Source: an uncultured delta proteobacterium (GTDB taxonomy: Bacteria; Desulfobacterota; Desulfobaccia; Desulfobaccales; 0-14-0-80-60-11). From it: DNA of 64,000 nt. Of the stretch, positions 1 through 64,000 are shown one piece after another. Under the pieces are notes generated by a model that was not told where the DNA came from, searched no databases, and was given only the letters and a program-made list of their open reading frames with translations. The first letter of the stretch is position 1; every line of letters starts with the position of its first letter. A program made the translations under genes and the position numbers. The stretch lies in contig CAWETI010000003.1 of NCBI GenBank assembly GCA_963812015.1, positions 64,001 through 128,000 of the forward strand. The letters are read 5' to 3'.

Positions 1-3000
1 AATGTTGATTTGGGTTTCCGGCGAAAAGAGCGGATCGATCTCGTCCATCACCACTTCACTTTGCATATTATGATTACGGCAGATCTCCTCAACCAAATAA
101 CCCAGCGACGCGGACAGGCCCAGATCATCCAAACTTGACGGACTGAGGTCCCAAGACAAGCGTCGGACATTTTCGATGACCGTATCGATATAAGACAGCA
201 TGTGTTCGCAACCGGCCTTCAGGGGTTGCTGATCTGCCGACAACTCCTCTTCAATGGCCACCAAATGGATTTTCAAAACCGTCAGGGCCTGACCCAGCTC
301 GTCATGCAATTCCCTGGCGACCCGCCGACGCTCTTGTTCCTGGATGCTCAGGATTCGGGCCGTCAGCAGCCGCAGTTCCTGTTCCGACTCCTTCAGGGCC
401 TTCTCCGCCCGGCGGCCCTCGGCTCGGGCCCGCAGTGCCGTAATGCCATAGGCCAAATCGTTGGCCAGGCCCATAAGCAAGCTGACCTCTTCATCATCAA
501 AGGCATTGGCAGTTTCGGCATAGATGGCCAGGGCTCCGAAGGTATGGGCCTCGTTCAGCGGGAGAGCCAGAACCGAGGCATAGCCTCGTTTGAGGGCTTC
601 CTCACGCATGAAGGCCGCTTCGGGGTCAGTCTGCATATCCTGGCAAATCGCCGGTTTCCCCATTCGGATGGCTTTTCCCATGGGCCCGCGGCCCCGCACT
701 TGATCCGCCCAGGTTAACTGCAATTGCTCCACATAACCGTCATCAAATCCGGTTTGAGCCACCGGGCGGACGGATTTGCTGGCATCGTCCTGGGCAAAAC
801 CCACCCAGGCCATGCGATAACCGCCAACCTCCACGATGATCCGGCACACCTCGTTCAATAATTCCGTCTCATTGGTGGCGCGAATCAAGGCCTGGTGACA
901 TTCCGTGATGGCCTTGAAGGCGCGGCTGACTTGCCACAGCCGCTCTCCCATCCGCTTGCGTTCCGTGATATCCTCAATGATGCTCATAGTGCCGGTCTTG
1001 GCGCCGGCGCCATCATGGAGGGGCGCGGTGGACACGCTCACATCGATGAGGGAGCTGTCCCGCCGCTGCCGGCGCAGCTCCAAACCCAGTATGGTCTCCC
1101 CCTGCAGCCTGCGTTGATCCAGCGCCCTAAATTCATCCTTCTGGCTTTTGGGTATGATTGGCAAGGGTTGCCCCAAAACCTCTTCCTGACGCCACCCAAA
1201 CATGCGTTCCGCCGCCGGATTCCAGCTTATGATCTTGCCTCCCATGTCCCTGGCGATAATAGCCAGGGGAGAGGCTTCAACCAGGGTCCGCAGTCGATTG
1301 TTGACCTCCTGCAGGGCCGCGGCCGCCCGTTGGCTCGCGGTGATATCCCGGGCAACGGTGGAGATAAACTCCACCTTACCCGAAGCGCCTTTATGGACAA
1401 TGACTACCTGGGACGTGGGGATTTCCTGACCGGTGCGGCTCAAAAACGTGGTTTCCCCGCTCCAGACCTCGTGGCCTATGGCCCCGGCAACGCCATGCTC
1501 TCCAATGAATCGGGAAGCCCACTCGGGCTGTAGGTCTTTAACCGTGAGCCGCGAGACATCCTCATCCACCCCGATACCCAACATGGTGCGACCGGCCCGG
1601 TTGATATAGAGCACCCGGCCCTCATGGTCGGCGGTGCCCACCAGATCGGAAGTGGCTTCCAGGATGGCGGCCAGGCGCGCCCGTCCGGCTTCGGCTTGCT
1701 TCTGCTCGGTAATATCCCGGTTGATTTCCAAAATAGCGGCGGGGTTTCCTGCCTGGTCCCGCTGCAAAGCCCAGCGGCTGGTCACGACGATGCGCCGGCC
1801 ATCCCGCCGGGTATGCGCTAACTCACCCTGCCATTGCCCCTGGCGAAAAAACTTGGCTACCAGGTCCTCCACCGGGGAGGGAAACTCCGTGTGCAGGAGT
1901 TCATAGGTGTCTTGCCCCACCACTTCTGTCTTGCTCCAGCCATAGGTTTCCTCGGCCCCGGCATTCCAGAAGACAATGCGGTTATTCAGGTCTCGGACGA
2001 TAATGGCGTCGTGGGCCAGGTCCAGAAGTTCGGCCTGACGGTGCAACTCTTTCTCCACCCGCTTACGCGCCGTGATATCGGCAAGAATCCCCATATTGCC
2101 GATGATTTCGCCGTTGGCGCCCAACAGCGACGCGGTCCATAAATGCACGTCAAGCATCGAGCCGTCTTTGCACACGCGCTTAAGTTCCAGGGCCGATTGC
2201 GCCGTTCCCGCCATTTCCCTCTGAAGCCTGACTTCCTCCTCAGTCCACTGGTATTCCGGAATCACGGGGAGATACCCCCCCATCACTTCTGATGCCTGCC
2301 AGCCGAACATACGTTCCGCCCCGGGGTTCCATAGGGTGATTTTGAAATCGAGATCCAGGGTAATGATGGCCAGAGGCGACGCCTGGATTAAGGTCTGCAA
2401 GGTGTGGGTGGTTTCCCGCAGGGCCTCCTCAGCTTGTTTTCTTTCGGTAATGTCCAGGGCCAGTCCCTGCAGGAACAGAAACTCACCTGCCTTATCATAG
2501 ACCATCCTGGCTTCATCCCGGAACCAGACGACCCGGCCGGATTTGGCCAGCAGGCGGTATTCGGTGGCAAACGGCTCACCCGATGCGAAACTATGGGCAA
2601 TCTCGTTCAGCACCCGCTCCCGGTCATCCAAATGGATCTGCCGTTCCCAGGTCTCCCTGCCATCAGCCCGCCATTCCGCGGGGAAAAGCCGAGCAGGGTC
2701 TCGATCTGCGGGCTGACATAGAGGAGGTCGACTCCTTTAGCGAGCGAGATGATGTAGGTGATGGCCGGGATTTGCTCCACCAGGGTGCGATATTTGGCCT
2801 CGCTAAAGCGCAGGGATTGTTCAATCTTGGTGCGGACCCGGAGTTCCGCTTCCAGCGAGGCATTGGCTTGTTGCAATTGCGCGGTCCGTTCCGCCACCCT
2901 GATTTCCAGGTCCTCCTTGGCCCGGCGTAGGGCCGCTTCCGCCTGGACCCGGGCAATGGCGCTGCCTACCTGGGTAGCCAGGGTTTCCAGGGCCACCCGG

Positions 3001-4691
3001 GCCGTGGCCGGCACCTCTTCATAGTGGTGGGAAGCGATGTTGATAGAGGCGATGACCCGGTCCTGGTGGATTACCGGGATGATCGTGGCCGAGCGGAGAC
3101 CTTCCTTCAGGCCCCTTTCATCCAGTATTCCCGGCAGGTCTTGCAGGCGGGCATACACGGGTCTTCCCGCCAGAACGACATAAGCATTGAGTGAGTCGGC
3201 CGGGTAATGCGAGACGCTATGCACGAACTCGGGGGAGAAGCCCTGGTGATAGGCCAGGTCCAGATCTCCGGAAGCGGGGTCCACCAGATACACCCCCCCG
3301 CTGTCCAGGCCCGAAATCATGATGGCAGTTTCCAAGCAGAACCGCAAAGTCTCGTGCAACCCGACCTTGCCGCTGAGGGTCAGGCCCAAATCGCGCTGGA
3401 GGCGGATGATCGCCTCGGTGCGCCGGCGTTCCTCAATCTCACGGCGTAGTTGGGTGTTGGCCGCCTGTAATCCCGCAGTCCGCTCGGCCACCAATCCTTC
3501 CAGCTCTTCAAAGGCCCGGCGCCGGAGATCTTCCATCTGCTTGCGTTCGGTGATGTCCTCCTGGACTGCAATCCAACATTGCTTCCCGGCTATTTCCAGG
3601 GCACTGATCCGGGCATAGGAATGGAAGGGGGTGCCGTCTTTCCGGCGGTTCCTGACCTCACCGGCCCAGAGCCCGGTGGTCCGCAACTGCTTTATAATAT
3701 CCCCGGCAATCCTGGCGCTTTCCTCCGCAGAACCATCGTTTAACACTGATACCTGTTGACCGATCAATTCCCCTGGCTGATAGCCGAACATGGCGCAGGA
3801 TGCCGGGTTAGTAAACACGATCCGTTCATCTTCGTCAGTCATGACAACGCCTTCCGCCATGCTCTCCAGGACCCGGGTCTGGGTTTGCAAAGACTCTGCC
3901 ACCCGCTGGCGTTCAGTGATGTCCAGCAAAGTGCCGACAATGGCCGGCCGCCCCTGGTATTCCACCGCCCGCCCGAAGGACTCGCAGTAAATCACGCTGC
4001 CGTCTCGGTGAAGACCCCGGAAGGTATAATGCGCCGCCTCCAGTTCACCGGAGAGCCGCCGGCGGATGTTCTCCTGAACCAGGGGGAGGTCTTCGGGGTG
4101 AATCAGGTCACTGGGCGCCACTGCCCCGGCCATAATTTCCTCCGGCTGGTACCCGAATGTCTGGGCCATGGTGGGATTTACATAGACGAGGCACCGGTCC
4201 TGAACGACGTACACCCCGGCCAAAGAACTTTCCGTGACCATGCGGTAACGGGCTTCGCTCCCTTTCAGGGCCTCTTGCGCTTGCTTGCGCTGGTCGATAT
4301 CCCGGAACACTGCCAGGATACGGTCGCGGCCATCGAGCCGGACGGGTTTCAGGTGCACTTCCACCCAGAAAACCCGTCCGGCTCGATCCCGGGCCTGCCA
4401 TTCAAAGACCTGGGAGCTTCCAAGCGCGACCTTGGCCAATAACCTTTGGGCCGATTCCGGTGGCGCCCCGGAATCGGAATCACTGCCACCCAAGGTCGTC
4501 ACGTTGAGCTGCCGGGCTTCCTCCGGGGTGTACCCGAACATCTCGCACATCCCCCGATTGACGTCGATGATCTCACCGGTCGCACCATCGTGCATCAGAA
4601 TGGCATCGTCCAACGCATTGAAAATCGCCCGGCAATCAGCCCGGGAAATATCCATGGCAGGTCCTGCCCCCGCATAGTCTTGTAAGGCCAC
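1..4691 (-). pseudogene. Very large multi-PAS/GAF sensor histidine kinase (HisKA_3, NarX/UhpB type); frameshifted at about 2680; C-terminus runs off the window start
   Basis: ORF 2607..4691 has several PAS/PAC repeats (RDIDQRK, LDITERQ, EDITERK) and a GAF domain, then degenerates after 'LLGFSP'. Adding one C to the CCCC run (gggg at 2680-2683 on +) restores PAS sequence (AEWRADGRETWERQIHLDDRERV...LDITERKQAEEAL). That frame matches the segments I translated down to position 1, including the H-box RELHDELGQALT. Confidence 0.85.
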
Positions 4692-4777
4692 TATCCTGCG
4701 CCCCTTGTCATTTATTCATGTAAACTGTTGTTTATTATAATTATTGTATCTTTAATTAATCATTATTTCCAGGAGAA

Positions 4778-5395
4778 TCAGGAGGATTCCCCATCGGTGG
4801 CGTTGAGCATTTCCTGGGTCAGCAAATTCAATAAACCCCATACCGCATCCAGAGACCAGAATCGGTCCAGGTGGGCCGGCAAGGTAAACGAAACCTGGGC
4901 CGGGAACTCATCGTCGGCCTGCCATAAAATTACTTCCACCACCAAACCGGGGAAGACGTGCAGCGCCACCGCCGCATCGCCTGCGGGCCTGGCCTCGCCC
5001 TGCAGTTTTTTCCCGGCTGCCGCAAAACCGGCCGCGTCCCGGCCGAAGCGCTCTTCCAAAGGGGCGCCGGGCAGGTTGTGGTGGCCCCGGAAAAAAGTGG
5101 CCCCGCCGGGTAATTCCAGCGGACTGATCGCCGGCCCCAGGAGTGGCGGGTTGACGTGCAACAGGTACAACAAAGCCGTGAGGCAGAGCCGAAATCCAGG
5201 CTCCGCCTCGGGGGCATCACCAAGCTGCACCTGCCGCCGGATCGGGTCCAGCCGCAAGCTCCGGTCCAGAAACGGCAGATGATACACTCCCCCCTGATAC
5301 CCTGCCCCGGTGCGGTCGGAAATTTCTTGGGGGTCGCGACCCTCGAAATCCTGCCAGATTTCCTCGCTTACGTCGCTACACTTTTCATACGCCAT
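4778..5395 (-). CDS. DUF3786-family protein
   Basis: Motifs ELPGGATFF, VFPGLVVEVILWQADDEFPA resemble DUF3786. Start chosen at MAYEK, after a GGAGG ribosome-binding site. Confidence 0.7.
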   Translation of the reverse strand: MAYEKCSDVSEEIWQDFEGRDPQEISDRTGAGYQGGVYHLPFLDRSLRLDPIRRQVQLGDAPEAEPGFRLCLTALLYLLHVNPPLLGPAISPLELPGGATFFRGHHNLPGAPLEERFGRDAAGFAAAGKKLQGEARPAGDAAVALHVFPGLVVEVILWQADDEFPAQVSFTLPAHLDRFWSLDAVWGLLNLLTQEMLNATDGESS

Positions 5396-5622
5396 GGCTG
5401 ACCTCCGGGGATGCCGACGTCCAACCGGAGACGGTAACAATCGAGAAAATCCTCTTGGGGATGGAGTCCGCCGGGGCCCGGAATCATCCGGATATCCGGG
5501 CGTGGCCGCCCCCTTGCGCTTTTTGCAGCTCCGGTCAGGCGCAACTTAGATGATTCATGGGGTTCGGCATCATGGTATATTACCCAATGGATTCTCTATA
5601 AATACCTCACTATGGGCGGAAC

Positions 5623-7713
5623 ATGCAAAAATTCTTCTATCCACGCAGTGTGGCCGTGGTGGGAGTCTCCGAAGACCCCGCCAACCTGGCCCAGGGAATT
5701 GTCGCCAACCTGCTGCACTTCAAGTATCAGGGAAAAATCTTCCTGGTGGGGCGCCGGCCCGGCGTAACCTTCGGCCTGCCCATCTTTCCCGGGTTATCTG
5801 ACCTGCCCGAGAAAGTGGACCTCGTGGCCATCCTGGCGCCGGCCCGGGTCGTACCTTCCCTGGTGAGAGAATGCGGCGAACTGGGGATTTCCCGGGTAGT
5901 GGTGGAATCCGCCGGTTTCTCGGAATTGAACGACGCAGGTAAAGCCCTGGGAGACGAGGTGCAAGCGGCTCTCCGCCAGTATGGCATGCGCCTGGTGGGG
6001 CCCAATGGCCTGGGCCTCGTCAACCTCGAGATCGGCCTAGCCCTGCCCTTTGCCCAGATCGGCTCCCGCATTCGCAAGGGCCGCATCTCCATCATTGCCC
6101 AGAGCGGTGGGGTGGCCACCCATGTCCTGGCCTGGATGACCAAAGAAGGCCTGGGCCTCAACAAGTTTTTGAGTCTGGGCAACAAGCTCGATCTGGCCGA
6201 AAACGAGGTCCTGGAGTATCTGCTGGAGGACCCGGGCACCGAGGCCATCTACATTTACCTGGAAGGCCTGGAAGACGGCCGGGGGCTCCTGGCCGTTGCC
6301 GACCGGGCCGCCAAGCCCATCTACCTGCATCTGGCCAATGTGGGGCCGGAGACGGCCACCATCGCCCAATCACATACCGCCTCCCTGACCACCGATGAGC
6401 GGGTGCTGGAGGCCGCCTGCCGCCAAAGCCGGATCGCCCGGGTCAAGACTCAGTCCGAGTTTTTGAACGCCGCCCGCCTGGTGGGCCAACCCCCGGTTCG
6501 GGGCAATCGCCTGGTGGTCTTCTCCCGTAGCGGCGGCGAGGCCGTGGTCACCGCCTATGCCTGCCGAAAGTTTGGTTTCACCCTGCCGCCCCTGTCCGAG
6601 TCGCTGGTCCAGTCCATCAAGGCGCGCTCCCGGGCCGGGGTTATCCACCCCACCAACCCCATCGACCTGGGGGATATCTTTGATTTCGGCGTTTACACTG
6701 ACATCATGGCCGCGGTGTGCCGGGACCCCCAGGTGGATGCGGTGCTGTTCCACTATGGGCCGGTGGCGGATTTTGAGCGGGAACTCGCCCGGGAGATGGC
6801 CCGGCGCATGGTGGAGTTGGCCCGAGAGGCCCAAAAACCCCTGGCCATCACCGTAGTGTGCACCCTGGATGAAGCGGACTATCTCCGGGAAACCCTGGGG
6901 ATTCCGACCTTTCATTTTCCCGAGGACGCGGTCCAGGCCCTGGCCCTCAGCCGTGACCTGGCGGCCCGGGGAGAAAGCCGGGGGCCGGCGGCGCCATCGC
7001 CCCCCTTGCGGGAGACCGACACTATTGCCCGGGCCCTGGCTGGCCCCCACCCGGCAGGTTTTATCTCTCTCTCCCGGGCCCTGGCCGTGATCGAGGCCCT
7101 GGGCATCCCGTTGGCCCCCTGGGTTGCGGTCGCCGGCCCGGATGAGGCGACGGCCGCAGCCGCCCACCTGGGTTTTCCGGTGGTGCTCAAGCTCTCCGCC
7201 CCTAGCCTGATTCACAAAACTGAGGCCGGCGGGCTCGCTATGGACCTGCATGATGCGGCCGCAGTTCAGGAAGCCTTCGCCCGGCTGGCTGAAGTGGCCC
7301 AGGGCCATCTGCCGCCCCATGAGGCCTGGGAGGTGGTGGTCATGTCCCAGGTGGCCGGGGGCCGGGAAGTGCTCCTGGGGGCCCGTCGGGATGATTCCTT
7401 CGGCCCGGTGGTGGCCTTCGGCGCCGGGGGCGTTGATACCGAAATCCTGGACGACGTCTCCCTCCGGGTCGCCCCCCTATCACCGGCCCAGGCCCGGGAC
7501 CTCATGGCCGAAACCCGTATCGGCCGCATCCTGGCGGGGACCCGGGGCCAACCGCCGGCGGACCTGGGCAGCTTGAGCCGGGCCCTGGCGGCCTTGTCCC
7601 AGTTGATGCGCCAGTTTTCCCAAATCCGGGAAGTTGACCTCAACCCGGTGCGGGTCTTGCCGGGAAAACCAGGGATGCTGGCCCTGGACGCCCGCATCCG
7701 GGTGGATAGGTAA
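5623..7713 (+). CDS. NDP-forming acyl-CoA synthetase (acetate-CoA ligase, alpha+beta fused)
   Basis: N-terminal CoA-binding (PRSVAVVG, SAGFSE, GPNGLG, AQSGG, GNKLD), phospho-His motif SHTASL, NPIDL, C-terminal ATP-grasp (HKTEAGG, FGPVVAFGAGG, EVDLNP, LDARI). No GNAT domain. Confidence 0.85.
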   Translation: MQKFFYPRSVAVVGVSEDPANLAQGIVANLLHFKYQGKIFLVGRRPGVTFGLPIFPGLSDLPEKVDLVAILAPARVVPSLVRECGELGISRVVVESAGFSELNDAGKALGDEVQAALRQYGMRLVGPNGLGLVNLEIGLALPFAQIGSRIRKGRISIIAQSGGVATHVLAWMTKEGLGLNKFLSLGNKLDLAENEVLEYLLEDPGTEAIYIYLEGLEDGRGLLAVADRAAKPIYLHLANVGPETATIAQSHTASLTTDERVLEAACRQSRIARVKTQSEFLNAARLVGQPPVRGNRLVVFSRSGGEAVVTAYACRKFGFTLPPLSESLVQSIKARSRAGVIHPTNPIDLGDIFDFGVYTDIMAAVCRDPQVDAVLFHYGPVADFERELAREMARRMVELAREAQKPLAITVVCTLDEADYLRETLGIPTFHFPEDAVQALALSRDLAARGESRGPAAPSPPLRETDTIARALAGPHPAGFISLSRALAVIEALGIPLAPWVAVAGPDEATAAAAHLGFPVVLKLSAPSLIHKTEAGGLAMDLHDAAAVQEAFARLAEVAQGHLPPHEAWEVVVMSQVAGGREVLLGARRDDSFGPVVAFGAGGVDTEILDDVSLRVAPLSPAQARDLMAETRIGRILAGTRGQPPADLGSLSRALAALSQLMRQFSQIREVDLNPVRVLPGKPGMLALDARIRVDR

Positions 7714-8056
7714 GTCTTCTCCGAGCCCCGGACTGAAAGCGTCGAATCGCAACTGGCGTCGCGATTCAGAAATACCTTAACAAATAGTGCGCCATTTTTT
7801 CCTTCCCCTTGATGGGGGAGGGTCGGGGTGGGGGTGAAAGAAATCCCTGGGAATCCATAGATGTTGAGAATGAATTCCCCCTCCCCCCACCTGGGCGCCG
7901 GCGCCGCAGCCGCGGCAGGCTTGCCCAGATTTTGAAAGGTAGTTATATTTAATAAACAATGTTTCGATAACTTCCTGCCTCCTGAGGTCTTCCAGCGCAG
8001 GTCCCCTTGCCCTGGTTAATTCCGCGTAGAAAGATAGCGAAGAGGATAAGAGAATC

Positions 8057-8818
8057 ATGAGCGGTCTTGAGTTTGTCCTGGTGGGTCTGGCTGCGGTCGT
8101 CGGGGGTGCGGTGAATGCCCTGGCCGGCGGCGGCACCCTCATAACTTTTCCGATGCTCACTGCGGTGGGTGTCCCGGCGGTTGCGGCCAACATCACCAAT
8201 ACGGTGGCGCTCTGTCCCGGTTACCTCGGGGGGGCCTTGGCCCAGTTGCGCGACCTGCGCGGGCATGAGCGACGGTTGTGGCTGCTCGCGCCGGCCGGGG
8301 CCCTGGGCGGGATCGCCGGGGGCATCTTGCTCCTGAACACCGGCGAGCATGCCTTTCGGACGATGGTGCCTTACTTGATCCTCCTCGCCACCGGCTTGTT
8401 GGCCGTCCAGGACCGACTGCGGACCTGGCTCGTGCAGCGGGCCGAACGGAAAGGAACGGGGACCCCCCACGAGGCCTGGACGGTTCTGCCGGTAGGCTTG
8501 GCCTCGATCTACGGGGGCTATTTCGGGGCCGGGCTCAGCGTGATCGTGCTGGCCGTGTTGGGACTCGTTCTGGATGACACCCTGACCCGATTGAACGCCC
8601 TCAAGCAAGTCCTGTCGTTCAGCATCAACCTTGCCGCAGCCATCTTCTTCCTGTTTTCGGGGCAGGTGGTGTGGTCGGCGATGCTGGTGATGGCGGTGGG
8701 CGCCCTAATGGGCGGCGCCTTGGGCGGCCGCCTGGCCGGGCGGATTCGAGCGGTCACCTTGCGCCGGATCATCGTGACGGCCGGGGTCGTGATCGCCTTG
8801 ATCTATTTCATCCGCTGA
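8057..8818 (+). CDS. Sulfite exporter TauE/SafE (TSUP) family membrane protein
   Basis: Hydrophobic 253 aa with [13 protein letters not shown] and YGGYFGAG motifs. Confidence 0.85.
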
Positions 8819-8922
8819 GAGCATCGGCGGCTTCAAGACAATCTTTGCCCGTGTGCTTCTTTTTTTAAAGATAATCTTACGACCCGGCGGCAGGGAACCT
8901 TAAAGAAGCGGGGGCTGCGCCC

Positions 8923-9669
8923 ATGAAAGACAAGATGAAAGAGATTACCCCCCGGACGCTGGCGGCGCTCATCCGCCGGCATCCCCGGGTGGTGGCCCTC
9001 ACCGGGGCCGGCATCTCGGTTGAGTCGGGCATCCCCAGCTTTAGGGGGGCGGGCGGCCTCTGGGACCGCTATGACCCCATGGAATACGCCCATATCCAGG
9101 CCTTGCGCCGCGACCCGGCCAAGGTCTGGCAACTCCTCAAAGAGATGGACGCGACCATCACCCGGGCCCGGCCCAATCCGGCCCACTACGCCCTGGCGGA
9201 GTTGGAGGCCAGGGGGTTTTTAGTCGGCATCATCACCCAGAACGTCGATAATCTCCACCAGGCGGCGGGGTCAAAGCGGGTGGTGGAGTACCACGGCAAT
9301 GCCCTGCGTTTCATCTGCGATACCTGCAAGGGCCATCACCCCCGGGAGACCCTGGATTTTTCCCAGACCCCGCTCTATTGCCTGTGCGGCGGCCTGATCC
9401 GGCCCGCCGTGGTCTTCTTCGGGGAGCCAATCCCGGCCCAGGCCCAGGAGGAAGCGGAAGAACTGGCCCAGCACTGCGACCTGCTCCTGGTCATCGGCAC
9501 TTCGGGCGAGGTGGCCCCGGCCAGCTACATCCCGGCCATCGCCAAGGAATGGCACGCCATTATCGTGGAAAGCAACCTGGAACCCACCCGTCTCACCTCC
9601 AGCCTCACCGACCACTTCCTCAAAGGCTCTGCGGGGGAATTGCTGCCACAAGTTCTGGAAAATATATAA
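8923..9669 (+). CDS. cobB: NAD-dependent protein deacylase (sirtuin)
   Basis: [38 protein letters not shown], zinc Cys (CDTC/CLCG), [14 protein letters not shown]. Confidence 0.92.
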
Positions 9670-9763
9670 AATAATTTATAAATTTTTCTTGTAATCTGAA
9701 ATAATTAGGTTGTAATATTGTGCCATTGTGATGAATAAAAAGTTTGCAGTATGAGAGGCCAAA

Positions 9764-10228
9764 ATGACCGATGCAAAAATTGTATTCAAGGTAGGCACAA
9801 TTGAATTTACAGGTGAAGGGGAACAGGAGTGGCTATCTCAACAACTTGACAAGATTCTGGAGAAGGCAGCAGACCTTTCTGCGATTGTCCCACAATCTAT
9901 TGCCCCGCAAGGTACTGAATCGCAACCAGAATCTCACGCTCCAATGGGGCCAGATGCTAATATTGCACAACAAACTTTAGCCGCATTTTTGAGAGAAAAA
10001 AATGCCACTGCTCAGCAGACAAAGAAATTTCTGGCAACTGCGGTTTGGCTCGAAGCTAAAGGGAAAAATCGACTTACCACAGGAGATGTAATTAAAGCTC
10101 TTAAAGACAGTAATCAAACTAAGCTAAGCAATCCCTCCCGTAGCTTAACCGCAAATGTTTCTGCTGGCTTCTGCGAAAGAGATGGAAAAGAATTTTTTGT
10201 TACAGAAGATGGGAAAACGTCTCTTTAG
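9764..10228 (+). CDS. Hypothetical protein: short N-terminal beta-hairpin/helix, Pro-rich linker, probable C-terminal winged helix
   Basis: AT-rich 154-aa ORF with GAGG RBS. The C-terminus LTTGDVIKAL...NPSRSL...GFCERDGKEFFVTEDG looks like a wHTH. Confidence 0.7.
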   Translation: MTDAKIVFKVGTIEFTGEGEQEWLSQQLDKILEKAADLSAIVPQSIAPQGTESQPESHAPMGPDANIAQQTLAAFLREKNATAQQTKKFLATAVWLEAKGKNRLTTGDVIKALKDSNQTKLSNPSRSLTANVSAGFCERDGKEFFVTEDGKTSL

Positions 10229-10243
10229 AATATCTCAATAGAT

Positions 10244-10990
10244 ATGATAACGCCTGACCAAGCTCTCTCGTCAATTCCCCCTGCACTGAGGGAACCCCTT
10301 ATTGAAGAATATAATAATATTGTTCAAAATTACATGGAAAGGAGATGGTCCCCTTCAGAACTTAGCGGAGGAAAATTTTGTGAAATTGTCTACACTATCC
10401 TTGAAGGCTTTTTATCAGGTTCGTTTGCTTCCAGTCCAAGCAAACCGCGAGACTTTGTGTCCGCATGTCGCTCTCTTGAAACAAAAGCCTCAAGTGTAAG
10501 GAGTTTTCAAATCCTTATCCCTCGAATGTTGCCCCCCTTGTATGAAATTCGTAATAACAGAGGAGTTGGTCATGTTGGTGGGGACGTAGACCCAAATCAT
10601 ATGGACGCTATGTCAGTTCTGTCAATGACCTCATGGATCATGGGCGAGCTTGTTAGGGCATCCCATAGTGTAGGAACTGAAGAGGCCCAAAGAGTTGTAG
10701 ACTCGCTTACCGAACGTCGTATCCCATTGGTTTGGCAGGTAGCTGGATTAAAGCGGGTTCTTAATCCAAAATTATCATTAAAGGACCAGATTCTTTTACT
10801 TTTGTCGTCGGTTCCATCTGAAGTCGATTTTGAAGAACTTTTCAAATGGACTGATTATAAAAATAAATCGTATTTTAAAAAAACTTTAATACAGCTCCAT
10901 AAATTAAGATTTTTGGAATTTAATGAAAGAGAAAATAAAATTCAGATTCTCCCTCCTGGGTCTGATTATATACTGAAATTCGTTATGTAA
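10244..10990 (+). CDS. HEPN/Abi_C-like protein with probable C-terminal winged helix
   Basis: AT-rich 248-aa ORF 15 bp after the previous gene. Helical domain with KFCE and an Rx6H motif (RNNRGVGH); C-terminal wHTH-like tail (LIQLHKLRFLEF...IQILPPG). Confidence 0.7.
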   Translation: MITPDQALSSIPPALREPLIEEYNNIVQNYMERRWSPSELSGGKFCEIVYTILEGFLSGSFASSPSKPRDFVSACRSLETKASSVRSFQILIPRMLPPLYEIRNNRGVGHVGGDVDPNHMDAMSVLSMTSWIMGELVRASHSVGTEEAQRVVDSLTERRIPLVWQVAGLKRVLNPKLSLKDQILLLLSSVPSEVDFEELFKWTDYKNKSYFKKTLIQLHKLRFLEFNERENKIQILPPGSDYILKFVM

Positions 10991-11029
10991 TTTAGCTAGT
11001 TAAATAATTAGAAATAAATTTAAGAAAGA

Positions 11030-11056
11030 AAGGGGCGACCCAATGGGTCGCCCCTT
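11030..11056. terminator. GC-rich hairpin (REP-like/terminator) after the HEPN gene
   Basis: AAGGGGCGACCC-aat-GGGTCGCCCCTT perfect stem. Confidence 0.6.
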
Positions 11057-11146
11057 CTTATACGGGTTGGGAGGGCAGGGCCGTTGGCCCTGGCCCTCTC
11101 CCCAACTTCCCTCATTCCCCCTGCCGGGCGAACGTTAGCCCGTAGC

Positions 11147-11180
11147 CCGTAGGGCGGGAAAGCGAAGCGCATCCCGCCTT
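11147..11180. repeat. GTAG-type REP palindrome
   Basis: ccGTAGGGCGGGAaagcgaagcgcaTCCCGCCtt. Confidence 0.55.
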
Positions 11181-11288
11181 CCGATTCTTTAACCTTCTCC
11201 GTCATTCGTCGCCCCTGTGCTGGCTCTTGGCCCCGTTAACTGATAACCTTGCTCCCGCTTATCAATAAAAACCAAGCACGGGAAACCC

Positions 11289-11645
11289 ATGGATAAACGC
11301 TGTTCCATCTGCACTCACTCCGCCCTCGCCGAGATCGACCAGGCTTTGCGGGCCGGGGTGTCCCTGCGTTCACTGGCCGCCCAATACGGGCTTTCCCTCT
11401 CGGCTCTGTCCCGCCACACCAAACATCTTCGCCGGGCCCTTGCCAACGCCGCGGACGAGGTTCACCAGGCCCATCAAGCCGCGCTCCTGGATAAATTGGA
11501 CCTGTTTGATGTCCGCCTGGACCGAATCTTTCGCAAGTCCGAAGAACTCAACTCCCTCCATGTTTCCCTGGGCTGTATTCAGGAGGGCCTCCGCATCTTC
11601 GCCCTCCGGGAAAAAATCCGCCAATCCCGGGAAGGTCAGCTTTAA
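11289..11645 (+). CDS. Small Cys/His HTH protein with helical C-terminus
   Basis: CSICTH...GVSLRSLAAQYGLSLSALSRHTKH: CxxC, HTH, HxxH. Confidence 0.65.
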   Translation: MDKRCSICTHSALAEIDQALRAGVSLRSLAAQYGLSLSALSRHTKHLRRALANAADEVHQAHQAALLDKLDLFDVRLDRIFRKSEELNSLHVSLGCIQEGLRIFALREKIRQSREGQL

Positions 11646-11860
11646 TGCCGCCGTTCCGCATCTCCTGCGCCCAACGGCCGATTTCCTACGGGTATTCAAC
11701 GACTTTCCCCCGCAACCCTTCCGCATATATCCGGGCTCCCTCCGACGCGGAAGCGGCGCGAACTCCCCTTTCCGTCCCGGCCGAGAGACGGGCAAGACAA
11801 AAAGAACTGAAAAAATAAGCCGAAAATGAGTACTTATCGTAGTTACATGGTGCCAAAAAT

Positions 11861-11920
11861 TTAGGGGCGGGTTTCAAACCCGCCCCCAGACGTAGGTAGC
11901 CGCAGGCTTTAGCCTGCGTC
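11861..11920. repeat. Two adjacent REP-like palindromes
   Basis: TAGGGGCGGGTTTcAAACCCGCCCC and GTAGCCGCAGGCTttAGCCTGCG. Confidence 0.6.
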
Positions 11921-11969
11921 ACGTATAGTTGCCCCAGGGGCTAATGATCCCGCCCCTGAATTATGCTCG

Positions 11970-14579
<2,610 letters not shown>

Positions 14580-14631
14580 TATCTTGAAAACCTCCGTGTC
14601 ATATGCCTAACATTGAGAAATCACTTAAAAA

Positions 14632-14659
14632 ATGATAAGCACCAAAGAAAGCTTGTCAA
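14632..14659 (-). promoter_or_regulatory. Sigma70-like promoter of clpB
   Basis: Minus strand TTGACA-N16-TATCAT about 50 bp upstream of the start. Confidence 0.55.
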
Positions 14660-14715
14660 GTCATTGTGAATATGTGATTACGGAAACCTCTCAAAAAGGG
14701 TGCCAGTAAATAAAT

Positions 14716-14744
14716 TTGACGGAATTAACTTTTGGAATTAATAT
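14716..14744 (+). promoter_or_regulatory. Sigma70-like promoter of the SIR2 gene
   Basis: TTGACG-N17-TAATAT in an AT-rich intergenic region. Confidence 0.45.
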
Positions 14745-14836
14745 GAACTTAAATTTGATTATAATATTTTAAAATTGGCAAGATTTTTAATTTTTCGAAA
14801 TTTTTAGGTTCAACTCTCGATAGGAGGGAATTCCTA

Positions 14837-16276
14837 ATGCAAGTAGGAACAGAGCGCATATCTGAAGTACAAATTCATTTATTAGAAAGAGCTATGGCAG
14901 CGCGCTCCCCAAGGCAGATATTCAGTCTTCTTATGGATCTGATTAATGACGAGGACATAAATGTTGGTGATGAAGACGTACATCCAGATTGGTTAACATT
15001 GTTTGACTCAAAAATTAACTTAATACGCCGATCAGGGCCTTCATCGGCAGTCGAAAAGATTATTAATTTTTTTGGAGAACTTCAGCCCTATGATCGTGCT
15101 ATTCAAGAAATTGATTCAGAAAAACTAAGATTGACTTTCTTACTTGGGGCAGGAGCATCTAAACCTGAACCATCAAATATACCTACCGTCAAGGAACTTT
15201 TACCTCATTTGCTCGAACGTGCCCGAAGGCTTGATAGAGAAGATGTTACAAAACTAGCAGAATTCTGTGAGCGAAGAGAGATAGATAATATTGAGGACTT
15301 ATTAACTGCGGCTCAGCTTGCTACTTTCTGTACCAGAAATTCGAGAGTTCTATTTTTAGTTAATTATTTACTTTATAAAAGTGATCAAGAAAAAATTGAA
15401 ATAGAACCTAGCGCTTGGGATTATCCTCACAGGCGTGCTCAGCGAGCTACCATTGCTGATATTTCTTCGGTTGCTTTTCTTCAAGACACTTTGCAAGTGC
15501 TTTTTGGGCTTTTGGCCAGCACTATGCTCCCTGCTCAACCTAATAAAGCACATCAAGCAATAGCAGATTACGCAAATAGACATCCTAACTCTGCAATTAT
15601 AACAACCAATTACGATTGCTGCATGGATTTAGCTTTAGGAGATATAAACAGGCCTCTTCGATATCGGCTAGAGTTTGTAAATCACGACGAAAAAGATATA
15701 ACCGATGCTACTCGAATGATTAAACTGCATGGCAGCTTAAATTGGTATTATTGTGAGACTTGCCAGGAAGTTCAGCTAGTTGATATACGCCTTTTGCTTC
15801 AACAATATATAGAAGATAAGTCCCCCTATCCAGTTATTGGTATTTGCAAAGATTGTGGAGGACAACGTCGCGGACTCTTAGTACCTCCACTATCTATGAA
15901 ATTCGATATAGCTCCTCCTCTTACACCACTACTCGGTGAAGCACGAGATTCATTTGAAAAAGCCAACCTTATTGTGGTCGTAGGATTCTCTTTTGCAGAA
16001 GCAGATTTATATATATCGCGCATGTTGAGCAAATCTATGCAAACTGAAAACAATCAAAAACTATTAATAGTCGATCCCGATAACAAAATCGTATCACGAG
16101 TAAGGCGCAAGTTCAAAGCTAGTATTCCTAACTTTGATGAAAGTAGAATTTTACGTTTAGTGGGAGATTGCTCAGAAGTTCTTCCCAAATTTTTAGCTGG
16201 GGATTTCAAACATAAAATCGAAAAATCCAAAGCTGAAACAAGAGCAATAAAAAAAGCTGGAGAAAAAACTGAATAA
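14837..16276 (+). CDS. SIR2-like (SIR2_2) domain protein with N-terminal helical extension
   Basis: FLLGAGAS, ITTNYD, IKLHGSLNW, CxxC...CxxC insert, VVVGFSF, LIVDP. AT-rich, with AGGAGG RBS. Confidence 0.85.
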   Translation: MQVGTERISEVQIHLLERAMAARSPRQIFSLLMDLINDEDINVGDEDVHPDWLTLFDSKINLIRRSGPSSAVEKIINFFGELQPYDRAIQEIDSEKLRLTFLLGAGASKPEPSNIPTVKELLPHLLERARRLDREDVTKLAEFCERREIDNIEDLLTAAQLATFCTRNSRVLFLVNYLLYKSDQEKIEIEPSAWDYPHRRAQRATIADISSVAFLQDTLQVLFGLLASTMLPAQPNKAHQAIADYANRHPNSAIITTNYDCCMDLALGDINRPLRYRLEFVNHDEKDITDATRMIKLHGSLNWYYCETCQEVQLVDIRLLLQQYIEDKSPYPVIGICKDCGGQRRGLLVPPLSMKFDIAPPLTPLLGEARDSFEKANLIVVVGFSFAEADLYISRMLSKSMQTENNQKLLIVDPDNKIVSRVRRKFKASIPNFDESRILRLVGDCSEVLPKFLAGDFKHKIEKSKAETRAIKKAGEKTE

Positions 16277-16367
16277 CCTACAATTATTGTCCGATTAGTA
16301 GCCTATCAGGATGGGCTATATTTAGCATGACAGTAAATGAAAAAGAATCATTCTTGCCGGTGAGTCA

Positions 16368-17111
16368 ATGAGAGTGGTGGCCATCATCCCCGCCCGCTTC
16401 GGCTCCAGCCGCTTCCCGGGGAAGCCCCTGGCGCTGATCTTAGGCAAGCCCTTGATCCAGCGGGTCTATGAACAGGCCTTGCAGGTGAAAGATTTGGACG
16501 GGGTCTGGGTGGCCACGGATGATGCCCGTATCCGGGAATGCGTGGAATCCTTTGGGGGCCGGGTGGTCATGACCCGGGAGGACCATCCTTCCGGCAGCGA
16601 CCGCCTGGCCGAAGCCGCGGCCCTCCTTGGCCTGGCGCCCGAGGACATCGTCATCAACATCCAGGGAGACCAGCCGGTCTTTCCCCCGGACCTCATATCC
16701 CAATTGTCCGGGGTCCTCTCCCGTGACCCCGAGGTGGTCATGGTCACCCCGGTGCGACGCTTAAGCGATCCTTCCGCCGCGGCCAACCCCAACACGGTCA
16801 AGGTGGTCTTCGACCGGGCCGGGCGCGCCCTCTATTTCTCCCGGAGCCTTCTGCCCTTCTGGCGGGACGGCGGCCACCCCTATTTCTATCGGCACATCGG
16901 CATCTACGCCTACCGCGTGCAGTTTCTCAAAGAATTCGTCCACCTGCCCCCGGGGCGGTGGGAAACGGCCGAGAAGCTGGAGCAGCTCCGGGCCCTGGAA
17001 CACGGCTATGCCATTCACATCGTGGAGACGACCGGGGATACCCGGGAGGTGGACACCCCGGAAGACCTGCGGCAGGTGGAAGATTTTCTCCGGAAGCAAG
17101 CGCCGGCCTGA
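16368..17111 (+). CDS. kdsB: 3-deoxy-manno-octulosonate cytidylyltransferase
   Basis: IPARFGSSRFPGKPL, SGSDR, NIQGD, ALYFSRS, HIGIYAYR, EKLEQLRALE. Confidence 0.96.
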   Translation: MRVVAIIPARFGSSRFPGKPLALILGKPLIQRVYEQALQVKDLDGVWVATDDARIRECVESFGGRVVMTREDHPSGSDRLAEAAALLGLAPEDIVINIQGDQPVFPPDLISQLSGVLSRDPEVVMVTPVRRLSDPSAAANPNTVKVVFDRAGRALYFSRSLLPFWRDGGHPYFYRHIGIYAYRVQFLKEFVHLPPGRWETAEKLEQLRALEHGYAIHIVETTGDTREVDTPEDLRQVEDFLRKQAPA

Positions 17112-17238
17112 AACCGGATTTTTTTATAGGGGCGGACCGGGGAAAGTCCTGACGGGAAAACGAAAAATACCCCACCCTGCCCTCAATCTCCCCTGCCAAC
17201 CCCCTGGAAGAGATGAAAATTAGGAGAAAGGCTGAAGA

Positions 17239-18441
17239 TCAAAGGGCCGCGTCTGGGGGAACAGTCGATCCCTGGTAATACGCCGGGAATTTCTGGGCCA
17301 GAACCGGCCGCAAGTGCGTGTAGATAATCTCCCCCACCCGGGCGGCGCCGGCGTTGGTGTAGTGCATCAGGTCGTAATAGTAGGTGGAGTTTTTGGGCAT
17401 CTCCCGGGCCAGGTCAATCACCAGGACGCCCCTTTCCCGGCCCACCTCCCGGGTGACGTCGTTGTAAAGTTCCAGAACCTGCCAGGCCGTGGCCCCATTC
17501 ATATCCTTGGACACAAAGCGGTGGCCCAGATCCACCCCGGTGGCCTCATCCACCACTTCGCCGTAGAGCACCGGCTGGGTCACCAGCACCGGCATAATAG
17601 TATGCTCCCGGCAAAGAGTAATGAGTTTTTCCAGTCTGGCTTTATACGGCCCCAAGTAACGGTCGCGATGTTCCTTAATGATGGCGGCGTTAGCCTCTGC
17701 TGAGACGTCTAAATGCGGCAGCGTTTTAAAGTCGATTTCTTGGGGTTTGTTTTGGTTGTTCATCATGACTGACTTGGGAAAATAGAAGCGGTACAGGTTC
17801 AAGGCCGCGCTGGCCAGTTCACTGTGCACCGCCGCGGACGCCAGAAAGCGCTCCAGGGAGCGGGCGTTAAACCCTTGAATCATCTGGTCAAAATCACGTT
17901 CCCCCCGAATCCCCACGTCGTTAATCCCCACCAGGAAGATCACCACCTTGGGCTTCAACTTCACCAGGTAATCCTGCATCAAGATGTAGTGCCCAAAGGT
18001 GGAATTGCCGCTGAGGCCGGCATTATTGAGCCAGAGAGGCTTGAAGTCGCGCTGCAAGTCCACTCCCAACACGTGGGGCCAGGTCTTATCCTCCGCCAGG
18101 TCGAAACATTCGGTGGTACTGCCGCCCACCGTCACGATAGTCAGGTCCCGGGAAAAATCGGCGGGCGGCTCCGGGCCCCGGAACCCCAAGGAATTCCTCT
18201 GATTAATGATGACCTTATCCAGTTTCCCTAAGCCGTGTTCATGGTGGATGATTTCTTTTTTATTGATGGGCAGAATGATTTTGTCACCCTTGATTCTGAA
18301 GCCCAAAGGATTATAAATTCTCAAAGCCAGTTCACAGAGACCTAACACTAAAGTAAAACTTATCAATAAAACCAAAAGATTTTTGCCAATATTACTTAAT
18401 CTGGCCCATTTGGTTGCTTGTAACCGTTCTTTCTTTGCCAT
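17239..18441 (-). CDS. Membrane-anchored SGNH/GDSL hydrolase-family protein
   Basis: N-terminal TM helix ending ELALR; VGGSTT, NAGLSG, GIND, DLMHYT. Confidence 0.8.
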   Translation of the reverse strand: MAKKERLQATKWARLSNIGKNLLVLLISFTLVLGLCELALRIYNPLGFRIKGDKIILPINKKEIIHHEHGLGKLDKVIINQRNSLGFRGPEPPADFSRDLTIVTVGGSTTECFDLAEDKTWPHVLGVDLQRDFKPLWLNNAGLSGNSTFGHYILMQDYLVKLKPKVVIFLVGINDVGIRGERDFDQMIQGFNARSLERFLASAAVHSELASAALNLYRFYFPKSVMMNNQNKPQEIDFKTLPHLDVSAEANAAIIKEHRDRYLGPYKARLEKLITLCREHTIMPVLVTQPVLYGEVVDEATGVDLGHRFVSKDMNGATAWQVLELYNDVTREVGRERGVLVIDLAREMPKNSTYYYDLMHYTNAGAARVGEIIYTHLRPVLAQKFPAYYQGSTVPPDAAL

Positions 18442-18676
18442 TACTTAGCGCTCCCGACTTCATTTTATGTATCATGCGCGCCTCAATTGTCAAGAGGAAT
18501 CCCGACTTAGCCCCAACCCGATTTTTCGTATTGCGGCAAATCCCGGGTAATTAACCGGCATTACTTAATGAGGCCGGCCTGACCTAACCCCTTGCCAGGG
18601 AAGCCGGATTGGACTATAGTCTCGAAAATGGAGTGACAGTGGCCCCCCGGTTGATTCTGTCCGAAAGAAGAAAGCT

Positions 18677-19396
18677 ATGCTGAATCCCCAAGCGCGGCTG
18701 ATTTTTGCTCTGGATGTGGCGGATAAGAGCACGGCCCTTTCTTATGTCAAGCAACTCCGCCATGAAGTCGGGATGTTCAAGGTCGGCCTGGAACTATTTT
18801 TAGCTGAGGGTCCGCAGGTCCTTCAGGATGTGGTCAATGCCGCAGCTCCTGCCAAAGTATTTCTGGATTTAAAACTCTACGATATTCCCGCCACCGTCCT
18901 GGGGGCCATGAAATCGATCTTACCTGGAGTGGCTCTGGTTACGGTCCCCAGCGATCTGGGCCCCACAAGCTTGAAAAAAATTGTTGAGGGGACGGCGTTC
19001 AAAGTTCTGGCCGTGACCGTGCTCACCAGCATGACCGGAGTCGATCTCCAGGCCCTGGGCTATGACTCCCGTTATGGCCAGGACCCTACCGCTCTGGTCT
19101 TACGCAAGGCCAAAATGGCCCAGGAGGCCGGCTGCCATGGGGTGGTCTGTTCGGGACGGGAGGTTAAGGCCGTGAAAGAACAGTGCGGCGAAAATTTCCT
19201 GGCGGTCTGCCCGGGGATTCGCCCGGCCTGGGCCGCGGTCCCCGGGGACGACCAGCGGCGCATCGTCACCCCGTTGGAGGCCATCGCCCATGGGGCCGAC
19301 TATATCGTGGTGGGCCGCCCCATCCGCCAGGCGGAAAATCCCGCGGCCGCAGCCCACCGGGTGGTGGAGGAGATCGCGGCGGGAATGAGGCAATGA
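18677..19396 (+). CDS. pyrF: Orotidine-5'-phosphate decarboxylase
   Basis: FALDV, FKVGLELF, DLKLYDIP, VTVLTS, PGIRP, DDQRR, VVGRPI. Confidence 0.95.
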   Translation: MLNPQARLIFALDVADKSTALSYVKQLRHEVGMFKVGLELFLAEGPQVLQDVVNAAAPAKVFLDLKLYDIPATVLGAMKSILPGVALVTVPSDLGPTSLKKIVEGTAFKVLAVTVLTSMTGVDLQALGYDSRYGQDPTALVLRKAKMAQEAGCHGVVCSGREVKAVKEQCGENFLAVCPGIRPAWAAVPGDDQRRIVTPLEAIAHGADYIVVGRPIRQAENPAAAAHRVVEEIAAGMRQ

Positions 19397-19403
19397 TGAA
19401 AGG

Positions 19404-19466
19404 ATTGGGGAGAGGGAGCCAGGGACTTTTTCGTTTTTCGTAAGTGGCCCCTGTCCCCTCTCCCAA
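19404..19466 (+). repeat. Purine/pyrimidine-tract palindromic repeat (family also at 27348-27381 and 62552-62600)
   Basis: GGGAGAGGG..CCAGGG..TTTTCGTAAGTGGCCCCTG..CCCTCTCCC; the core TTTT(C)GTAAGTG..CCTG recurs in the other copies. Confidence 0.6.
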
Positions 19467-19527
19467 ATCCAGAAGGGAGGGGCGGCCCTGGGGTCGCCCT
19501 GGAGACTAATCAACCTAACCAATTCTT

Positions 19528-20436
19528 ATGGCCTTATTCGAAGCACGTAAAATCTCACCCGTGGTCATCTCCACCGCCCTGGGGCATGACGGCCGGGGCA
19601 TCTTCCCCTATACCCTGCTCCCCGGTTATCGCCGGCTGGTGGCGGCCGTCAGGGACACCGGCACCACGGTGTTCACCAAATCCGCCACCCGTTTTCCGCG
19701 TCGGGGCAACTTCATCCCCGCCAACCCCCTCACCTGGAAATACATCCGGCGCCTCCCGGATATGGGCATGCTCAACGCCTACGGCCTCACCAACGAGGGG
19801 GTGGAAGTCTGTGCCCCGCAGATCAGGCGGGCCTGCGACCAGGGGTTCAAAATTATCCCCAATCTCTATCCCGAGTTCATCAAGGGCACGACCATCGCCA
19901 TCCAGGAGACCCTGGAGGCGGTGGAGATCTACCAACGGGGCTTGGGCCCCCACTTCCGGGCCCTGGAACTCAACTACTCCTGCCCCAACTCCGAGGAGGC
20001 CATTGCTAAAAATGTGGTCCAGGCGCTCCAATGCACCCGGAAAGTGCGCAGCCTCTATCCTCGGCTGTTTTTAATCGCCAAGCTCAGCATCTGTCACCCC
20101 TACGAGTTCGCCCAGGAACTGGAGCACATCGGACTCAACGCCCTCCACGCCGTCAACACCATCCCCTACAATATTGTCTTTCCGTTGCAGCCCTCCCCCC
20201 TGGGAGAGGTGGGCGGCGGCGGCGTCTCAGGGGGGCCGGCCTTCCCCCTGGCCGTAAAGTATAATCAGGAATTGCGGAAAAAAGTCGGCCTGTTCCTGAT
20301 CATGGGCGGCGGGATCACCAGCCGGGATGACGTCCAACGCTGTTTCGACCTGGGCGCCGACTCGGTCAGCCTGTGCACTTTGGCCCTGCGGAAGCCCCAG
20401 GAGGCGGCCAGGGTCGTGGTCAAGTATAATGGCTGA
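19528..20436 (+). CDS. pyrD: Dihydroorotate dehydrogenase (class 1-like, divergent)
   Basis: NAYGLTNEG, ELNYSCPN, KLS, VNT, GGVSG, GGGI; adjacent to pyrF. Confidence 0.75.
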   Translation: MALFEARKISPVVISTALGHDGRGIFPYTLLPGYRRLVAAVRDTGTTVFTKSATRFPRRGNFIPANPLTWKYIRRLPDMGMLNAYGLTNEGVEVCAPQIRRACDQGFKIIPNLYPEFIKGTTIAIQETLEAVEIYQRGLGPHFRALELNYSCPNSEEAIAKNVVQALQCTRKVRSLYPRLFLIAKLSICHPYEFAQELEHIGLNALHAVNTIPYNIVFPLQPSPLGEVGGGGVSGGPAFPLAVKYNQELRKKVGLFLIMGGGITSRDDVQRCFDLGADSVSLCTLALRKPQEAARVVVKYNG

Positions 20437-20539
20437 GGCGGCACCGGCAGTCTGGAGATTTTACCGCGGCAGTAACGGATAAGGAAGGCCATCGGCCACT
20501 AACGCAGACAGCGTGAGGCAGGAAGACCAGCATTAAAAT

Positions 20540-20567
20540 CAAACCGGGGAGTTATTTCCCCGGTTTG
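20540..20567. terminator. Intrinsic terminator between convergent genes
   Basis: CAAACCGGGGA-gttatt-TCCCCGGTTTG. Confidence 0.6.
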
Positions 20568-20719
20568 CTGGTTGTGTGTCCTGCGGGCGGCAGGGATTGG
20601 GTGCGGGCCAGGAGGCGGAGGCTCCCACCACGCCTGCCATCACTGCTTACCTCGAATCTATTGGACCGTCCGAATGTGGTAACCGCACTATAGTATAACT
20701 TCCCACCATCATTCGGGAA

Positions 20720-20760
20720 ATTCGGCCCAGAGGCGGGGTCACCCCGCCCCGGGGCCGAAT
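20720..20760 (-). terminator. Hairpin immediately after the carboxylase/biotin-carrier gene
   Basis: ATTCGGCCC...GGCGGGGT/ACCCCGCC...GGGCCGAAT nested inverted repeat. Confidence 0.55.
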
Positions 20761-20762
20761 TA

Positions 20763-22703
20763 CTACTTGCCGATCACCAGGATGGTGGCGTCTTTGGCGA
20801 CGGAGGCGCCGGGCTCGAAGTTGATGGCCTTCACCACTCCGGAGGCCGGGGCCGGGAGCGAGTTCTGCATCTTCATGGCTTCCAGGACGCAGACCAGGTC
20901 GCCGGTGGCCACCGTATCTCCCACCTTCACGGCGTAGCTGATGATCATCCCGGGCATGGGCGCCTTCAGGGGTACTTCCCCCGCGGCCAGGGCCGTCCCG
21001 GCCGGGGCCGCCGCAGGTTTGGGCGCCGGCGCCGGCGGAGCCGCAGCCACCGGGCGGGGCGCCGCCACCGAGGTCACCCCGGTGAGCACCGGGGCCCCGG
21101 AGGTGCACTCCACCTCCACCTGGTAGTACTGCCCGTCCACGAAGACGTTGAAGCCCCTCAGTCCCGGACCCTTCTCCGGCGCCGCCTGGTCCAGGGTGTC
21201 CAGGTACTCCTTGACCTTGGCAAACAGCTTCTTCTGCTTGATGGTCAGGTAGACCCCGTCTTCCAGGGCGATCTGCTCCAGGGTCTTGCCCTTGACCTCG
21301 GCGGGGATGGGCTCCAGCCCGTACTTCCACTTGAGGAAGCGCATGCCGGTGGTGGGGTACAGGGCGTAGATCAGGATGTCCCCCTCGTTCTTGGCAATCG
21401 CCTTGGTATCCGCCACCGCCTTGTCCCATTCGGGCTCCAAGATGTCCCCGGGGCGCCCGGTGGTGGGCGTTTCGCCCCGCTCGTAGCCCTTGAGGATGTG
21501 CTTCTGCACTTCCTTATCCATGGGGGCCGGGGTCTTGCCGTAGAGGCCGTAAGCCAGGCCCTGGGTCTCGGCGGTCACCTTTTTATAGCGCCCGAACAAA
21601 ACATTCATCACCGCCTGGATACCCACGATCTGGCTGGTGGGGGTCACCAGGGGCGGGAACCCCAGCTCTTGCCGGGTCTGGGGCAGGTCCTCCATCACCT
21701 CGTGGATGCGGTCCAACGCGTCCAGCTCCTTCAGCTGGTTCACCAGGTTGGAGTACATGCCCCCGGGGATCTGGTGCAGGAGCACCCCGGTGTCGATCTG
21801 GGCCATCTTGGAGGTGTCCAGCAGGTCCCGGTATTTCACCGCCACCTTCTCCAGGTCGTAGCCGATCTCGATGAGCTTGGCCAGGTCCATGTCGGTTTCC
21901 CGGTCGGTCTGCTCCACCGCCACCAGGAGCGGCTCGATGGCCGGCTGGGAGGTGCGCAGGGCAAAAGGCGACAGGCAGGTGTCCAGCACGTCCACCCCGG
22001 CCTCGATGGCCTTTAAGTAGCTCATGGAACCCGAGCCTGAGGTGTAGTGGGTGTGGAACTCCACCGGGATCTTGATGCTCTCTTTCATCCCTTTGATGAT
22101 GGCGTAGGCGTCATTGGGGGAGCACATGCCGGCCATATCCTTCAAGACCACCGAGTCGGCCCCCATGTCCTCGGACTTTTTCGCAAAGTTCACATAGTAG
22201 TCCAGGTTGAAGATGGGGCCGCCCATGCGCCGCTGGGTCAGGGAATAGCACACCGCCGCCTGGAAGTGGGCCATGAGCCCTTCCTTCTTGGCGTCCATCA
22301 GGGCCTTCACCGCCACTTCCCAGTTGCGCATGTCGTTCAAGGCGTCGAAGACCCGGAAGATGTCCACCCCGGCCTCGGCGGTGTAGCGCACGAACCGGTA
22401 AGTGAGGTCGTCGGCGTAGTTCCGGTACCCCACCAGATTCTGGCCCCGGAGCAGCATCATGGTGGGGGTCTTCTTCAGGATCCCCTTGATGGTGCGGATC
22501 CGCTCCCAGGGGTCGTCCCCCAGGAACCGGTGGGTGGTGTCAAAGGTGGCGCCCCCCCAGACCTCGATGGCAAAGTAGCCCATCTGGTCCATGCGCTCCA
22601 TGAAGGGAATGATGTCCTCGGAACGCATGCGGGTGGCCAACAGCGACTGGTGCCCGTCCCGAAAGGTGGTGTCCGTGAATTTGATGGGATTTTTTCCGGC
22701 CAT
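20763..22703 (-). CDS. Pyruvate/oxaloacetate carboxyltransferase fused to biotin carrier (PycB/OadA/5S-like)
   Basis: RDGHQSLLATRM, WGGATFD, KDMAG, HTH metal motif, PPLVTPTSQIVG, Ala/Pro linker, EAMKM biotin site. Confidence 0.9.
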   Translation of the reverse strand: MAGKNPIKFTDTTFRDGHQSLLATRMRSEDIIPFMERMDQMGYFAIEVWGGATFDTTHRFLGDDPWERIRTIKGILKKTPTMMLLRGQNLVGYRNYADDLTYRFVRYTAEAGVDIFRVFDALNDMRNWEVAVKALMDAKKEGLMAHFQAAVCYSLTQRRMGGPIFNLDYYVNFAKKSEDMGADSVVLKDMAGMCSPNDAYAIIKGMKESIKIPVEFHTHYTSGSGSMSYLKAIEAGVDVLDTCLSPFALRTSQPAIEPLLVAVEQTDRETDMDLAKLIEIGYDLEKVAVKYRDLLDTSKMAQIDTGVLLHQIPGGMYSNLVNQLKELDALDRIHEVMEDLPQTRQELGFPPLVTPTSQIVGIQAVMNVLFGRYKKVTAETQGLAYGLYGKTPAPMDKEVQKHILKGYERGETPTTGRPGDILEPEWDKAVADTKAIAKNEGDILIYALYPTTGMRFLKWKYGLEPIPAEVKGKTLEQIALEDGVYLTIKQKKLFAKVKEYLDTLDQAAPEKGPGLRGFNVFVDGQYYQVEVECTSGAPVLTGVTSVAAPRPVAAAPPAPAPKPAAAPAGTALAAGEVPLKAPMPGMIISYAVKVGDTVATGDLVCVLEAMKMQNSLPAPASGVVKAINFEPGASVAKDATILVIGK

Positions 22704-22719
22704 TGATTACTCCTTAGCT

Positions 22720-22770
22720 TATAGGGCGTGCCGTGCACGCCGATTGATGGCGGCCACGGGCCGCCCTATA
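22720..22770. repeat. REP doublet (second copy at about 27388-27435)
   Basis: TAGGGCGTGCcgtGCACGCC + ATGGCGGCCACGGGCCGCCCTA; the 20-mer ATGGCGGCCACGGGCCGCCC is identical at 22747 and 27413. Confidence 0.6.
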
Positions 22771-22808
22771 ACTGGTATCTTCTCGTCAATTCCGGGCGCG
22801 CCCGACGG

Positions 22809-23009
22809 CTACCGCAAACTCCGCCGCTGCATCAACTGCCTGAGCTGCATGGCCGTCTGACGACCGGCTAGGGCCCAGAGGTTCAGGGGCGGGCCCGCCG
22901 GCGCCGCCATCATGCCGGCGGCCGCAACCTGATAAGCCTCTTCCTCGGCGATATACGCCGCGATGGCCCCGCTGATGGCCGCCAGCACCTGGGGTTTGAT
23001 TACACTCAT
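22809..23009 (-). CDS. Small accessory subunit of an acyl-CoA carboxylase/decarboxylase (epsilon/delta-like)
   Basis: 66 aa, LAAISGAIAAY...WALAGR motif, between the two carboxyltransferase genes. Confidence 0.7.
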   Translation of the reverse strand: MSVIKPQVLAAISGAIAAYIAEEEAYQVAAAGMMAAPAGPPLNLWALAGRQTAMQLRQLMQRRSLR

Positions 23010-23109
23010 AAACTCTCTCCTATGAGTAGCCAGCTGCCGGTCCCCAGCAGCCAGCGGGGCGCAATTCATGCTTCCTCTGACTACTGACAACTGACCACTG
23101 GCGACTGCC

Positions 23110-24663
23110 TTACACCGGTATATTGCCGTGCTTCTTGGCCGGCAGGGTCTCCCGCTTGGTGCTCAGGATTTCCAGGGCCTCGATGAGCCGGGGCCGGGTC
23201 TCCCGGGGCGCGATCACCTGGTCCACAAAGCCCCGGGACGCGGCAATGTAAGGGTTGTAGAGCAGGTTCTCGTAATTGTCGATGATCTCAGCCCGCTTGG
23301 CCGCCGGGTCCGCGGCCGCCTTGATCTCTTTCCGGAAGATGACGTTGGCCGCGCCCGAGGCCCCCATCACCGCGATCTCGGCGGTGGGCCAGGCGATGAC
23401 CATATCCGCGCCCAGGTCCCGGGAGCACATGGCCAGATACGACCCGCCGTAGTCCTTCCGGGTCACCAACGTGATCTTGGGCACCGTGGCCTCGGAGTAG
23501 CACCACAGCAGCTTGGCCCCGTGGCGAATGATGCCCTGCCACTCCTGGTCGCTCCCCGGCAGGTACCCCGGCACGTCGGCGATGGTGAGGAGCGGGATAT
23601 TGAAGGCGTCACAGAAGCGGATGAACCGGGTGGCCTTGTCCGCCGCGTCACAGTCCAGGCAGCCCGCCAGCACCTTGGGGTTGTTGGCGATGATGCCCAG
23701 GGGCCGGCCGTTCAGGCGCGCCAGGGCCACCACCATGTTGCCGGCGAAGTGGGCGTGGGGCTCAAAAAAGTCCCCGTCGTCCACGATGGCGGCGATGACG
23801 TCGTGCACGTCGTAGGACGACCGGGGGTCGTCCGGCACGATGGCGTCCAGGGCCGGGGCCTCGCGACCGGCCGGATCGGCGCAGGGCGCCAGGGGCGGGT
23901 CTTCCATATTGTTGTTGGGCAAAAAGCTCAGCAGCCGCTTGATCTGCTCGATGGTGTCGGCGTCGGACTCGCAGGCGAAGTGGGCTACGCCGCTTTTCAT
24001 GTTGTGGGCCATGGCGCCGCCCAAATCTTCCTGGCTGATCTCCTCCCCGGTGACGCTCTTGATGACGTCGGGCCCGGTGATGAACATGTAGGAGGTGTTC
24101 TTCACCATGAAGATAAAATCCGTCATGGCCGGGGAGTAGACCGCGCCCCCGGCGGTGGGGCCCATGATGGCGGAGATCTGGGGGATGACCCCGGAGGCGA
24201 TGGCGTTGCGGTAGAAGATCTGTCCATAGGCGGAAAGGGAATCCACGCCCTCCTGGATGCGGGCCCCGCCGGAGTCGTTGAACCCCACAAAGGGCACCCC
24301 GGCCTTCAGGGCCAGGTCCATGACCTTGCAGATCTTTTTGCTGTGCATCTCCCCCAGGGAACCGGCCCGGGAGGTAAAATCCTGGGCAAAGGCAAAGACC
24401 GGCCGGCCGTTGACCTTGCCGAAGCCGGTCACCACCCCGTCCGCCGGGATCTCCACCTGCTCCATGCCGAAGTTGACGCAGCGGTGCTTGACAAAAATAT
24501 CCGTCTCCCGGAAGGTCCCCGGGTCAAAGAAGAGGTCCAGGCGCTCCCGGGCGGTGAGCTTGCCGCTGGCGTGCTGCTTCTCCACCGCCTTGGCCCCTCC
24601 CATGGCCTTGATCTGCCCCTCCTTCTCCTTCATCTCCCGGATCCTCTCGGCCACTGTCTTCAT
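23110..24663 (-). CDS. Acyl-CoA carboxyltransferase (methylmalonyl-CoA decarboxylase alpha/PccB/12S-like)
   Basis: GKLTARER, DSGGARIQEG, GGAVYSPAMTD, DVPGYLPG, YGGSY, AVMG, KKHGNIP. Confidence 0.92.
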   Translation of the reverse strand: MKTVAERIREMKEKEGQIKAMGGAKAVEKQHASGKLTARERLDLFFDPGTFRETDIFVKHRCVNFGMEQVEIPADGVVTGFGKVNGRPVFAFAQDFTSRAGSLGEMHSKKICKVMDLALKAGVPFVGFNDSGGARIQEGVDSLSAYGQIFYRNAIASGVIPQISAIMGPTAGGAVYSPAMTDFIFMVKNTSYMFITGPDVIKSVTGEEISQEDLGGAMAHNMKSGVAHFACESDADTIEQIKRLLSFLPNNNMEDPPLAPCADPAGREAPALDAIVPDDPRSSYDVHDVIAAIVDDGDFFEPHAHFAGNMVVALARLNGRPLGIIANNPKVLAGCLDCDAADKATRFIRFCDAFNIPLLTIADVPGYLPGSDQEWQGIIRHGAKLLWCYSEATVPKITLVTRKDYGGSYLAMCSRDLGADMVIAWPTAEIAVMGASGAANVIFRKEIKAAADPAAKRAEIIDNYENLLYNPYIAASRGFVDQVIAPRETRPRLIEALEILSTKRETLPAKKHGNIPV

Positions 24664-24904
24664 AAGCGGTTCCTCTTCTACCAAGATTATGCTGCAGGTT
24701 TTCTGAAGCTCAAAAAACGGGGCCCGGCTCCAGTGAGATGACACCCGGAGGGGGCCGCCTGACCATTAGTGTCCAGATTGTTCCAAACGTAATATGGCAG
24801 AAATTGACGTTGAAGGAGTATACCGGCGTCAGGCAAGATTGCAAATCCGACAATCTTTGATTGTTTTGTCAGAAATTTTCTTACAGGGCGGCGGCGGCGG
24901 GGCC

Positions 24905-25543
24905 TCAGAGCTCCACGAGCCGGGTCTGGAGGGCAAAACGCGACAATTCCGTATTGTTCCGGAGATTAAGTTTTTTCAGCAGGCGGGCGCGGTAGGTGTC
25001 CACGGTCTTGGTGCTCAGGTGGTAGGCCTCGGCAATCTCACGAACCGTTTGACCCAGGGCCAGATGGCGGAGCACCTGGATTTCCCTGGTGGATAGGGAA
25101 TCCAGAGGGGAACGGCCCTGGTCGCCCCGGGCCAGGCGCAGCGCCAGGGCCTCGGCGGCGGCATCGGTAAGGAAGCGCCCGCCGGCGTGCACTTTGCGGA
25201 TGGCTTTCACCAGCAACTCAGGGGCCGAGCGCTTGGTGATGTAACCCATGGCCCCGGCCTCAATGGCCCGGACTACATACTGCTCCTCTTCGTGCATGGT
25301 GAGGATGAGGATGGGCAGTTTCGGGTGGGAGAGCCGCAGTCGGCTGACGACTTCCAAGCCGTCCAGGCCGGGCATGGAAATATCGATGACCGCTACTTCC
25401 GGCGAGGTCTCCTCCACCCGGCGCATGGCTTCCTGGCCGTCGGCGGCTTCAGCCACCACCTCGATGTCGCCGCAATCTTCCACGATGCGGCGCAGACCGG
25501 CCCGCACAATGTCGTGATCGTCGGCCAAAAGGATCCGGATCAT
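24905..25543 (-). CDS. NarL/LuxR-family response regulator
   Basis: ILLADDHDIVRAG, DISMPGLDG, LSTREIQVL, LSTKTVDTYR. Confidence 0.92.
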   Translation of the reverse strand: MIRILLADDHDIVRAGLRRIVEDCGDIEVVAEAADGQEAMRRVEETSPEVAVIDISMPGLDGLEVVSRLRLSHPKLPILILTMHEEEQYVVRAIEAGAMGYITKRSAPELLVKAIRKVHAGGRFLTDAAAEALALRLARGDQGRSPLDSLSTREIQVLRHLALGQTVREIAEAYHLSTKTVDTYRARLLKKLNLRNNTELSRFALQTRLVEL

Positions 25544-25544
25544 C

Positions 25545-27230
25545 TTACTCGCTCCTGCTGCCATCGGTAGGTAATCTGAAACACACCGTCGTCCCCTGCC
25601 CGGGCCGGGACCGGATCTCCAGACTGCCGCCCAAAAGGCCGGCGCGTTCGCGCATGCCGGCCAGCCCCAGACACTCCAAGGCCGCGATCTCCTGGAGGTC
25701 GAAGCCCCGGCCATTGTCCTCCACGGCCAGGGTCAGCATGCCCTTCTCCGGTTGGAGGCTCACCTTTACCTGGGTGGCTGCGGCGTGGCGGGTCACGTTG
25801 GTTAAGGCCTCCTGGACAATGCGATAGGCGGCCGTGGCCCCGATGCCGTCGACCATGGACACCCGGCGGTGTTTGAAGATGCAGTCGATCCCAGTGCGCT
25901 TTTCAAAATCGGCGATGTACCACTCCAAGGCATCGATGAGGCCAAGATCGTCCAGCACCCCAGGGCGCAGCCGGGTGGCCAGGCCCCTGACCTCGTCAAT
26001 GGTGTGGTCAATGAGCTGGCACATGGCCAGGGCCCGGTCGCCGGCTTTGGGGTCTGATGGTTTCAGGCGTTCGCTGAGCCATACCGCGTCCATGCGGAGG
26101 GCGGTGAGCACCTGGCCCAGCTCATCGTGCAGTTCCCGGGCGATGGCTTTACGCTCCTTCTCCTGATTGGCCATGATGCTGCCGGAAAGACGCCTCAGTT
26201 GATCCCGGGCTTGCTTGAGTTCGGTGATATCCGTGGCAATCCCGCACAGTCCGGTGGGGACTCCCTGTTCGTCATACAGGGGAAATTTCACGGAAAGATA
26301 GGTGCGCAGCCCGGCCGGCGGAGGCAAGGCCTCCTCCACCTGATAAGGCTGCCGGGCGGCCAGGACTTGTAGATCGGAGGCACGGATCTGGGCCGCCACC
26401 TTGCGGGGAAAAATATCATAGTCGGATTTCCCGCAAATTTGCTCCCATCTGATCCCGAACAACTCCTCAAACCGGGAATTGACCAGGGTATAGCGGCCCT
26501 CCCGGTCCTTGGTATAAACCACCGAAGGGGTAAACCGGAGAATGCTCGTGATCTCCCGGGTCCGTTCCCGTACCTGGCGTTCCAGATCCCTGGAGTAGCC
26601 GCTCAGCTCTTCCTGCGCCTGTTTAAGCGCCGCCTCCGCCTTTTTCCGCTCCGAGAGGTCCCGGGCCACGCAGACGCTGCCGATGGTGCTGCCATGATCG
26701 TCCTTGAGCACACTGATGGAGATATCCATGGGGACGATGGTGCCGTCCTGTTTCTTCATGGGGATCTCAAATTCTCGCACTACGCCGTCCCGGCGCAGAC
26801 TCTGGAGCATGCGGTCCAGTTCATCGGGGTCGGCGTAGAGCTCGAAGGCCGTCTTATCGGCTAATTCTTCCAGTTCGTAGCCGTAGATTTCCACTGAGCG
26901 CTGGTTCCACAGGATAATCTTGCCATGCCGGTCAACGATACCGATGGCATCCACCGAGTTGTCGATGACATTTTCCAGGTATTCCTTGGTCCGCTTGAGT
27001 TCGGCCTCGGTCCGCTTCCGTTCTTCGATTTCTTGTTTCAGGTGCTGGTTGGCCTGCACCAGTTCCGCGGTACGCTCGCCGACGAGGTGTTCCAGTTCGG
27101 CGTACGCCCGCCGGCGCGCGACTTCGGCCAGTTTGCGGTAGTCTTTAAAGATCTCCAGTTCGGCGACGCGCTGACGCAGCGTTGACAGCTCTTCAATCAG
27201 TTGTGCCTTGGTTTTATCAAAATCCCGCAT
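25545..27230 (-). CDS. PAS-PAS sensor histidine kinase (HisKA_3)
   Basis: Two PAS domains, ARELHDELGQ, QEALTNVTRHA, DNGRGF, GLAGMRER; directly upstream of the response regulator. Confidence 0.9.
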   Translation of the reverse strand: MRDFDKTKAQLIEELSTLRQRVAELEIFKDYRKLAEVARRRAYAELEHLVGERTAELVQANQHLKQEIEERKRTEAELKRTKEYLENVIDNSVDAIGIVDRHGKIILWNQRSVEIYGYELEELADKTAFELYADPDELDRMLQSLRRDGVVREFEIPMKKQDGTIVPMDISISVLKDDHGSTIGSVCVARDLSERKKAEAALKQAQEELSGYSRDLERQVRERTREITSILRFTPSVVYTKDREGRYTLVNSRFEELFGIRWEQICGKSDYDIFPRKVAAQIRASDLQVLAARQPYQVEEALPPPAGLRTYLSVKFPLYDEQGVPTGLCGIATDITELKQARDQLRRLSGSIMANQEKERKAIARELHDELGQVLTALRMDAVWLSERLKPSDPKAGDRALAMCQLIDHTIDEVRGLATRLRPGVLDDLGLIDALEWYIADFEKRTGIDCIFKHRRVSMVDGIGATAAYRIVQEALTNVTRHAAATQVKVSLQPEKGMLTLAVEDNGRGFDLQEIAALECLGLAGMRERAGLLGGSLEIRSRPGQGTTVCFRLPTDGSRSE

Positions 27231-27600
27231 AGCGCCGGGCTCCCGCTCCCCCACTCTTATGTTCATATCATAACATGAAAATTTATCTGGAAAAATTGGA
27301 AAGGGTAACAGGTAAGTGTTGGGGGAGGAAGCCTGAGAAAGACGGCAGGGGCACTTACGAAAATGCCCCTGGTCCCTTCCCTCAGTCGTCGGGCGCGTCT
27401 CACGCGCCAATCATGGCGGCCACGGGCCGCCCGGTATGAGCTTTTCGAAGCAGTTACTTACGAAAGTAATGGTGCGCAGTGCGCACCCAGCGCTTACGGC
27501 TTTGCCAGGCACCGTAGGGGCGGGGCGCGAACCGCCCCTACAAAAATTTTTCAGAGAAGAGGTTTCATAATACCTGCCAGGCTTATCGTTTTCCCGTCCC

Positions 27601-29757
27601 TTACTTGGCGTCGGGCCGGAAGACGGTATCCCAGTCAGCCGGCGGCGGCGCCTCCTGGAAGCGCCGGCAGCGGTCCCGGTAGATCCGGGCCGGGCCGTCC
27701 TCCGGGGCCGCGGCGCAGATGGCCTCGAACCCGGCCAGGGCTTCAGAAAACCGCTGGTGGCGGTAGTGCTCCAGCGCCTGGGCGAAGTCCCGGCGCCGGT
27801 GGATCACCTCCGGTTCCAGTTCCCCCGTGAGGCCCAGGACCTGAAAGACCCGGACCGCTTGTTCCTTACCCTTGACCGCCACCAGGTCCAGTTCCCGAAA
27901 CTCCACTGCCCCGGCGCAGGCCGCCACCGTGGCCTCGCTGGCCATAACGTAGGAGCCGTAAAACTTGTTGAGGCCCTCCAGGCGGGAGGCCAGGTTGACG
28001 GTGTCGCCGATGACGGTATAGTCGAAGCGCTTCACCGAACCCAGGTTGCCCACGATGGCGTCGCCGGTGTTCAGCCCGATGCGCATGGACAGGGGCGGCA
28101 GGTTAAGGCCGGCAAACCGCTGGTTCAATTCCGCCAGGGCCGCCTGTTGTCTCAGGGCGGCGCGGCAGGCCCGGGCCGCCTGGTCCGGCTGGTCCAGGGG
28201 CGCGCCCCAGAAGGCCATGATGGCATCCCCTTCGAACTTGTCCACCGTGCCCTCTTCATCCAGGATGATCTCGGTCATGGCGGACAGGTAGTCGTTGAGC
28301 AGGCCCACCACAGTTTCGGCGCTGAGGCGCTCGGAAATCGTGGTGAACCCGGCCAGGTCCGAGAAAAACAGGGTGACCTGGCGGCGTTCGCCCCCCAGTT
28401 GCAGCTTTTCCGGGTGCTCCAGCAAATGGTTGATGACCGCGCCGGACATGTACTGGCCGAACATGCGCCGGATGTACAGCTTCTGGCGGCCCTCGGTGGC
28501 GTAGCTGAAGGCTGCGGCCAGGGCGAAGCTCAGGCTCAGAGCGATCCCCGGCAGCACCGGGTCGGCCCACCAGCCGAAATGGAAGGCCCCCACCGTCAGG
28601 CTCAAGTAAACCAGGGCCAGGACCGCGAATCCGGCCAGGGTGGCCATAAGCCCCGAGAAAAAGATGACCACCACCACCATGGCGGCGCTCAGGACGAAGA
28701 CCCCGGCCCACAGGACGCCCACGGGCACCGGCCGGAGGAAGTCACCCCGCAGCAGGTTATCCAGCAGGGTGGCATGCACCTCCACCCCAGGATACACCGC
28801 GGAAACCGGGCAGGCCTTCAGATCCAGGAGGCCCGGGGCGGTGAGGCCCACCAGCACCCATTTGCCGGCAAACGCCTCAGGCGGGTAGATGGGGGGGAGG
28901 CCGTGTTGGCGGCGGGACTCCGAGGCAATGAGGTTGGCTGCGGAAAACCGCGTATGACTGCGGCTGGGGCCGCGAAACTTGAGGAGAAAAAGCCCCTGGG
29001 GGTCCAAGGGAATGGGGGTGTTTCCCACCCATAGGGCGCCGGGCGCGAAGCGTAAGGGGTCCGGGGCCCCAAAGCGGTGAAACGCCGCGAACCCCAAAGT
29101 GGGCAGCCACTTATCCTTAAAGGGCACCACCAGGGGCACCCGGCGGTAGATGCCGTCCGCGTCCGGGCGGGTCTCGGCGTTCCCCAGGGCCTGGGCCGCG
29201 GTGAGCAGCGGCGGAATGGGCGTCACCACGGCGCGATAAGCGTGCGGGTCCAGGGGCGGAGGGCCGGGAATGGTGAGGCTGGCTTTCTTAAGGAGGTCCG
29301 GCTCCGAAGGGTTAGGCGGCTTGGTATCCCGGGAAAGGAAGAATGGCAGCGCCACGTTGCCGGCCGTCGCCGTGGCCTGGGCGAACCGCTGGTCGTCTTC
29401 GGGGCCGTAGGACGAAGCTTCGGTGAACAGGATGTCAAAGATCACCGCTTTGGCGCCGGCCCACCGGCAATAGTCGATGAGGGGGGCATAGATCTGCCGG
29501 GGCCAGGGCCAGGTAACCCCCTGGTTTTTGAAAAAATCCAGGTCGGGCTGATCCACGGTCACCACCACCACCTGGGGGGAAGCAGCCGGCAAAGGCACCC
29601 GGCGGAAGAGTGTATCCAGGGTCTTGAGGCGGTAGGGCTGGATGGCCCCGGAGAGATCCAGGGCCAGGGACAACACCAGGGCCGCCAGGGTAAGCCCCAG
29701 GGCGGCTAGCCATTTGGCGTGCCGGAAAGCGGCGGTAAGGCCGAGGTTACGTTTCAT
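27601..29757 (-). CDS. CHASE2-domain class III adenylate/guanylate cyclase
   Basis: WPWPR, FDILF, DADGIYRR, PGVEVHA (CHASE2), 3 TM helices, FSDLAGFT, KFEGDAIM, IGDTVNLASRLE, C-terminal TPR-like tail. Confidence 0.92.
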   Translation of the reverse strand: MKRNLGLTAAFRHAKWLAALGLTLAALVLSLALDLSGAIQPYRLKTLDTLFRRVPLPAASPQVVVVTVDQPDLDFFKNQGVTWPWPRQIYAPLIDYCRWAGAKAVIFDILFTEASSYGPEDDQRFAQATATAGNVALPFFLSRDTKPPNPSEPDLLKKASLTIPGPPPLDPHAYRAVVTPIPPLLTAAQALGNAETRPDADGIYRRVPLVVPFKDKWLPTLGFAAFHRFGAPDPLRFAPGALWVGNTPIPLDPQGLFLLKFRGPSRSHTRFSAANLIASESRRQHGLPPIYPPEAFAGKWVLVGLTAPGLLDLKACPVSAVYPGVEVHATLLDNLLRGDFLRPVPVGVLWAGVFVLSAAMVVVVIFFSGLMATLAGFAVLALVYLSLTVGAFHFGWWADPVLPGIALSLSFALAAAFSYATEGRQKLYIRRMFGQYMSGAVINHLLEHPEKLQLGGERRQVTLFFSDLAGFTTISERLSAETVVGLLNDYLSAMTEIILDEEGTVDKFEGDAIMAFWGAPLDQPDQAARACRAALRQQAALAELNQRFAGLNLPPLSMRIGLNTGDAIVGNLGSVKRFDYTVIGDTVNLASRLEGLNKFYGSYVMASEATVAACAGAVEFRELDLVAVKGKEQAVRVFQVLGLTGELEPEVIHRRRDFAQALEHYRHQRFSEALAGFEAICAAAPEDGPARIYRDRCRRFQEAPPPADWDTVFRPDAK

Positions 29758-29872
29758 AGTTCCTTGGGAAACAGGTGATTTGGTTTGGGGGTCGGGCCGG
29801 GCTTTTTCATATTTTTCATTTTTTTCATAAGGGAAGTCCCGCGCCCTTTCCCCCAGAATTTCAACGGCGTCT

Positions 29873-30054
29873 TATAGCGTTTGCCAAAAATTCCTTCCCA
29901 TGAATGGTTTTTAAATCCCCCTAAATCCCCTTTTTTCAAAGGGGGACTTTAAAAGGGATTCCGCTGAGTTCCCCCCTTTGAAAACGGGGAGTAGGGGGGA
30001 TTTAGGTTCTTGGAGCATGTGCCATAACGGCAAAAACTTCTGGCCATTGCTCTA
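29873..30054. mobile_element. MITE-like element with imperfect terminal inverted repeats and internal AAATCCCCC/GGGGGATTT palindromes
   Basis: Left TATAGCGTTTGCCAAAAATT versus reverse-complemented right TAGAGCAATGGCCAGAAGTT (14/20); internal CCCC..GGGG hairpins. Confidence 0.5.
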
Positions 30055-30060
30055 CCCCCC

Positions 30061-30998
30061 TCACGCCAGGCGGATACGGAACTTCTCCACCAGGTGGTGG
30101 GGGTGATAGGCCATTTTGGCCGTCCTCAGGCCCGCCTCCCCCAGGTCCTGCTCCCGGTTGACAAAGTCCACCTCGGCCCAGGCCTGCCGGCAGAACTGTT
30201 GATTAATGACGGCGTAAAGGCTCCGCAACTCCGGATCGGCCTTTTCCAGGTGGATGACCGCGGTTGCCTTATTGAGCAATTCGCCGCAGGAAAAAGCCCT
30301 CACCCGGTCATTAATGAGAATCACGCCCCCCTGGAGCTCCAAGGCCTGAAAATTAGCCAGGGCCGCAGTGATGGCCTCCCACTCCCCCAGCAGGGACAGA
30401 TCACACTCACACCTCTTCACCTGGCACCATCTGGCGCACAGGTACAGACAGGCTGACAAGTGTTTTTCCCCTAAGGGTTCATAGCGGAAGGGGTAAGACC
30501 GGGTCAGGCTGTTGATGTGGTTGCGCTGGCCATGATATTTGCTCCCAGACAGATTGATGAGGTCCCGGTGCGGTAGACGTAATCAAAATGATCTCGTCTA
30601 GGCTCCACCACGAATTCGTCCAGTCCGGCCAACTCAGTCGCCAGCCGGAGATCGGCCCGCTCAATGGCGGGGTTCGCCACCCCGCATTCGTCCCGGAGCC
30701 AGCCTAAGACCTGCCGGCAGAGATCGGCCCGGGGCGCAGGACCCACCGGCGGCAGGGCCCAGGCCTGGCCTCCGGCGACGGCACTCACCACCAGGAGCCG
30801 GTCCCGGTCTCGGGACCACTGGTAGCCATAGTGGGACTGCCATATAAAGAGATTGGTGAAGGTCAGCTCCGAGGTTTCGGCCTGGTAGTCCCAGAGGATT
30901 TTTTGGAATATTTCCCGGTCTGCCAACGCCAAAGGCTTGAACCGGGGGAAAACCGGCTCCGGGGCGGGAGAGTTGTTAGAGGGGAGCGATTCGGCCAT
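30061..30998 (-). pseudogene. DUF2156 (aminoacyl-phosphatidylglycerol synthase C-terminal-like) protein, frameshifted at about 30565
   Basis: N-part SELTFTNLFIW...DYVY and C-part HLEKAD...NREQDLGEAGLRTAKMAYHP join when one base is added (…YRTxDLINLSGSKYHGQRNHIN…). Confidence 0.8.
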
Positions 30999-31629
30999 TC
31001 TCCATAACCAGCGACTGATCGCCCAGCCGGCGGGCCTGGGCGGGATCGTGCGTCACTACTATTATGGTCGATTTTCTCGCGGTTTTCATCCTAAAGATGA
31101 TTTCTTCAATAATATCAGAATTTTTTTGATCGAGGTTGGCGGTGGGTTCATCGAGGCAGAAGACCTCGGGCTCGATGACCAGGGCCCGGGCGATGCCTAA
31201 GCGCTTGGTCTCGCCGCTGGAGAGGTCCAGGCCATTCTGCCGCCGCTTGTGGAGCAAACCCACGGTCCCCAGAACCTCGTTGACCCGTGCCTCGACCTCC
31301 TGACTGCTGCGGCCCCGGATTTTCAAGCCATAGGCCACATTGTGGAACACCGAGGTGTTGAAGACCCCGGTCCGGGGCAGAAGCAGGGTGATGCGGCGCC
31401 TCAAGCCGAGATCATGGGGGAGTTCGACGCCATTATCCCAATAGCGCACCTCCCCGGCGTCGGGGAGCTCCAGGAGGGCGGCGATCCGCAAAAAGGTGGA
31501 TTTGCCGCTGCCGTTTTGACCCATCAGGGCGTAGGTCCGGCCATGGTCGAAGCCAAAAGAGCACTCCCGCAAGACGGCCTGGCCGTTGTAGCTCTTAACG
31601 ATGCGGGCGACTTCCAGGTTTAATCCCAT
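30976..31629 (-). CDS. tupC: Tungstate ABC transporter ATPase
   Basis: GQNGSGKST, LSSGE, CLDEPT, VTHD; follows tupB. Confidence 0.8.
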   Translation of the reverse strand: MGLNLEVARIVKSYNGQAVLRECSFGFDHGRTYALMGQNGSGKSTFLRIAALLELPDAGEVRYWDNGVELPHDLGLRRRITLLLPRTGVFNTSVFHNVAYGLKIRGRSSQEVEARVNEVLGTVGLLHKRRQNGLDLSSGETKRLGIARALVIEPEVFCLDEPTANLDQKNSDIIEEIIFRMKTARKSTIIVVTHDPAQARRLGDQSLVMENGRIAPL

Positions 31630-32339
31630 AGCATGATCCCCGCCCGGACCCGGCCCAGCCGCTGGAAAAACCGGAGGCCGACGTTGATGGCCAGGGAAAT
31701 GAGCAGGAGGATGAGACCCAGGGCGATGGCCAGTTCAAACTCGCCTTTGTCCGTCTCCAAGGCGATGGTGGTGGTCATGACCCGGGTGTAGCCGGCGATG
31801 TTCCCTCCCACGATAATCACCGCCCCCACCTCGGCCATCACCCGGCCCAATCCCGCCATGACCCCAGCCATGATGCCGTAGCGGGCCTCCCGGATAACGG
31901 TGAAGACTTCCTGTAAGGGCGTGGCCCCAAGGGTGATGGCGGCCTGGCGGATCACCGGGTCCACCTTGACGATGGCGGCATGGGAGAGGGAAGCGACAAT
32001 GGGGCAGGCCAGGATGGCCTGGACCATGACCATGGCGGTGGGGGTGTAAAGCAGGCCCAGGAACCCCAGGGGTCCGCTCCGGGAGAGGAAGAGGTAGAGA
32101 AAGAGCCCGGCCACCACCGGCGGCAGCCCCATGCCGGTGTTCATCAGGCTGATGACCAGGCCCCGGAGGGGCACCCGGCGCCAGGCCAGGGCCGCCCCCA
32201 GGGGCAGGCCCAGGAGCGTGGCGATCACCAGGGCCGACCCCGAGACCTGCAAGGACAGGAGAATGATGCGGAAAAGCTCGGGGTTGATGGTGAGGATGAG
32301 CTTAAAGGCCCCGATGAACCCGTAGAGGATGGAGTGCAT
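31620..32339 (-). CDS. tupB: Tungstate ABC transporter permease
   Basis: GMGLPPVVAGL, SRSGPLG, EVGAVIIVGGNI, TRVMTTTIALET. Confidence 0.88.
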   Translation of the reverse strand: MHSILYGFIGAFKLILTINPELFRIILLSLQVSGSALVIATLLGLPLGAALAWRRVPLRGLVISLMNTGMGLPPVVAGLFLYLFLSRSGPLGFLGLLYTPTAMVMVQAILACPIVASLSHAAIVKVDPVIRQAAITLGATPLQEVFTVIREARYGIMAGVMAGLGRVMAEVGAVIIVGGNIAGYTRVMTTTIALETDKGEFELAIALGLILLLISLAINVGLRFFQRLGRVRAGIMLWD

Positions 32340-32499
32340 AAGGATTTGGCGAGCAGGGCACAGGTCACCGCCGTTGACCTGCCCCGGGTTTTTTTATTTT
32401 TATAAGAGAGTGTTAAATAGTTATATTCTGAACTGCCGTCGTCGGGGCGACTCTTTGGGTCGCCCTTTTTTCCAGGCCATTTATCTCATGCTCGCCCGA

Positions 32500-33321
32500 T
32501 TATTTGGCATTGGGAATGAACAGTTTATTGCCGTTTTTGTCTTGAAAGTTGCCGATGATCGCCTGGCCTTCCGGGGAGATGAGCCAGTTGATGAACACCA
32601 TGGCCTCCTTATTCTTGACGTCCTTATGTTTGGCAGGATTGACCGCCATCACGCCGTACTGATTGAACAGGACGGGATCGCCCTCCAGGACCACCACCAT
32701 CTCCAGCTTGTCCTTGTCCTTGGTGGCCAGCCAGGTGCCCCGGTCGGTGAGGGTATAAGCCCGCTTTTCGTTAGCGACCCGCTGGGTCTTCTCCATGCCC
32801 TGACCCACTTCCATATACCATTTCTGCCCCTTGGGGTCGATCCCCGCCTCTTTCCAGATGGCCAGTTCCTTGGTGTGGGTACCGGATTTATCCCCCCGGG
32901 AGACAAACGGGGACGTGCTGCCGGCAATCTTCTTAAAGGCCTCGGTGGCGGACTTCAACCCCTTGAGTTTGGCGGGGTCAGCCGGGGGTCCGATGATGAC
33001 GAAGTCGTTATACATGACGTCGTGGCGGTTCACGAAAAAACCTTCTTCCACCGCCTTTAATTCCTGGTTCTTGGCATGGACCAGGACGACATCGGCGTCC
33101 CCTCTTTTGCCGATTTCAATGGCCGCCCCGGTGCCCACAGCCACCACGTCCACTTTGATGCCGGTCTGCTTTTCAAAGAGCGGCAGCAGATAATCAAATA
33201 AACCCGAATTCTGGGTGCTGGTGGTGGAGGCGCACTTGATCCGGATTTCCGCCGGGGCGGTCCCGGCCGTCAGCGCCACAGCTACGACCACTAATATTCC
33301 TATGCAGAGTCCTTTCACCAT
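32500..33321 (-). CDS. tupA: Tungstate-binding protein
   Basis: Signal peptide; STTSTQNSGL, VGTG, VHA, MYNDF, SRGDKSGTH, YTLTDRGTW. Confidence 0.9.
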   Translation of the reverse strand: MVKGLCIGILVVVAVALTAGTAPAEIRIKCASTTSTQNSGLFDYLLPLFEKQTGIKVDVVAVGTGAAIEIGKRGDADVVLVHAKNQELKAVEEGFFVNRHDVMYNDFVIIGPPADPAKLKGLKSATEAFKKIAGSTSPFVSRGDKSGTHTKELAIWKEAGIDPKGQKWYMEVGQGMEKTQRVANEKRAYTLTDRGTWLATKDKDKLEMVVVLEGDPVLFNQYGVMAVNPAKHKDVKNKEAMVFINWLISPEGQAIIGNFQDKNGNKLFIPNAK

Positions 33322-33419
33322 CTCCGATCCTCCTTAGCCTCAGATTTTGCGGGGTTTCCGATCACCCGGGAGAGGTGAAGAAAAATTCTTCCCCTCCGGG
33401 AGTTCTCCGCACGGCGGGG

Positions 33420-35525
33420 CTATTTATCCACAATTTTGGTCACCGTGACAAAATGCTCCTGCAAGGCCATGGCGCCGCCGGCCGGATCCCACCTGCCCAG
33501 GCCCCCGGACATGAAGGCTTGGTCGGCCACCCCTTTGCCCAGGGCCCGGCTCTCCACCGGGAGGGTATGCCCGAAGCCGTGGACCATGAAGACCGCGTCG
33601 GGATGGATCAGGTCGGTCACCTTGGCTTTCATCCTGCCCCGGTGGCCGTTGCTGGCGACTTCCACCTCTTCCCCGTCGCTGATCATCAATGCCTCCGCTT
33701 TTTGCCGGTTGATCCACAGGACGTTTTCCGGCATCATCTCCGCCAGGAGAATATTATTGACGGTGTGCCCCTGGGTGTGCACGGCGCAGCGCCCGAAGGT
33801 CAGGCGGAATTGCCCCGGACCGGGCGCCGCCGGGGATGCATAGGGCAGCAGGGACGGCACCCCGGCGTTTTCCCACCGGTCGTTGATGACCTCAATCTCG
33901 CCGGAAGGGGTCTTGAAGGTGAGGTCCTCCCGGGAGCGGTACTTCGGCTCCTCGGCCAACGGCACCATGCCCGTAGCCTGAAAATCCGCCATGGTGACCC
34001 CGGTGCCCTGGAGCTGATACTTCCAGATATCTTCAATGGCGTCGAAGGCCAGGGGTGCGAGGTCCAGGCGGCGCGCCAGCCCCCCGAGAATCTCCCAATC
34101 CGCCCGGGTGTCGAACGCCGGGTTCACGGCCCGCTGGCGCAGAAAAAAGTAAGGCTTGAGGCCATTTTTGCAGGCCAGGATACTCTCCCGCTCCAGGTAG
34201 GGGGACAGGGGCAGAACCACATCGGAGTACCAGGCCGTGTCGGACCAACTGAAGGTGACGGACACCAGGAGGTCCAGCCGGTCAAAGATCTTTTTCAGGG
34301 CCTCCGGGTCCGGATAAGCCATGAGAGGATCATGGCGGTAGGCGATGTAAGCCTTGACGGGATACGGGTCCTCCGAGGCGATGGCCTGGAAGGCCAGGTG
34401 CAGCAAACCCGGGCCGCGGTCAAAATGGGGATATCGCCATCCCACGCCGTCGGCACGCTTTTCCGCCAGCTTGGGGAACAGGTCCGCCAGCTTTTTGAGG
34501 CCTTTATGCCCCACGTCGCCGGGCTTATTGGCGATGGGCAGCCCACCTTTGGCCCCGATACTGCCCAGCAGGGCATTGATCAGGTAGGCGGTCCGGGATT
34601 GGTAAAAGGAGTTCCGGTACCGGGCGTTCATCCAGCCGGGGTGCCAGATGACCGCGGGGCTGGCCGCGGCCAGGTCCCGGGTGAACCGGCTGATCTCGGC
34701 GGCGTCGATCCCGGTCTCGGCTGCGGCCCACTCCGGAGTGTACGGCTTCACGAACAACGCCAATTTGTCGAGATCCTTGATGCAGCGATGGGCAAATTCT
34801 CCATCATAGAGCTTGTGGGCCAGCAGTTCGTGGATGATCGCCAGGTTCAAGGCATAATCCGTGCCGGGGCGGATAAGAAAGAATCGGTCCGCCTTGGTGG
34901 CCGAAATGTTGGCCCGGATGTCAATGACCGACAGTTTGCACCCTCTGGCCATGCCCTCGATCAGGTCGTTGACCTCTTTAACGTTAATGGCCTCAAAGAT
35001 ATTGCGGGTCTGGAGGACCACGTGCCGGGCATTTTTATAGTCATAGACCACCTCGTTACGCCCGCCCCCTAAGACGGAGAGGGCGGCGTGGTGGACATTG
35101 CGGGCGCACGCCGAATCATGGTTGCAATAATTGGGCGACCCCACCCCCCGGAGGAAGGCCTGGTGCAGATCCCGGAAGGGACCGCCCCGGTCGGAGAAGA
35201 GCACGGTTCTGGCCCCGTACTTGCCCATGGCTTCTTTGAGCCGAGCCGCGGTGTAATCCAGGGCTTCCTCCCAGCCGGCCTGGCGCCACTTGCCTTCGCC
35301 CCTGGCGCCGGTGCGGATCAGGGGATATTGGGGCCGCTCGTTATCTTCGATGAGGGCCGTGCCCGCTCCCCCCCGGGCACAGAGGGCTCCTTCCAGCCCC
35401 GCCGCATGGGGATTCCCCTGGACAAACTTGACGCGGTTGCCCGCCACTTCCACCTGGATGGGGCACCGCACAGTACACATGCCGCAGATGCTGTAGACCT
35501 GCTTGCCGGTCAATTGATTCTCCAC
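33420..35525 (-). CDS. Molybdopterin oxidoreductase, PsrA/PhsA-like catalytic subunit without Tat signal
   Basis: CGMCTVRC...LCARG FS0 motif, HDSAC Mo/W ligand, IRPGTD, DVVLP..YLER, C-terminal GRCAVHTQ and HGFGH. Confidence 0.88.
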   Translation of the reverse strand: MENQLTGKQVYSICGMCTVRCPIQVEVAGNRVKFVQGNPHAAGLEGALCARGGAGTALIEDNERPQYPLIRTGARGEGKWRQAGWEEALDYTAARLKEAMGKYGARTVLFSDRGGPFRDLHQAFLRGVGSPNYCNHDSACARNVHHAALSVLGGGRNEVVYDYKNARHVVLQTRNIFEAINVKEVNDLIEGMARGCKLSVIDIRANISATKADRFFLIRPGTDYALNLAIIHELLAHKLYDGEFAHRCIKDLDKLALFVKPYTPEWAAAETGIDAAEISRFTRDLAAASPAVIWHPGWMNARYRNSFYQSRTAYLINALLGSIGAKGGLPIANKPGDVGHKGLKKLADLFPKLAEKRADGVGWRYPHFDRGPGLLHLAFQAIASEDPYPVKAYIAYRHDPLMAYPDPEALKKIFDRLDLLVSVTFSWSDTAWYSDVVLPLSPYLERESILACKNGLKPYFFLRQRAVNPAFDTRADWEILGGLARRLDLAPLAFDAIEDIWKYQLQGTGVTMADFQATGMVPLAEEPKYRSREDLTFKTPSGEIEVINDRWENAGVPSLLPYASPAAPGPGQFRLTFGRCAVHTQGHTVNNILLAEMMPENVLWINRQKAEALMISDGEEVEVASNGHRGRMKAKVTDLIHPDAVFMVHGFGHTLPVESRALGKGVADQAFMSGGLGRWDPAGGAMALQEHFVTVTKIVDK

Positions 35526-35588
35526 CTATGGTCTTAAGATAAGATCGGGATAGACGTTCTCGTTTTATCCTTAACGGTTCAGGCCAGG

Positions 35589-36446
35589 TTATTGGTCATA
35601 CTGCCGGGCATAGGCCGCATCATTATAGAGCCCCTCGCCGTACCGATCCCGGCCATAATCCTGGATGATCTTTTGGCCCTGGGGGGAGGCCACAAAGGCG
35701 ATGAACTTGCCCGCCAGCGCCGCCCCGGGGGTGGCCCCGGCCGGCTGGCAGAGGGCGTTGTAAGTATTGACCAGCATCTTATCACCCTGATACAGGATCT
35801 TGAGGTTGGGCGCCGCCTTTTTTTCCGCCACCCAGGTGCTGCTGTCCACCATGAAATAGCCCTTTTCCTGATCGGCCCGTTTTAAGGTGGCGGTCATGAA
35901 ATCCTTGGTGACGATGTACCAGTCTCCTCCGGGTTTGATGCCGGCTTCTTTCCAGATGTGCAGTTCTTTTTTGTGAGTGCCGGAATTGTCCCCCCGGGAA
36001 AAAAACTTGGCCTGGGCGTTGGCGATACGGCGGTAAGCCTCCAGGGCGCTCTTGGCTTCGGCAATCCTGGCCGGATCGCTGGCCGGGCCGACGAGAAAGA
36101 ACTCATTGGAGCCGATGAGGGTGCGGTCGGTGGCCCAGCCCTCCCGCACCGCCTGCTGCTCGGCTGCGGGGGCATGGACCATGATCATGTCCACTTTCTT
36201 ATCCTTGAGCAATTGGAGAGACTCTCCCGAACCGGCTTTAATCCACTGCAGGGTAATCCGCCCCTGCATGGCCTTATCGAACCCTGCCGCCAGGGCCTCC
36301 AGCAGTCCCAACTCCCCCGGGCTGCCGGTGGCCAGGGTAAATTTCTCCTGGCCCTGGCCATACACGCCGTGGTAAGGGGCCGCAGCCGCGGTGAACGACC
36401 CCAGGCAAAACAGCCCCACCACCATTACCAGGATTTTCTTGGTCAT
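35589..36446 (-). CDS. Second TupA-like (PBP_like) substrate-binding protein
   Basis: Signal peptide; ATGSPGELGL, VHAP, SNEF, SRGDNSGTH. Start follows GGAGG RBS. Confidence 0.82.
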   Translation of the reverse strand: MTKKILVMVVGLFCLGSFTAAAAPYHGVYGQGQEKFTLATGSPGELGLLEALAAGFDKAMQGRITLQWIKAGSGESLQLLKDKKVDMIMVHAPAAEQQAVREGWATDRTLIGSNEFFLVGPASDPARIAEAKSALEAYRRIANAQAKFFSRGDNSGTHKKELHIWKEAGIKPGGDWYIVTKDFMTATLKRADQEKGYFMVDSSTWVAEKKAAPNLKILYQGDKMLVNTYNALCQPAGATPGAALAGKFIAFVASPQGQKIIQDYGRDRYGEGLYNDAAYARQYDQ

Positions 36447-37073
36447 ACCCTTCCTCCAGCTAGCGGAGAATTTTACGGTTTCTCCTGTCGCTATTCTTTT
36501 CAACAAATATCCAGCGGCAAAAAAAATGGTCCTGGCCATAAACCTGCCGGGGCCTTCGCCACTCCCGGAAGGGGCCCATCAGGCGCTAAAACCGGGCCAG
36601 GGCCGTGCCCCGGCCATGGTCGATTTTTTCTAGCCATGGCCTTATTTTTTCTAAAAAATAGCCAAAAATTCACCAAAAACCAAGGTTTTTTTCTCCCGGT
36701 TGCCAAACTGAAATTATTGAGATAAATTAAAAATTAATCTCTCCAGATCCCGTCGGCATCTTCTTCTTAACACCTCCAGGACAACCATACTCTTAAACTA
36801 TAGGAAACCGGGTCATGGGGGGCCGTTGCTGCCGGCGCCTCATACGAGCCTCAAGGGCAGGGAAAAGAGGAAGATTTTGCTTGACTTTATTTCGCTTATA
36901 AGCTGATTATATTGAAATATCAAAAGATTTGGGGGGGGAGCCCCGGTCCGGCCAGCATCCTTGGGGGAGGGCAGGCCTACGCGGGCCTGGGCAACATGGA
37001 CGCGCCGCCGCAAGCATTTCTGCAGATTCAACTTTTCCCCTGAACCCCCGATCTATAACGGTAGAGGAAAATT

Positions 37074-39881
37074 TTGCCTCAGCGTCACAAATTCAAATCA
37101 TCCTGTGTCTCATTGATGCGGGGCTTTAGACTGTGCGCCTGGCCCATCCTGGCCATCGCCGTGGTTTTGGCCGTGGCGTCAGTTTACTATACCTATACCC
37201 ATCTGGCGATTCACACCAGCCGCAACGACCTGGTCGCCAGTGACCAGCACCTGGTCCAACAGACCGAAATAATGGACAAGGCCTTTGGCGGCCGTGATGG
37301 GATGGTGGTGGTGGTGGAGAACGGCCATCCTAAGCGGGCCGTCAAGTTCGCCGATGACCTGGCCGCCGAGTTGCGGCGCTATCCGGACTCCTTTCCCGAG
37401 CTTTTCTATCAAATCAACCCGGAGAGATTCAAACCCTCGGCCCTGCTCTATCTGGACCTCAAGGATCTCAACAAGATCAAAACCAGTCTCCTGGCACAGC
37501 ATAACCTGTTGTCGGGCCTGGCCGCCAACCCGCGCCTGACCACCTTTTACCAGTTGGTGAATGACCAGATGGCCCGGGCGATGGTCGGCGAGGTCTTCAC
37601 CGGGTTCCTGGCAGAAACGCCCAAGGAGGAGCTGCCGGACCTCTCCCTGTTGAACGCTTCCCTCCGGGGCCTCTCTGCCAGTCTGGAGGGCAAAAAGCCA
37701 GAGAATTCTCTGTTTAGTGGATTTTTCCCCAAGGAGTTAAGTGACTTAGAGGAAACCGGTTATTTTTTTACTGACAATGACAAGTTCCTCTTGTTCCTGG
37801 TGACGCCGGCCGGCGACGGGTACGCCACCCGCAGCAAAGACCTGGCTCTCCTGCGCCAAGTGGTGGAGCGGGTCAAAACCCGGTACCCCGGACTCCAGGC
37901 GGGGGTGACCGGCCCCGACGCCCTGGAAGCCGACGAAATGAGCAGTTCCATGCAAGACATCACCCTGGCCACCTGGTTGTCCCTGCTGGGCCAGATGGGA
38001 CTGCTGATCCTGTTTTTCCGCAGTCTGAGACGCCCCCTGGTGGAGGGGGCGGTCCTGATTCTGGGTCTGTGTTGGACCTTCGGATTGGTCACCTTGGTGG
38101 TGGGCCACCTCAACCTCCTCTCCCTGATCTTCGCGCCGCTTATGCTGGGCCTCACCATCGACTACGGCGTCCATTGGTTTTGCCGCCTGGAGGAAGAGGA
38201 AGCCGCGGTGGGCCACTGCAGTACCAATGTCTTGGCCAGCACCTTTCGACGCTCGGCCCCGGGGATTGTCTATGCGGGATTGGCCGCCGTGGTTTCCTTT
38301 GTGCCCCTGGCTTTCGTGGGCTTCAAGGGCCTGGCGGAATTGGGTCTGATCCTCGCCATGGGGATCCTGGTAATGCTGGTGGCCACCCTGGTCCTGGTGC
38401 CGGCCCTGGTGAGCATTACGGAAAAATGTCCACCTAGTGAATCTTGCGAGTATCCCCCGCCTCGCCCCAAGCCGTTCCTGCACCTGCATTGGCGCCGGCC
38501 CGGCCTGATGGTGGCGCTGGGGTTGGTGGTCACCGCCCTGGGCGGCCTCAGCCTGTACTACGTGCCCTTCGACTTGAATCCTCTGCATCTGCAGAATCCC
38601 ACCACCGAATCGGTGGTGTGGGAATACAAGCTGATTCAGGATTCCAAATATTCCACCTCCTATGGCGCCCTGGCCACCGCCTCCGTCAAGGAACTGGAGG
38701 CCCGGATCGAGGCCCTGAAAAGCCTGCCCACGGTCTCTCATGTGGAGTCGATCCTCTCTTTTCTCCCCCAACAGGTGGCCGAAAAACGTCAGATCATCCG
38801 GCAGATACTGCCGGAACTGAATGCCCTCACCTTCCCCCGGGCCCCGGCGGGACCCTCTGATCCCCAGAGGCTGGCTACGATCTTGAGCCGGATCAATTTT
38901 AAAATGGCCGAGGCCGCCAAGAATTTCGAAAAAGAGCAGGCGGCCACCAAGGAGCAGGTTGAGGAAACCCACCGGCTCATTAACCAGATCATTCCGCGGC
39001 TCCAGGCCCAGGACCCCCAAACGGCCAGCCGCCTTGAGGATTATAGCCAGTATTTTTTCTCGGATCTCAGAGATACCTGGGACTTGTTTAGGGGTTTTGC
39101 GGAATCGGGGCTGACCGCGCCGCCCCCCACCCTGCCGGATTTGCCCCAATCGGTGCGGCAGCGCTTCATCAGCCCCCAGGACACCTATCTCATCCGGGTT
39201 TTTCCCTCTGAAGACACCTGGAATTTTGTCCCCCTGAAACGGTTTGTCAAGAGCCTCTGGGGTGTCGACCCCAATGCCGTGGGCGACCCGGTGCTCCTCT
39301 ATACCTTTACCCTGGGGTTCCGTAATTCCATCCTTTGGGCGGCGGGCATGGCCCTGTTGGCCATTGCCGTCATGCTGGCGCTCTTATTCCGCAGCCTGAA
39401 AATGGCCATGCTGGCCCTCATCCCCCTAGTGGCGGGCACCGGCCTGACCGTCTGCATGATGTGGTTGCTGAAACTCCCCTTCAATCAGGCCAACGTGCTC
39501 TTCGTGCCATTGGTGCTGGGGGAGGGGATTGAATTCGGGATCATCATTCTGGCCCGATGGCAGCTGGAGGAATCGGCCCGGGCCATTACCCTGCCCGCCA
39601 GCACCGCCAAAGGGGTGGCCCTGGCGGCCTTGACCACCACCCTGGGGTTCGGCAGTTTGATGGTTTCGGGGCACGAGGGCACCTTCAGCCTGGGACTCCT
39701 GGCCACCGTGGGCAGCCTCAGTGTGCTCCTGGCTTCTTTAAGCATCCTGCCGGCCTTCCTCCGCTTGGTGGAAAGAGGCTACAGTCGTCAACCCGCGTTC
39801 CGGCCTTACCCTAGCCTGGGACGATGGGTAAATAATATGATAAGGAAAAAAGCCGATGAAAAAACCGCTCTGGATCATTAG
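37074..39881 (+). CDS. hpnN: MMPL/RND transporter, hopanoid-associated HpnN-like
   Basis: Two TM bundles (GLTIDYGVH, TTTLGFGSL), LNPLHLQNP.TESV; directly upstream of an HpnM/MlaC-like gene. Start uncertain. Confidence 0.75.
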   Translation: MPQRHKFKSSCVSLMRGFRLCAWPILAIAVVLAVASVYYTYTHLAIHTSRNDLVASDQHLVQQTEIMDKAFGGRDGMVVVVENGHPKRAVKFADDLAAELRRYPDSFPELFYQINPERFKPSALLYLDLKDLNKIKTSLLAQHNLLSGLAANPRLTTFYQLVNDQMARAMVGEVFTGFLAETPKEELPDLSLLNASLRGLSASLEGKKPENSLFSGFFPKELSDLEETGYFFTDNDKFLLFLVTPAGDGYATRSKDLALLRQVVERVKTRYPGLQAGVTGPDALEADEMSSSMQDITLATWLSLLGQMGLLILFFRSLRRPLVEGAVLILGLCWTFGLVTLVVGHLNLLSLIFAPLMLGLTIDYGVHWFCRLEEEEAAVGHCSTNVLASTFRRSAPGIVYAGLAAVVSFVPLAFVGFKGLAELGLILAMGILVMLVATLVLVPALVSITEKCPPSESCEYPPPRPKPFLHLHWRRPGLMVALGLVVTALGGLSLYYVPFDLNPLHLQNPTTESVVWEYKLIQDSKYSTSYGALATASVKELEARIEALKSLPTVSHVESILSFLPQQVAEKRQIIRQILPELNALTFPRAPAGPSDPQRLATILSRINFKMAEAAKNFEKEQAATKEQVEETHRLINQIIPRLQAQDPQTASRLEDYSQYFFSDLRDTWDLFRGFAESGLTAPPPTLPDLPQSVRQRFISPQDTYLIRVFPSEDTWNFVPLKRFVKSLWGVDPNAVGDPVLLYTFTLGFRNSILWAAGMALLAIAVMLALLFRSLKMAMLALIPLVAGTGLTVCMMWLLKLPFNQANVLFVPLVLGEGIEFGIIILARWQLEESARAITLPASTAKGVALAALTTTLGFGSLMVSGHEGTFSLGLLATVGSLSVLLASLSILPAFLRLVERGYSRQPAFRPYPSLGRWVNNMIRKKADEKTALDH

Positions 39882-40446
39882 CCTGGCCCTGGCCGCTGGT
39901 TGCATGTGGATCATGCCTGCGGGAGCGGAAACCCCTACGGGTTATATCCGGAGTATCTTGGACAAGGTGATGGCCATCCAAAATGACCCGGCCCTGGCCG
40001 GCCAGGCCCGGGCCCAGGCCGTTCACAAGGTCATTGAGCAGAGCTTCGATTTTACCCTGATGGCCAAAGACTCCCTGGGGGAGACCTATGGTCGCCTTAG
40101 CAATGGCCAACGCCAGGAATTTACCCGCACCTTCAGCTACCTGTTCCAGGATTCCTACACCCGCCTGGTCCTCAACTTCCTGAAAAAGGAAAACATCCAA
40201 TACGGCCAGGAACGCCCGGAAGGCAACGGAACCCGGGTGGACACCACCATCGTCCGCACCAATGAAAACATTCCGGTGGCTTACTTGATGCGCCAGGCTC
40301 CCCAGGGGTGGCTGCTCTTCGACGTCATTGTGGATGGGGTGAGCATCCTCCACAACTACAAGACCCAGTTCGCCCAGGTCATCCAAACCAAGTCATTTGA
40401 TTTTCTCCTCAATAAACTGGAAGAACAGCGCCGGGCCATTCAATAG
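39856..40446 (+). CDS. MlaC/Ttg2D (HpnM-like) periplasmic lipid-binding protein
   Basis: Signal peptide, FDFTLMAKDSLG, DVIVDGVS...YKTQF. Confidence 0.85.
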   Translation: MKKPLWIISLALAAGCMWIMPAGAETPTGYIRSILDKVMAIQNDPALAGQARAQAVHKVIEQSFDFTLMAKDSLGETYGRLSNGQRQEFTRTFSYLFQDSYTRLVLNFLKKENIQYGQERPEGNGTRVDTTIVRTNENIPVAYLMRQAPQGWLLFDVIVDGVSILHNYKTQFAQVIQTKSFDFLLNKLEEQRRAIQ

Positions 40447-40459
40447 CCGTTGGAAGGCC

Positions 40460-40514
40460 ATAGGGACGTGATGGATCACGCCCCAAAAGGGCGCACACAC
40501 GGGTGCGCCCCTAC
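40460..40514. repeat. REP doublet (related copy 47123-47182)
   Basis: TAGGGACGTGAT..ATCACGCCCC + GGGCGCACacacgGGTGCGCCCCTAC. Confidence 0.6.
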
Positions 40515-40792
40515 GTTCAATTCCTTCTTTTTTGCATGCAACCCAGGACAAAATGGCTTGTAGTTGCGCTCGAACCGTGACACCTAAAGTCCATCACCCC
40601 CGGCTTACCTAAATTTGCTCAGCAGATTCCATCGGCAGTCCCGGCATCCTCCCGCCTGAGCCCCGCAATCTTAACAATTATTAATTTTAATATAACACAT
40701 GTTAACCAAAGTCGTTAATTGGGTAGACGCGGGAAAAGGGGGCAGAGATATATTACCAAGAAAAACAGTCGGTTTTATGTTGCAGATTAGGC

Positions 40793-40808
40793 TGGCACCT
40801 TTTTTGCT
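40793..40808 (+). promoter_or_regulatory. Sigma54 (-24/-12) promoter of the tusA-hdr operon
   Basis: TGGCAC-CTTTT-TTGCT with exact GG-N10-GC spacing, about 75 bp upstream of tusA, preceded by an AT-rich palindromic UAS-like region (40671-40720). Confidence 0.85.
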
Positions 40809-40883
40809 TAACATAAAATGCAGATAAGATCAGCCGCCGGCACGGGGTGGCCGGACCATTCAAGGCTCAAAAGGAGAACCACC

Positions 40884-41138
40884 ATGTCTGACGTCGATCT
40901 GACCACGATCAAAGCCGCCAACGTAGTGGATGCCCGGGGCAGCGCCTGTCCCGGCCCTTTGCTTGAAGCCAAAAAGGGAATCGGCAAGGTGAAAGTGGGC
41001 GAAGTGCTGGAAGTGCTTTCCAATGATGCCGGCACCAAAGAAGACGTTCCCATCTGGGCCAAGAAGGTGGGACACGATTATCTCGGGTTCCTCCCCGCCG
41101 ACGGGTATGACCGGATCTTCGTGGTTCGGAAAAAGTAA
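40884..41138 (+). CDS. tusA: TusA-family sulfurtransferase
   Basis: VDARGSACPGPL (CPxP), GEVLEVLSNDAG, W..KVGH; AAGGAG RBS. Confidence 0.88.
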   Translation: MSDVDLTTIKAANVVDARGSACPGPLLEAKKGIGKVKVGEVLEVLSNDAGTKEDVPIWAKKVGHDYLGFLPADGYDRIFVVRKK

Positions 41139-41150
41139 GCCAGAACTGCC

Positions 41151-41585
41151 ATGGCAGCCCAGCAACCTCCAGGGAAAATCTTGATTTTGGCGACGGAAAG
41201 TTGCGCCTATCCCGGGGCTGACGCCGTGGGGCAGGCGCACCAGAGTTATCCGGCCAACGCCTATATCCTCAAGGTCAGAGCCCCGGTGCTTTTCCCGGAG
41301 CAGTTTTATCTGGACTGTTTTGCCAAGGGTATTGCCGGCATCATCATCATGTCCTGCGGTGTGGAGTGTCCCTATGAAGGCGCTTATGACGGCCTGGCCA
41401 AGCGCATCGACCGGGTCTACGTCCTGATGAAAGAACGGGGCCTGGACATCCGCCGCCTCAGGCTTACCTCCATCTGCACGGTGTGCACCCGGGCCTTTAT
41501 CAAAGAAGTCAACCTGATGAACGAAGTGGTGGCGGAATTGGGCCCCCCCGGCGCCGAACGCGCGAGGGCGGCCAACCTGGCCTGA
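41151..41585 (+). CDS. MvhD/FlpD-like iron-sulfur subunit (divergent)
   Basis: CAYPGAD..G...Y, GIAGIIIMSC..ECPY, GLDIRRLRL match the MvhD layout. Confidence 0.75.
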   Translation: MAAQQPPGKILILATESCAYPGADAVGQAHQSYPANAYILKVRAPVLFPEQFYLDCFAKGIAGIIIMSCGVECPYEGAYDGLAKRIDRVYVLMKERGLDIRRLRLTSICTVCTRAFIKEVNLMNEVVAELGPPGAERARAANLA

Positions 41586-41640
41586 GGCCGCGCCCGGCCT
41601 AACGTGTTAGTAAGCACCGCAACCTCCCAGGAGAACAGTA

Positions 41641-42951
41641 ATGGGTCCACAACGTGTGGTTCAAGTTGAGGCGCTGGTCATCGGCGGCGGGATTGCCGGA
41701 TTGGAGGCGGCCCTGAACCTGGCCGAGCAAGATTTTGCCGTCGCCGTGGTGGAAAAGGATGCCTCCATCGGGGGCAAGATGATCCGGCTCTCCAAAGTCT
41801 TCCCCACCCTGGATTGCGCCAGCTGCATTACCACCCCGAAAATGGCGGCCGCGGCCCATCATCCCAATATTACCCTGTTTACCTACTGCGATCTCCACTC
41901 CCTGGAGCGGCAAGGGGACACCCTGGTGGCCGCGATCCGCCAAAAACCCCGGTATGTGGACGAAGGCAAGTGCATCGGCTGCCGGCAGTGCGAGTATGCC
42001 TGCCCAGTTCACGTCCCCGACGCCGACCAGGGGGGCTTTCTGGCCCGCAAGGCCATTTATATCCCTTTTTCCAATGCCATTCCGCCCATCGCCCTCCTGG
42101 ACGTGGAGCATTGCATGCTCTGCGGCCAATGCGAGAGGGTCTGTCCAACCCAAGCCGTCAATTATTTTCAGGAGCCGGAGGATTTTTTCATCACCGCCAA
42201 AACCGCCATCGTGGCCACCGGTTTTGAGCTGACCCCCCTTGCGAACAAGGTCCAGTACGGCCAGGGCAAGATCCCCAACGTGTTGACGGCCCTCCAGATG
42301 GAACGTCACCTGGCCCCCCATGGGCCCTATAACCGGGTGCTCAGGCCCTCTGACGGCAAGGAGCCGGATTCCGTGGCCTTCGTGCAGTGCGCCGGTTCCC
42401 GGGACCAGAGCCTGGGGGTGGCCTACTGTTCCCGGGTGTGCTGCATGTATGCCATCAAACAGGCCATGCTCCTGTCCGGGTCTTTGCCCCTGGCGGATAT
42501 CACCATCTACTACCTGGACATCCGGGCCTTTGGCAAAGGGTACGAGCAGTTCTTTCAGAACGCCCAGGCCATGGGCATTGCTTTCGTGAAGGGGAAAGTG
42601 GCTTTCCTCGACCCCGGCCCCGACGGCTCGGTGCTGCTGCATTACGAATCTCAGGAGGCCGACGGCGGCGTGAGTGTAGCCGAACATGATCTGGTGGTGC
42701 TGTCCCTGGGAATGTTACCGGGCTGGCAGCCGGCAAGTGTTTGCGCCCTGGGGACCGGGCCGGACCACTTCATTAAAACCGTGAAGCCCAAAATCGCCCC
42801 CACCTTAACCGACCTGGAAGGGGTGTTTGTGGCCGGCGCGGCGGCAGGGCCTAAAGATATCGTCGACAGCATTGTGGAAGCCGGGGCCGCGGCGATGGAA
42901 GCTTCCCGCTACCTGACCGGGGCAGGCCCGACCAAACGGGCGGTGGCGTGA
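41641..42951 (+). CDS. hdrA: HdrA-family flavoprotein (short form with inserted ferredoxin)
   Basis: IGGGIAG, FPTLDCASC, CIGCRQC..CP and CMLCGQC..CP, QCAGSRD..YCSRVCC, DIRAFGK, GPKDI. Confidence 0.88.
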   Translation: MGPQRVVQVEALVIGGGIAGLEAALNLAEQDFAVAVVEKDASIGGKMIRLSKVFPTLDCASCITTPKMAAAAHHPNITLFTYCDLHSLERQGDTLVAAIRQKPRYVDEGKCIGCRQCEYACPVHVPDADQGGFLARKAIYIPFSNAIPPIALLDVEHCMLCGQCERVCPTQAVNYFQEPEDFFITAKTAIVATGFELTPLANKVQYGQGKIPNVLTALQMERHLAPHGPYNRVLRPSDGKEPDSVAFVQCAGSRDQSLGVAYCSRVCCMYAIKQAMLLSGSLPLADITIYYLDIRAFGKGYEQFFQNAQAMGIAFVKGKVAFLDPGPDGSVLLHYESQEADGGVSVAEHDLVVLSLGMLPGWQPASVCALGTGPDHFIKTVKPKIAPTLTDLEGVFVAGAAAGPKDIVDSIVEAGAAAMEASRYLTGAGPTKRAVA

Positions 42952-42973
42952 AGCCATGAGGGGAGATGCAGGC

Positions 42974-44914
42974 ATGGCGGCAGAAAAGCACCACTCCGCA
43001 ACCGCTCCGATTGCCAAAGTCGGGGTTTACGTCTGTTATTGCGGCGGCAACATCGGTGACCAGGTGGACGTGGAAAAAGTTTGTGAGCGGGTCCGAACCA
43101 TTCCCGGCGTGGTCGTGGCCCGATCCAACCAGTTCATGTGCTCCGATCCCGGCCAGGAACTGATTATGGAGGACCTCAAAAGCGGTCGGGTGGATCGGGT
43201 GGTGGTGGCGTCCTGCTCCCCCAGCCTGCATGAGGACACCTTCCGCCATACTCTGGCCCGGGCCGGCGCCAATCCCTATGTGTATGAGCATGCCAATCTG
43301 CGGGAACAGGTGAGTTGGGTGCATCACGGCGCGGCAGCCACCGACAAAGCCACCCGACTGGTGGCGGCGGCGGTGGGCAAGGCCAGAATGCTCCAGCCCC
43401 TGGAGCCGATCCGGGTGGAGGCCCGGCGGCACGCCACCGTTATCGGGGGAGGCGTGGCCGGCCTCAGAAATGCTCTGGATCTGGCGGAGCGCGGCATCCC
43501 GGTGGCTCTCCTGGAAAAAACCCCGTTTTTGGGAGGGCAAGCCGCCCAACTGGACCGGCTCGCCCCCTACGGCGCACGCGCCGCCGACCTGGTGAGCGAG
43601 CTTACCGCCGCGGTCCTGGGTCATCCCGACATCAGCGTGTATCATTGCGCCCAGGTGGAGGCTTTCGAGGGCTACATCGGCAATTTCACCCTCAGTGTGG
43701 TCCGCACCCCGCCCACCGCCCCGGCCGAGGCGGAAAGCCTGGCAAAGGTCAGCCTCTCCGGGAAAGGCCCGGGGGAGTTCATCCCCTTTGTGGGGGTGCT
43801 CCCGGCAGCCATTCCCCAAACCACCGAGGAGTTCGCCCTCAACACCGGCGTCATTGTCCTGGCCACCGGCTTCAAGACCTACCGGCCCCGCCGGGGTGAA
43901 TACGGTTTCGGGGACTTTCCGGAAGTGGTCACCCTGCCGGACCTCATCAGACTACTGGCCGAAGATGCCAAGCCCGGCGAGACCCTGGTTATTAACGGCC
44001 GCCCCATCAAACAGGTGGCGATGATCCACTGCGTCGGGAGCCGCCAGATTCCCGGCATCCACGAAGAGAATGAAGGCGGCTACCTGAACGAATATTGCTC
44101 CCGGGTCTGTTGCAGCGCCACGCTCCAGGCCGCCAATCTTATCCGGGAGACCTATCCCCGGACCAGGATATTCGACTTTTACCGGGATATCAGGACGTAT
44201 GGCCGGGGGCAAGAGGAGCTTTATACCCGGGCCGCCCAAAACAAGGTGCTGTTCTTCCGCTTTGAGGCTGATGCGCCTCCCCAGGTCAGGTCCACGGCCC
44301 AGGCCGCCGACCATCCCCTGGTGGTCAGCGTCCAAGACTCCTTGACCTTCGGCGAGGCAGTGGACGTGCCGGTGGATCTGGTGGTGCTGGCGGTGGGGAT
44401 GGAACCCAATGAGATCACCGACCTGGTGGGGCTGATGAAACTGCCGGTGGGGGCGGACCGTTTCCTCCAGGAAGTCCACCCGAAGTTGAGGCCGGTGGAG
44501 ATGTCCGTGGCCGGGATTTTGCTGGCCGGCACCTGTCAGGCCCCCTTTGACATCGGGGAGTCCTGTGCCGCCGCGTCCGGCGCCGCGGTCAAAGCCGCGG
44601 CGATCTTGACCCGGGGTCATGTGGAACTGGACCCCTTTGTGGCGGAAGTTGATCTGGACAGGTGCCGGGGGACCGGCGCTTGTGTTGCGGCCTGCCTGTC
44701 GGAAGGGGCTTTGTCCCTGGCCGAAATTGACGTGGACGGCCAAAAGGTGCAACGGGCCCAGGTCAATCCGGCCCTCTGTCTGGGTTGCGGCGCCTGTGTG
44801 GCGGTCTGTCCCGAAAATGCCATCAATATCAAAGGCTGGACCCTGAAGCAGTACGAGGCCATGGTGGACATGATCGTCTCGGATGCCTATTTCGGCGAAG
44901 CTGAGGCGGGATAA
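42974..44914 (+). CDS. hdrA: HdrA-family flavoprotein (N-terminal Cys domain + C-terminal ferredoxin)
   Basis: VCYCGGNI, FMCS, ASCSP, NLREQ, IGGGVAG, HCVGSR..YCSRVCC, HPKLRPVE, CLGCGACVAVCP. Confidence 0.88.
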   Translation: MAAEKHHSATAPIAKVGVYVCYCGGNIGDQVDVEKVCERVRTIPGVVVARSNQFMCSDPGQELIMEDLKSGRVDRVVVASCSPSLHEDTFRHTLARAGANPYVYEHANLREQVSWVHHGAAATDKATRLVAAAVGKARMLQPLEPIRVEARRHATVIGGGVAGLRNALDLAERGIPVALLEKTPFLGGQAAQLDRLAPYGARAADLVSELTAAVLGHPDISVYHCAQVEAFEGYIGNFTLSVVRTPPTAPAEAESLAKVSLSGKGPGEFIPFVGVLPAAIPQTTEEFALNTGVIVLATGFKTYRPRRGEYGFGDFPEVVTLPDLIRLLAEDAKPGETLVINGRPIKQVAMIHCVGSRQIPGIHEENEGGYLNEYCSRVCCSATLQAANLIRETYPRTRIFDFYRDIRTYGRGQEELYTRAAQNKVLFFRFEADAPPQVRSTAQAADHPLVVSVQDSLTFGEAVDVPVDLVVLAVGMEPNEITDLVGLMKLPVGADRFLQEVHPKLRPVEMSVAGILLAGTCQAPFDIGESCAAASGAAVKAAAILTRGHVELDPFVAEVDLDRCRGTGACVAACLSEGALSLAEIDVDGQKVQRAQVNPALCLGCGACVAVCPENAINIKGWTLKQYEAMVDMIVSDAYFGEAEAG

Positions 44915-44985
44915 GGCCATGGCCCGGGAAAACCGTTCCCGGGTCAAAATTAAGAAACTGACGGACCCCTAACCCTTGAGGTTTG

Positions 44986-45321
44986 ATGATGCGTGACGCC
45001 CCGACTGATCAAGAGGATAGAAAAGCGGCGCTGAAGCAGCTCCGGGAGGCTCGCCGGGAAACCATCGCCGCAGCCACCCGCCGGGTTAAGGAGCAGAAAA
45101 AGGCCATCAGGGCCATCAAAGCCCAGTTATCCGGAGGCGATCTGACGGTGCCCGAACTGGCCGCGGCCACCGGCATGCCGATGTCCGAGGTGATGTGGTT
45201 CGTGGCCTCTCTAAAAAAATATGGAGCAGTCCTGGAGGGTCCCAAGGACGGGAGTTACTTTCGGTATCAGCTGGCCGATAGCGCCTCGGAAGAGGTGGAG
45301 CCGGCCAGCCCCGAATCGTGA
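44986..45321 (+). CDS. Small winged-helix protein within the hdr operon
   Basis: LTVPELAAATGMP...LKKYG.V...YFRY. Confidence 0.7.
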   Translation: MMRDAPTDQEDRKAALKQLREARRETIAAATRRVKEQKKAIRAIKAQLSGGDLTVPELAAATGMPMSEVMWFVASLKKYGAVLEGPKDGSYFRYQLADSASEEVEPASPES

Positions 45322-45369
45322 CCTGGCCCGCCGCCGGCAACCCTGATCCGCCGATACCGAGGAGGCAGC

Positions 45370-45681
45370 ATGGCTTCCGTTGATCCACAATTTGCCGAAG
45401 AACTTGAGTTGTATGGGGTCGATACGGCTCTGGACTGCTTCAACTGCGGCACCTGTGCCGCGATCTGTCCCCTGCAATACGAGCATTTCCCCAGGAAAAT
45501 CATTCGCTACGTTCAACTGGGGGCCCGGGAGAAACTTCTCCAAAATGCCGAGGAACTCTGGCGCTGCCTGCATTGCGGGCTCTGCACCCAGACCTGTCCC
45601 CGGCAAGCCAATCCCGGCGAGCTGCTTTTGGGATTGCGCCGCTTTATGGTGGCCACTTGGAGGAGGACTGAAGATGTATAA
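45370..45681 (+). CDS. HdrC-like 2x[4Fe-4S] protein
   Basis: CFNCGTCAAICP and WRCLHCGLCTQTCPRQ; GGAGG RBS. Confidence 0.85.
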   Translation: MASVDPQFAEELELYGVDTALDCFNCGTCAAICPLQYEHFPRKIIRYVQLGAREKLLQNAEELWRCLHCGLCTQTCPRQANPGELLLGLRRFMVATWRRTEDV

Positions 45682-46615
45682 CCCCCGGCACATCATCGAC
45701 CTGATTGCCATCAACGTCCGGAAAACCGGCAATCCTTTCGGGGTCCCGGCCGCCATGATTAACCAATGGTGGAAAGGCGTGCCCCAGGGGACCCGGCGGG
45801 AGGGCGACGCCCTGCTGTTTACCGGGCTGATGTACCAATCCATCCCTTATATTGAAAACACCACCCGCTATCTGGAGCGCTTTGAAGGGACGCCCTGGGC
45901 CGGTTATCTGAAATTCAGCAAGTATACCCGTTATGTGCCCAATTGGCTGGTGGGCTGGGCCTTTGTCTGCCTGACCTCCAGGGCCGAGCGCCGGAAATAT
46001 AACGGCATCGTGCAGGGTATTTACCGAATTTTGAAAAAGGCCCAGGTGGATTTCTTCTATCGGCCGGAACTCGATGGTTACAGCGGCATATTGCTCTACG
46101 ACCTGGGGGATCATCAGGGCTTTATCCGGCATGCCCGGGCAATGGCCAAGAACTTGAAGCTCCATGGGGTCAAGAAGATCATCACGGTGGACCCCCACAC
46201 CACCTATGCCTTGAAGGTGCTCTATCCCAAGTATGCGGGGGCAAGCTTTGAAGTGCAGACCTACTTTGAGTTAATTGACTTCAAGGCCGGCAACGGCCAT
46301 CCCCCCGTGGCGGTCCATGACCCGTGTTTCTACGGCCGCTATCTCGATTTGTCCGAAGTGCCCCTCAAGGTGCTCCATAACCTGGGGGTGGGCTGTGTGG
46401 AAGTTCGCCGGAGCGGCAATTTTACCCATTGCTGCGGCGGTCCGGCCGAGTCGGTGTCGCCGGCCCTCACCCGGGAGATCCTTGGGCACCGGGTCGAAGA
46501 ACTCAAGGCGACTGGGGCGCCCGTGGTGACTATGTGCCCTATTTGCCTGGCCAATCTCACCAAAGCCGGGGTCGAGGTGGAAGATCTTTCCAGTCTGATC
46601 GCCCGCTGCGCCTAA
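45674..46615 (+). CDS. CCG-domain (HdrB/HdrD-like) Fe-S protein
   Basis: GNPFG, TVDPHT, HDPC, HCCGG, MCPIC; AGGAGG RBS, overlaps the hdrC stop. Confidence 0.82.
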   Translation: MYNPRHIIDLIAINVRKTGNPFGVPAAMINQWWKGVPQGTRREGDALLFTGLMYQSIPYIENTTRYLERFEGTPWAGYLKFSKYTRYVPNWLVGWAFVCLTSRAERRKYNGIVQGIYRILKKAQVDFFYRPELDGYSGILLYDLGDHQGFIRHARAMAKNLKLHGVKKIITVDPHTTYALKVLYPKYAGASFEVQTYFELIDFKAGNGHPPVAVHDPCFYGRYLDLSEVPLKVLHNLGVGCVEVRRSGNFTHCCGGPAESVSPALTREILGHRVEELKATGAPVVTMCPICLANLTKAGVEVEDLSSLIARCA

Positions 46616-46722
46616 GCAGGTAAGTTATAAGGGGCCTCAACCGGCGAGAGCCCCCGGCTCCCTGAGGTTGCAGGCTTGATAGCTAAAGGCGCCACATCAT
46701 TTACCCTAAAAAGGAGAACAAC

Positions 46723-47091
46723 ATGGCAGACACGGAAAAAATCGTTTTGATTCTGACCCACGGCCCCGAAGACCCGGACCGGGCCACCATCCCCTTTGCT
46801 ATGGCCAATGCGGCCCTGGCTATGGAGGTGGAAGTAGTGGTAGCCCTGCAAGGCTCCGCAGTGCTGCTGGCCCAAAAGGGGAGCGCGGAACACATTTTTG
46901 CCCCCAATTTCCCGCCCCTGAAAGAATTGATCGAGAGTTTTTTCTCTCAAGGCGGCCAACTTTTAGTCTGCGTTCCCTGCCTCAAGGCCCGTAAGCTCGA
47001 GGAGTCGGACCTTATTGCGGGAGCCCAGGCCACCGCCGCGGGCCGGCTGATTAAAGAGATCTTGGAAGCCAAATCGACCCTGAACTACTAA
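46723..47091 (+). CDS. DsrE-family sulfur carrier/peroxiredoxin-like protein
   Basis: THGPEDPDRATIPF, LQGSAV, LVCVPCLKAR. Confidence 0.85.
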   Translation: MADTEKIVLILTHGPEDPDRATIPFAMANAALAMEVEVVVALQGSAVLLAQKGSAEHIFAPNFPPLKELIESFFSQGGQLLVCVPCLKARKLEESDLIAGAQATAAGRLIKEILEAKSTLNY

Positions 47092-47122
47092 TGCCAGGTC
47101 GCCAACCAAAGACGATTTGCTT

Positions 47123-47182
47123 GTCGGGGCGGACCCATGGGTCCGCCCTGGATTGAGGGCGCACAGGCGGGTGCGCCCCTAC
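47123..47182. repeat. REP doublet
   Basis: GGGGCGGACCCatGGGTCCGCCC + GGGCGCACaggcgGGTGCGCCCCTAC. Confidence 0.6.
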
Positions 47183-47251
47183 AATTCCACATTTTTCGAT
47201 TGCGACTTGGGATAAGAGGCGGCCAGGACGTAATCCGCTGGATCGCACCAG

Positions 47252-47384
47252 AGAAGCTATTTTAAAACCGGGGTATTGTGTCACCCTGAGCGCTCACGAA
47301 TGGCCTAGGTTATTGGAAAGAATAGATTCTTCGCTTCGCTCAGAATGACAAACTGGCGCAAAAAGATGTTTTGAAATAGGTTCT
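47252..47384. mobile_element. MITE-like element enclosing a TGTCA..CTGAGCG/CGCTCAG..TGACA palindrome
   Basis: Terminal inverted repeats AGAAGCTATTTTAAAAC / GTTTTGAAATAGGTTCT (15/17); inner element 47279-47350; a partial related sequence lies near 49011-49034. Confidence 0.55.
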
Positions 47385-47437
47385 AAACTTCTCGCTGGCA
47401 GGGACGGCGGCGCCCACAAGAAAGGGCTCGGTCCCCA

Positions 47438-48832
47438 TCAAACGGCGATTAACTTCTTCACGTCGATGCCGTATTTTTTCATGCGGTGCCACACGGTGAT
47501 CCGACTCACCCCGAGGAGGACCGCGGCCCTGGATTGATTGCCGCCGGTCTGGCGGAGAGCCGCGACCAGGGCCGTCTTTTCATCCGTTCCGGCGCTCCCC
47601 CGGCCCTCCTCCGGGATCTTTTGGAAGGATGCCGGGACGTTTACCGTGGGCGGGAGGTGTTCGGGATGGATGAGGCCTTTTTCCGCCAGGACGAAAGCAT
47701 ATTCCAGGACCCCTTTCAGTTCCCGGACATTGCCCGGCCAGGGGTGGTCCATGATGAGCCGCATGGCGCCGGGGGTTAAACCGGTTATGGGCTTGCCGCT
47801 CTTCTCCCGGAGCCGTCGGATAAAATGATTCACCAGCAGCGGCACGTCCTCCATGCGGTCCCGCAAGGGGGGCAGATGGATGGGGATGGCATTGATGCGG
47901 AAAAACAAGTCCTCCCGGAACTTCCCCCGGGACACCAGCGACTCCAGGTCTTGGTTGGTGGCCGAGATGATGCGCACATCCACCCTGATGGACCGCACAT
48001 CTCCCACCCGCTCGAACTGTTTGGTTTCCAAAACCCTGAGCAGTTTGACCTGGGTGGACAGGGGAATATCGCCGATTTCATCCAGAAAGATATCCCCGCG
48101 GTTCGCCGCCTCAAATCTTCCCTGGCGATGGCTGTAGGCCCCGGTAAAGGCCCCCTTGACGTGGCCGAAAAGCTCGCTCTCCAACAAGGCTTCATTCAGA
48201 GCCGCACAATTGAACTGGATGAAAGGTCCATCCCGCCGCTTGCCCAATTCATGGATGGCCAAAGCCACCAATTCTTTCCCGGTGCCGCTTTCGCCATAGA
48301 TGATTATGGGAGCGTCACTCTGGGCGGCTTTTTCGGTTAGTTCAAAAACTCGCCGCATAACGGCGGATTTTCCCACGATGCCATAAAATTCGTCCTCGTC
48401 CTCCAACAGCCGGGAGAGCTGCTGGATTTTCTGGTCCCGCTTGGTAATTTCCGAGATATCCGTGAGGGTTTCCACCGCCCCTAACACCTCGCCGGCCGCG
48501 TTCCGTAAAATGGAGGCGTTTTTCAAGACGTGCACATACGAGCCATCTTTGCGGATTAGCAGGCAAGGTTTCCGGGTGGCGGAACCCAAATCGAACAGGT
48601 CGCACCAGTGTCCCTTCCCCTCGGCCCGGGCGATTTCACAGGCATCGCAATGAATAAAACCGCAGGAGGCGCCGATGAGTTCGTCCCGGCTGTAGCCGAT
48701 CATTTCCTCGAAAGCCCGGTTGACCATCATGATGGTGCCGTCCGGGGCCACCACCACCAGACCATCATTCATGGTATTGATGATCTCTCGGCAATACCGA
48801 TACATCCCTTGTTCATCACATCCCTGGTTCAT
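47438..48832 (-). CDS. Sigma54-dependent activator (PAS-AAA+-Fis HTH)
   Basis: PAS, GESGTGKE, ESELFGHVKGAFTGA, FLDEIG, WPGNVREL, GNQSRAA. Confidence 0.93.
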   Translation of the reverse strand: MNQGCDEQGMYRYCREIINTMNDGLVVVAPDGTIMMVNRAFEEMIGYSRDELIGASCGFIHCDACEIARAEGKGHWCDLFDLGSATRKPCLLIRKDGSYVHVLKNASILRNAAGEVLGAVETLTDISEITKRDQKIQQLSRLLEDEDEFYGIVGKSAVMRRVFELTEKAAQSDAPIIIYGESGTGKELVALAIHELGKRRDGPFIQFNCAALNEALLESELFGHVKGAFTGAYSHRQGRFEAANRGDIFLDEIGDIPLSTQVKLLRVLETKQFERVGDVRSIRVDVRIISATNQDLESLVSRGKFREDLFFRINAIPIHLPPLRDRMEDVPLLVNHFIRRLREKSGKPITGLTPGAMRLIMDHPWPGNVRELKGVLEYAFVLAEKGLIHPEHLPPTVNVPASFQKIPEEGRGSAGTDEKTALVAALRQTGGNQSRAAVLLGVSRITVWHRMKKYGIDVKKLIAV

Positions 48833-49301
48833 CCTGGCCTACCCCGGTGACTGTTTTAATAACTGTTTTAACATAAATCATAAGCCACCCCAGGCCCGAT
48901 TGCCAGCGAATATTCCCTCTTGGAGGGGAATATCAGGGGAAGTTACCCTACCACTTGCTCAATGAAAACTGCTTAGGAGGCCCAGGATCGCAACTCATTG
49001 AACATACAAGGTGCTTCGTTTTGCTCAGGATGACATTTTAGGGGCAATTGAGGTTTTGAGAGTGCGGCTGGGAAAAATTAGACGGGAAAATGTCCCGACT
49101 CTCGGACTGCATCACCGGAGCGGGAGAAAATTAAAGGGCGGAGTGATATACTCCGCCCATACCCTGCTTACCGAAAGCAAAATACCTCGGTCCCCGAACC
49201 TGGGGTCCCCATCTCTCCGGTCCAACCGCCCTTTTATAAAAGTTATAAAAGGGGGAATTTAAAACCCCGCCGAAAATATCGCTCAGTTACGCCACCACGT
49301 A

Positions 49302-50534
49302 CTAAGCCAACATCTCCGCGGCCTGGCGCATGAGCGCGGCGATGGCCAGCTTTTGGGGGCAGGCCCGCTCAGCCTGGGAGTAGTCCACCTCGGCCAACCG
49401 CTGCCGAATCGCCTCGGGCAGTCCGGCGAAGGTCAGTTTGGCCAGCTCCGGCTCGCCATAGTACCGATGGTACATGAGGCAGCGCATGACCTCGTTCACG
49501 GGCACGGCCCCGCCCACGGCCTCCTGGCAAAGGTTGCCGCAGCCGGCGCAGTAGTCGGCCTGGGTCTCCAGGGCATACTGGCGCAGGGATTCGAACTCTT
49601 CCCGGGCCAGTTTGGCCTGGTCCCGGGCCGCAGCCACGTTGGCCATGAGGATGGTCAAGTTGGGCATCTGGGAGCAGAGGCTGGCGATTTGGGGGTTTTC
49701 CCAGACCACCTTGAGCTTGGCCTGCTTGTCCGTGAAGCCCCGTTTCAGGAAGCGCTCGGCCATCTCCAGCTTGGCCTCGCTGGCGATCTTGGGCGCGCCC
49801 GGCCCGCCGGCCTGGCTCTTCATGGCCACCAACCCAACCCCGGCCTTCTCGCAAGCGTTCATAGCTTCTTTCAACTTGGGGTCCTGCATGACCCGGAAGT
49901 TGTAGCTGAACATCACTGCGTCGATCCAGCCCAGCTTGGCCGCGCCTGAGAGGCAATCCGCCATGTTGGTGTGGGTGCTGAAGCCGAAGAATTTGAACTT
50001 GCCCGCCTTCTTCATCTCCGCGCCCCAATCCTTGATGGCCGGGGTCATTTGGTCGATGCCGGTGAGGCTGTGGATGAAGAACAGGTCCACGTGGTCCGTC
50101 TGCAGCCTTTTCAGACACTTATCCAGGCGTTCGGTGAGGTTGCCGCCCTTGGCCTGGAGCTTGGTGACCAGGAAGATTTCCTTGCGGGCTTCGGGGTTGC
50201 GGGCGAAGAAGCGGCCATAGCCATCTTCGCTCAGGCCGTTGCCGTAAGACTCGGCCATGTCCCAGTAGGTGACCCCCCATTTCATCGCCTGCTTGAGGAG
50301 CAGTTGGTTGTTGATGGTGTCGAACATGCCCCCCAGGCAGAGGCTGGACACCTCCACCCCGGTCTTGCCCAGCTTCCGTTTGGGCGTGGTCCCGGCCGGG
50401 GCGGGGCCGGCCGGCTGCTCCGGCGCGGCGATGGCCCCGGTGGCGCCGGCCCCCGCCACCGCGAGGCTGGCCAGTCCGACGGTCTTGACGAAATCCCTGC
50501 GGGTAACGCCTGTATCGTTGCTCTTCCGGCTCAT
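49302..50534 (-). CDS. Aldo/keto reductase-family protein with Tat signal and C-terminal Fe-S motif
   Basis: TRRDFVK; RKLGKTGVEVS.LCLG, WDMAESY, LVTK, DLFFIH, GFSTH, AMK; CAGCGNLC...C...CP. Confidence 0.85.
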   Translation of the reverse strand: MSRKSNDTGVTRRDFVKTVGLASLAVAGAGATGAIAAPEQPAGPAPAGTTPKRKLGKTGVEVSSLCLGGMFDTINNQLLLKQAMKWGVTYWDMAESYGNGLSEDGYGRFFARNPEARKEIFLVTKLQAKGGNLTERLDKCLKRLQTDHVDLFFIHSLTGIDQMTPAIKDWGAEMKKAGKFKFFGFSTHTNMADCLSGAAKLGWIDAVMFSYNFRVMQDPKLKEAMNACEKAGVGLVAMKSQAGGPGAPKIASEAKLEMAERFLKRGFTDKQAKLKVVWENPQIASLCSQMPNLTILMANVAAARDQAKLAREEFESLRQYALETQADYCAGCGNLCQEAVGGAVPVNEVMRCLMYHRYYGEPELAKLTFAGLPEAIRQRLAEVDYSQAERACPQKLAIAALMRQAAEMLA

Positions 50535-50689
50535 GGTAGTTACCTCATAGTCTGATGATTAATGGATGGTTTAATACAAATTGAACGCGTTTATAAGTCC
50601 TAATTTCTTCAAGATGGATTGAGGGGAATTATGAAGGCTCAGGTGATCCTCCCGAATAGCCCCCCACACCCAGGGCCCGCTTCACTGCT

Positions 50690-52423
50690 CTAAATGAGCA
50701 TGCGCCCCGGACCTGAACGGGATTCGTTTTCACTGTATACCCGAATGGCCCGCAGGCCCGATACCGGGCATTCATGCTCGCACATGCCGCAGCCGATGCA
50801 CCTGGCAGGGTCCATGAAAGGACGCTGCAATCTCACCACAATATCCACCCGTACTCCGGCTGCCGGGGGGCTGTCTCCGGCCAGGGGGCGCTCTATGGTC
50901 AGCCGGGTTCCCGCCAAGCCGGTAATGCGCCTAAGCGCGGCCTCGGGCTGCCCGGTGGCCCGCAGGTAGTAGTCGCCGCTGGCCAGGTTCACCGCGGTGG
51001 GGATAGCCGCATCCAGGATCACCCCTGGTCCCTGAACCTTGGCCGGTACGGCCTGGCCGTCCCGGATGGTTTCAAATGTCGTCCGGGTGAAGATGGCCTT
51101 GGGGCTCACGGGGCACAATTCATGACAGACCAGACAGGGCCGGTCCATGGCCCAGGGCAGGCAGCGGGTGCGGTCCACGAAGGCGGTGCCCATGCGGATC
51201 GGCCCCTGGGCGGCGAACTCGCCGGCGCCTTGCTTTTCCTCGAGGCTTAAGGGGCGGATGGCCGCGGTGGGGCAGACCTGGCCGCAGGCGATGCAGTTGG
51301 GCTGGCAGCCGCTGCGGCCGATGCGGTAGTTGACCGCCGGGGTCCACAAGCCCTGCACCCCGGCTTCGAGCACGGCGGGTTGGATGATGTTGCCGGGGCA
51401 GATACGCATGCATTGGCCGCAACGGATGCAGCGGGCCAGGAAACGCTCCTCATCCAGGGCCCCGGGTGGACGGATGAGGTTGGGGTTACGGTTGGTCCCG
51501 GCCAGTCCGCCGACTTCCCACATGGATACCAGGAGCAGCCCCGACCCGGCCACGATAAACCCGCGCCTGGACAAGTCCGGCAACCCCACCTCACCGGCCG
51601 CCGAGGGTTTGTCGGCAAAGGTGATCCGGCCGGCGGGGCAACGGTGCAGGCAGTTCATGCACAGCACGCACTCGCCGCCAATGATGGTTCCCGAGGGACG
51701 GCAGGCGCCTTCGCAGTATTCCTCACAGATGCGGCAATCGCCGCAGCGATCCGAAGTCTTGCCGATGCGCCAGGGGGTGAAACGGCTCAAGAGGCCGAAG
51801 AGGGCTCCCAGCGGGCAGATGAACCGGCAGAAGAACCGGGGCAAGACCAGGTTCAAGCCCACCACTCCCAGGAACACGACCCCGAACAGCCAGGTCGAGG
51901 CGTAAAAGCGCGGCGCGTCGCTGAGTAGGCCCAGGCGGTTATCGGCCAAGGGGGCCAGGGCCAGGTTGACGCTGCGGTGCAGCAGGGGCAGCGGGTCAAA
52001 AATCCCAGTCTGCACCGACCCCATGAGAGCCAGGGCCAGCAGAAAGGCCAGGAGATAGTATTTTAAGGCCTGGGCCCGGCGGTGGCGATTGGCCTCCACC
52101 CTGCCACCCATGCCTTGACCCCGCCGCCCCAGCCAACCGGTGAATTGGTTGATCGTGCCCAGGGGGCAGGCGAAGCCGCAGAAAAACCGGCCTAGGAACA
52201 GGGTCAGCCCGATGGTGACCAGGGCCCAGGCCAGGGGTGCAGAGAAGGTGTGGGTGGACAAAACCGTGCTGATCGCGGTGAGGGGGTCCAGTTCCAAAAT
52301 CCAGTTGATGGGCCAACCGCGCAACTGCCACCAAGCCGCCCCGAGGGTGGCCGTGATGCAAAACCACAGGAAAACCGCCAGGAAGAAGATTTGGCTGATG
52401 CGACGGACGGTGACGATGCGCAT
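50690..52423 (-). CDS. Membrane polyferredoxin, NapH/MauN + NapG/MauM-like fusion
   Basis: GRFFCGFACPLG, RFFCRFICPLG, internal SRRGF, RPPGA...CIRCGQCMRICP, further CxxCxxCxxxCP motifs. Confidence 0.85.
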   Translation of the reverse strand: MRIVTVRRISQIFFLAVFLWFCITATLGAAWWQLRGWPINWILELDPLTAISTVLSTHTFSAPLAWALVTIGLTLFLGRFFCGFACPLGTINQFTGWLGRRGQGMGGRVEANRHRRAQALKYYLLAFLLALALMGSVQTGIFDPLPLLHRSVNLALAPLADNRLGLLSDAPRFYASTWLFGVVFLGVVGLNLVLPRFFCRFICPLGALFGLLSRFTPWRIGKTSDRCGDCRICEEYCEGACRPSGTIIGGECVLCMNCLHRCPAGRITFADKPSAAGEVGLPDLSRRGFIVAGSGLLLVSMWEVGGLAGTNRNPNLIRPPGALDEERFLARCIRCGQCMRICPGNIIQPAVLEAGVQGLWTPAVNYRIGRSGCQPNCIACGQVCPTAAIRPLSLEEKQGAGEFAAQGPIRMGTAFVDRTRCLPWAMDRPCLVCHELCPVSPKAIFTRTTFETIRDGQAVPAKVQGPGVILDAAIPTAVNLASGDYYLRATGQPEAALRRITGLAGTRLTIERPLAGDSPPAAGVRVDIVVRLQRPFMDPARCIGCGMCEHECPVSGLRAIRVYSENESRSGPGRMLI

Positions 52424-52440
52424 GGTGTGTTGTCCGAGAA

Positions 52441-53463
52441 TTAAGCGCTAGTATTAAGGAGCAGCGGGTTGAGCCGGCGATAGTCGGCGATGCCCGCGCC
52501 GGCTTTCTCAGCCATGAGAATATAGGGCACGTCGGCCAGGGTACGCCCCAAAAGTTCCACGCCCACGGCGTCAGCAGCCACGGGGTCGGTGGAGACGACC
52601 AGGGTGCCGGTGTCCTTCAGGTCGGACAGGGACCCGCCGGTGGGGCCGTTGGTCATCATGCTCACCGTGCCGTCCAGGACGCACAGGGTGGGCTTGAGCA
52701 ACTGCGACAGCTCGGTGATGATGCCGTTGATGTCCTGGTGGAAGACGTTGCGCCGCCCCCCCAGGAAGCCGTAGAAATTCTTGAGGGTCATGGAGGCCCC
52801 GGCGCGCTGGTGGTCTTTGACTGGACTCACCACGATGACCTTGGTCACTCCCGGGAAGACCCCGGCCATGACCGGCCAGTTTTCCAGGAGCTTGCCCCCG
52901 GGGAGGCTGACGGGAGCAAAGAGGGTGGCCCGGGGCGTTATGAGCCTGGCCCCGGACTTCAGAGCGGCATTGGCCAGTCCGGTGATCTCGAAGCAGCTAT
53001 CGGGATTGTTGATGGGGTTGTCCGTTACCAGCACCTGGGCCGCTCCGGCTTTGAAACAGAGGCTGGCCACCGCGGTGAGCACCTCCGGGTTCGTGGTGGC
53101 CCCCAGGGAAGGCGGAGTGGCGAACGCGGCGTTGACCTTGATGAGCACCCGGTCGCCCTTGCCGATGAAGGACTCCATGCCTCCCAGGGCTTGAATCCCC
53201 CGCTGGACCATCACCGCCCGGTCCGTGCCCCGGACGATGGCCATTTTCGCCTGTCCCGGGGTCAGGGTGCGCAGGCTATAATCCCCCAACCCGGTCAGCG
53301 CCTTCTGGCCCTCGGAAGGGCCCGGGCCTTTCGGGTCATACAGGGCCAGGCCAAGGCCGCAGGCCCCCAGGGCCACGGCCGAGGCGTACCCCAGCCGCTT
53401 GAGAAAATCCCGGCGGTTCAACTCGCCGGCTATGATCTGTTCTGCCTCACTGGGTTTCTTCAC
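52441..53463 (-). CDS. DUF362-domain protein with Tat signal
   Basis: NRRDFLK; GDRVLIKVN, ATTNPEV, VKDH, LKNFYG, NGPTGG, DPVAAD. Confidence 0.85.
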   Translation of the reverse strand: MKKPSEAEQIIAGELNRRDFLKRLGYASAVALGACGLGLALYDPKGPGPSEGQKALTGLGDYSLRTLTPGQAKMAIVRGTDRAVMVQRGIQALGGMESFIGKGDRVLIKVNAAFATPPSLGATTNPEVLTAVASLCFKAGAAQVLVTDNPINNPDSCFEITGLANAALKSGARLITPRATLFAPVSLPGGKLLENWPVMAGVFPGVTKVIVVSPVKDHQRAGASMTLKNFYGFLGGRRNVFHQDINGIITELSQLLKPTLCVLDGTVSMMTNGPTGGSLSDLKDTGTLVVSTDPVAADAVGVELLGRTLADVPYILMAEKAGAGIADYRRLNPLLLNTSA

Positions 53464-54476
53464 GGCTTCCCCTTGAGCGCCTTCCTCAAGTTGGCGGCGA
53501 GCTCCAGAGCGACTGCGGCTGAAGACGCGTCATGGACTCCGGCCAGTGTCCCCCCCTCGACAAAGACTATTTCAAACGAGTTATCCAGGACGAGGACCGG
53601 GATGTCCCCCGGCTGGCCCGGGGTCTGGACCTTCTGGTAACCGTTGGCGGCCAGAAAATCCAGGTAACGCCGCGCCTCCGCCTGGGCCTGCTCCGGGGTG
53701 TCTCGCGGCGCCATAAATGCCGTGGCCTTGCCGTTCTTCAGGCTGTATTCTCCGGTGAGCACGTTGTTCAAACCCTCCAGGCAGAAGGTGTCGGTGGCGC
53801 ACAGGCGCACGGTATCCAGGGCCAGGCCTTCTTTGGGAAAGAGGGCGGCCTCATCCTTCGCTTCCCCCTGGGAGGGAATTTTGGCCAGGAGTGCGGTGGC
53901 ATAGGCCTGAAGGGAACTTTTCAGCGCCTCCGAAGCCCGGTCAGCCACGATCTCCACATAAAACTGCCCCTGAGTGAAGAACAAAGCATTGGCCGTGACA
54001 TAGGCATTGGCGGTCAGGGGAATACTGGGGGAGCCCGGGCGGCGTTGGCCGCTGAACACGGCAAAGGCATTTTGGGCTGAGCCCATATCGTAGAGATAGA
54101 CGTCCACATGCGCCCCGCCCGCCGCGCCCAGATTGAAGCTGCGGCAGGACATTTCCTTGAAGCCCGCGGACAGGTAGAGCTCGGCCTTGCCGTCGATCTT
54201 ATCGGAAAGATTATCCGGGTTGTAGCTCTCGATGGGGGTAAGGGGAGTGAACCCAGAGACCTCGGGGAGGAACGCCGCCGTGGCGGCCGGGGCCTGGCCG
54301 GAAACGGCCTGGACCCGGCCCTTAAGCTCGGGGGCGCGCATGGCCACGATCACCGCGGGATTGAAGCGGGACTGGGCGACCAGAAGCCAGACCGCGATCA
54401 AGCCCAACACGGCGAGAATACCGTAACCGGTCCACTGCTGGGCCACGCCCACCTTTGCCTTTCTCGGTGCCATCAT
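53460..54476 (-). CDS. Membrane-anchored periplasmic protein (DUF6599-like)
   Basis: N-terminal TM helix; NLSDKIDGKAELY...GF, YDMGS..NAFAVFS. Confidence 0.7.
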   Translation of the reverse strand: MMAPRKAKVGVAQQWTGYGILAVLGLIAVWLLVAQSRFNPAVIVAMRAPELKGRVQAVSGQAPAATAAFLPEVSGFTPLTPIESYNPDNLSDKIDGKAELYLSAGFKEMSCRSFNLGAAGGAHVDVYLYDMGSAQNAFAVFSGQRRPGSPSIPLTANAYVTANALFFTQGQFYVEIVADRASEALKSSLQAYATALLAKIPSQGEAKDEAALFPKEGLALDTVRLCATDTFCLEGLNNVLTGEYSLKNGKATAFMAPRDTPEQAQAEARRYLDFLAANGYQKVQTPGQPGDIPVLVLDNSFEIVFVEGGTLAGVHDASSAAVALELAANLRKALKGKP

Positions 54477-54494
54477 CCTTCCGAATAGGCCAGC

Positions 54495-55106
54495 TTATGG
54501 AGAAATTTTCTTCTGCTGGCTCAGATCGTAGATCGGGGCAAATTTAAGCTCCTGGCGCAGAACCTCTTCCGGAGATTTGGTCAGGAGTTCCCCATTCTTT
54601 TGGATAAAACGCAGTTCGGCGCCGACCCCGCACCCCGCGGTGCAGGCCTGTTCCAGCTTGGATCTGGCCGCGTCGAACTCCTCTCCCGCCTTGCTCTTGT
54701 GGAATTTTTCCCGCCATTCGATCCATTGCCGGGGGGTCAAGCCGCTCTGGTCGATGAAGACATAGTAGACTACCTTGTCCGGGCAGTCCTCTTCCAGGTA
54801 GAGGGTGTACTCCGCCAGCGTGTCCGGGTTGCCTGGCCCGGCCGGGCGATCTTTATCAGTCGCCTCCATGAGCCAGGCCGTCGGGCATTTGCGGGAGGCG
54901 GCAAAGGCCTTCACCGTACCGAAAATGAACCCCGGGTTCATCTCGTCAGCCACGAAATTGCCGGCCAGGAACTTCTCGGGTGGGGTGAAAGCGGTCAGCC
55001 CGTTGGCTTGCCGCAGGGCCGTGGCCTTGGCGCTCGCCGCCCAGGCGGTGGCGCCATTGCCAACCAAGAGGAAAAACCCCAGGAATATCGGCAGTAAACG
55101 CATCAT
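54495..55106 (-). CDS. Exported hypothetical protein
   Basis: Signal peptide (AWA), 4 Cys, strong GGAGG RBS; first gene of the operon. Confidence 0.7.
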   Translation of the reverse strand: MMRLLPIFLGFFLLVGNGATAWAASAKATALRQANGLTAFTPPEKFLAGNFVADEMNPGFIFGTVKAFAASRKCPTAWLMEATDKDRPAGPGNPDTLAEYTLYLEEDCPDKVVYYVFIDQSGLTPRQWIEWREKFHKSKAGEEFDAARSKLEQACTAGCGVGAELRFIQKNGELLTKSPEEVLRQELKFAPIYDLSQQKKISP

Positions 55107-55313
55107 ACCCCCTCCTCCCTTACTGCGAAAAGTGAAATGTCGAGATTGCGGTCCTTCGGAAAGGTGTTCAGATCACTGGCAGCCGCGTGGGCCCAGTGGA
55201 GTGAGGTTGCGACCACCTGGGATAAATCAGCCATGGATAAAATCCTTTGGATATAATTTTAGCTACACTATGCTCAATTGCAAGTGCTCCATAAGGATCA
55301 AAATTATTTTTTG

Positions 55314-55414
55314 TATAGCAATTGCCAAAAGTTCTTTCCTTTTATTACCCTCTCCCTTTGCGGGAGAGGATCAGGGTGAGGGTGAATAAGAAAGAACTTT
55401 TGGCAATGAGTATA
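55314..55414. mobile_element. MITE-like element with 25-bp terminal inverted repeats
   Basis: TATAGCAATTGCCAAAAGTTCTTTC / GAAAGAACTTTTGGCAATGAGTATA (22/25), enclosing CCCTCTCCC..GGGAGAGG..GGGTGAGGG. Confidence 0.65.
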
Positions 55415-55422
55415 AGGCCGGG

Positions 55423-56904
55423 TTATCCGCCTCCGCCCCGCATTGCTGCTCCAGCCTGCCGTCGGTCCAGCCGGGCGACGCATTCGATGTGGGCCGTATG
55501 GGGGAAGAGATCGAAGGGTTGGACGGTCAGGATATCGTAGCGATCCTGGAGGAGGCCCAGGTCCCGGGCCAGGGTGGCGGGGTTGCAGGAAACATACATG
55601 ATCCGCCGGGGGGCAATCTCCCGGAGGGTTTGCACCACCTGGGGGTGCAGGCCGGCCCGGGGCGGGTCGGTGATCACCACATCGGGGCGAGGCTGGTTAC
55701 GGGGGCCGGCTCTGAGGGCCTCCCGGATACGCTCTTTCAAATCTCCCGCCAGGAACTGGCAATTTTCCAGGCCGTTGAGCCGGCTGTTGATGTAAGCATC
55801 GTTTACGGCTGCCGCCACCAGTTCAAATCCCACCACCCGGCGCACTTTTCCGGCCAAAGTCAGGGCGATGCTGCCGGCCCCGCCATAGAGATCCCAGACG
55901 GTCTCTTCGCCGGTGAACTCGCCCAGCCGGCCGATGGCGTCATATAAACCTTCGGCGGCCGCGGTATTGGTCTGGAAGAAAGAGTTGGCCGTGATCCGCA
56001 GGCGCAGATCGCCGAGGTGCTCTTCAATGTATCCCGGGCCCCACACGGTGCGGCTGTCTTCGCCACTGGCCACCTGGGCTTTGGTCCGGCTGCGGGAATG
56101 CAGCACGGTGGTGATGGCCGGGAAGCGGGCCACCAGATGGGCGGCCAGGGCCTCCACCGCGGCGGGGTCGCCCTGGTCGGTGGTGATGAGGTGCACCAGC
56201 GTCTGGTCGGTGCGCTTGCCCTCGCGCAGCACCAGAAACCGCCAGAAGCCCCGATGGGTGTGGGTATTATAGGCGGACCGGCCGCTTTGGCCGCACCAGC
56301 GGCGCACCTCCTGGACGATGGCCGTGGACTGGGTTGATTGCAGAAAGCAGTGCTCCAGATTAAAAACCTGGTCGGGGGAGACCCCCACATGCAACCCCAG
56401 GGCGCAGCCGCCGCTTAAAGCGCGGTTTGCCGCAGCGGGGTCGCCAGCGGGCAGCCAGGGCCGGGGGGCAAAGGCAAACTCCATTTTGTTGCGATAATAC
56501 TGCTGGTGCGGTGAGGCCACCGGCGGCAGGATATCCCCGGGCGTCAGCCCCGCCAGATGCTGGAGACATTCCTGGACGTGGAGCCTCTTCCAGTGCAACT
56601 GCTCCTCATAGGCGAGATCCTGCCACTGGCAGCCGCCGCAGACCCCAAAATGGGGGCAGAAGGGTGGGGCATACGCCGGGGATTGGGTCAGGAGCTGCAC
56701 CACCCGGGCTTCGGCGAACCGGGATTTTTTCCGGGTAATCCGCACCCGCACCCTTTGGCCGGGGACGGCGTGTCCCACGAAGACCACGCACCCATCCACC
56801 CTTCCCAGGGCTTTCCCGCCAAAGGCCAGCTTGTCGATGAGAAGATCGACCTCCGCGCCCTTGGACAGCACGGGGGCAGCGGCCTTGGGGTTCGCCGGGG
56901 GCAT
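55423..56904 (-). CDS. rlmD: 23S rRNA (uracil-1939-C5)-methyltransferase
   Basis: TRAM domain, CPHFGVCGGCQWQ, YRNK, SFFQTN, DPPRAG, YVSCNP, FPHTAHIE. Confidence 0.92.
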   Translation of the reverse strand: MPPANPKAAAPVLSKGAEVDLLIDKLAFGGKALGRVDGCVVFVGHAVPGQRVRVRITRKKSRFAEARVVQLLTQSPAYAPPFCPHFGVCGGCQWQDLAYEEQLHWKRLHVQECLQHLAGLTPGDILPPVASPHQQYYRNKMEFAFAPRPWLPAGDPAAANRALSGGCALGLHVGVSPDQVFNLEHCFLQSTQSTAIVQEVRRWCGQSGRSAYNTHTHRGFWRFLVLREGKRTDQTLVHLITTDQGDPAAVEALAAHLVARFPAITTVLHSRSRTKAQVASGEDSRTVWGPGYIEEHLGDLRLRITANSFFQTNTAAAEGLYDAIGRLGEFTGEETVWDLYGGAGSIALTLAGKVRRVVGFELVAAAVNDAYINSRLNGLENCQFLAGDLKERIREALRAGPRNQPRPDVVITDPPRAGLHPQVVQTLREIAPRRIMYVSCNPATLARDLGLLQDRYDILTVQPFDLFPHTAHIECVARLDRRQAGAAMRGGGG

Positions 56905-57201
56905 GTCAAGAGACCTGCAGAGAACGGGGCAGGAGGGGAGAAAACGGCACCACGTTTATGGTTGCCAAAACTCTAGCGGATTGTCTCAATTCTGGTCCGA
57001 ATCATCAAGGGAACGTATGAGGTTCGGTTCCCCGTTGAGATCAAGATAGCAAGATTTGAGCCGCAAAGCAAAAGATGGAGATCGGATCGGCAAATATTTT
57101 ATATTATTTGCAATTTCCTGATATTGGCAAGTAACTATGATGCAAAGGAAAGCTCTGTCTGCCCTATCGGTTGGTGGTATCCGGGGATTCCAGGCTCCGC
57201 C

Positions 57202-57660
57202 TCATTTGGTGGCCTTAGCGGCTCCGCGGTTTTCTTCGTGCCACTTTTTTAATGCCAGGAGATACTTGGCCTGCTGCAAAGGAGTCAGCAAGGTCATCTC
57301 CTCTTGACGCTGCGCTTTGAAAGATTCGAAGAGCTGGTTATGGTCGGCGATAACCACCGGCACCAACTCTTTGATTTTGACCTCATCCGGCTTTGGGCCG
57401 GCGACGGCTTTTTCCAGGTCAGTTTCATTTTTCTTCAATTTCTCAATGAGGCTCTCTCGGGTTTGTGAGTATTTAGCCCCTATCGCCTGAAGTTCCGCGG
57501 CGTTCTCAGGGGTCAAGTTGAGCTCCTTTACTAGCTTTTCCCATTCCAACTTGTAGTGGCTGTCCGCGGGTTCCGACTGCGCCTGACAATTACCCGGTGT
57601 CAGGAGCATGGCCGCCATCAGCAACACCAAGGCCATGTGCCAGAAGTCATTGCTTTTCAT
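57202..57660 (-). CDS. Periplasmic Spy/CpxP/metal-resistance-like helical protein
   Basis: Signal peptide; LNLTPE and LLTPLQ (LTxxQ-like) motifs, PDEVKI. Confidence 0.75.
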   Translation of the reverse strand: MKSNDFWHMALVLLMAAMLLTPGNCQAQSEPADSHYKLEWEKLVKELNLTPENAAELQAIGAKYSQTRESLIEKLKKNETDLEKAVAGPKPDEVKIKELVPVVIADHNQLFESFKAQRQEEMTLLTPLQQAKYLLALKKWHEENRGAAKATK

Positions 57661-58020
57661 ATTTAATTCTCCTTATATCGAGCCGTGGATAAATCCGGTT
57701 CCGACATTCTTTTGGTCCAATAATTTTAATTTAAGACGCACCCTTATCCAAGGCAAGCCTTTCCTCTGAAAAAGGTCACGGTACGTTGCCTGGCCGCAGT
57801 TATAGGCACCTCCGGCCTGGCTGGTGCATTTTGAAAGGCTTACAATTCTTCCAGGAAGACGGCCGTCTTGAAAATCGCCAGAATGATCTTAACTTAATAA
57901 TTAAATTATAGACTCTTATATAATCGCCGCCGCCCTGATGAACTGCAAAACACTGAAGCCAGGGGGTCGGCCAGATTCTGGTGGTGTATCTCCCCGGTAG
58001 AATGGCGTAAGGTGATGATA

Positions 58021-58302
58021 ATGCTGCCCTATAAGCTACTCCCGATGTGCATATTGTTTGCTTTAGTCGCCTGCGTGCCCTATGCAGGCAATGGGGTATA
58101 CTATCCTTTTGAAAATTATTATGGATACGAATACCCCGCAGCATATTATTACTATCCCTATTACTCTCGTCCGTATGGCTACTATTACTATCCGCACTCT
58201 CAAATACATGTGGAGCAGAAAGGATACATGGGCGTTGGACACCGGGGAGCTGAGGGGCAATTTGAAGGCCACGGTGGTCACGGCCACGGGCGAGGGAAAT
58301 AA
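58021..58302 (+). CDS. Small Tyr/Pro-rich lipoprotein with His/Gly tail
   Basis: Lipobox LVAC; YYGYEYPAAYYYYPYY; GHGGHGHG. Confidence 0.55.
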   Translation: MLPYKLLPMCILFALVACVPYAGNGVYYPFENYYGYEYPAAYYYYPYYSRPYGYYYYPHSQIHVEQKGYMGVGHRGAEGQFEGHGGHGHGRGK

Positions 58303-58507
58303 TGGTCTCTTCCGATATGAGGATCATATCCGCAACTTTTTGCAATTTCTGAGAAGTTTCATTGGTGGCAAGGTATCAACTATTCCTACTGTTCAGTCGG
58401 ACACAAAAAGGGCAGAGCCATGGCTGACCCTGCCTGTTTATCGCTAAAAGAGAAGGGAAAATGCTTTCATTTGCATTAGTTAAGCAATTAAACTATAAAT
58501 CTTTAAA

Positions 58508-58927
58508 CTAAGGGCCCGTCCGCTGATAGGCAGTGCGGTAAATAAATCCATCAGGATTTATCCAGAACATCTCGTAACTGATATGAGATATCTTTCCGCC
58601 CCGGGAAGAACCACCGCCACCGTCCCCTCCACCTCGAGAAGAACCACCTCCGCTATGTCGGCCCATGCCGCCGCCGTAACCTCCTCCATGAGAGGAGCCA
58701 CCACCGCTACCCGAATCAGGGGATAATTCAGATGACGAATATAAGAAAATTTTGCCACCCTGACCGTCATCCATTTTATCACTCGGAGGTCCCTTGGCAG
58801 CAATTAGGTCGTTAAAGTTTTTGCCCTTCCACTCTTCTTCTAACTTCTGGGCCTTATCATTGGTAACAGTGGCGCAACCTGCGATGAGCAGACCCCCAAG
58901 GATTAAGAGCATAATTTTAGTTTTCAT
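58508..58927 (-). CDS. Gly-rich lipoprotein
   Basis: Lipobox IAGC; WKG...LIAAKGPP motif; long Gly/Ser insert. Confidence 0.7.
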   Translation of the reverse strand: MKTKIMLLILGGLLIAGCATVTNDKAQKLEEEWKGKNFNDLIAAKGPPSDKMDDGQGGKIFLYSSSELSPDSGSGGGSSHGGGYGGGMGRHSGGGSSRGGGDGGGGSSRGGKISHISYEMFWINPDGFIYRTAYQRTGP

Positions 58928-59106
58928 ATCCAACCCCATACGAAGTTTTGAAGAGGCCTGGCAGAAGATCCCACCTCCATTCACCCCTTCAATAATTAAC
59001 ACAAAAAAGAGGAGAATTCGGCTTGACCCTTAATATTTTAGGAAGGTTGGAAAGATGAGACTGGGAGAATGGGCATAGGAAACATTAATAATTTAAAAAG
59101 AGAGCG

Positions 59107-59157
59107 TGATCTGCCCCCCAAAAACTGACCTACAAGTTATGTTAGAGTGGCAGATCA
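59107..59157. mobile_element. Possible IS3-family end remnant
   Basis: TGATCTGCCCCCC... resembles IS3-type IRL ends; 9-bp inverted repeat TGATCTGCC/GGCAGATCA; no transposase nearby. Confidence 0.35.
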
Positions 59158-59498
59158 AAGGGAGGCAGGTGGTTGCAGTCGAAACAGAAAATAGCTGCTC
59201 TATATGCGCGGTTTAAATTAAAATAATCAGTATGTTATATGATTAGCCTATCAGTAATTGAGAGATAGCTTGTATTTAAGGTTTTTGCCCTGTGGTCAGG
59301 TCTCATCCGACACCCCCGGCCATCCTGGTCTGCCGAATAACCCCTCACCGGACTGGGCCTCCCCAGGGCCTGGCGATATATCCCGGGCTTCCGCCTGACT
59401 CTCAAGACTTTTCGTCATATTTAATTAGCCTGGGGGAGGATTTCTGTGATAAATTTTATTTTTTAAGGAACAAAGGAACCTGCATTCAGGAGTGTTGC

Positions 59499-62021
59499 AT
59501 GGCCCCTCGTTACGAACCCCGCCCCCTGGAAGCCAAGTGGCAGCAGCTCTGGGAGGAGCGGGGGCTGTTTAACGCCAAGGAAGACCCCGCCCGGCCCAAG
59601 TACTACGTGCTGGAGATGTTCCCGTACCCTTCCGGGCGCATCCACATGGGCCACGTGCGCAACTATACCATCGGGGACGTGGTGGCCCGGTACAAGCGGA
59701 TGCGGGGCTTCAACGTGCTCCATCCCATGGGCTGGGACGCCTTCGGCCTGCCGGCGGAGAACGCCGCCATGGCCCGGGGGCTCCACCCCGCCGCCTGGAC
59801 CTACGACAATATCGCCTACATGCGCCGCCAGCTTAAGGAACTGGGCTACAGCTACGACTGGCCCCGGGAGCTGGCCACCTGCGATCCGGACTACTACCGC
59901 TGGGAGCAACTGGTCTTCATCGAGATGTTCCGCCGGGGGCTGGCCTACAAGAAAGAAGCCCCGGTCAACTGGTGCCCCACCTGCCAGACGGTGCTGGCCA
60001 ACGAGCAGGTGGAAGACGGCCTCTGCTGGCGCTGCGATTCCCCGGTGCACTTAAAAGAGCTCAACCAGTGGTTTTTTAAGATCACCGCCTATGCCGAGGA
60101 ACTGCTGGCCGACCTGGACCTGATGACCCACTGGCCGGAGCGGGTCCTCACCATGCAACGCCACTGGATCGGCAAGTCCCCGGGGGCGGAGATCTATTTT
60201 CCTCCTACGCAAGTGACGCAAGTGACGCAAGGGACCCAGGGGGGCGAGGGGAGCGAGTCCCTGACGGTGTTCACCACCCGGGCCGACACCCTGTTCGGGG
60301 CCACCTTCATGAGCCTGGCCCCGGAGCACCCTTTGGCCCTGGCCCTGGCCCAAGGCACCGGCCAGGAAGAGGCGGTGAGGAAGTTTGTCGAGTACTGGCG
60401 GGCCCAAAACCGCAGCCGGGGCGTCCTGGAGGAGGTCACCAAGGAGGGGGTGTTCACCGGCAGCTACTGCGTCAACCCCGTCACCGGCTCCAAGATGCCC
60501 ATTTATGTCGCCAATTTCGTGCTCATGGAGTACGGCACCGGCGCGGTGATGGCGGTGCCGGCCCACGACCAGCGGGATTTCGAGTTCGCCAAAAAGTATG
60601 ATTTGCCCATTAAAGTGGTGGTCCAACCGCCCGGGGAGGAACTCCAGGCCGCAAACCTCACTGCCGCTTACGAGGACGAGGGCGTCCTGGTGGACTCCGG
60701 CCAGTTCACCGGCATGGCCAGCGCCGGGGCCAAGGAGGCCATCGCCGCCTGGCTGGAAGAAAAAGGCCAGGGCAAGGCCGCGGTGCATTTTCGCCTGAGG
60801 GACTGGCTCATCTCCCGGCAGCGCTACTGGGGGGCGCCCATCCCCATCATCTACTGCGAGACCTGCGGCCTGGCGCCGGTGCCGGAGAAAGACCTGCCGG
60901 TGGTCCTGCCCCTCTCCGTTGCCATCACCGGGGAGGGCGGCTCCCCCCTGGCCCAGTTGCCGTCGTTTTATGAGGTGAATTGTCCCACCTGCGGCGGCCC
61001 GGCCCGGCGGGAAGTGGACACCATGGACACCTTCGTGGAGTCCTCCTGGTACTTTTTGCGCTACGCCAGCGCCGACTACACCGAAGGCGTCCTGGACCCG
61101 CCCCGGGTGAACTACTGGCTCCCCGTGGACCAGTATATCGGCGGCATCGAACACGCGGTGCTGCACCTGCTCTACGCCCGCTTTTTCACCAAGGTCCTGC
61201 GGGACCTGGGGATGGTCAAGATCGACGAGCCCTTTCAACGCCTCCTCACCCAGGGCATGGTCTTGAAAGACGGGGCCAAGATGGCCAAATCCAAGGGCAA
61301 CGTGGTGGACCCGGAGTACATGATTAAGGAATACGGCACCGACACCACCCGCCTGTTCCTGCTGTTTGCGGCGCCGCCGGAGAAAGATCTGGAGTGGAGC
61401 GACCAGGGGGTGGCCGGGTCGGCCCGTTTCCTTCACCGCCTCTGGAACTTGGTGCAGGACCTTTTGCCCACACTGCGACAAGTTTCGCCGTATCAGGGTC
61501 CCGGCACGGAATTGTCCCCGGAACTCTCGGATTTCCGCCGCAAGGTGCACCAGACCATCAAGAAGGTGACCGAGGACATCGAGGATTCCTTCCACTTCAA
61601 TACTGCCATCGCCGCGGTGATGGAGTTGGTGAACGCCTTCTATCTGGCCGCGGAGCACCCGCCCCAAGACGAGGCCACCGCCAGGGTCTTCCGGGAGGCG
61701 GTGGAGGCCATCCTGCTCCTGGTCAGTCCCATGGTGCCTCACATCGCCGAGGAGCTGTGGCAGGCGTTGGGACATAGCACCCTGCTGCTGGACGTTCCCT
61801 GGCCCCGGCCCCAGCCTGAGGCCCTGACGGTGTCCACCCTGACGGTGGTGGTCCAGGTCAACGGCAAGGTGCGGAGCCGCCTGGAAGTGCCGGCCACGGC
61901 TACGGATGCCGAGATTAGCCATCTGGCCCTGGCCGACCCGGCCATTGCCAAATGGCTCCAGGGCAAGCCGCCCAAAAAAGTTATCCTGGCCCGGCGCAAG
62001 CTGGTCAATATCGTCGTCTGA
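59499..62021 (+). CDS. leuS: Leucine--tRNA ligase
   Basis: [56 protein letters not shown]. Confidence 0.97.
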
Positions 62022-62033
62022 GGGAGTGAAGCC

Positions 62034-62549
62034 ATGGCCGTCTGCCGCCTCGGAGTGCTTGCCTTACTCTTGGTCAACCTGTGGGGCTGCGGTTATCGCC
62101 CGTTAGGGGCGGCGCCGCCCGATCCCCAGGTCCGGCCGACCCTGGCCATCCCCCTGTTCGCCAACCGCTCCACCGAAGTGGGCCTGGAGGCCGTCTTTGC
62201 AAACGCCCTGATCAACGCCTTCGCCCAGACCGGGGCGGTCAAGGTCGTCCCCGGGGACGGGAATGCGGAGTTGGTGCTGGAAGGCCAGGTGCGGTCGGTG
62301 GATAATGCCTCGGTGGCCTTCGACTCCGTCACCAAGTCCACGGTGCGCCGCTTGACCTTGCGGGTGGAGTTGACCCTGCGCCGGAAGAAGGGCGACAAGG
62401 TCCTCTGGAAGGATACCCAAATCTTGCAAGAAGATTACGTGGTGGACCCCTATTACCACTTGGGGGAGGCCACCCGGACCGAGGGCGTGCGGCGGGCTGC
62501 GGTCAACATGGCCCGGCGGGTGCTGGACAAGGTGCTGCTGGTGATTTAG
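62034..62549 (+). CDS. lptE: LPS assembly lipoprotein LptE family
   Basis: Lipobox WGCGY; position in the conserved leuS-lptE-holA operon. Confidence 0.8.
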   Translation: MAVCRLGVLALLLVNLWGCGYRPLGAAPPDPQVRPTLAIPLFANRSTEVGLEAVFANALINAFAQTGAVKVVPGDGNAELVLEGQVRSVDNASVAFDSVTKSTVRRLTLRVELTLRRKKGDKVLWKDTQILQEDYVVDPYYHLGEATRTEGVRRAAVNMARRVLDKVLLVI

Positions 62550-62718
62550 GTAGGGAAGGGGGCCAGGGGCTTTTTTGTAAGTGGCTCCTGCCCTCTTCCC
62601 CGGACCCCACTCCCCAACCCCCATTAAGGTAGAGATTATCTCATGGGGTAAGGTGCGATTACAGGGAAGGAGGATGTTTGGCTGACTGCTGATAGCTGAA
62701 AGCTGACCGCTCATACCT

Positions 62719-63717
62719 ATGTCCCATCCCATCCTGGAACGCCATCTGGAACGTGGCACCGTGAAGCCTCTCTATCTCTTTTATGGGGATGAGGAGTTCC
62801 TCATGAACCGGGCCCTGGCGCGCCTGGAGGCGGGACTGACGGACCGGGCCGGGGAGCCCCCCACCAAAGTGGTCCGGGAGGCCAATGAGGTGGGGCTGCC
62901 GGAGTTTTTGGCGGAGTCCCGGGTGGCCACACTGTGGGGACCGGGGCAGTTGCTCATCCTGCGCCGGGTGGATCTCTACCCCGGGGACCAGCTTAAAGTC
63001 CTCACCGCCTATCTGGACCACCCCGCGCCCCGGGTCTGGATGGTGTTCCTGGCCGAAGGCTTGAAGGCTCGGGAGGTGGAGAAGCATGCGGTATGGGGGC
63101 GGCTGGCCCGGGAGGAGGCGGCCCTGGGGTTTTATCGCCTCCGGGAAGGGGAGCTGTACCAGTGGCTGACTCGGGAGGCCCGTAGCCGGGGGAAGAACCT
63201 GGCGTTGGCGGCGGCCCAGCGGCTGGTGGAGATGGTGGGCGACAATCTGGCGGAATTGAGCCAGGAGTTGGAAAAACTGGTCCTCTTTGCCGGGTCGGAA
63301 AACACCCTCACCCCCGCCCTGGTAACCCAGTTGGCCAGCCACAGCCGTACCTACAACATCTTTGCCCTGGTGGACGCCCTGGGGGTGCCCGGTTTCCACC
63401 AGCGCCTGGCGTCCCTGGGTCACCTGTTGGACCTGGGTGAGCCCCCGGCCAAAATATTGGGGATGCTGGCCCGGCAGGTGCGGATGCTTATCCGGGTGAA
63501 GGAAGGCTCGGGGGACAACCCGGCGGAGCTGGCCCGGAGCCTCAATCTGCCCCAGGGGGTGGTCAAGCGTTTGGCGCAGCAGGCGGCCCGCTTCAGCGAC
63601 GAGGCCCTCAAAACCCACCTGACCGTGCTGCACCAGGTGGACTTTCATCTCAAGACCAGCACCGGCAATCCCCGGCTCTGGCTGGAGTGGGCTCTTGTCA
63701 AGATGGGCCCGGGATAA
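62719..63717 (+). CDS. holA: DNA polymerase III delta subunit
   Basis: PLYLFYGDEEFL, ELEKL, NIFALVDAL, VDFHLKTS; follows leuS-lptE. Confidence 0.9.
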   Translation: MSHPILERHLERGTVKPLYLFYGDEEFLMNRALARLEAGLTDRAGEPPTKVVREANEVGLPEFLAESRVATLWGPGQLLILRRVDLYPGDQLKVLTAYLDHPAPRVWMVFLAEGLKAREVEKHAVWGRLAREEAALGFYRLREGELYQWLTREARSRGKNLALAAAQRLVEMVGDNLAELSQELEKLVLFAGSENTLTPALVTQLASHSRTYNIFALVDALGVPGFHQRLASLGHLLDLGEPPAKILGMLARQVRMLIRVKEGSGDNPAELARSLNLPQGVVKRLAQQAARFSDEALKTHLTVLHQVDFHLKTSTGNPRLWLEWALVKMGPG

Positions 63718-64000
63718 GATGCAAGACCTCTCTGGGGGGCGCACCCGGCACTCGGGTGTCGTCCGTAATACCTAATCACCATCGGACCGGTGGCATGGGC
63801 GTCCCGCCTTTGCCCGGGCAAGATAAAGCCCGACGTCGAACATAATGAAAAAGGAGGAAGACTATATTTCCAAAATTTACGGTTTCCTGGTTGTCTTTTG
63901 AATCAATAATTGCTGTAAAAGAGGTTTTAATTTATCTTTAATAAATTCTGCTGCTTTTATTGATCCTACATTGTTGTAATGAATCACATCGTAGATATAT

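Follow-up and report, generated by a model that had tools for sequence, protein, structure and literature searches.

A widely conserved operon joining an HdrA-based flavin and iron-sulfur complex to TusA and DsrE sulfur carriers

Gene content, regulation and distribution of the operon

The window (the whole 64-kb stretch of DNA analysed) carries eight same-strand genes in the order tusA-mvhD-hdrA1-hdrA2-wHTH-FeS-CCG-dsrE, located behind a sigma54 promoter and followed by a convergent gene for a PAS activator (Table 1). A sequence-only reading had placed these genes and the consensus -24/-12 promoter here, and had reported no hydrogenase, flx, integral-membrane or lipoate gene within the operon. 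All of this was borne out.

Table 1. Positions of the genes and sites described, with the basis of each assignment
Feature	Coordinates	Strand	Basis
Candidate upstream activator site 1, TTAACA-N2-TGTTAA-like palindrome, 1 mismatch	40671..40684	.	spaced-palindrome count
Candidate upstream activator site 2, 21 bp from site 1	40692..40705	.	spaced-palindrome count
Sigma54 -24/-12 promoter consensus, TGGCAC-N5-TTGCT	40793..40808	+	exact match; conserved in relatives
TusA-family sulfur carrier, 84 aa, C22 in CPGP	40884..41138	+	PF01206, E 1.6e-19
Variant MvhD, 144 aa, without the canonical second ligand (A44 instead) and with a new invariant C109-x-x-C112	41151..41585	+	PF02662 (FlpD/MvhD)
HdrA1 (QmoA-like architecture), 436 aa, FAD domain with inserted 2x[4Fe-4S], without N-terminal and C-terminal domains	41641..42951	+	domain comparison
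HdrA2 (QmoB-like without fused MvhD), 646 aa, N-terminal cluster, FAD and C-terminal ferredoxin domains	42974..44914	+	domain comparison
Small winged-helix (wHTH) protein, long N-terminal helix, no cysteine, 110-aa ORF	44989..45321 (start may be 44986)	+	module-specific marker
2x[4Fe-4S] (FeS) protein, 103 aa, counterpart of the QmoC-like N-terminal domain encoded in sister operons	45370..45681	+	identity 41-51%
CCG-fold protein, 313 aa, one intact motif C218-X34-C253C254-X33-C288xxC291	45674..46615	+	PF02754, one stretch, residues 211-294
DsrE-family protein, 122 aa, CVPC	46723..47091	+	PF02635
PAS-AAA+-HTH sigma54 activator, five invariant PAS cysteines C57, C62, C65, C77, C90	47438..48832	-	Pfam/NCBIfam: PAS + sigma54 AAA+ + Fis-HTH

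The exact promoter consensus occurred once in the window (0.14 expected), and 12 of 100 shuffles also reached one match. Taken alone, this match is modest evidence; its conservation adds to it. Of 32 loci, 17 had a looser form of the pattern upstream, and this looser form preceded 16 of 23 loci with an activator compared to 2 of 15 without one. On the plus strand past dsrE, a terminator-like site was sought and none was seen.

The five PAS cysteines were all kept in 45/45 activators, and in relatives the activator gene lies beside the operon, either convergent or divergent. Upstream of the operon, AACA-N2-TGTT ranked first among spaced palindromes in 21 of 75 regions, compared to at most 6 in shuffles, the kin in this sample not being independent. 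Among the 51 palindrome sites of the host genome (at most 2 mismatches), only candidate sites 1 and 2 stand 40-220 nt before a -24/-12 match. Since the activator has a five-cysteine PAS domain, or an ArsR-family gene is present in other loci, the regulators fit a redox or sulfur signal. OrpR, according to the available part of PMC8359166, is an Fe-S redox sensor whose C52/C61/C65 triad binds [4Fe-4S]. However, its C-X8-C-X3-C triad is absent from our activator, in which the spacing is C-X4-C-X2-C-X11-C-X12-C, and the likeness is an analogy only.

The wHTH ORF marks the module. It matched no Pfam or NCBIfam family and gave generic ArsR/MarR matches, and its predicted fold is a long helix plus a winged helix (pLDDT 88). 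Its relatives form 524 clusters (50% identity, E<=0.001), and 41 of the 43 phylum matches fetched were this module or a remnant of it. Fusions were not evident among the best 150 representatives, which include one 1053-aa repeat protein. The module was present in 46/401 phylum genomes (about 11% of the sampled Desulfobacterota), in 6% of the sampled Chloroflexota genomes and, patchily, in 13/40 relatives. The aprA gene was present in most Desulfobacterota hosts; 12 of the 49 module genomes gave no match for it. For dsrA, no match was obtained in 16 of 17 module-bearing Chloroflexota genomes, and neither gene was found in four module genomes rated 99-100% complete (two searched minus 72 kb). 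The host of the window has sat-aprBA-qmoABC and dsrAB at separate loci. In the full-text literature searched (mostly without subscription papers), no published description of the operon was found.

We considered whether a PhsA-like gene 5 kb upstream belongs to the system and rejected this, since only two other loci of the first sample had a related gene beside the module. Small word shares were detected in 24 RNA runs; these were rejected as expression evidence, for the four assembled runs represent 90-99% relatives, genes and flanks alike.

Sulfur carriers, variant MvhD and the HdrA pair

The sequence-only reading depended on tusA and dsrE being conserved beside these hdr genes, and this was upheld. 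The tusA gene immediately precedes the variant mvhD in 76/76 metagenome loci with room upstream and in 19/19 Chloroflexota loci, with a gap of about 10 nt in most of them, and its C22-P-G-P is invariant (62/62). It was found in 38 of 43 wHTH-selected loci, the remaining five being two contig-end cuts, one remnant and two other loci. At one archaeal locus (L033), neither a TusA nor a DsrE carrier lies nearby. The operon is a real, widely conserved unit joining a flavin/Fe-S electron-splitting complex to sulfur carriers.

The MvhD next to tusA is atypical. C109 and C112 were present in 73/73 module proteins and in 0/6 canonical MvhD domains of the host, and the solved MvhD structures have ISASE at this place. 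At the canonical positions, cysteine was kept at 44 in 18/73 proteins and at 18 and 69 in 54/73. In the deep subtype, just four cysteines occur at the tested positions (44, 73, 109 and 112), so that the CxxC may simply re-ligate an Fe-S cluster, which argues against a sulfur site. The predicted complex of variant MvhD with TusA had a median of 0.26, the mark being 0.32, and was given no weight for or against contact. A search for longer, fused MvhD forms gave two matches, which resemble frameshift artefacts; this is weak evidence.

The DsrE protein is not a plain single-cysteine carrier but of a redox type, with CxxC in 23, UxxC in 12, UxxU in one and another motif in one of 37 sequences. Selenocysteine thus replaces the first cysteine in many relatives; of the 14 genomes whose dsrE is of the Sec type, 13 had selA, and a shared hairpin sequence lies 3' of all 13 dsrE TGA codons examined. 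Nevertheless, not every locus has dsrE. Of the 18 Chloroflexota loci that extend to the end unit, nine had it, six had a DsrE2-type or weak match only, and three had none. The Cys/Sec exchange at the first CxxC position would suit a role in redox stress or sulfane detoxification without energy coupling. DsrE would then serve as a thiol-dependent reductase or as a peroxiredoxin-like sink, and the HdrA pair would regenerate it. The patchy presence of the module and a Cys-rich PAS activator that recalls OrpR (available part of PMC8359166), albeit with a different cysteine spacing, point the same way. However, such a system needs neither a quinone-reactive membrane subunit nor conserved bifurcation residues, and the invariant partner is tusA rather than dsrE. 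We regard it as quite improbable.

HdrA1 and HdrA2 are, in sequence, complementary halves of the HdrA domain set. The best NCBIfam family for both was HdrA2, with 453 and 507 bits, under the cut-off of 1100. HdrA1 is 32% identical to the QmoA of the host, and HdrA2 is 28% identical to its QmoB. K409 and E356 of HdrA are tied to flavin bifurcation. In the numbering taken from the alignment with 5ODC, HdrA1 keeps the equivalents of K409, E356, C194 and C197, whereas HdrA2 has lost K409, E356 and C197; a lysine occupied the K409 position in 109/109 HdrA1 matches and in 1/87 HdrA2 matches. The residues that HdrA1 retains do not prove bifurcation. The HdrA1 of the deep subtype has an NAD(P)H insert. 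In the short-HdrA1 subtype, no electron-donor enzyme is encoded, and no donor gene was found among the recurrent neighbours. A conserved dithiol like that of sHdrA was sought in HdrA2 and not found, C521 and C531 occurring in 23/35.

An exchangeable end unit

In an independent sample of 43 loci, the operon ended in FeS plus CCG in 21, in a QmoC-like membrane protein without CCG in 14 and in an HdrD-like protein in 5. The 14 QmoC-type loci still had tusA in 12 and a CxxC dsrE in 12. On the HdrA2 tree, the swap recurs with at least four forced changes, one of them within the clade of the host. Given these 14 of the 43 loci, the earlier claim that the complex is soluble, without a membrane part, is not supported.

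The FeS protein, whose eight cysteines are invariant (44/44), had been labelled HdrC. The label "hdrC-CCG" is loosely right; nevertheless, the protein resembles the N-terminal domain of the QmoC-like replacements (identity as in Table 1; 36% to the host QmoC), and its best NCBIfam match was QmoC and not HdrC (81 vs 51 bits). Neither it nor its counterparts reach the cut-off of 300 for canonical QmoC (NF038018): the 5 of 14 module QmoC-like proteins that were scanned gave full-length matches of 185-241 bits, compared to 449 for the host QmoC, with which all 14 have three invariant histidines in common.

The five-cysteine motif of the CCG protein is invariant (58/58), its N-terminal domain has no conserved cysteine, with TVDPH in the Cys-free region, and the protein has lost one cluster site. 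It has a basic and aromatic helical insert at about 74-122 and no transmembrane segment; the helices at 74-100 are basic and aromatic with a low hydrophobic moment, by which membrane attachment is weakly supported. Its structural matches were the mycobacterial EtfD (the best, Z 25.5), LutA (22.5) and HdrB (19). Close relatives (43-50%) are encoded in archaeal FAD-oxidase/LutC/LutB lactate clusters, and in the tree they branch among the module proteins; named carriers of the protein include cultured spore-forming sulfate reducers. These archaeal LldEFG/LutABC clusters (A. fulgidus AF0808-0811, PMC3949148), which were compared by layout, contain the nearest non-module relatives of the CCG protein. 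However, this subunit alone is common to them, to EtfD and to the module, where it is wired to HdrA.

It had been proposed that the CCG protein turns over TusA/DsrE-SSH. In such a soluble Hdr, its non-cubane cluster would reduce or oxidise the persulfide, or a DsrE disulfide or trisulfide as DsrK does with DsrC. The intact motif and HdrB fold are consistent with this, and dsrE usually comes after the CCG gene. In the parts of the sources available, DsrK operates with a single non-cubane cluster (PMC10861901), and true Qmo in its QmoAB-HdrBC/HdrD variants is regarded as uncoupled from the membrane (PMC10504309). DsrK/TmcB/HmcF likewise combine 2x[4Fe-4S] with a single C-terminal CCG motif and have a small two-cysteine partner nearby. 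However, the module splits these parts between two genes, has no DsrM and a DsrE-fold partner, and occurs without dsrA; its CCG protein has no DsrK/TmcB match in NCBIfam and has Asp (TVDPH) in place of the T/GECGH cysteine, a correspondence judged by motif. Furthermore, core and carriers persist in the 14 loci without any CCG protein, and the relatives and best folds of this subunit are electron-transfer proteins or members of lactate clusters. The proposal is therefore unlikely in our view, and the sulfur reaction is likely to be seated elsewhere. Because the end is exchangeable, the single CCG motif is without the DsrK cysteine and the relatives lie in archaeal lactate clusters, the module would be an orphan Qmo-like complex and not a soluble HdrABC.

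Relation to known complexes and proposed function

None of the characterised Hdr classes tested matched the layout, in agreement with the sequence-only reading. QmoABC, QmoAB-HdrBC/HdrD and type II Qmo are alike in having two unequal HdrA-like subunits, MvhD and a terminal QmoC, FeS plus CCG or HdrD-like unit. However, canonical (type I) QmoABC is adjacent to aprBA and has MvhD fused to QmoB, whereas the module has no apr gene and a free-standing MvhD before hdrA. It also differs from Qmo in its built-in tusA, dsrE and wHTH gene, the MvhD CxxC and its own activator, and the canonical qmoABC of the host is separate, with 28-36% identity to the matching module subunits. Methanogen HdrABC-MvhAGD (5ODC) shares the HdrA fold, the K409, E356 and C197 equivalents of HdrA1, MvhD, a 2x[4Fe-4S] subunit and the CCG fold. 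Nevertheless, its HdrA is a full-length single chain, whereas the module has two partial chains, split asymmetrically, with K409 and E356 in HdrA1 only. Its two five-cysteine CCG motifs are replaced by one, and the canonical MvhD [2Fe-2S] ligands and a docked hydrogenase or Fdh are absent from the module. In the sHdr of sulfur oxidisers, too, the gene for an HdrA-like flavoprotein is accompanied by genes for TusA and DsrE carriers. However, its order (hdrC1B1A-hyp-C2B2 plus LbpA) was not found; the module has MvhD, no HdrB1/B2 pair and anaerobic hosts, and no lipoate-binding family was detected among the recurrent neighbours scanned. Moreover, sHdrA is not known to have the bifurcation residues that HdrA1 keeps. 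The flxABCD genes of FlxABCD-HdrABC were found neither in the operon nor among recurrent neighbours. The hdr loci of D. reducens (PMC4759654) were rejected as a counterpart because their layout differs.

TusA-family proteins are generic sulfur traffickers. The carriers could thus only assemble or regulate, supplying sulfur for the unusual MvhD cluster or a sulfur-dependent switch, and the complex would be a general ferredoxin/NAD(P)H:quinone or type II Qmo shuttle with a non-sulfur partner, or an APS reductase elsewhere. The atypical MvhD ligands and the aprA of most Desulfobacterota hosts are in keeping with this. In the available part of Neukirchen et al. 2023 (PMC10504309), type II Qmo is nearer to typical HdrA than to bacterial QmoA/B, serves characterised sulfate reducers, occurs with or without Apr/Dsr and forms a clade including Ammonifex and Vulcanisaeta proteins; a tusA/dsrE link with Qmo is not mentioned there. 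HdrA1 is also nearer to typical HdrA, with 366-387 bits to solved methanogen HdrA compared to 205 to the host QmoA, although these scores come from different programs and the comparison is indicative only. Some members of the module family may already be classed as type II Qmo. However, the other host Hdr/Qmo loci fetched had no tusA/dsrE homologues of the module type (tblastn, ORF lists), aprA was not detected in the 12 module genomes noted above, and several distinct DsrE and TusA families were recruited to the operon independently. A purely assembling or regulating role for the carriers thus seems rather unlikely.

Judging by gene content, the likeliest substrate is sulfur, and the operon probably transfers electrons to sulfur bound to protein, or takes them from it. 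We tentatively favour, with confidence a little short of even, a reading in which sulfane sulfur carried by TusA/DsrE is turned over on the MvhD/HdrA side by bifurcation or confurcation. The complex would be of an orphan Qmo type, with a sulfur relay as partner in place of APS reductase, and HdrA1-HdrA2-MvhD would form an asymmetric heterodimer with one bifurcating flavin. The exchangeable unit would be the high-potential port, serving menaquinone in the QmoC form; in the window genome, it would serve either a quinone, reached through a surface-bound CCG protein, or a thiol/disulfide. The low-potential port would use ferredoxin, at the ferredoxin domain of HdrA, or else NAD(P)H in complexes whose HdrA1 has the NAD(P)H insert. 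The two-electron mid-potential port, where MvhD usually docks hydrogenase, would take sulfane sulfur from TusA, and the CxxC/UxxC DsrE would be a collector or recycling dithiol. In net terms, quinol and reduced ferredoxin or NAD(P)H would confurcate to convert protein-bound sulfane sulfur to sulfide, or the reverse. The potentials are about -270 mV for sulfane/sulfide, -74 mV for menaquinone and -450 mV for ferredoxin; averaging the two outer ports gives about -260 mV, which would place the reaction close to equilibrium. In a host of the sulfate-reducer type, this would be an accessory, inducible system, most likely reducing or detoxifying polysulfide or S0.

A bolder proposal, which we hold to be doubtful, is that the module represents a new, widespread class of HdrA-based bifurcating enzyme. 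Its MvhD dock would be a thiol/persulfide site at which the sulfane carried by TusA is reduced by quinol together with ferredoxin or NAD(P)H (or sulfide/dithiol oxidation yields reduced ferredoxin), in the cytoplasm and independently of DsrAB/DsrC.

Orphan qmoC or hdrA matches in metagenomes need not signal sulfate reduction or methanogenesis. How anaerobes reduce or disproportionate S0 and polysulfide in the cytoplasm is an open question, stated as such in the literature for disproportionation, and the operon is one testable candidate. It offers clear mutable sites (TusA C22, MvhD C109/C112, the HdrA1 lysine and the DsrE CxxC/UxxC) and comes with a dedicated activator and candidate binding sites. 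If true, a bifurcating MvhD-persulfide enzyme would supply a missing route by which sulfate reducers, Chloroflexota and archaea respire, disproportionate and tolerate S0/polysulfide.

The operon, its promoter and its activator

Domain calls at the locus agreed with the sequence-only reading, which had described eight co-oriented genes, tusA-mvhD-hdrA1-hdrA2-wHTH-FeS-CCG-dsrE (wHTH, a small winged-helix protein; FeS, a 2x[4Fe-4S] protein, labelled hdrC in that reading), and a convergent PAS sigma54 activator. The names borne by close homologues suggest that the host is one of the Desulfobaccales. The operon is single-copy in the host genome, which also carries dsrAB, selA, many further hdrA loci and, at a separate locus, sat-aprBA-qmoABC. 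Its status is accessory, with a CCG orthologue of >60% identity in 13/40 relatives.

The consensus -24/-12 promoter proposed in the same reading held up as well. The element is the sole exact match within the 64-kb window and was kept in 17/32 upstream regions of the first sample (sample a, below); in the second (sample b), it was found at 16/23 activator-bearing loci compared with 2/15 activator-less loci. The commonest spaced palindrome of 75 upstream regions occurred in 21 of them, and in at most 6 after shuffling. Since the two copies at the operon are the only ones of 51 such sites in the host genome near a sigma54 promoter, the operon is probably the activator's only target there.

The five cysteines of the activator's PAS domain were invariant (45/45). 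An Fe-S PAS sensor is already known in OrpR, whose PAS cysteine spacing, as given in the accessible part of PMC8359166, differs. Across loci, the regulator was either the five-Cys activator or an ArsR-family gene. The activator's closest host paralogue (L134, host genome G000:C3:2056000-2068000; 50% identity, same five PAS cysteines) stands divergent to a run of genes for TauE, a hypothetical protein, a PhsA-like enzyme and an Fe-S subunit. The run is similar to the 'moly cluster' known from sulfur disproportionators.

Features in and around the operon (window coordinates)
Feature	Position	Strand	Remark
SIR2-like domain protein	14837-16276	+	GC locally low (0.45); may be a defence gene
TupA-like gene, PhsA-like molybdoenzyme, tupABC-like tungstate transporter	30504-36539	-	molybdoenzyme lies between the other two
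PhsA-like molybdoenzyme	33420-35525	-	NF012032 484 bits, below cut-off; no evident TAT leader; no Fe-S partner gene directly adjoining
HpnN-like RND transporter with MlaC	37074-40446	+	upstream flank, unrelated to module
Short inverted repeats, similar on both operon flanks	~40485-40515 and 47100-47185		spotted by eye; contig depth peak over 47100-47185; probably a dispersed repeat of the host genome
Candidate activator-site palindromes	40671 and 40692		most frequent spaced palindrome among upstream regions
-24/-12 element	40793-40808		
DUF6599, DUF362, NapH-like Fe-S membrane protein, TAT aldo-keto reductase	49302-54476	-	downstream flank, unrelated to module

Conservation of the module and its sulfur carriers

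Four samples of loci were compared. Of the loci gathered with the CCG protein as query (sample a), 13 came from relatives and 38 from the genome collection (L029 duplicates L009). The module was present at 31/38 of the latter, and the remaining 7 were archaeal loci without it; its hosts were Desulfobacterota, Chloroflexota, Acidobacteriota, Desulfurellales, Archaeoglobaceae and Nitrososphaeria. The wHTH protein query (sample b) matched 46/401 phylum genomes, and 43 new loci were fetched. tusA and dsrE were each found at 38/43 of these, as expected if both are kept beside these hdr genes. The misfits included two unrelated Hdr clusters and one remnant (L112), which retains wHTH, a truncated FeS gene, dsrE and the activator; tusA, mvhD and both hdrA genes were not found in it. 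In metagenomes, queried with the variant MvhD (sample c), 76 of the best 80 loci (of 532) offered 350 nt or more ahead of mvhD, and in 76/76 of these tusA lay directly upstream. Matches in Chloroflexota (sample d) occurred in 18/301 genomes, and the 19 loci fetched from 17 genomes, two of them partial at contig ends, all had tusA upstream. dsrA was found in 35/41 genomes of sample b and in 1/17 Chloroflexota module genomes. The invariant core across samples was tusA-mvhD-hdrA1-hdrA2-wHTH-FeS; dsrE was near-universal in Desulfobacterota, shifted between both operon ends and was looser in Chloroflexota. By protein matches rather than neighbourhoods, the named cultured carriers of the CCG protein of the deep subtype include Desulfotruncus, Desulfallas, Desulfolucanica and Desulfoscipio.

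The DsrE motif was CxxC in 23, UxxC in 12 and UxxU in 1 of 37 proteins from the first sample, and CxPC in 37 and UxPC in 1 of 38 from the second. The TGA codon falls exactly at the cysteine position, and full homology continues beyond it. A downstream hairpin sequence was common to 13/13 TGA cases examined, which are close kin, and a similar one occurs in three Cys-coded dsrE relatives; selA was present in 13/14 genomes with TGA-type dsrE. This Cys/Sec exchange suggests that the first-position site is redox-active.

Several loci carried further variations. A second DsrE-family gene (CKxC) lies between mvhD and hdrA1 at L003, L005, L006, L009, L012, L031, L089 and L094. Near the activator there are related copies, with a CxxU form at L031 and L094. 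A divergent TusA-like ORF, whose viewed copies lack the CPxP cysteine, stands beside the activator or just 5' of tusA at L001, L009, L014, L019-L026, L040 and many of L082-L110. In the Desulfobacterales loci L017, L026, L032 and L051, dsrE is followed by a conserved Cys-rich gene of ~234 aa without a Pfam match. A frameshift, likely a sequencing error, splits hdrA2 mid-region in the assembled genomes of L005, L006, L012 and L025.

Exchange of the end unit and the role of the CCG protein

The last electron-transfer part of the operon, the end unit, varied among loci. In sample b, FeS+CCG as in the window was found at 21 loci, a QmoC-like protein (373-398 aa, 4-6 predicted transmembrane segments) with the CCG protein absent at 14, and an HdrD-like fusion 3' of dsrE at 5. 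The Chloroflexota loci had 11 QmoC-like and 7 CCG units, with 1 not reached, and the 18 metagenome loci reaching the unit had 7 and 11, respectively. The 68 rows of an HdrA2 tree comprised the window, a selection of 25 from sample a, 40 of sample b and, as outgroups, 2 host sequences. In this tree, built by a quick search without a mixture model, the QmoC label required 6 changes, of which starred branches forced at least 4; among these is a pair that sits within the clade of the host itself. The window FeS protein and the N-terminal domain of the QmoC-like proteins share 41-51% identity; the CCG protein takes the place of the membrane domain of the latter. A comparable swap among QmoC, HdrBC and HdrD is described for true Qmo in the accessible text of PMC10504309.

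This exchange is the main result against the mechanism first proposed, in which the CCG protein was the persulfide site. Since the swap removes the protein in sister loci, it is unlikely to be catalytic. Its single five-cysteine motif is invariant, and no cysteine occurs in its N-terminal CCG domain. DsrK also has one motif but, according to the portion of PMC10861901 available, requires a T/GECGH cysteine; the CCG protein has TVDPH there. The structural model (pLDDT 89) was closest in fold to EtfD (Z 25.5, rmsd 2.2, 256 aligned), with Z 22.5 for LutA and 19 for HdrB. Among the non-module archaeal relatives, 5/7 precede LutB-like genes, LutC being present at four of the five, and an FAD-oxidase gene lies 5' at three loci; the layout is that of A. 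fulgidus lldEFG in the excerpt seen of Hocking et al. (PMC3949148). The seven relatives formed no single clade apart from the module proteins (2 changes; long branches flagged). These Lut-cluster relatives and the lack of a separate clade point to the CCG subunit as a portable electron port, whose partner would be a quinone or a disulfide. Conceivably, it might have a membrane anchor.

A Qmo-type reading of the complex

Residues were numbered by 5ODC. HdrA1 has an FAD domain with an inserted ferredoxin and keeps K409, E356, C194 and C197; in the deep subtype, it is ~900 aa long with an NAD(P)H-binding insert, and the E356 position is Asp in part of that subtype. HdrA2 has an N-terminal cluster domain and a C-terminal ferredoxin and has lost these residues. 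In the 2017 work of Wagner and co-workers, C197 is reported to bind the N-terminal cluster of the partner, and K409/E356 to be marks of bifurcation. This would agree with an obligate heterodimer in which a single flavin bifurcates. The variant MvhD never had the full canonical ligand set. It carried C109xxC112 in 73/73 cases; for samples c and d, the choice of query itself favoured this motif in part. The motif is absent from 6 host MvhD domains, and solved MvhD structures have ISASE at its place.

The best reading, which we hold tentatively and at somewhat below even confidence, is a Qmo-type three-port enzyme. From gene content and residue conservation, we infer that the exchangeable end unit would be the high-potential port, ferredoxin or NAD(P)H the low-potential port, and the remodelled MvhD/HdrA1 side, supplied by TusA, the two-electron port; DsrE may be a collector or recycling dithiol. 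Three other readings have low and nearly equal likelihood, in slightly falling order: a catalytic CCG protein, carriers that help to assemble or regulate a shuttle with a non-sulfur role, and an uncoupled stress reductase. The sulfane/sulfide potential lies near the mean of those of menaquinone and ferredoxin, so the three-port enzyme could run in either direction.

The architecture is like that of Qmo. By their membership criteria, the module falls outside HdrABC, type I Qmo, DsrK, sHdr and Flx-Hdr, and it possibly belongs to type II Qmo. The table supplement of PMC10504309 yielded no hits, and no description of the operon was found in the full-text literature searched; PMC12142623, PMC13490349, PMC4759654, PMC5276818 and PMC5861303 treat other Hdr or TusA/DsrE loci in the sections available. 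The operon is real and conserved across phyla and domains; it is made of known parts, belongs as a whole to the Qmo/HdrA kind and is undescribed within that literature. There is a fair chance that it acts on a new substrate class, and in its anaerobic hosts the reduction or detoxification of S0/polysulfide would be the likelier use.
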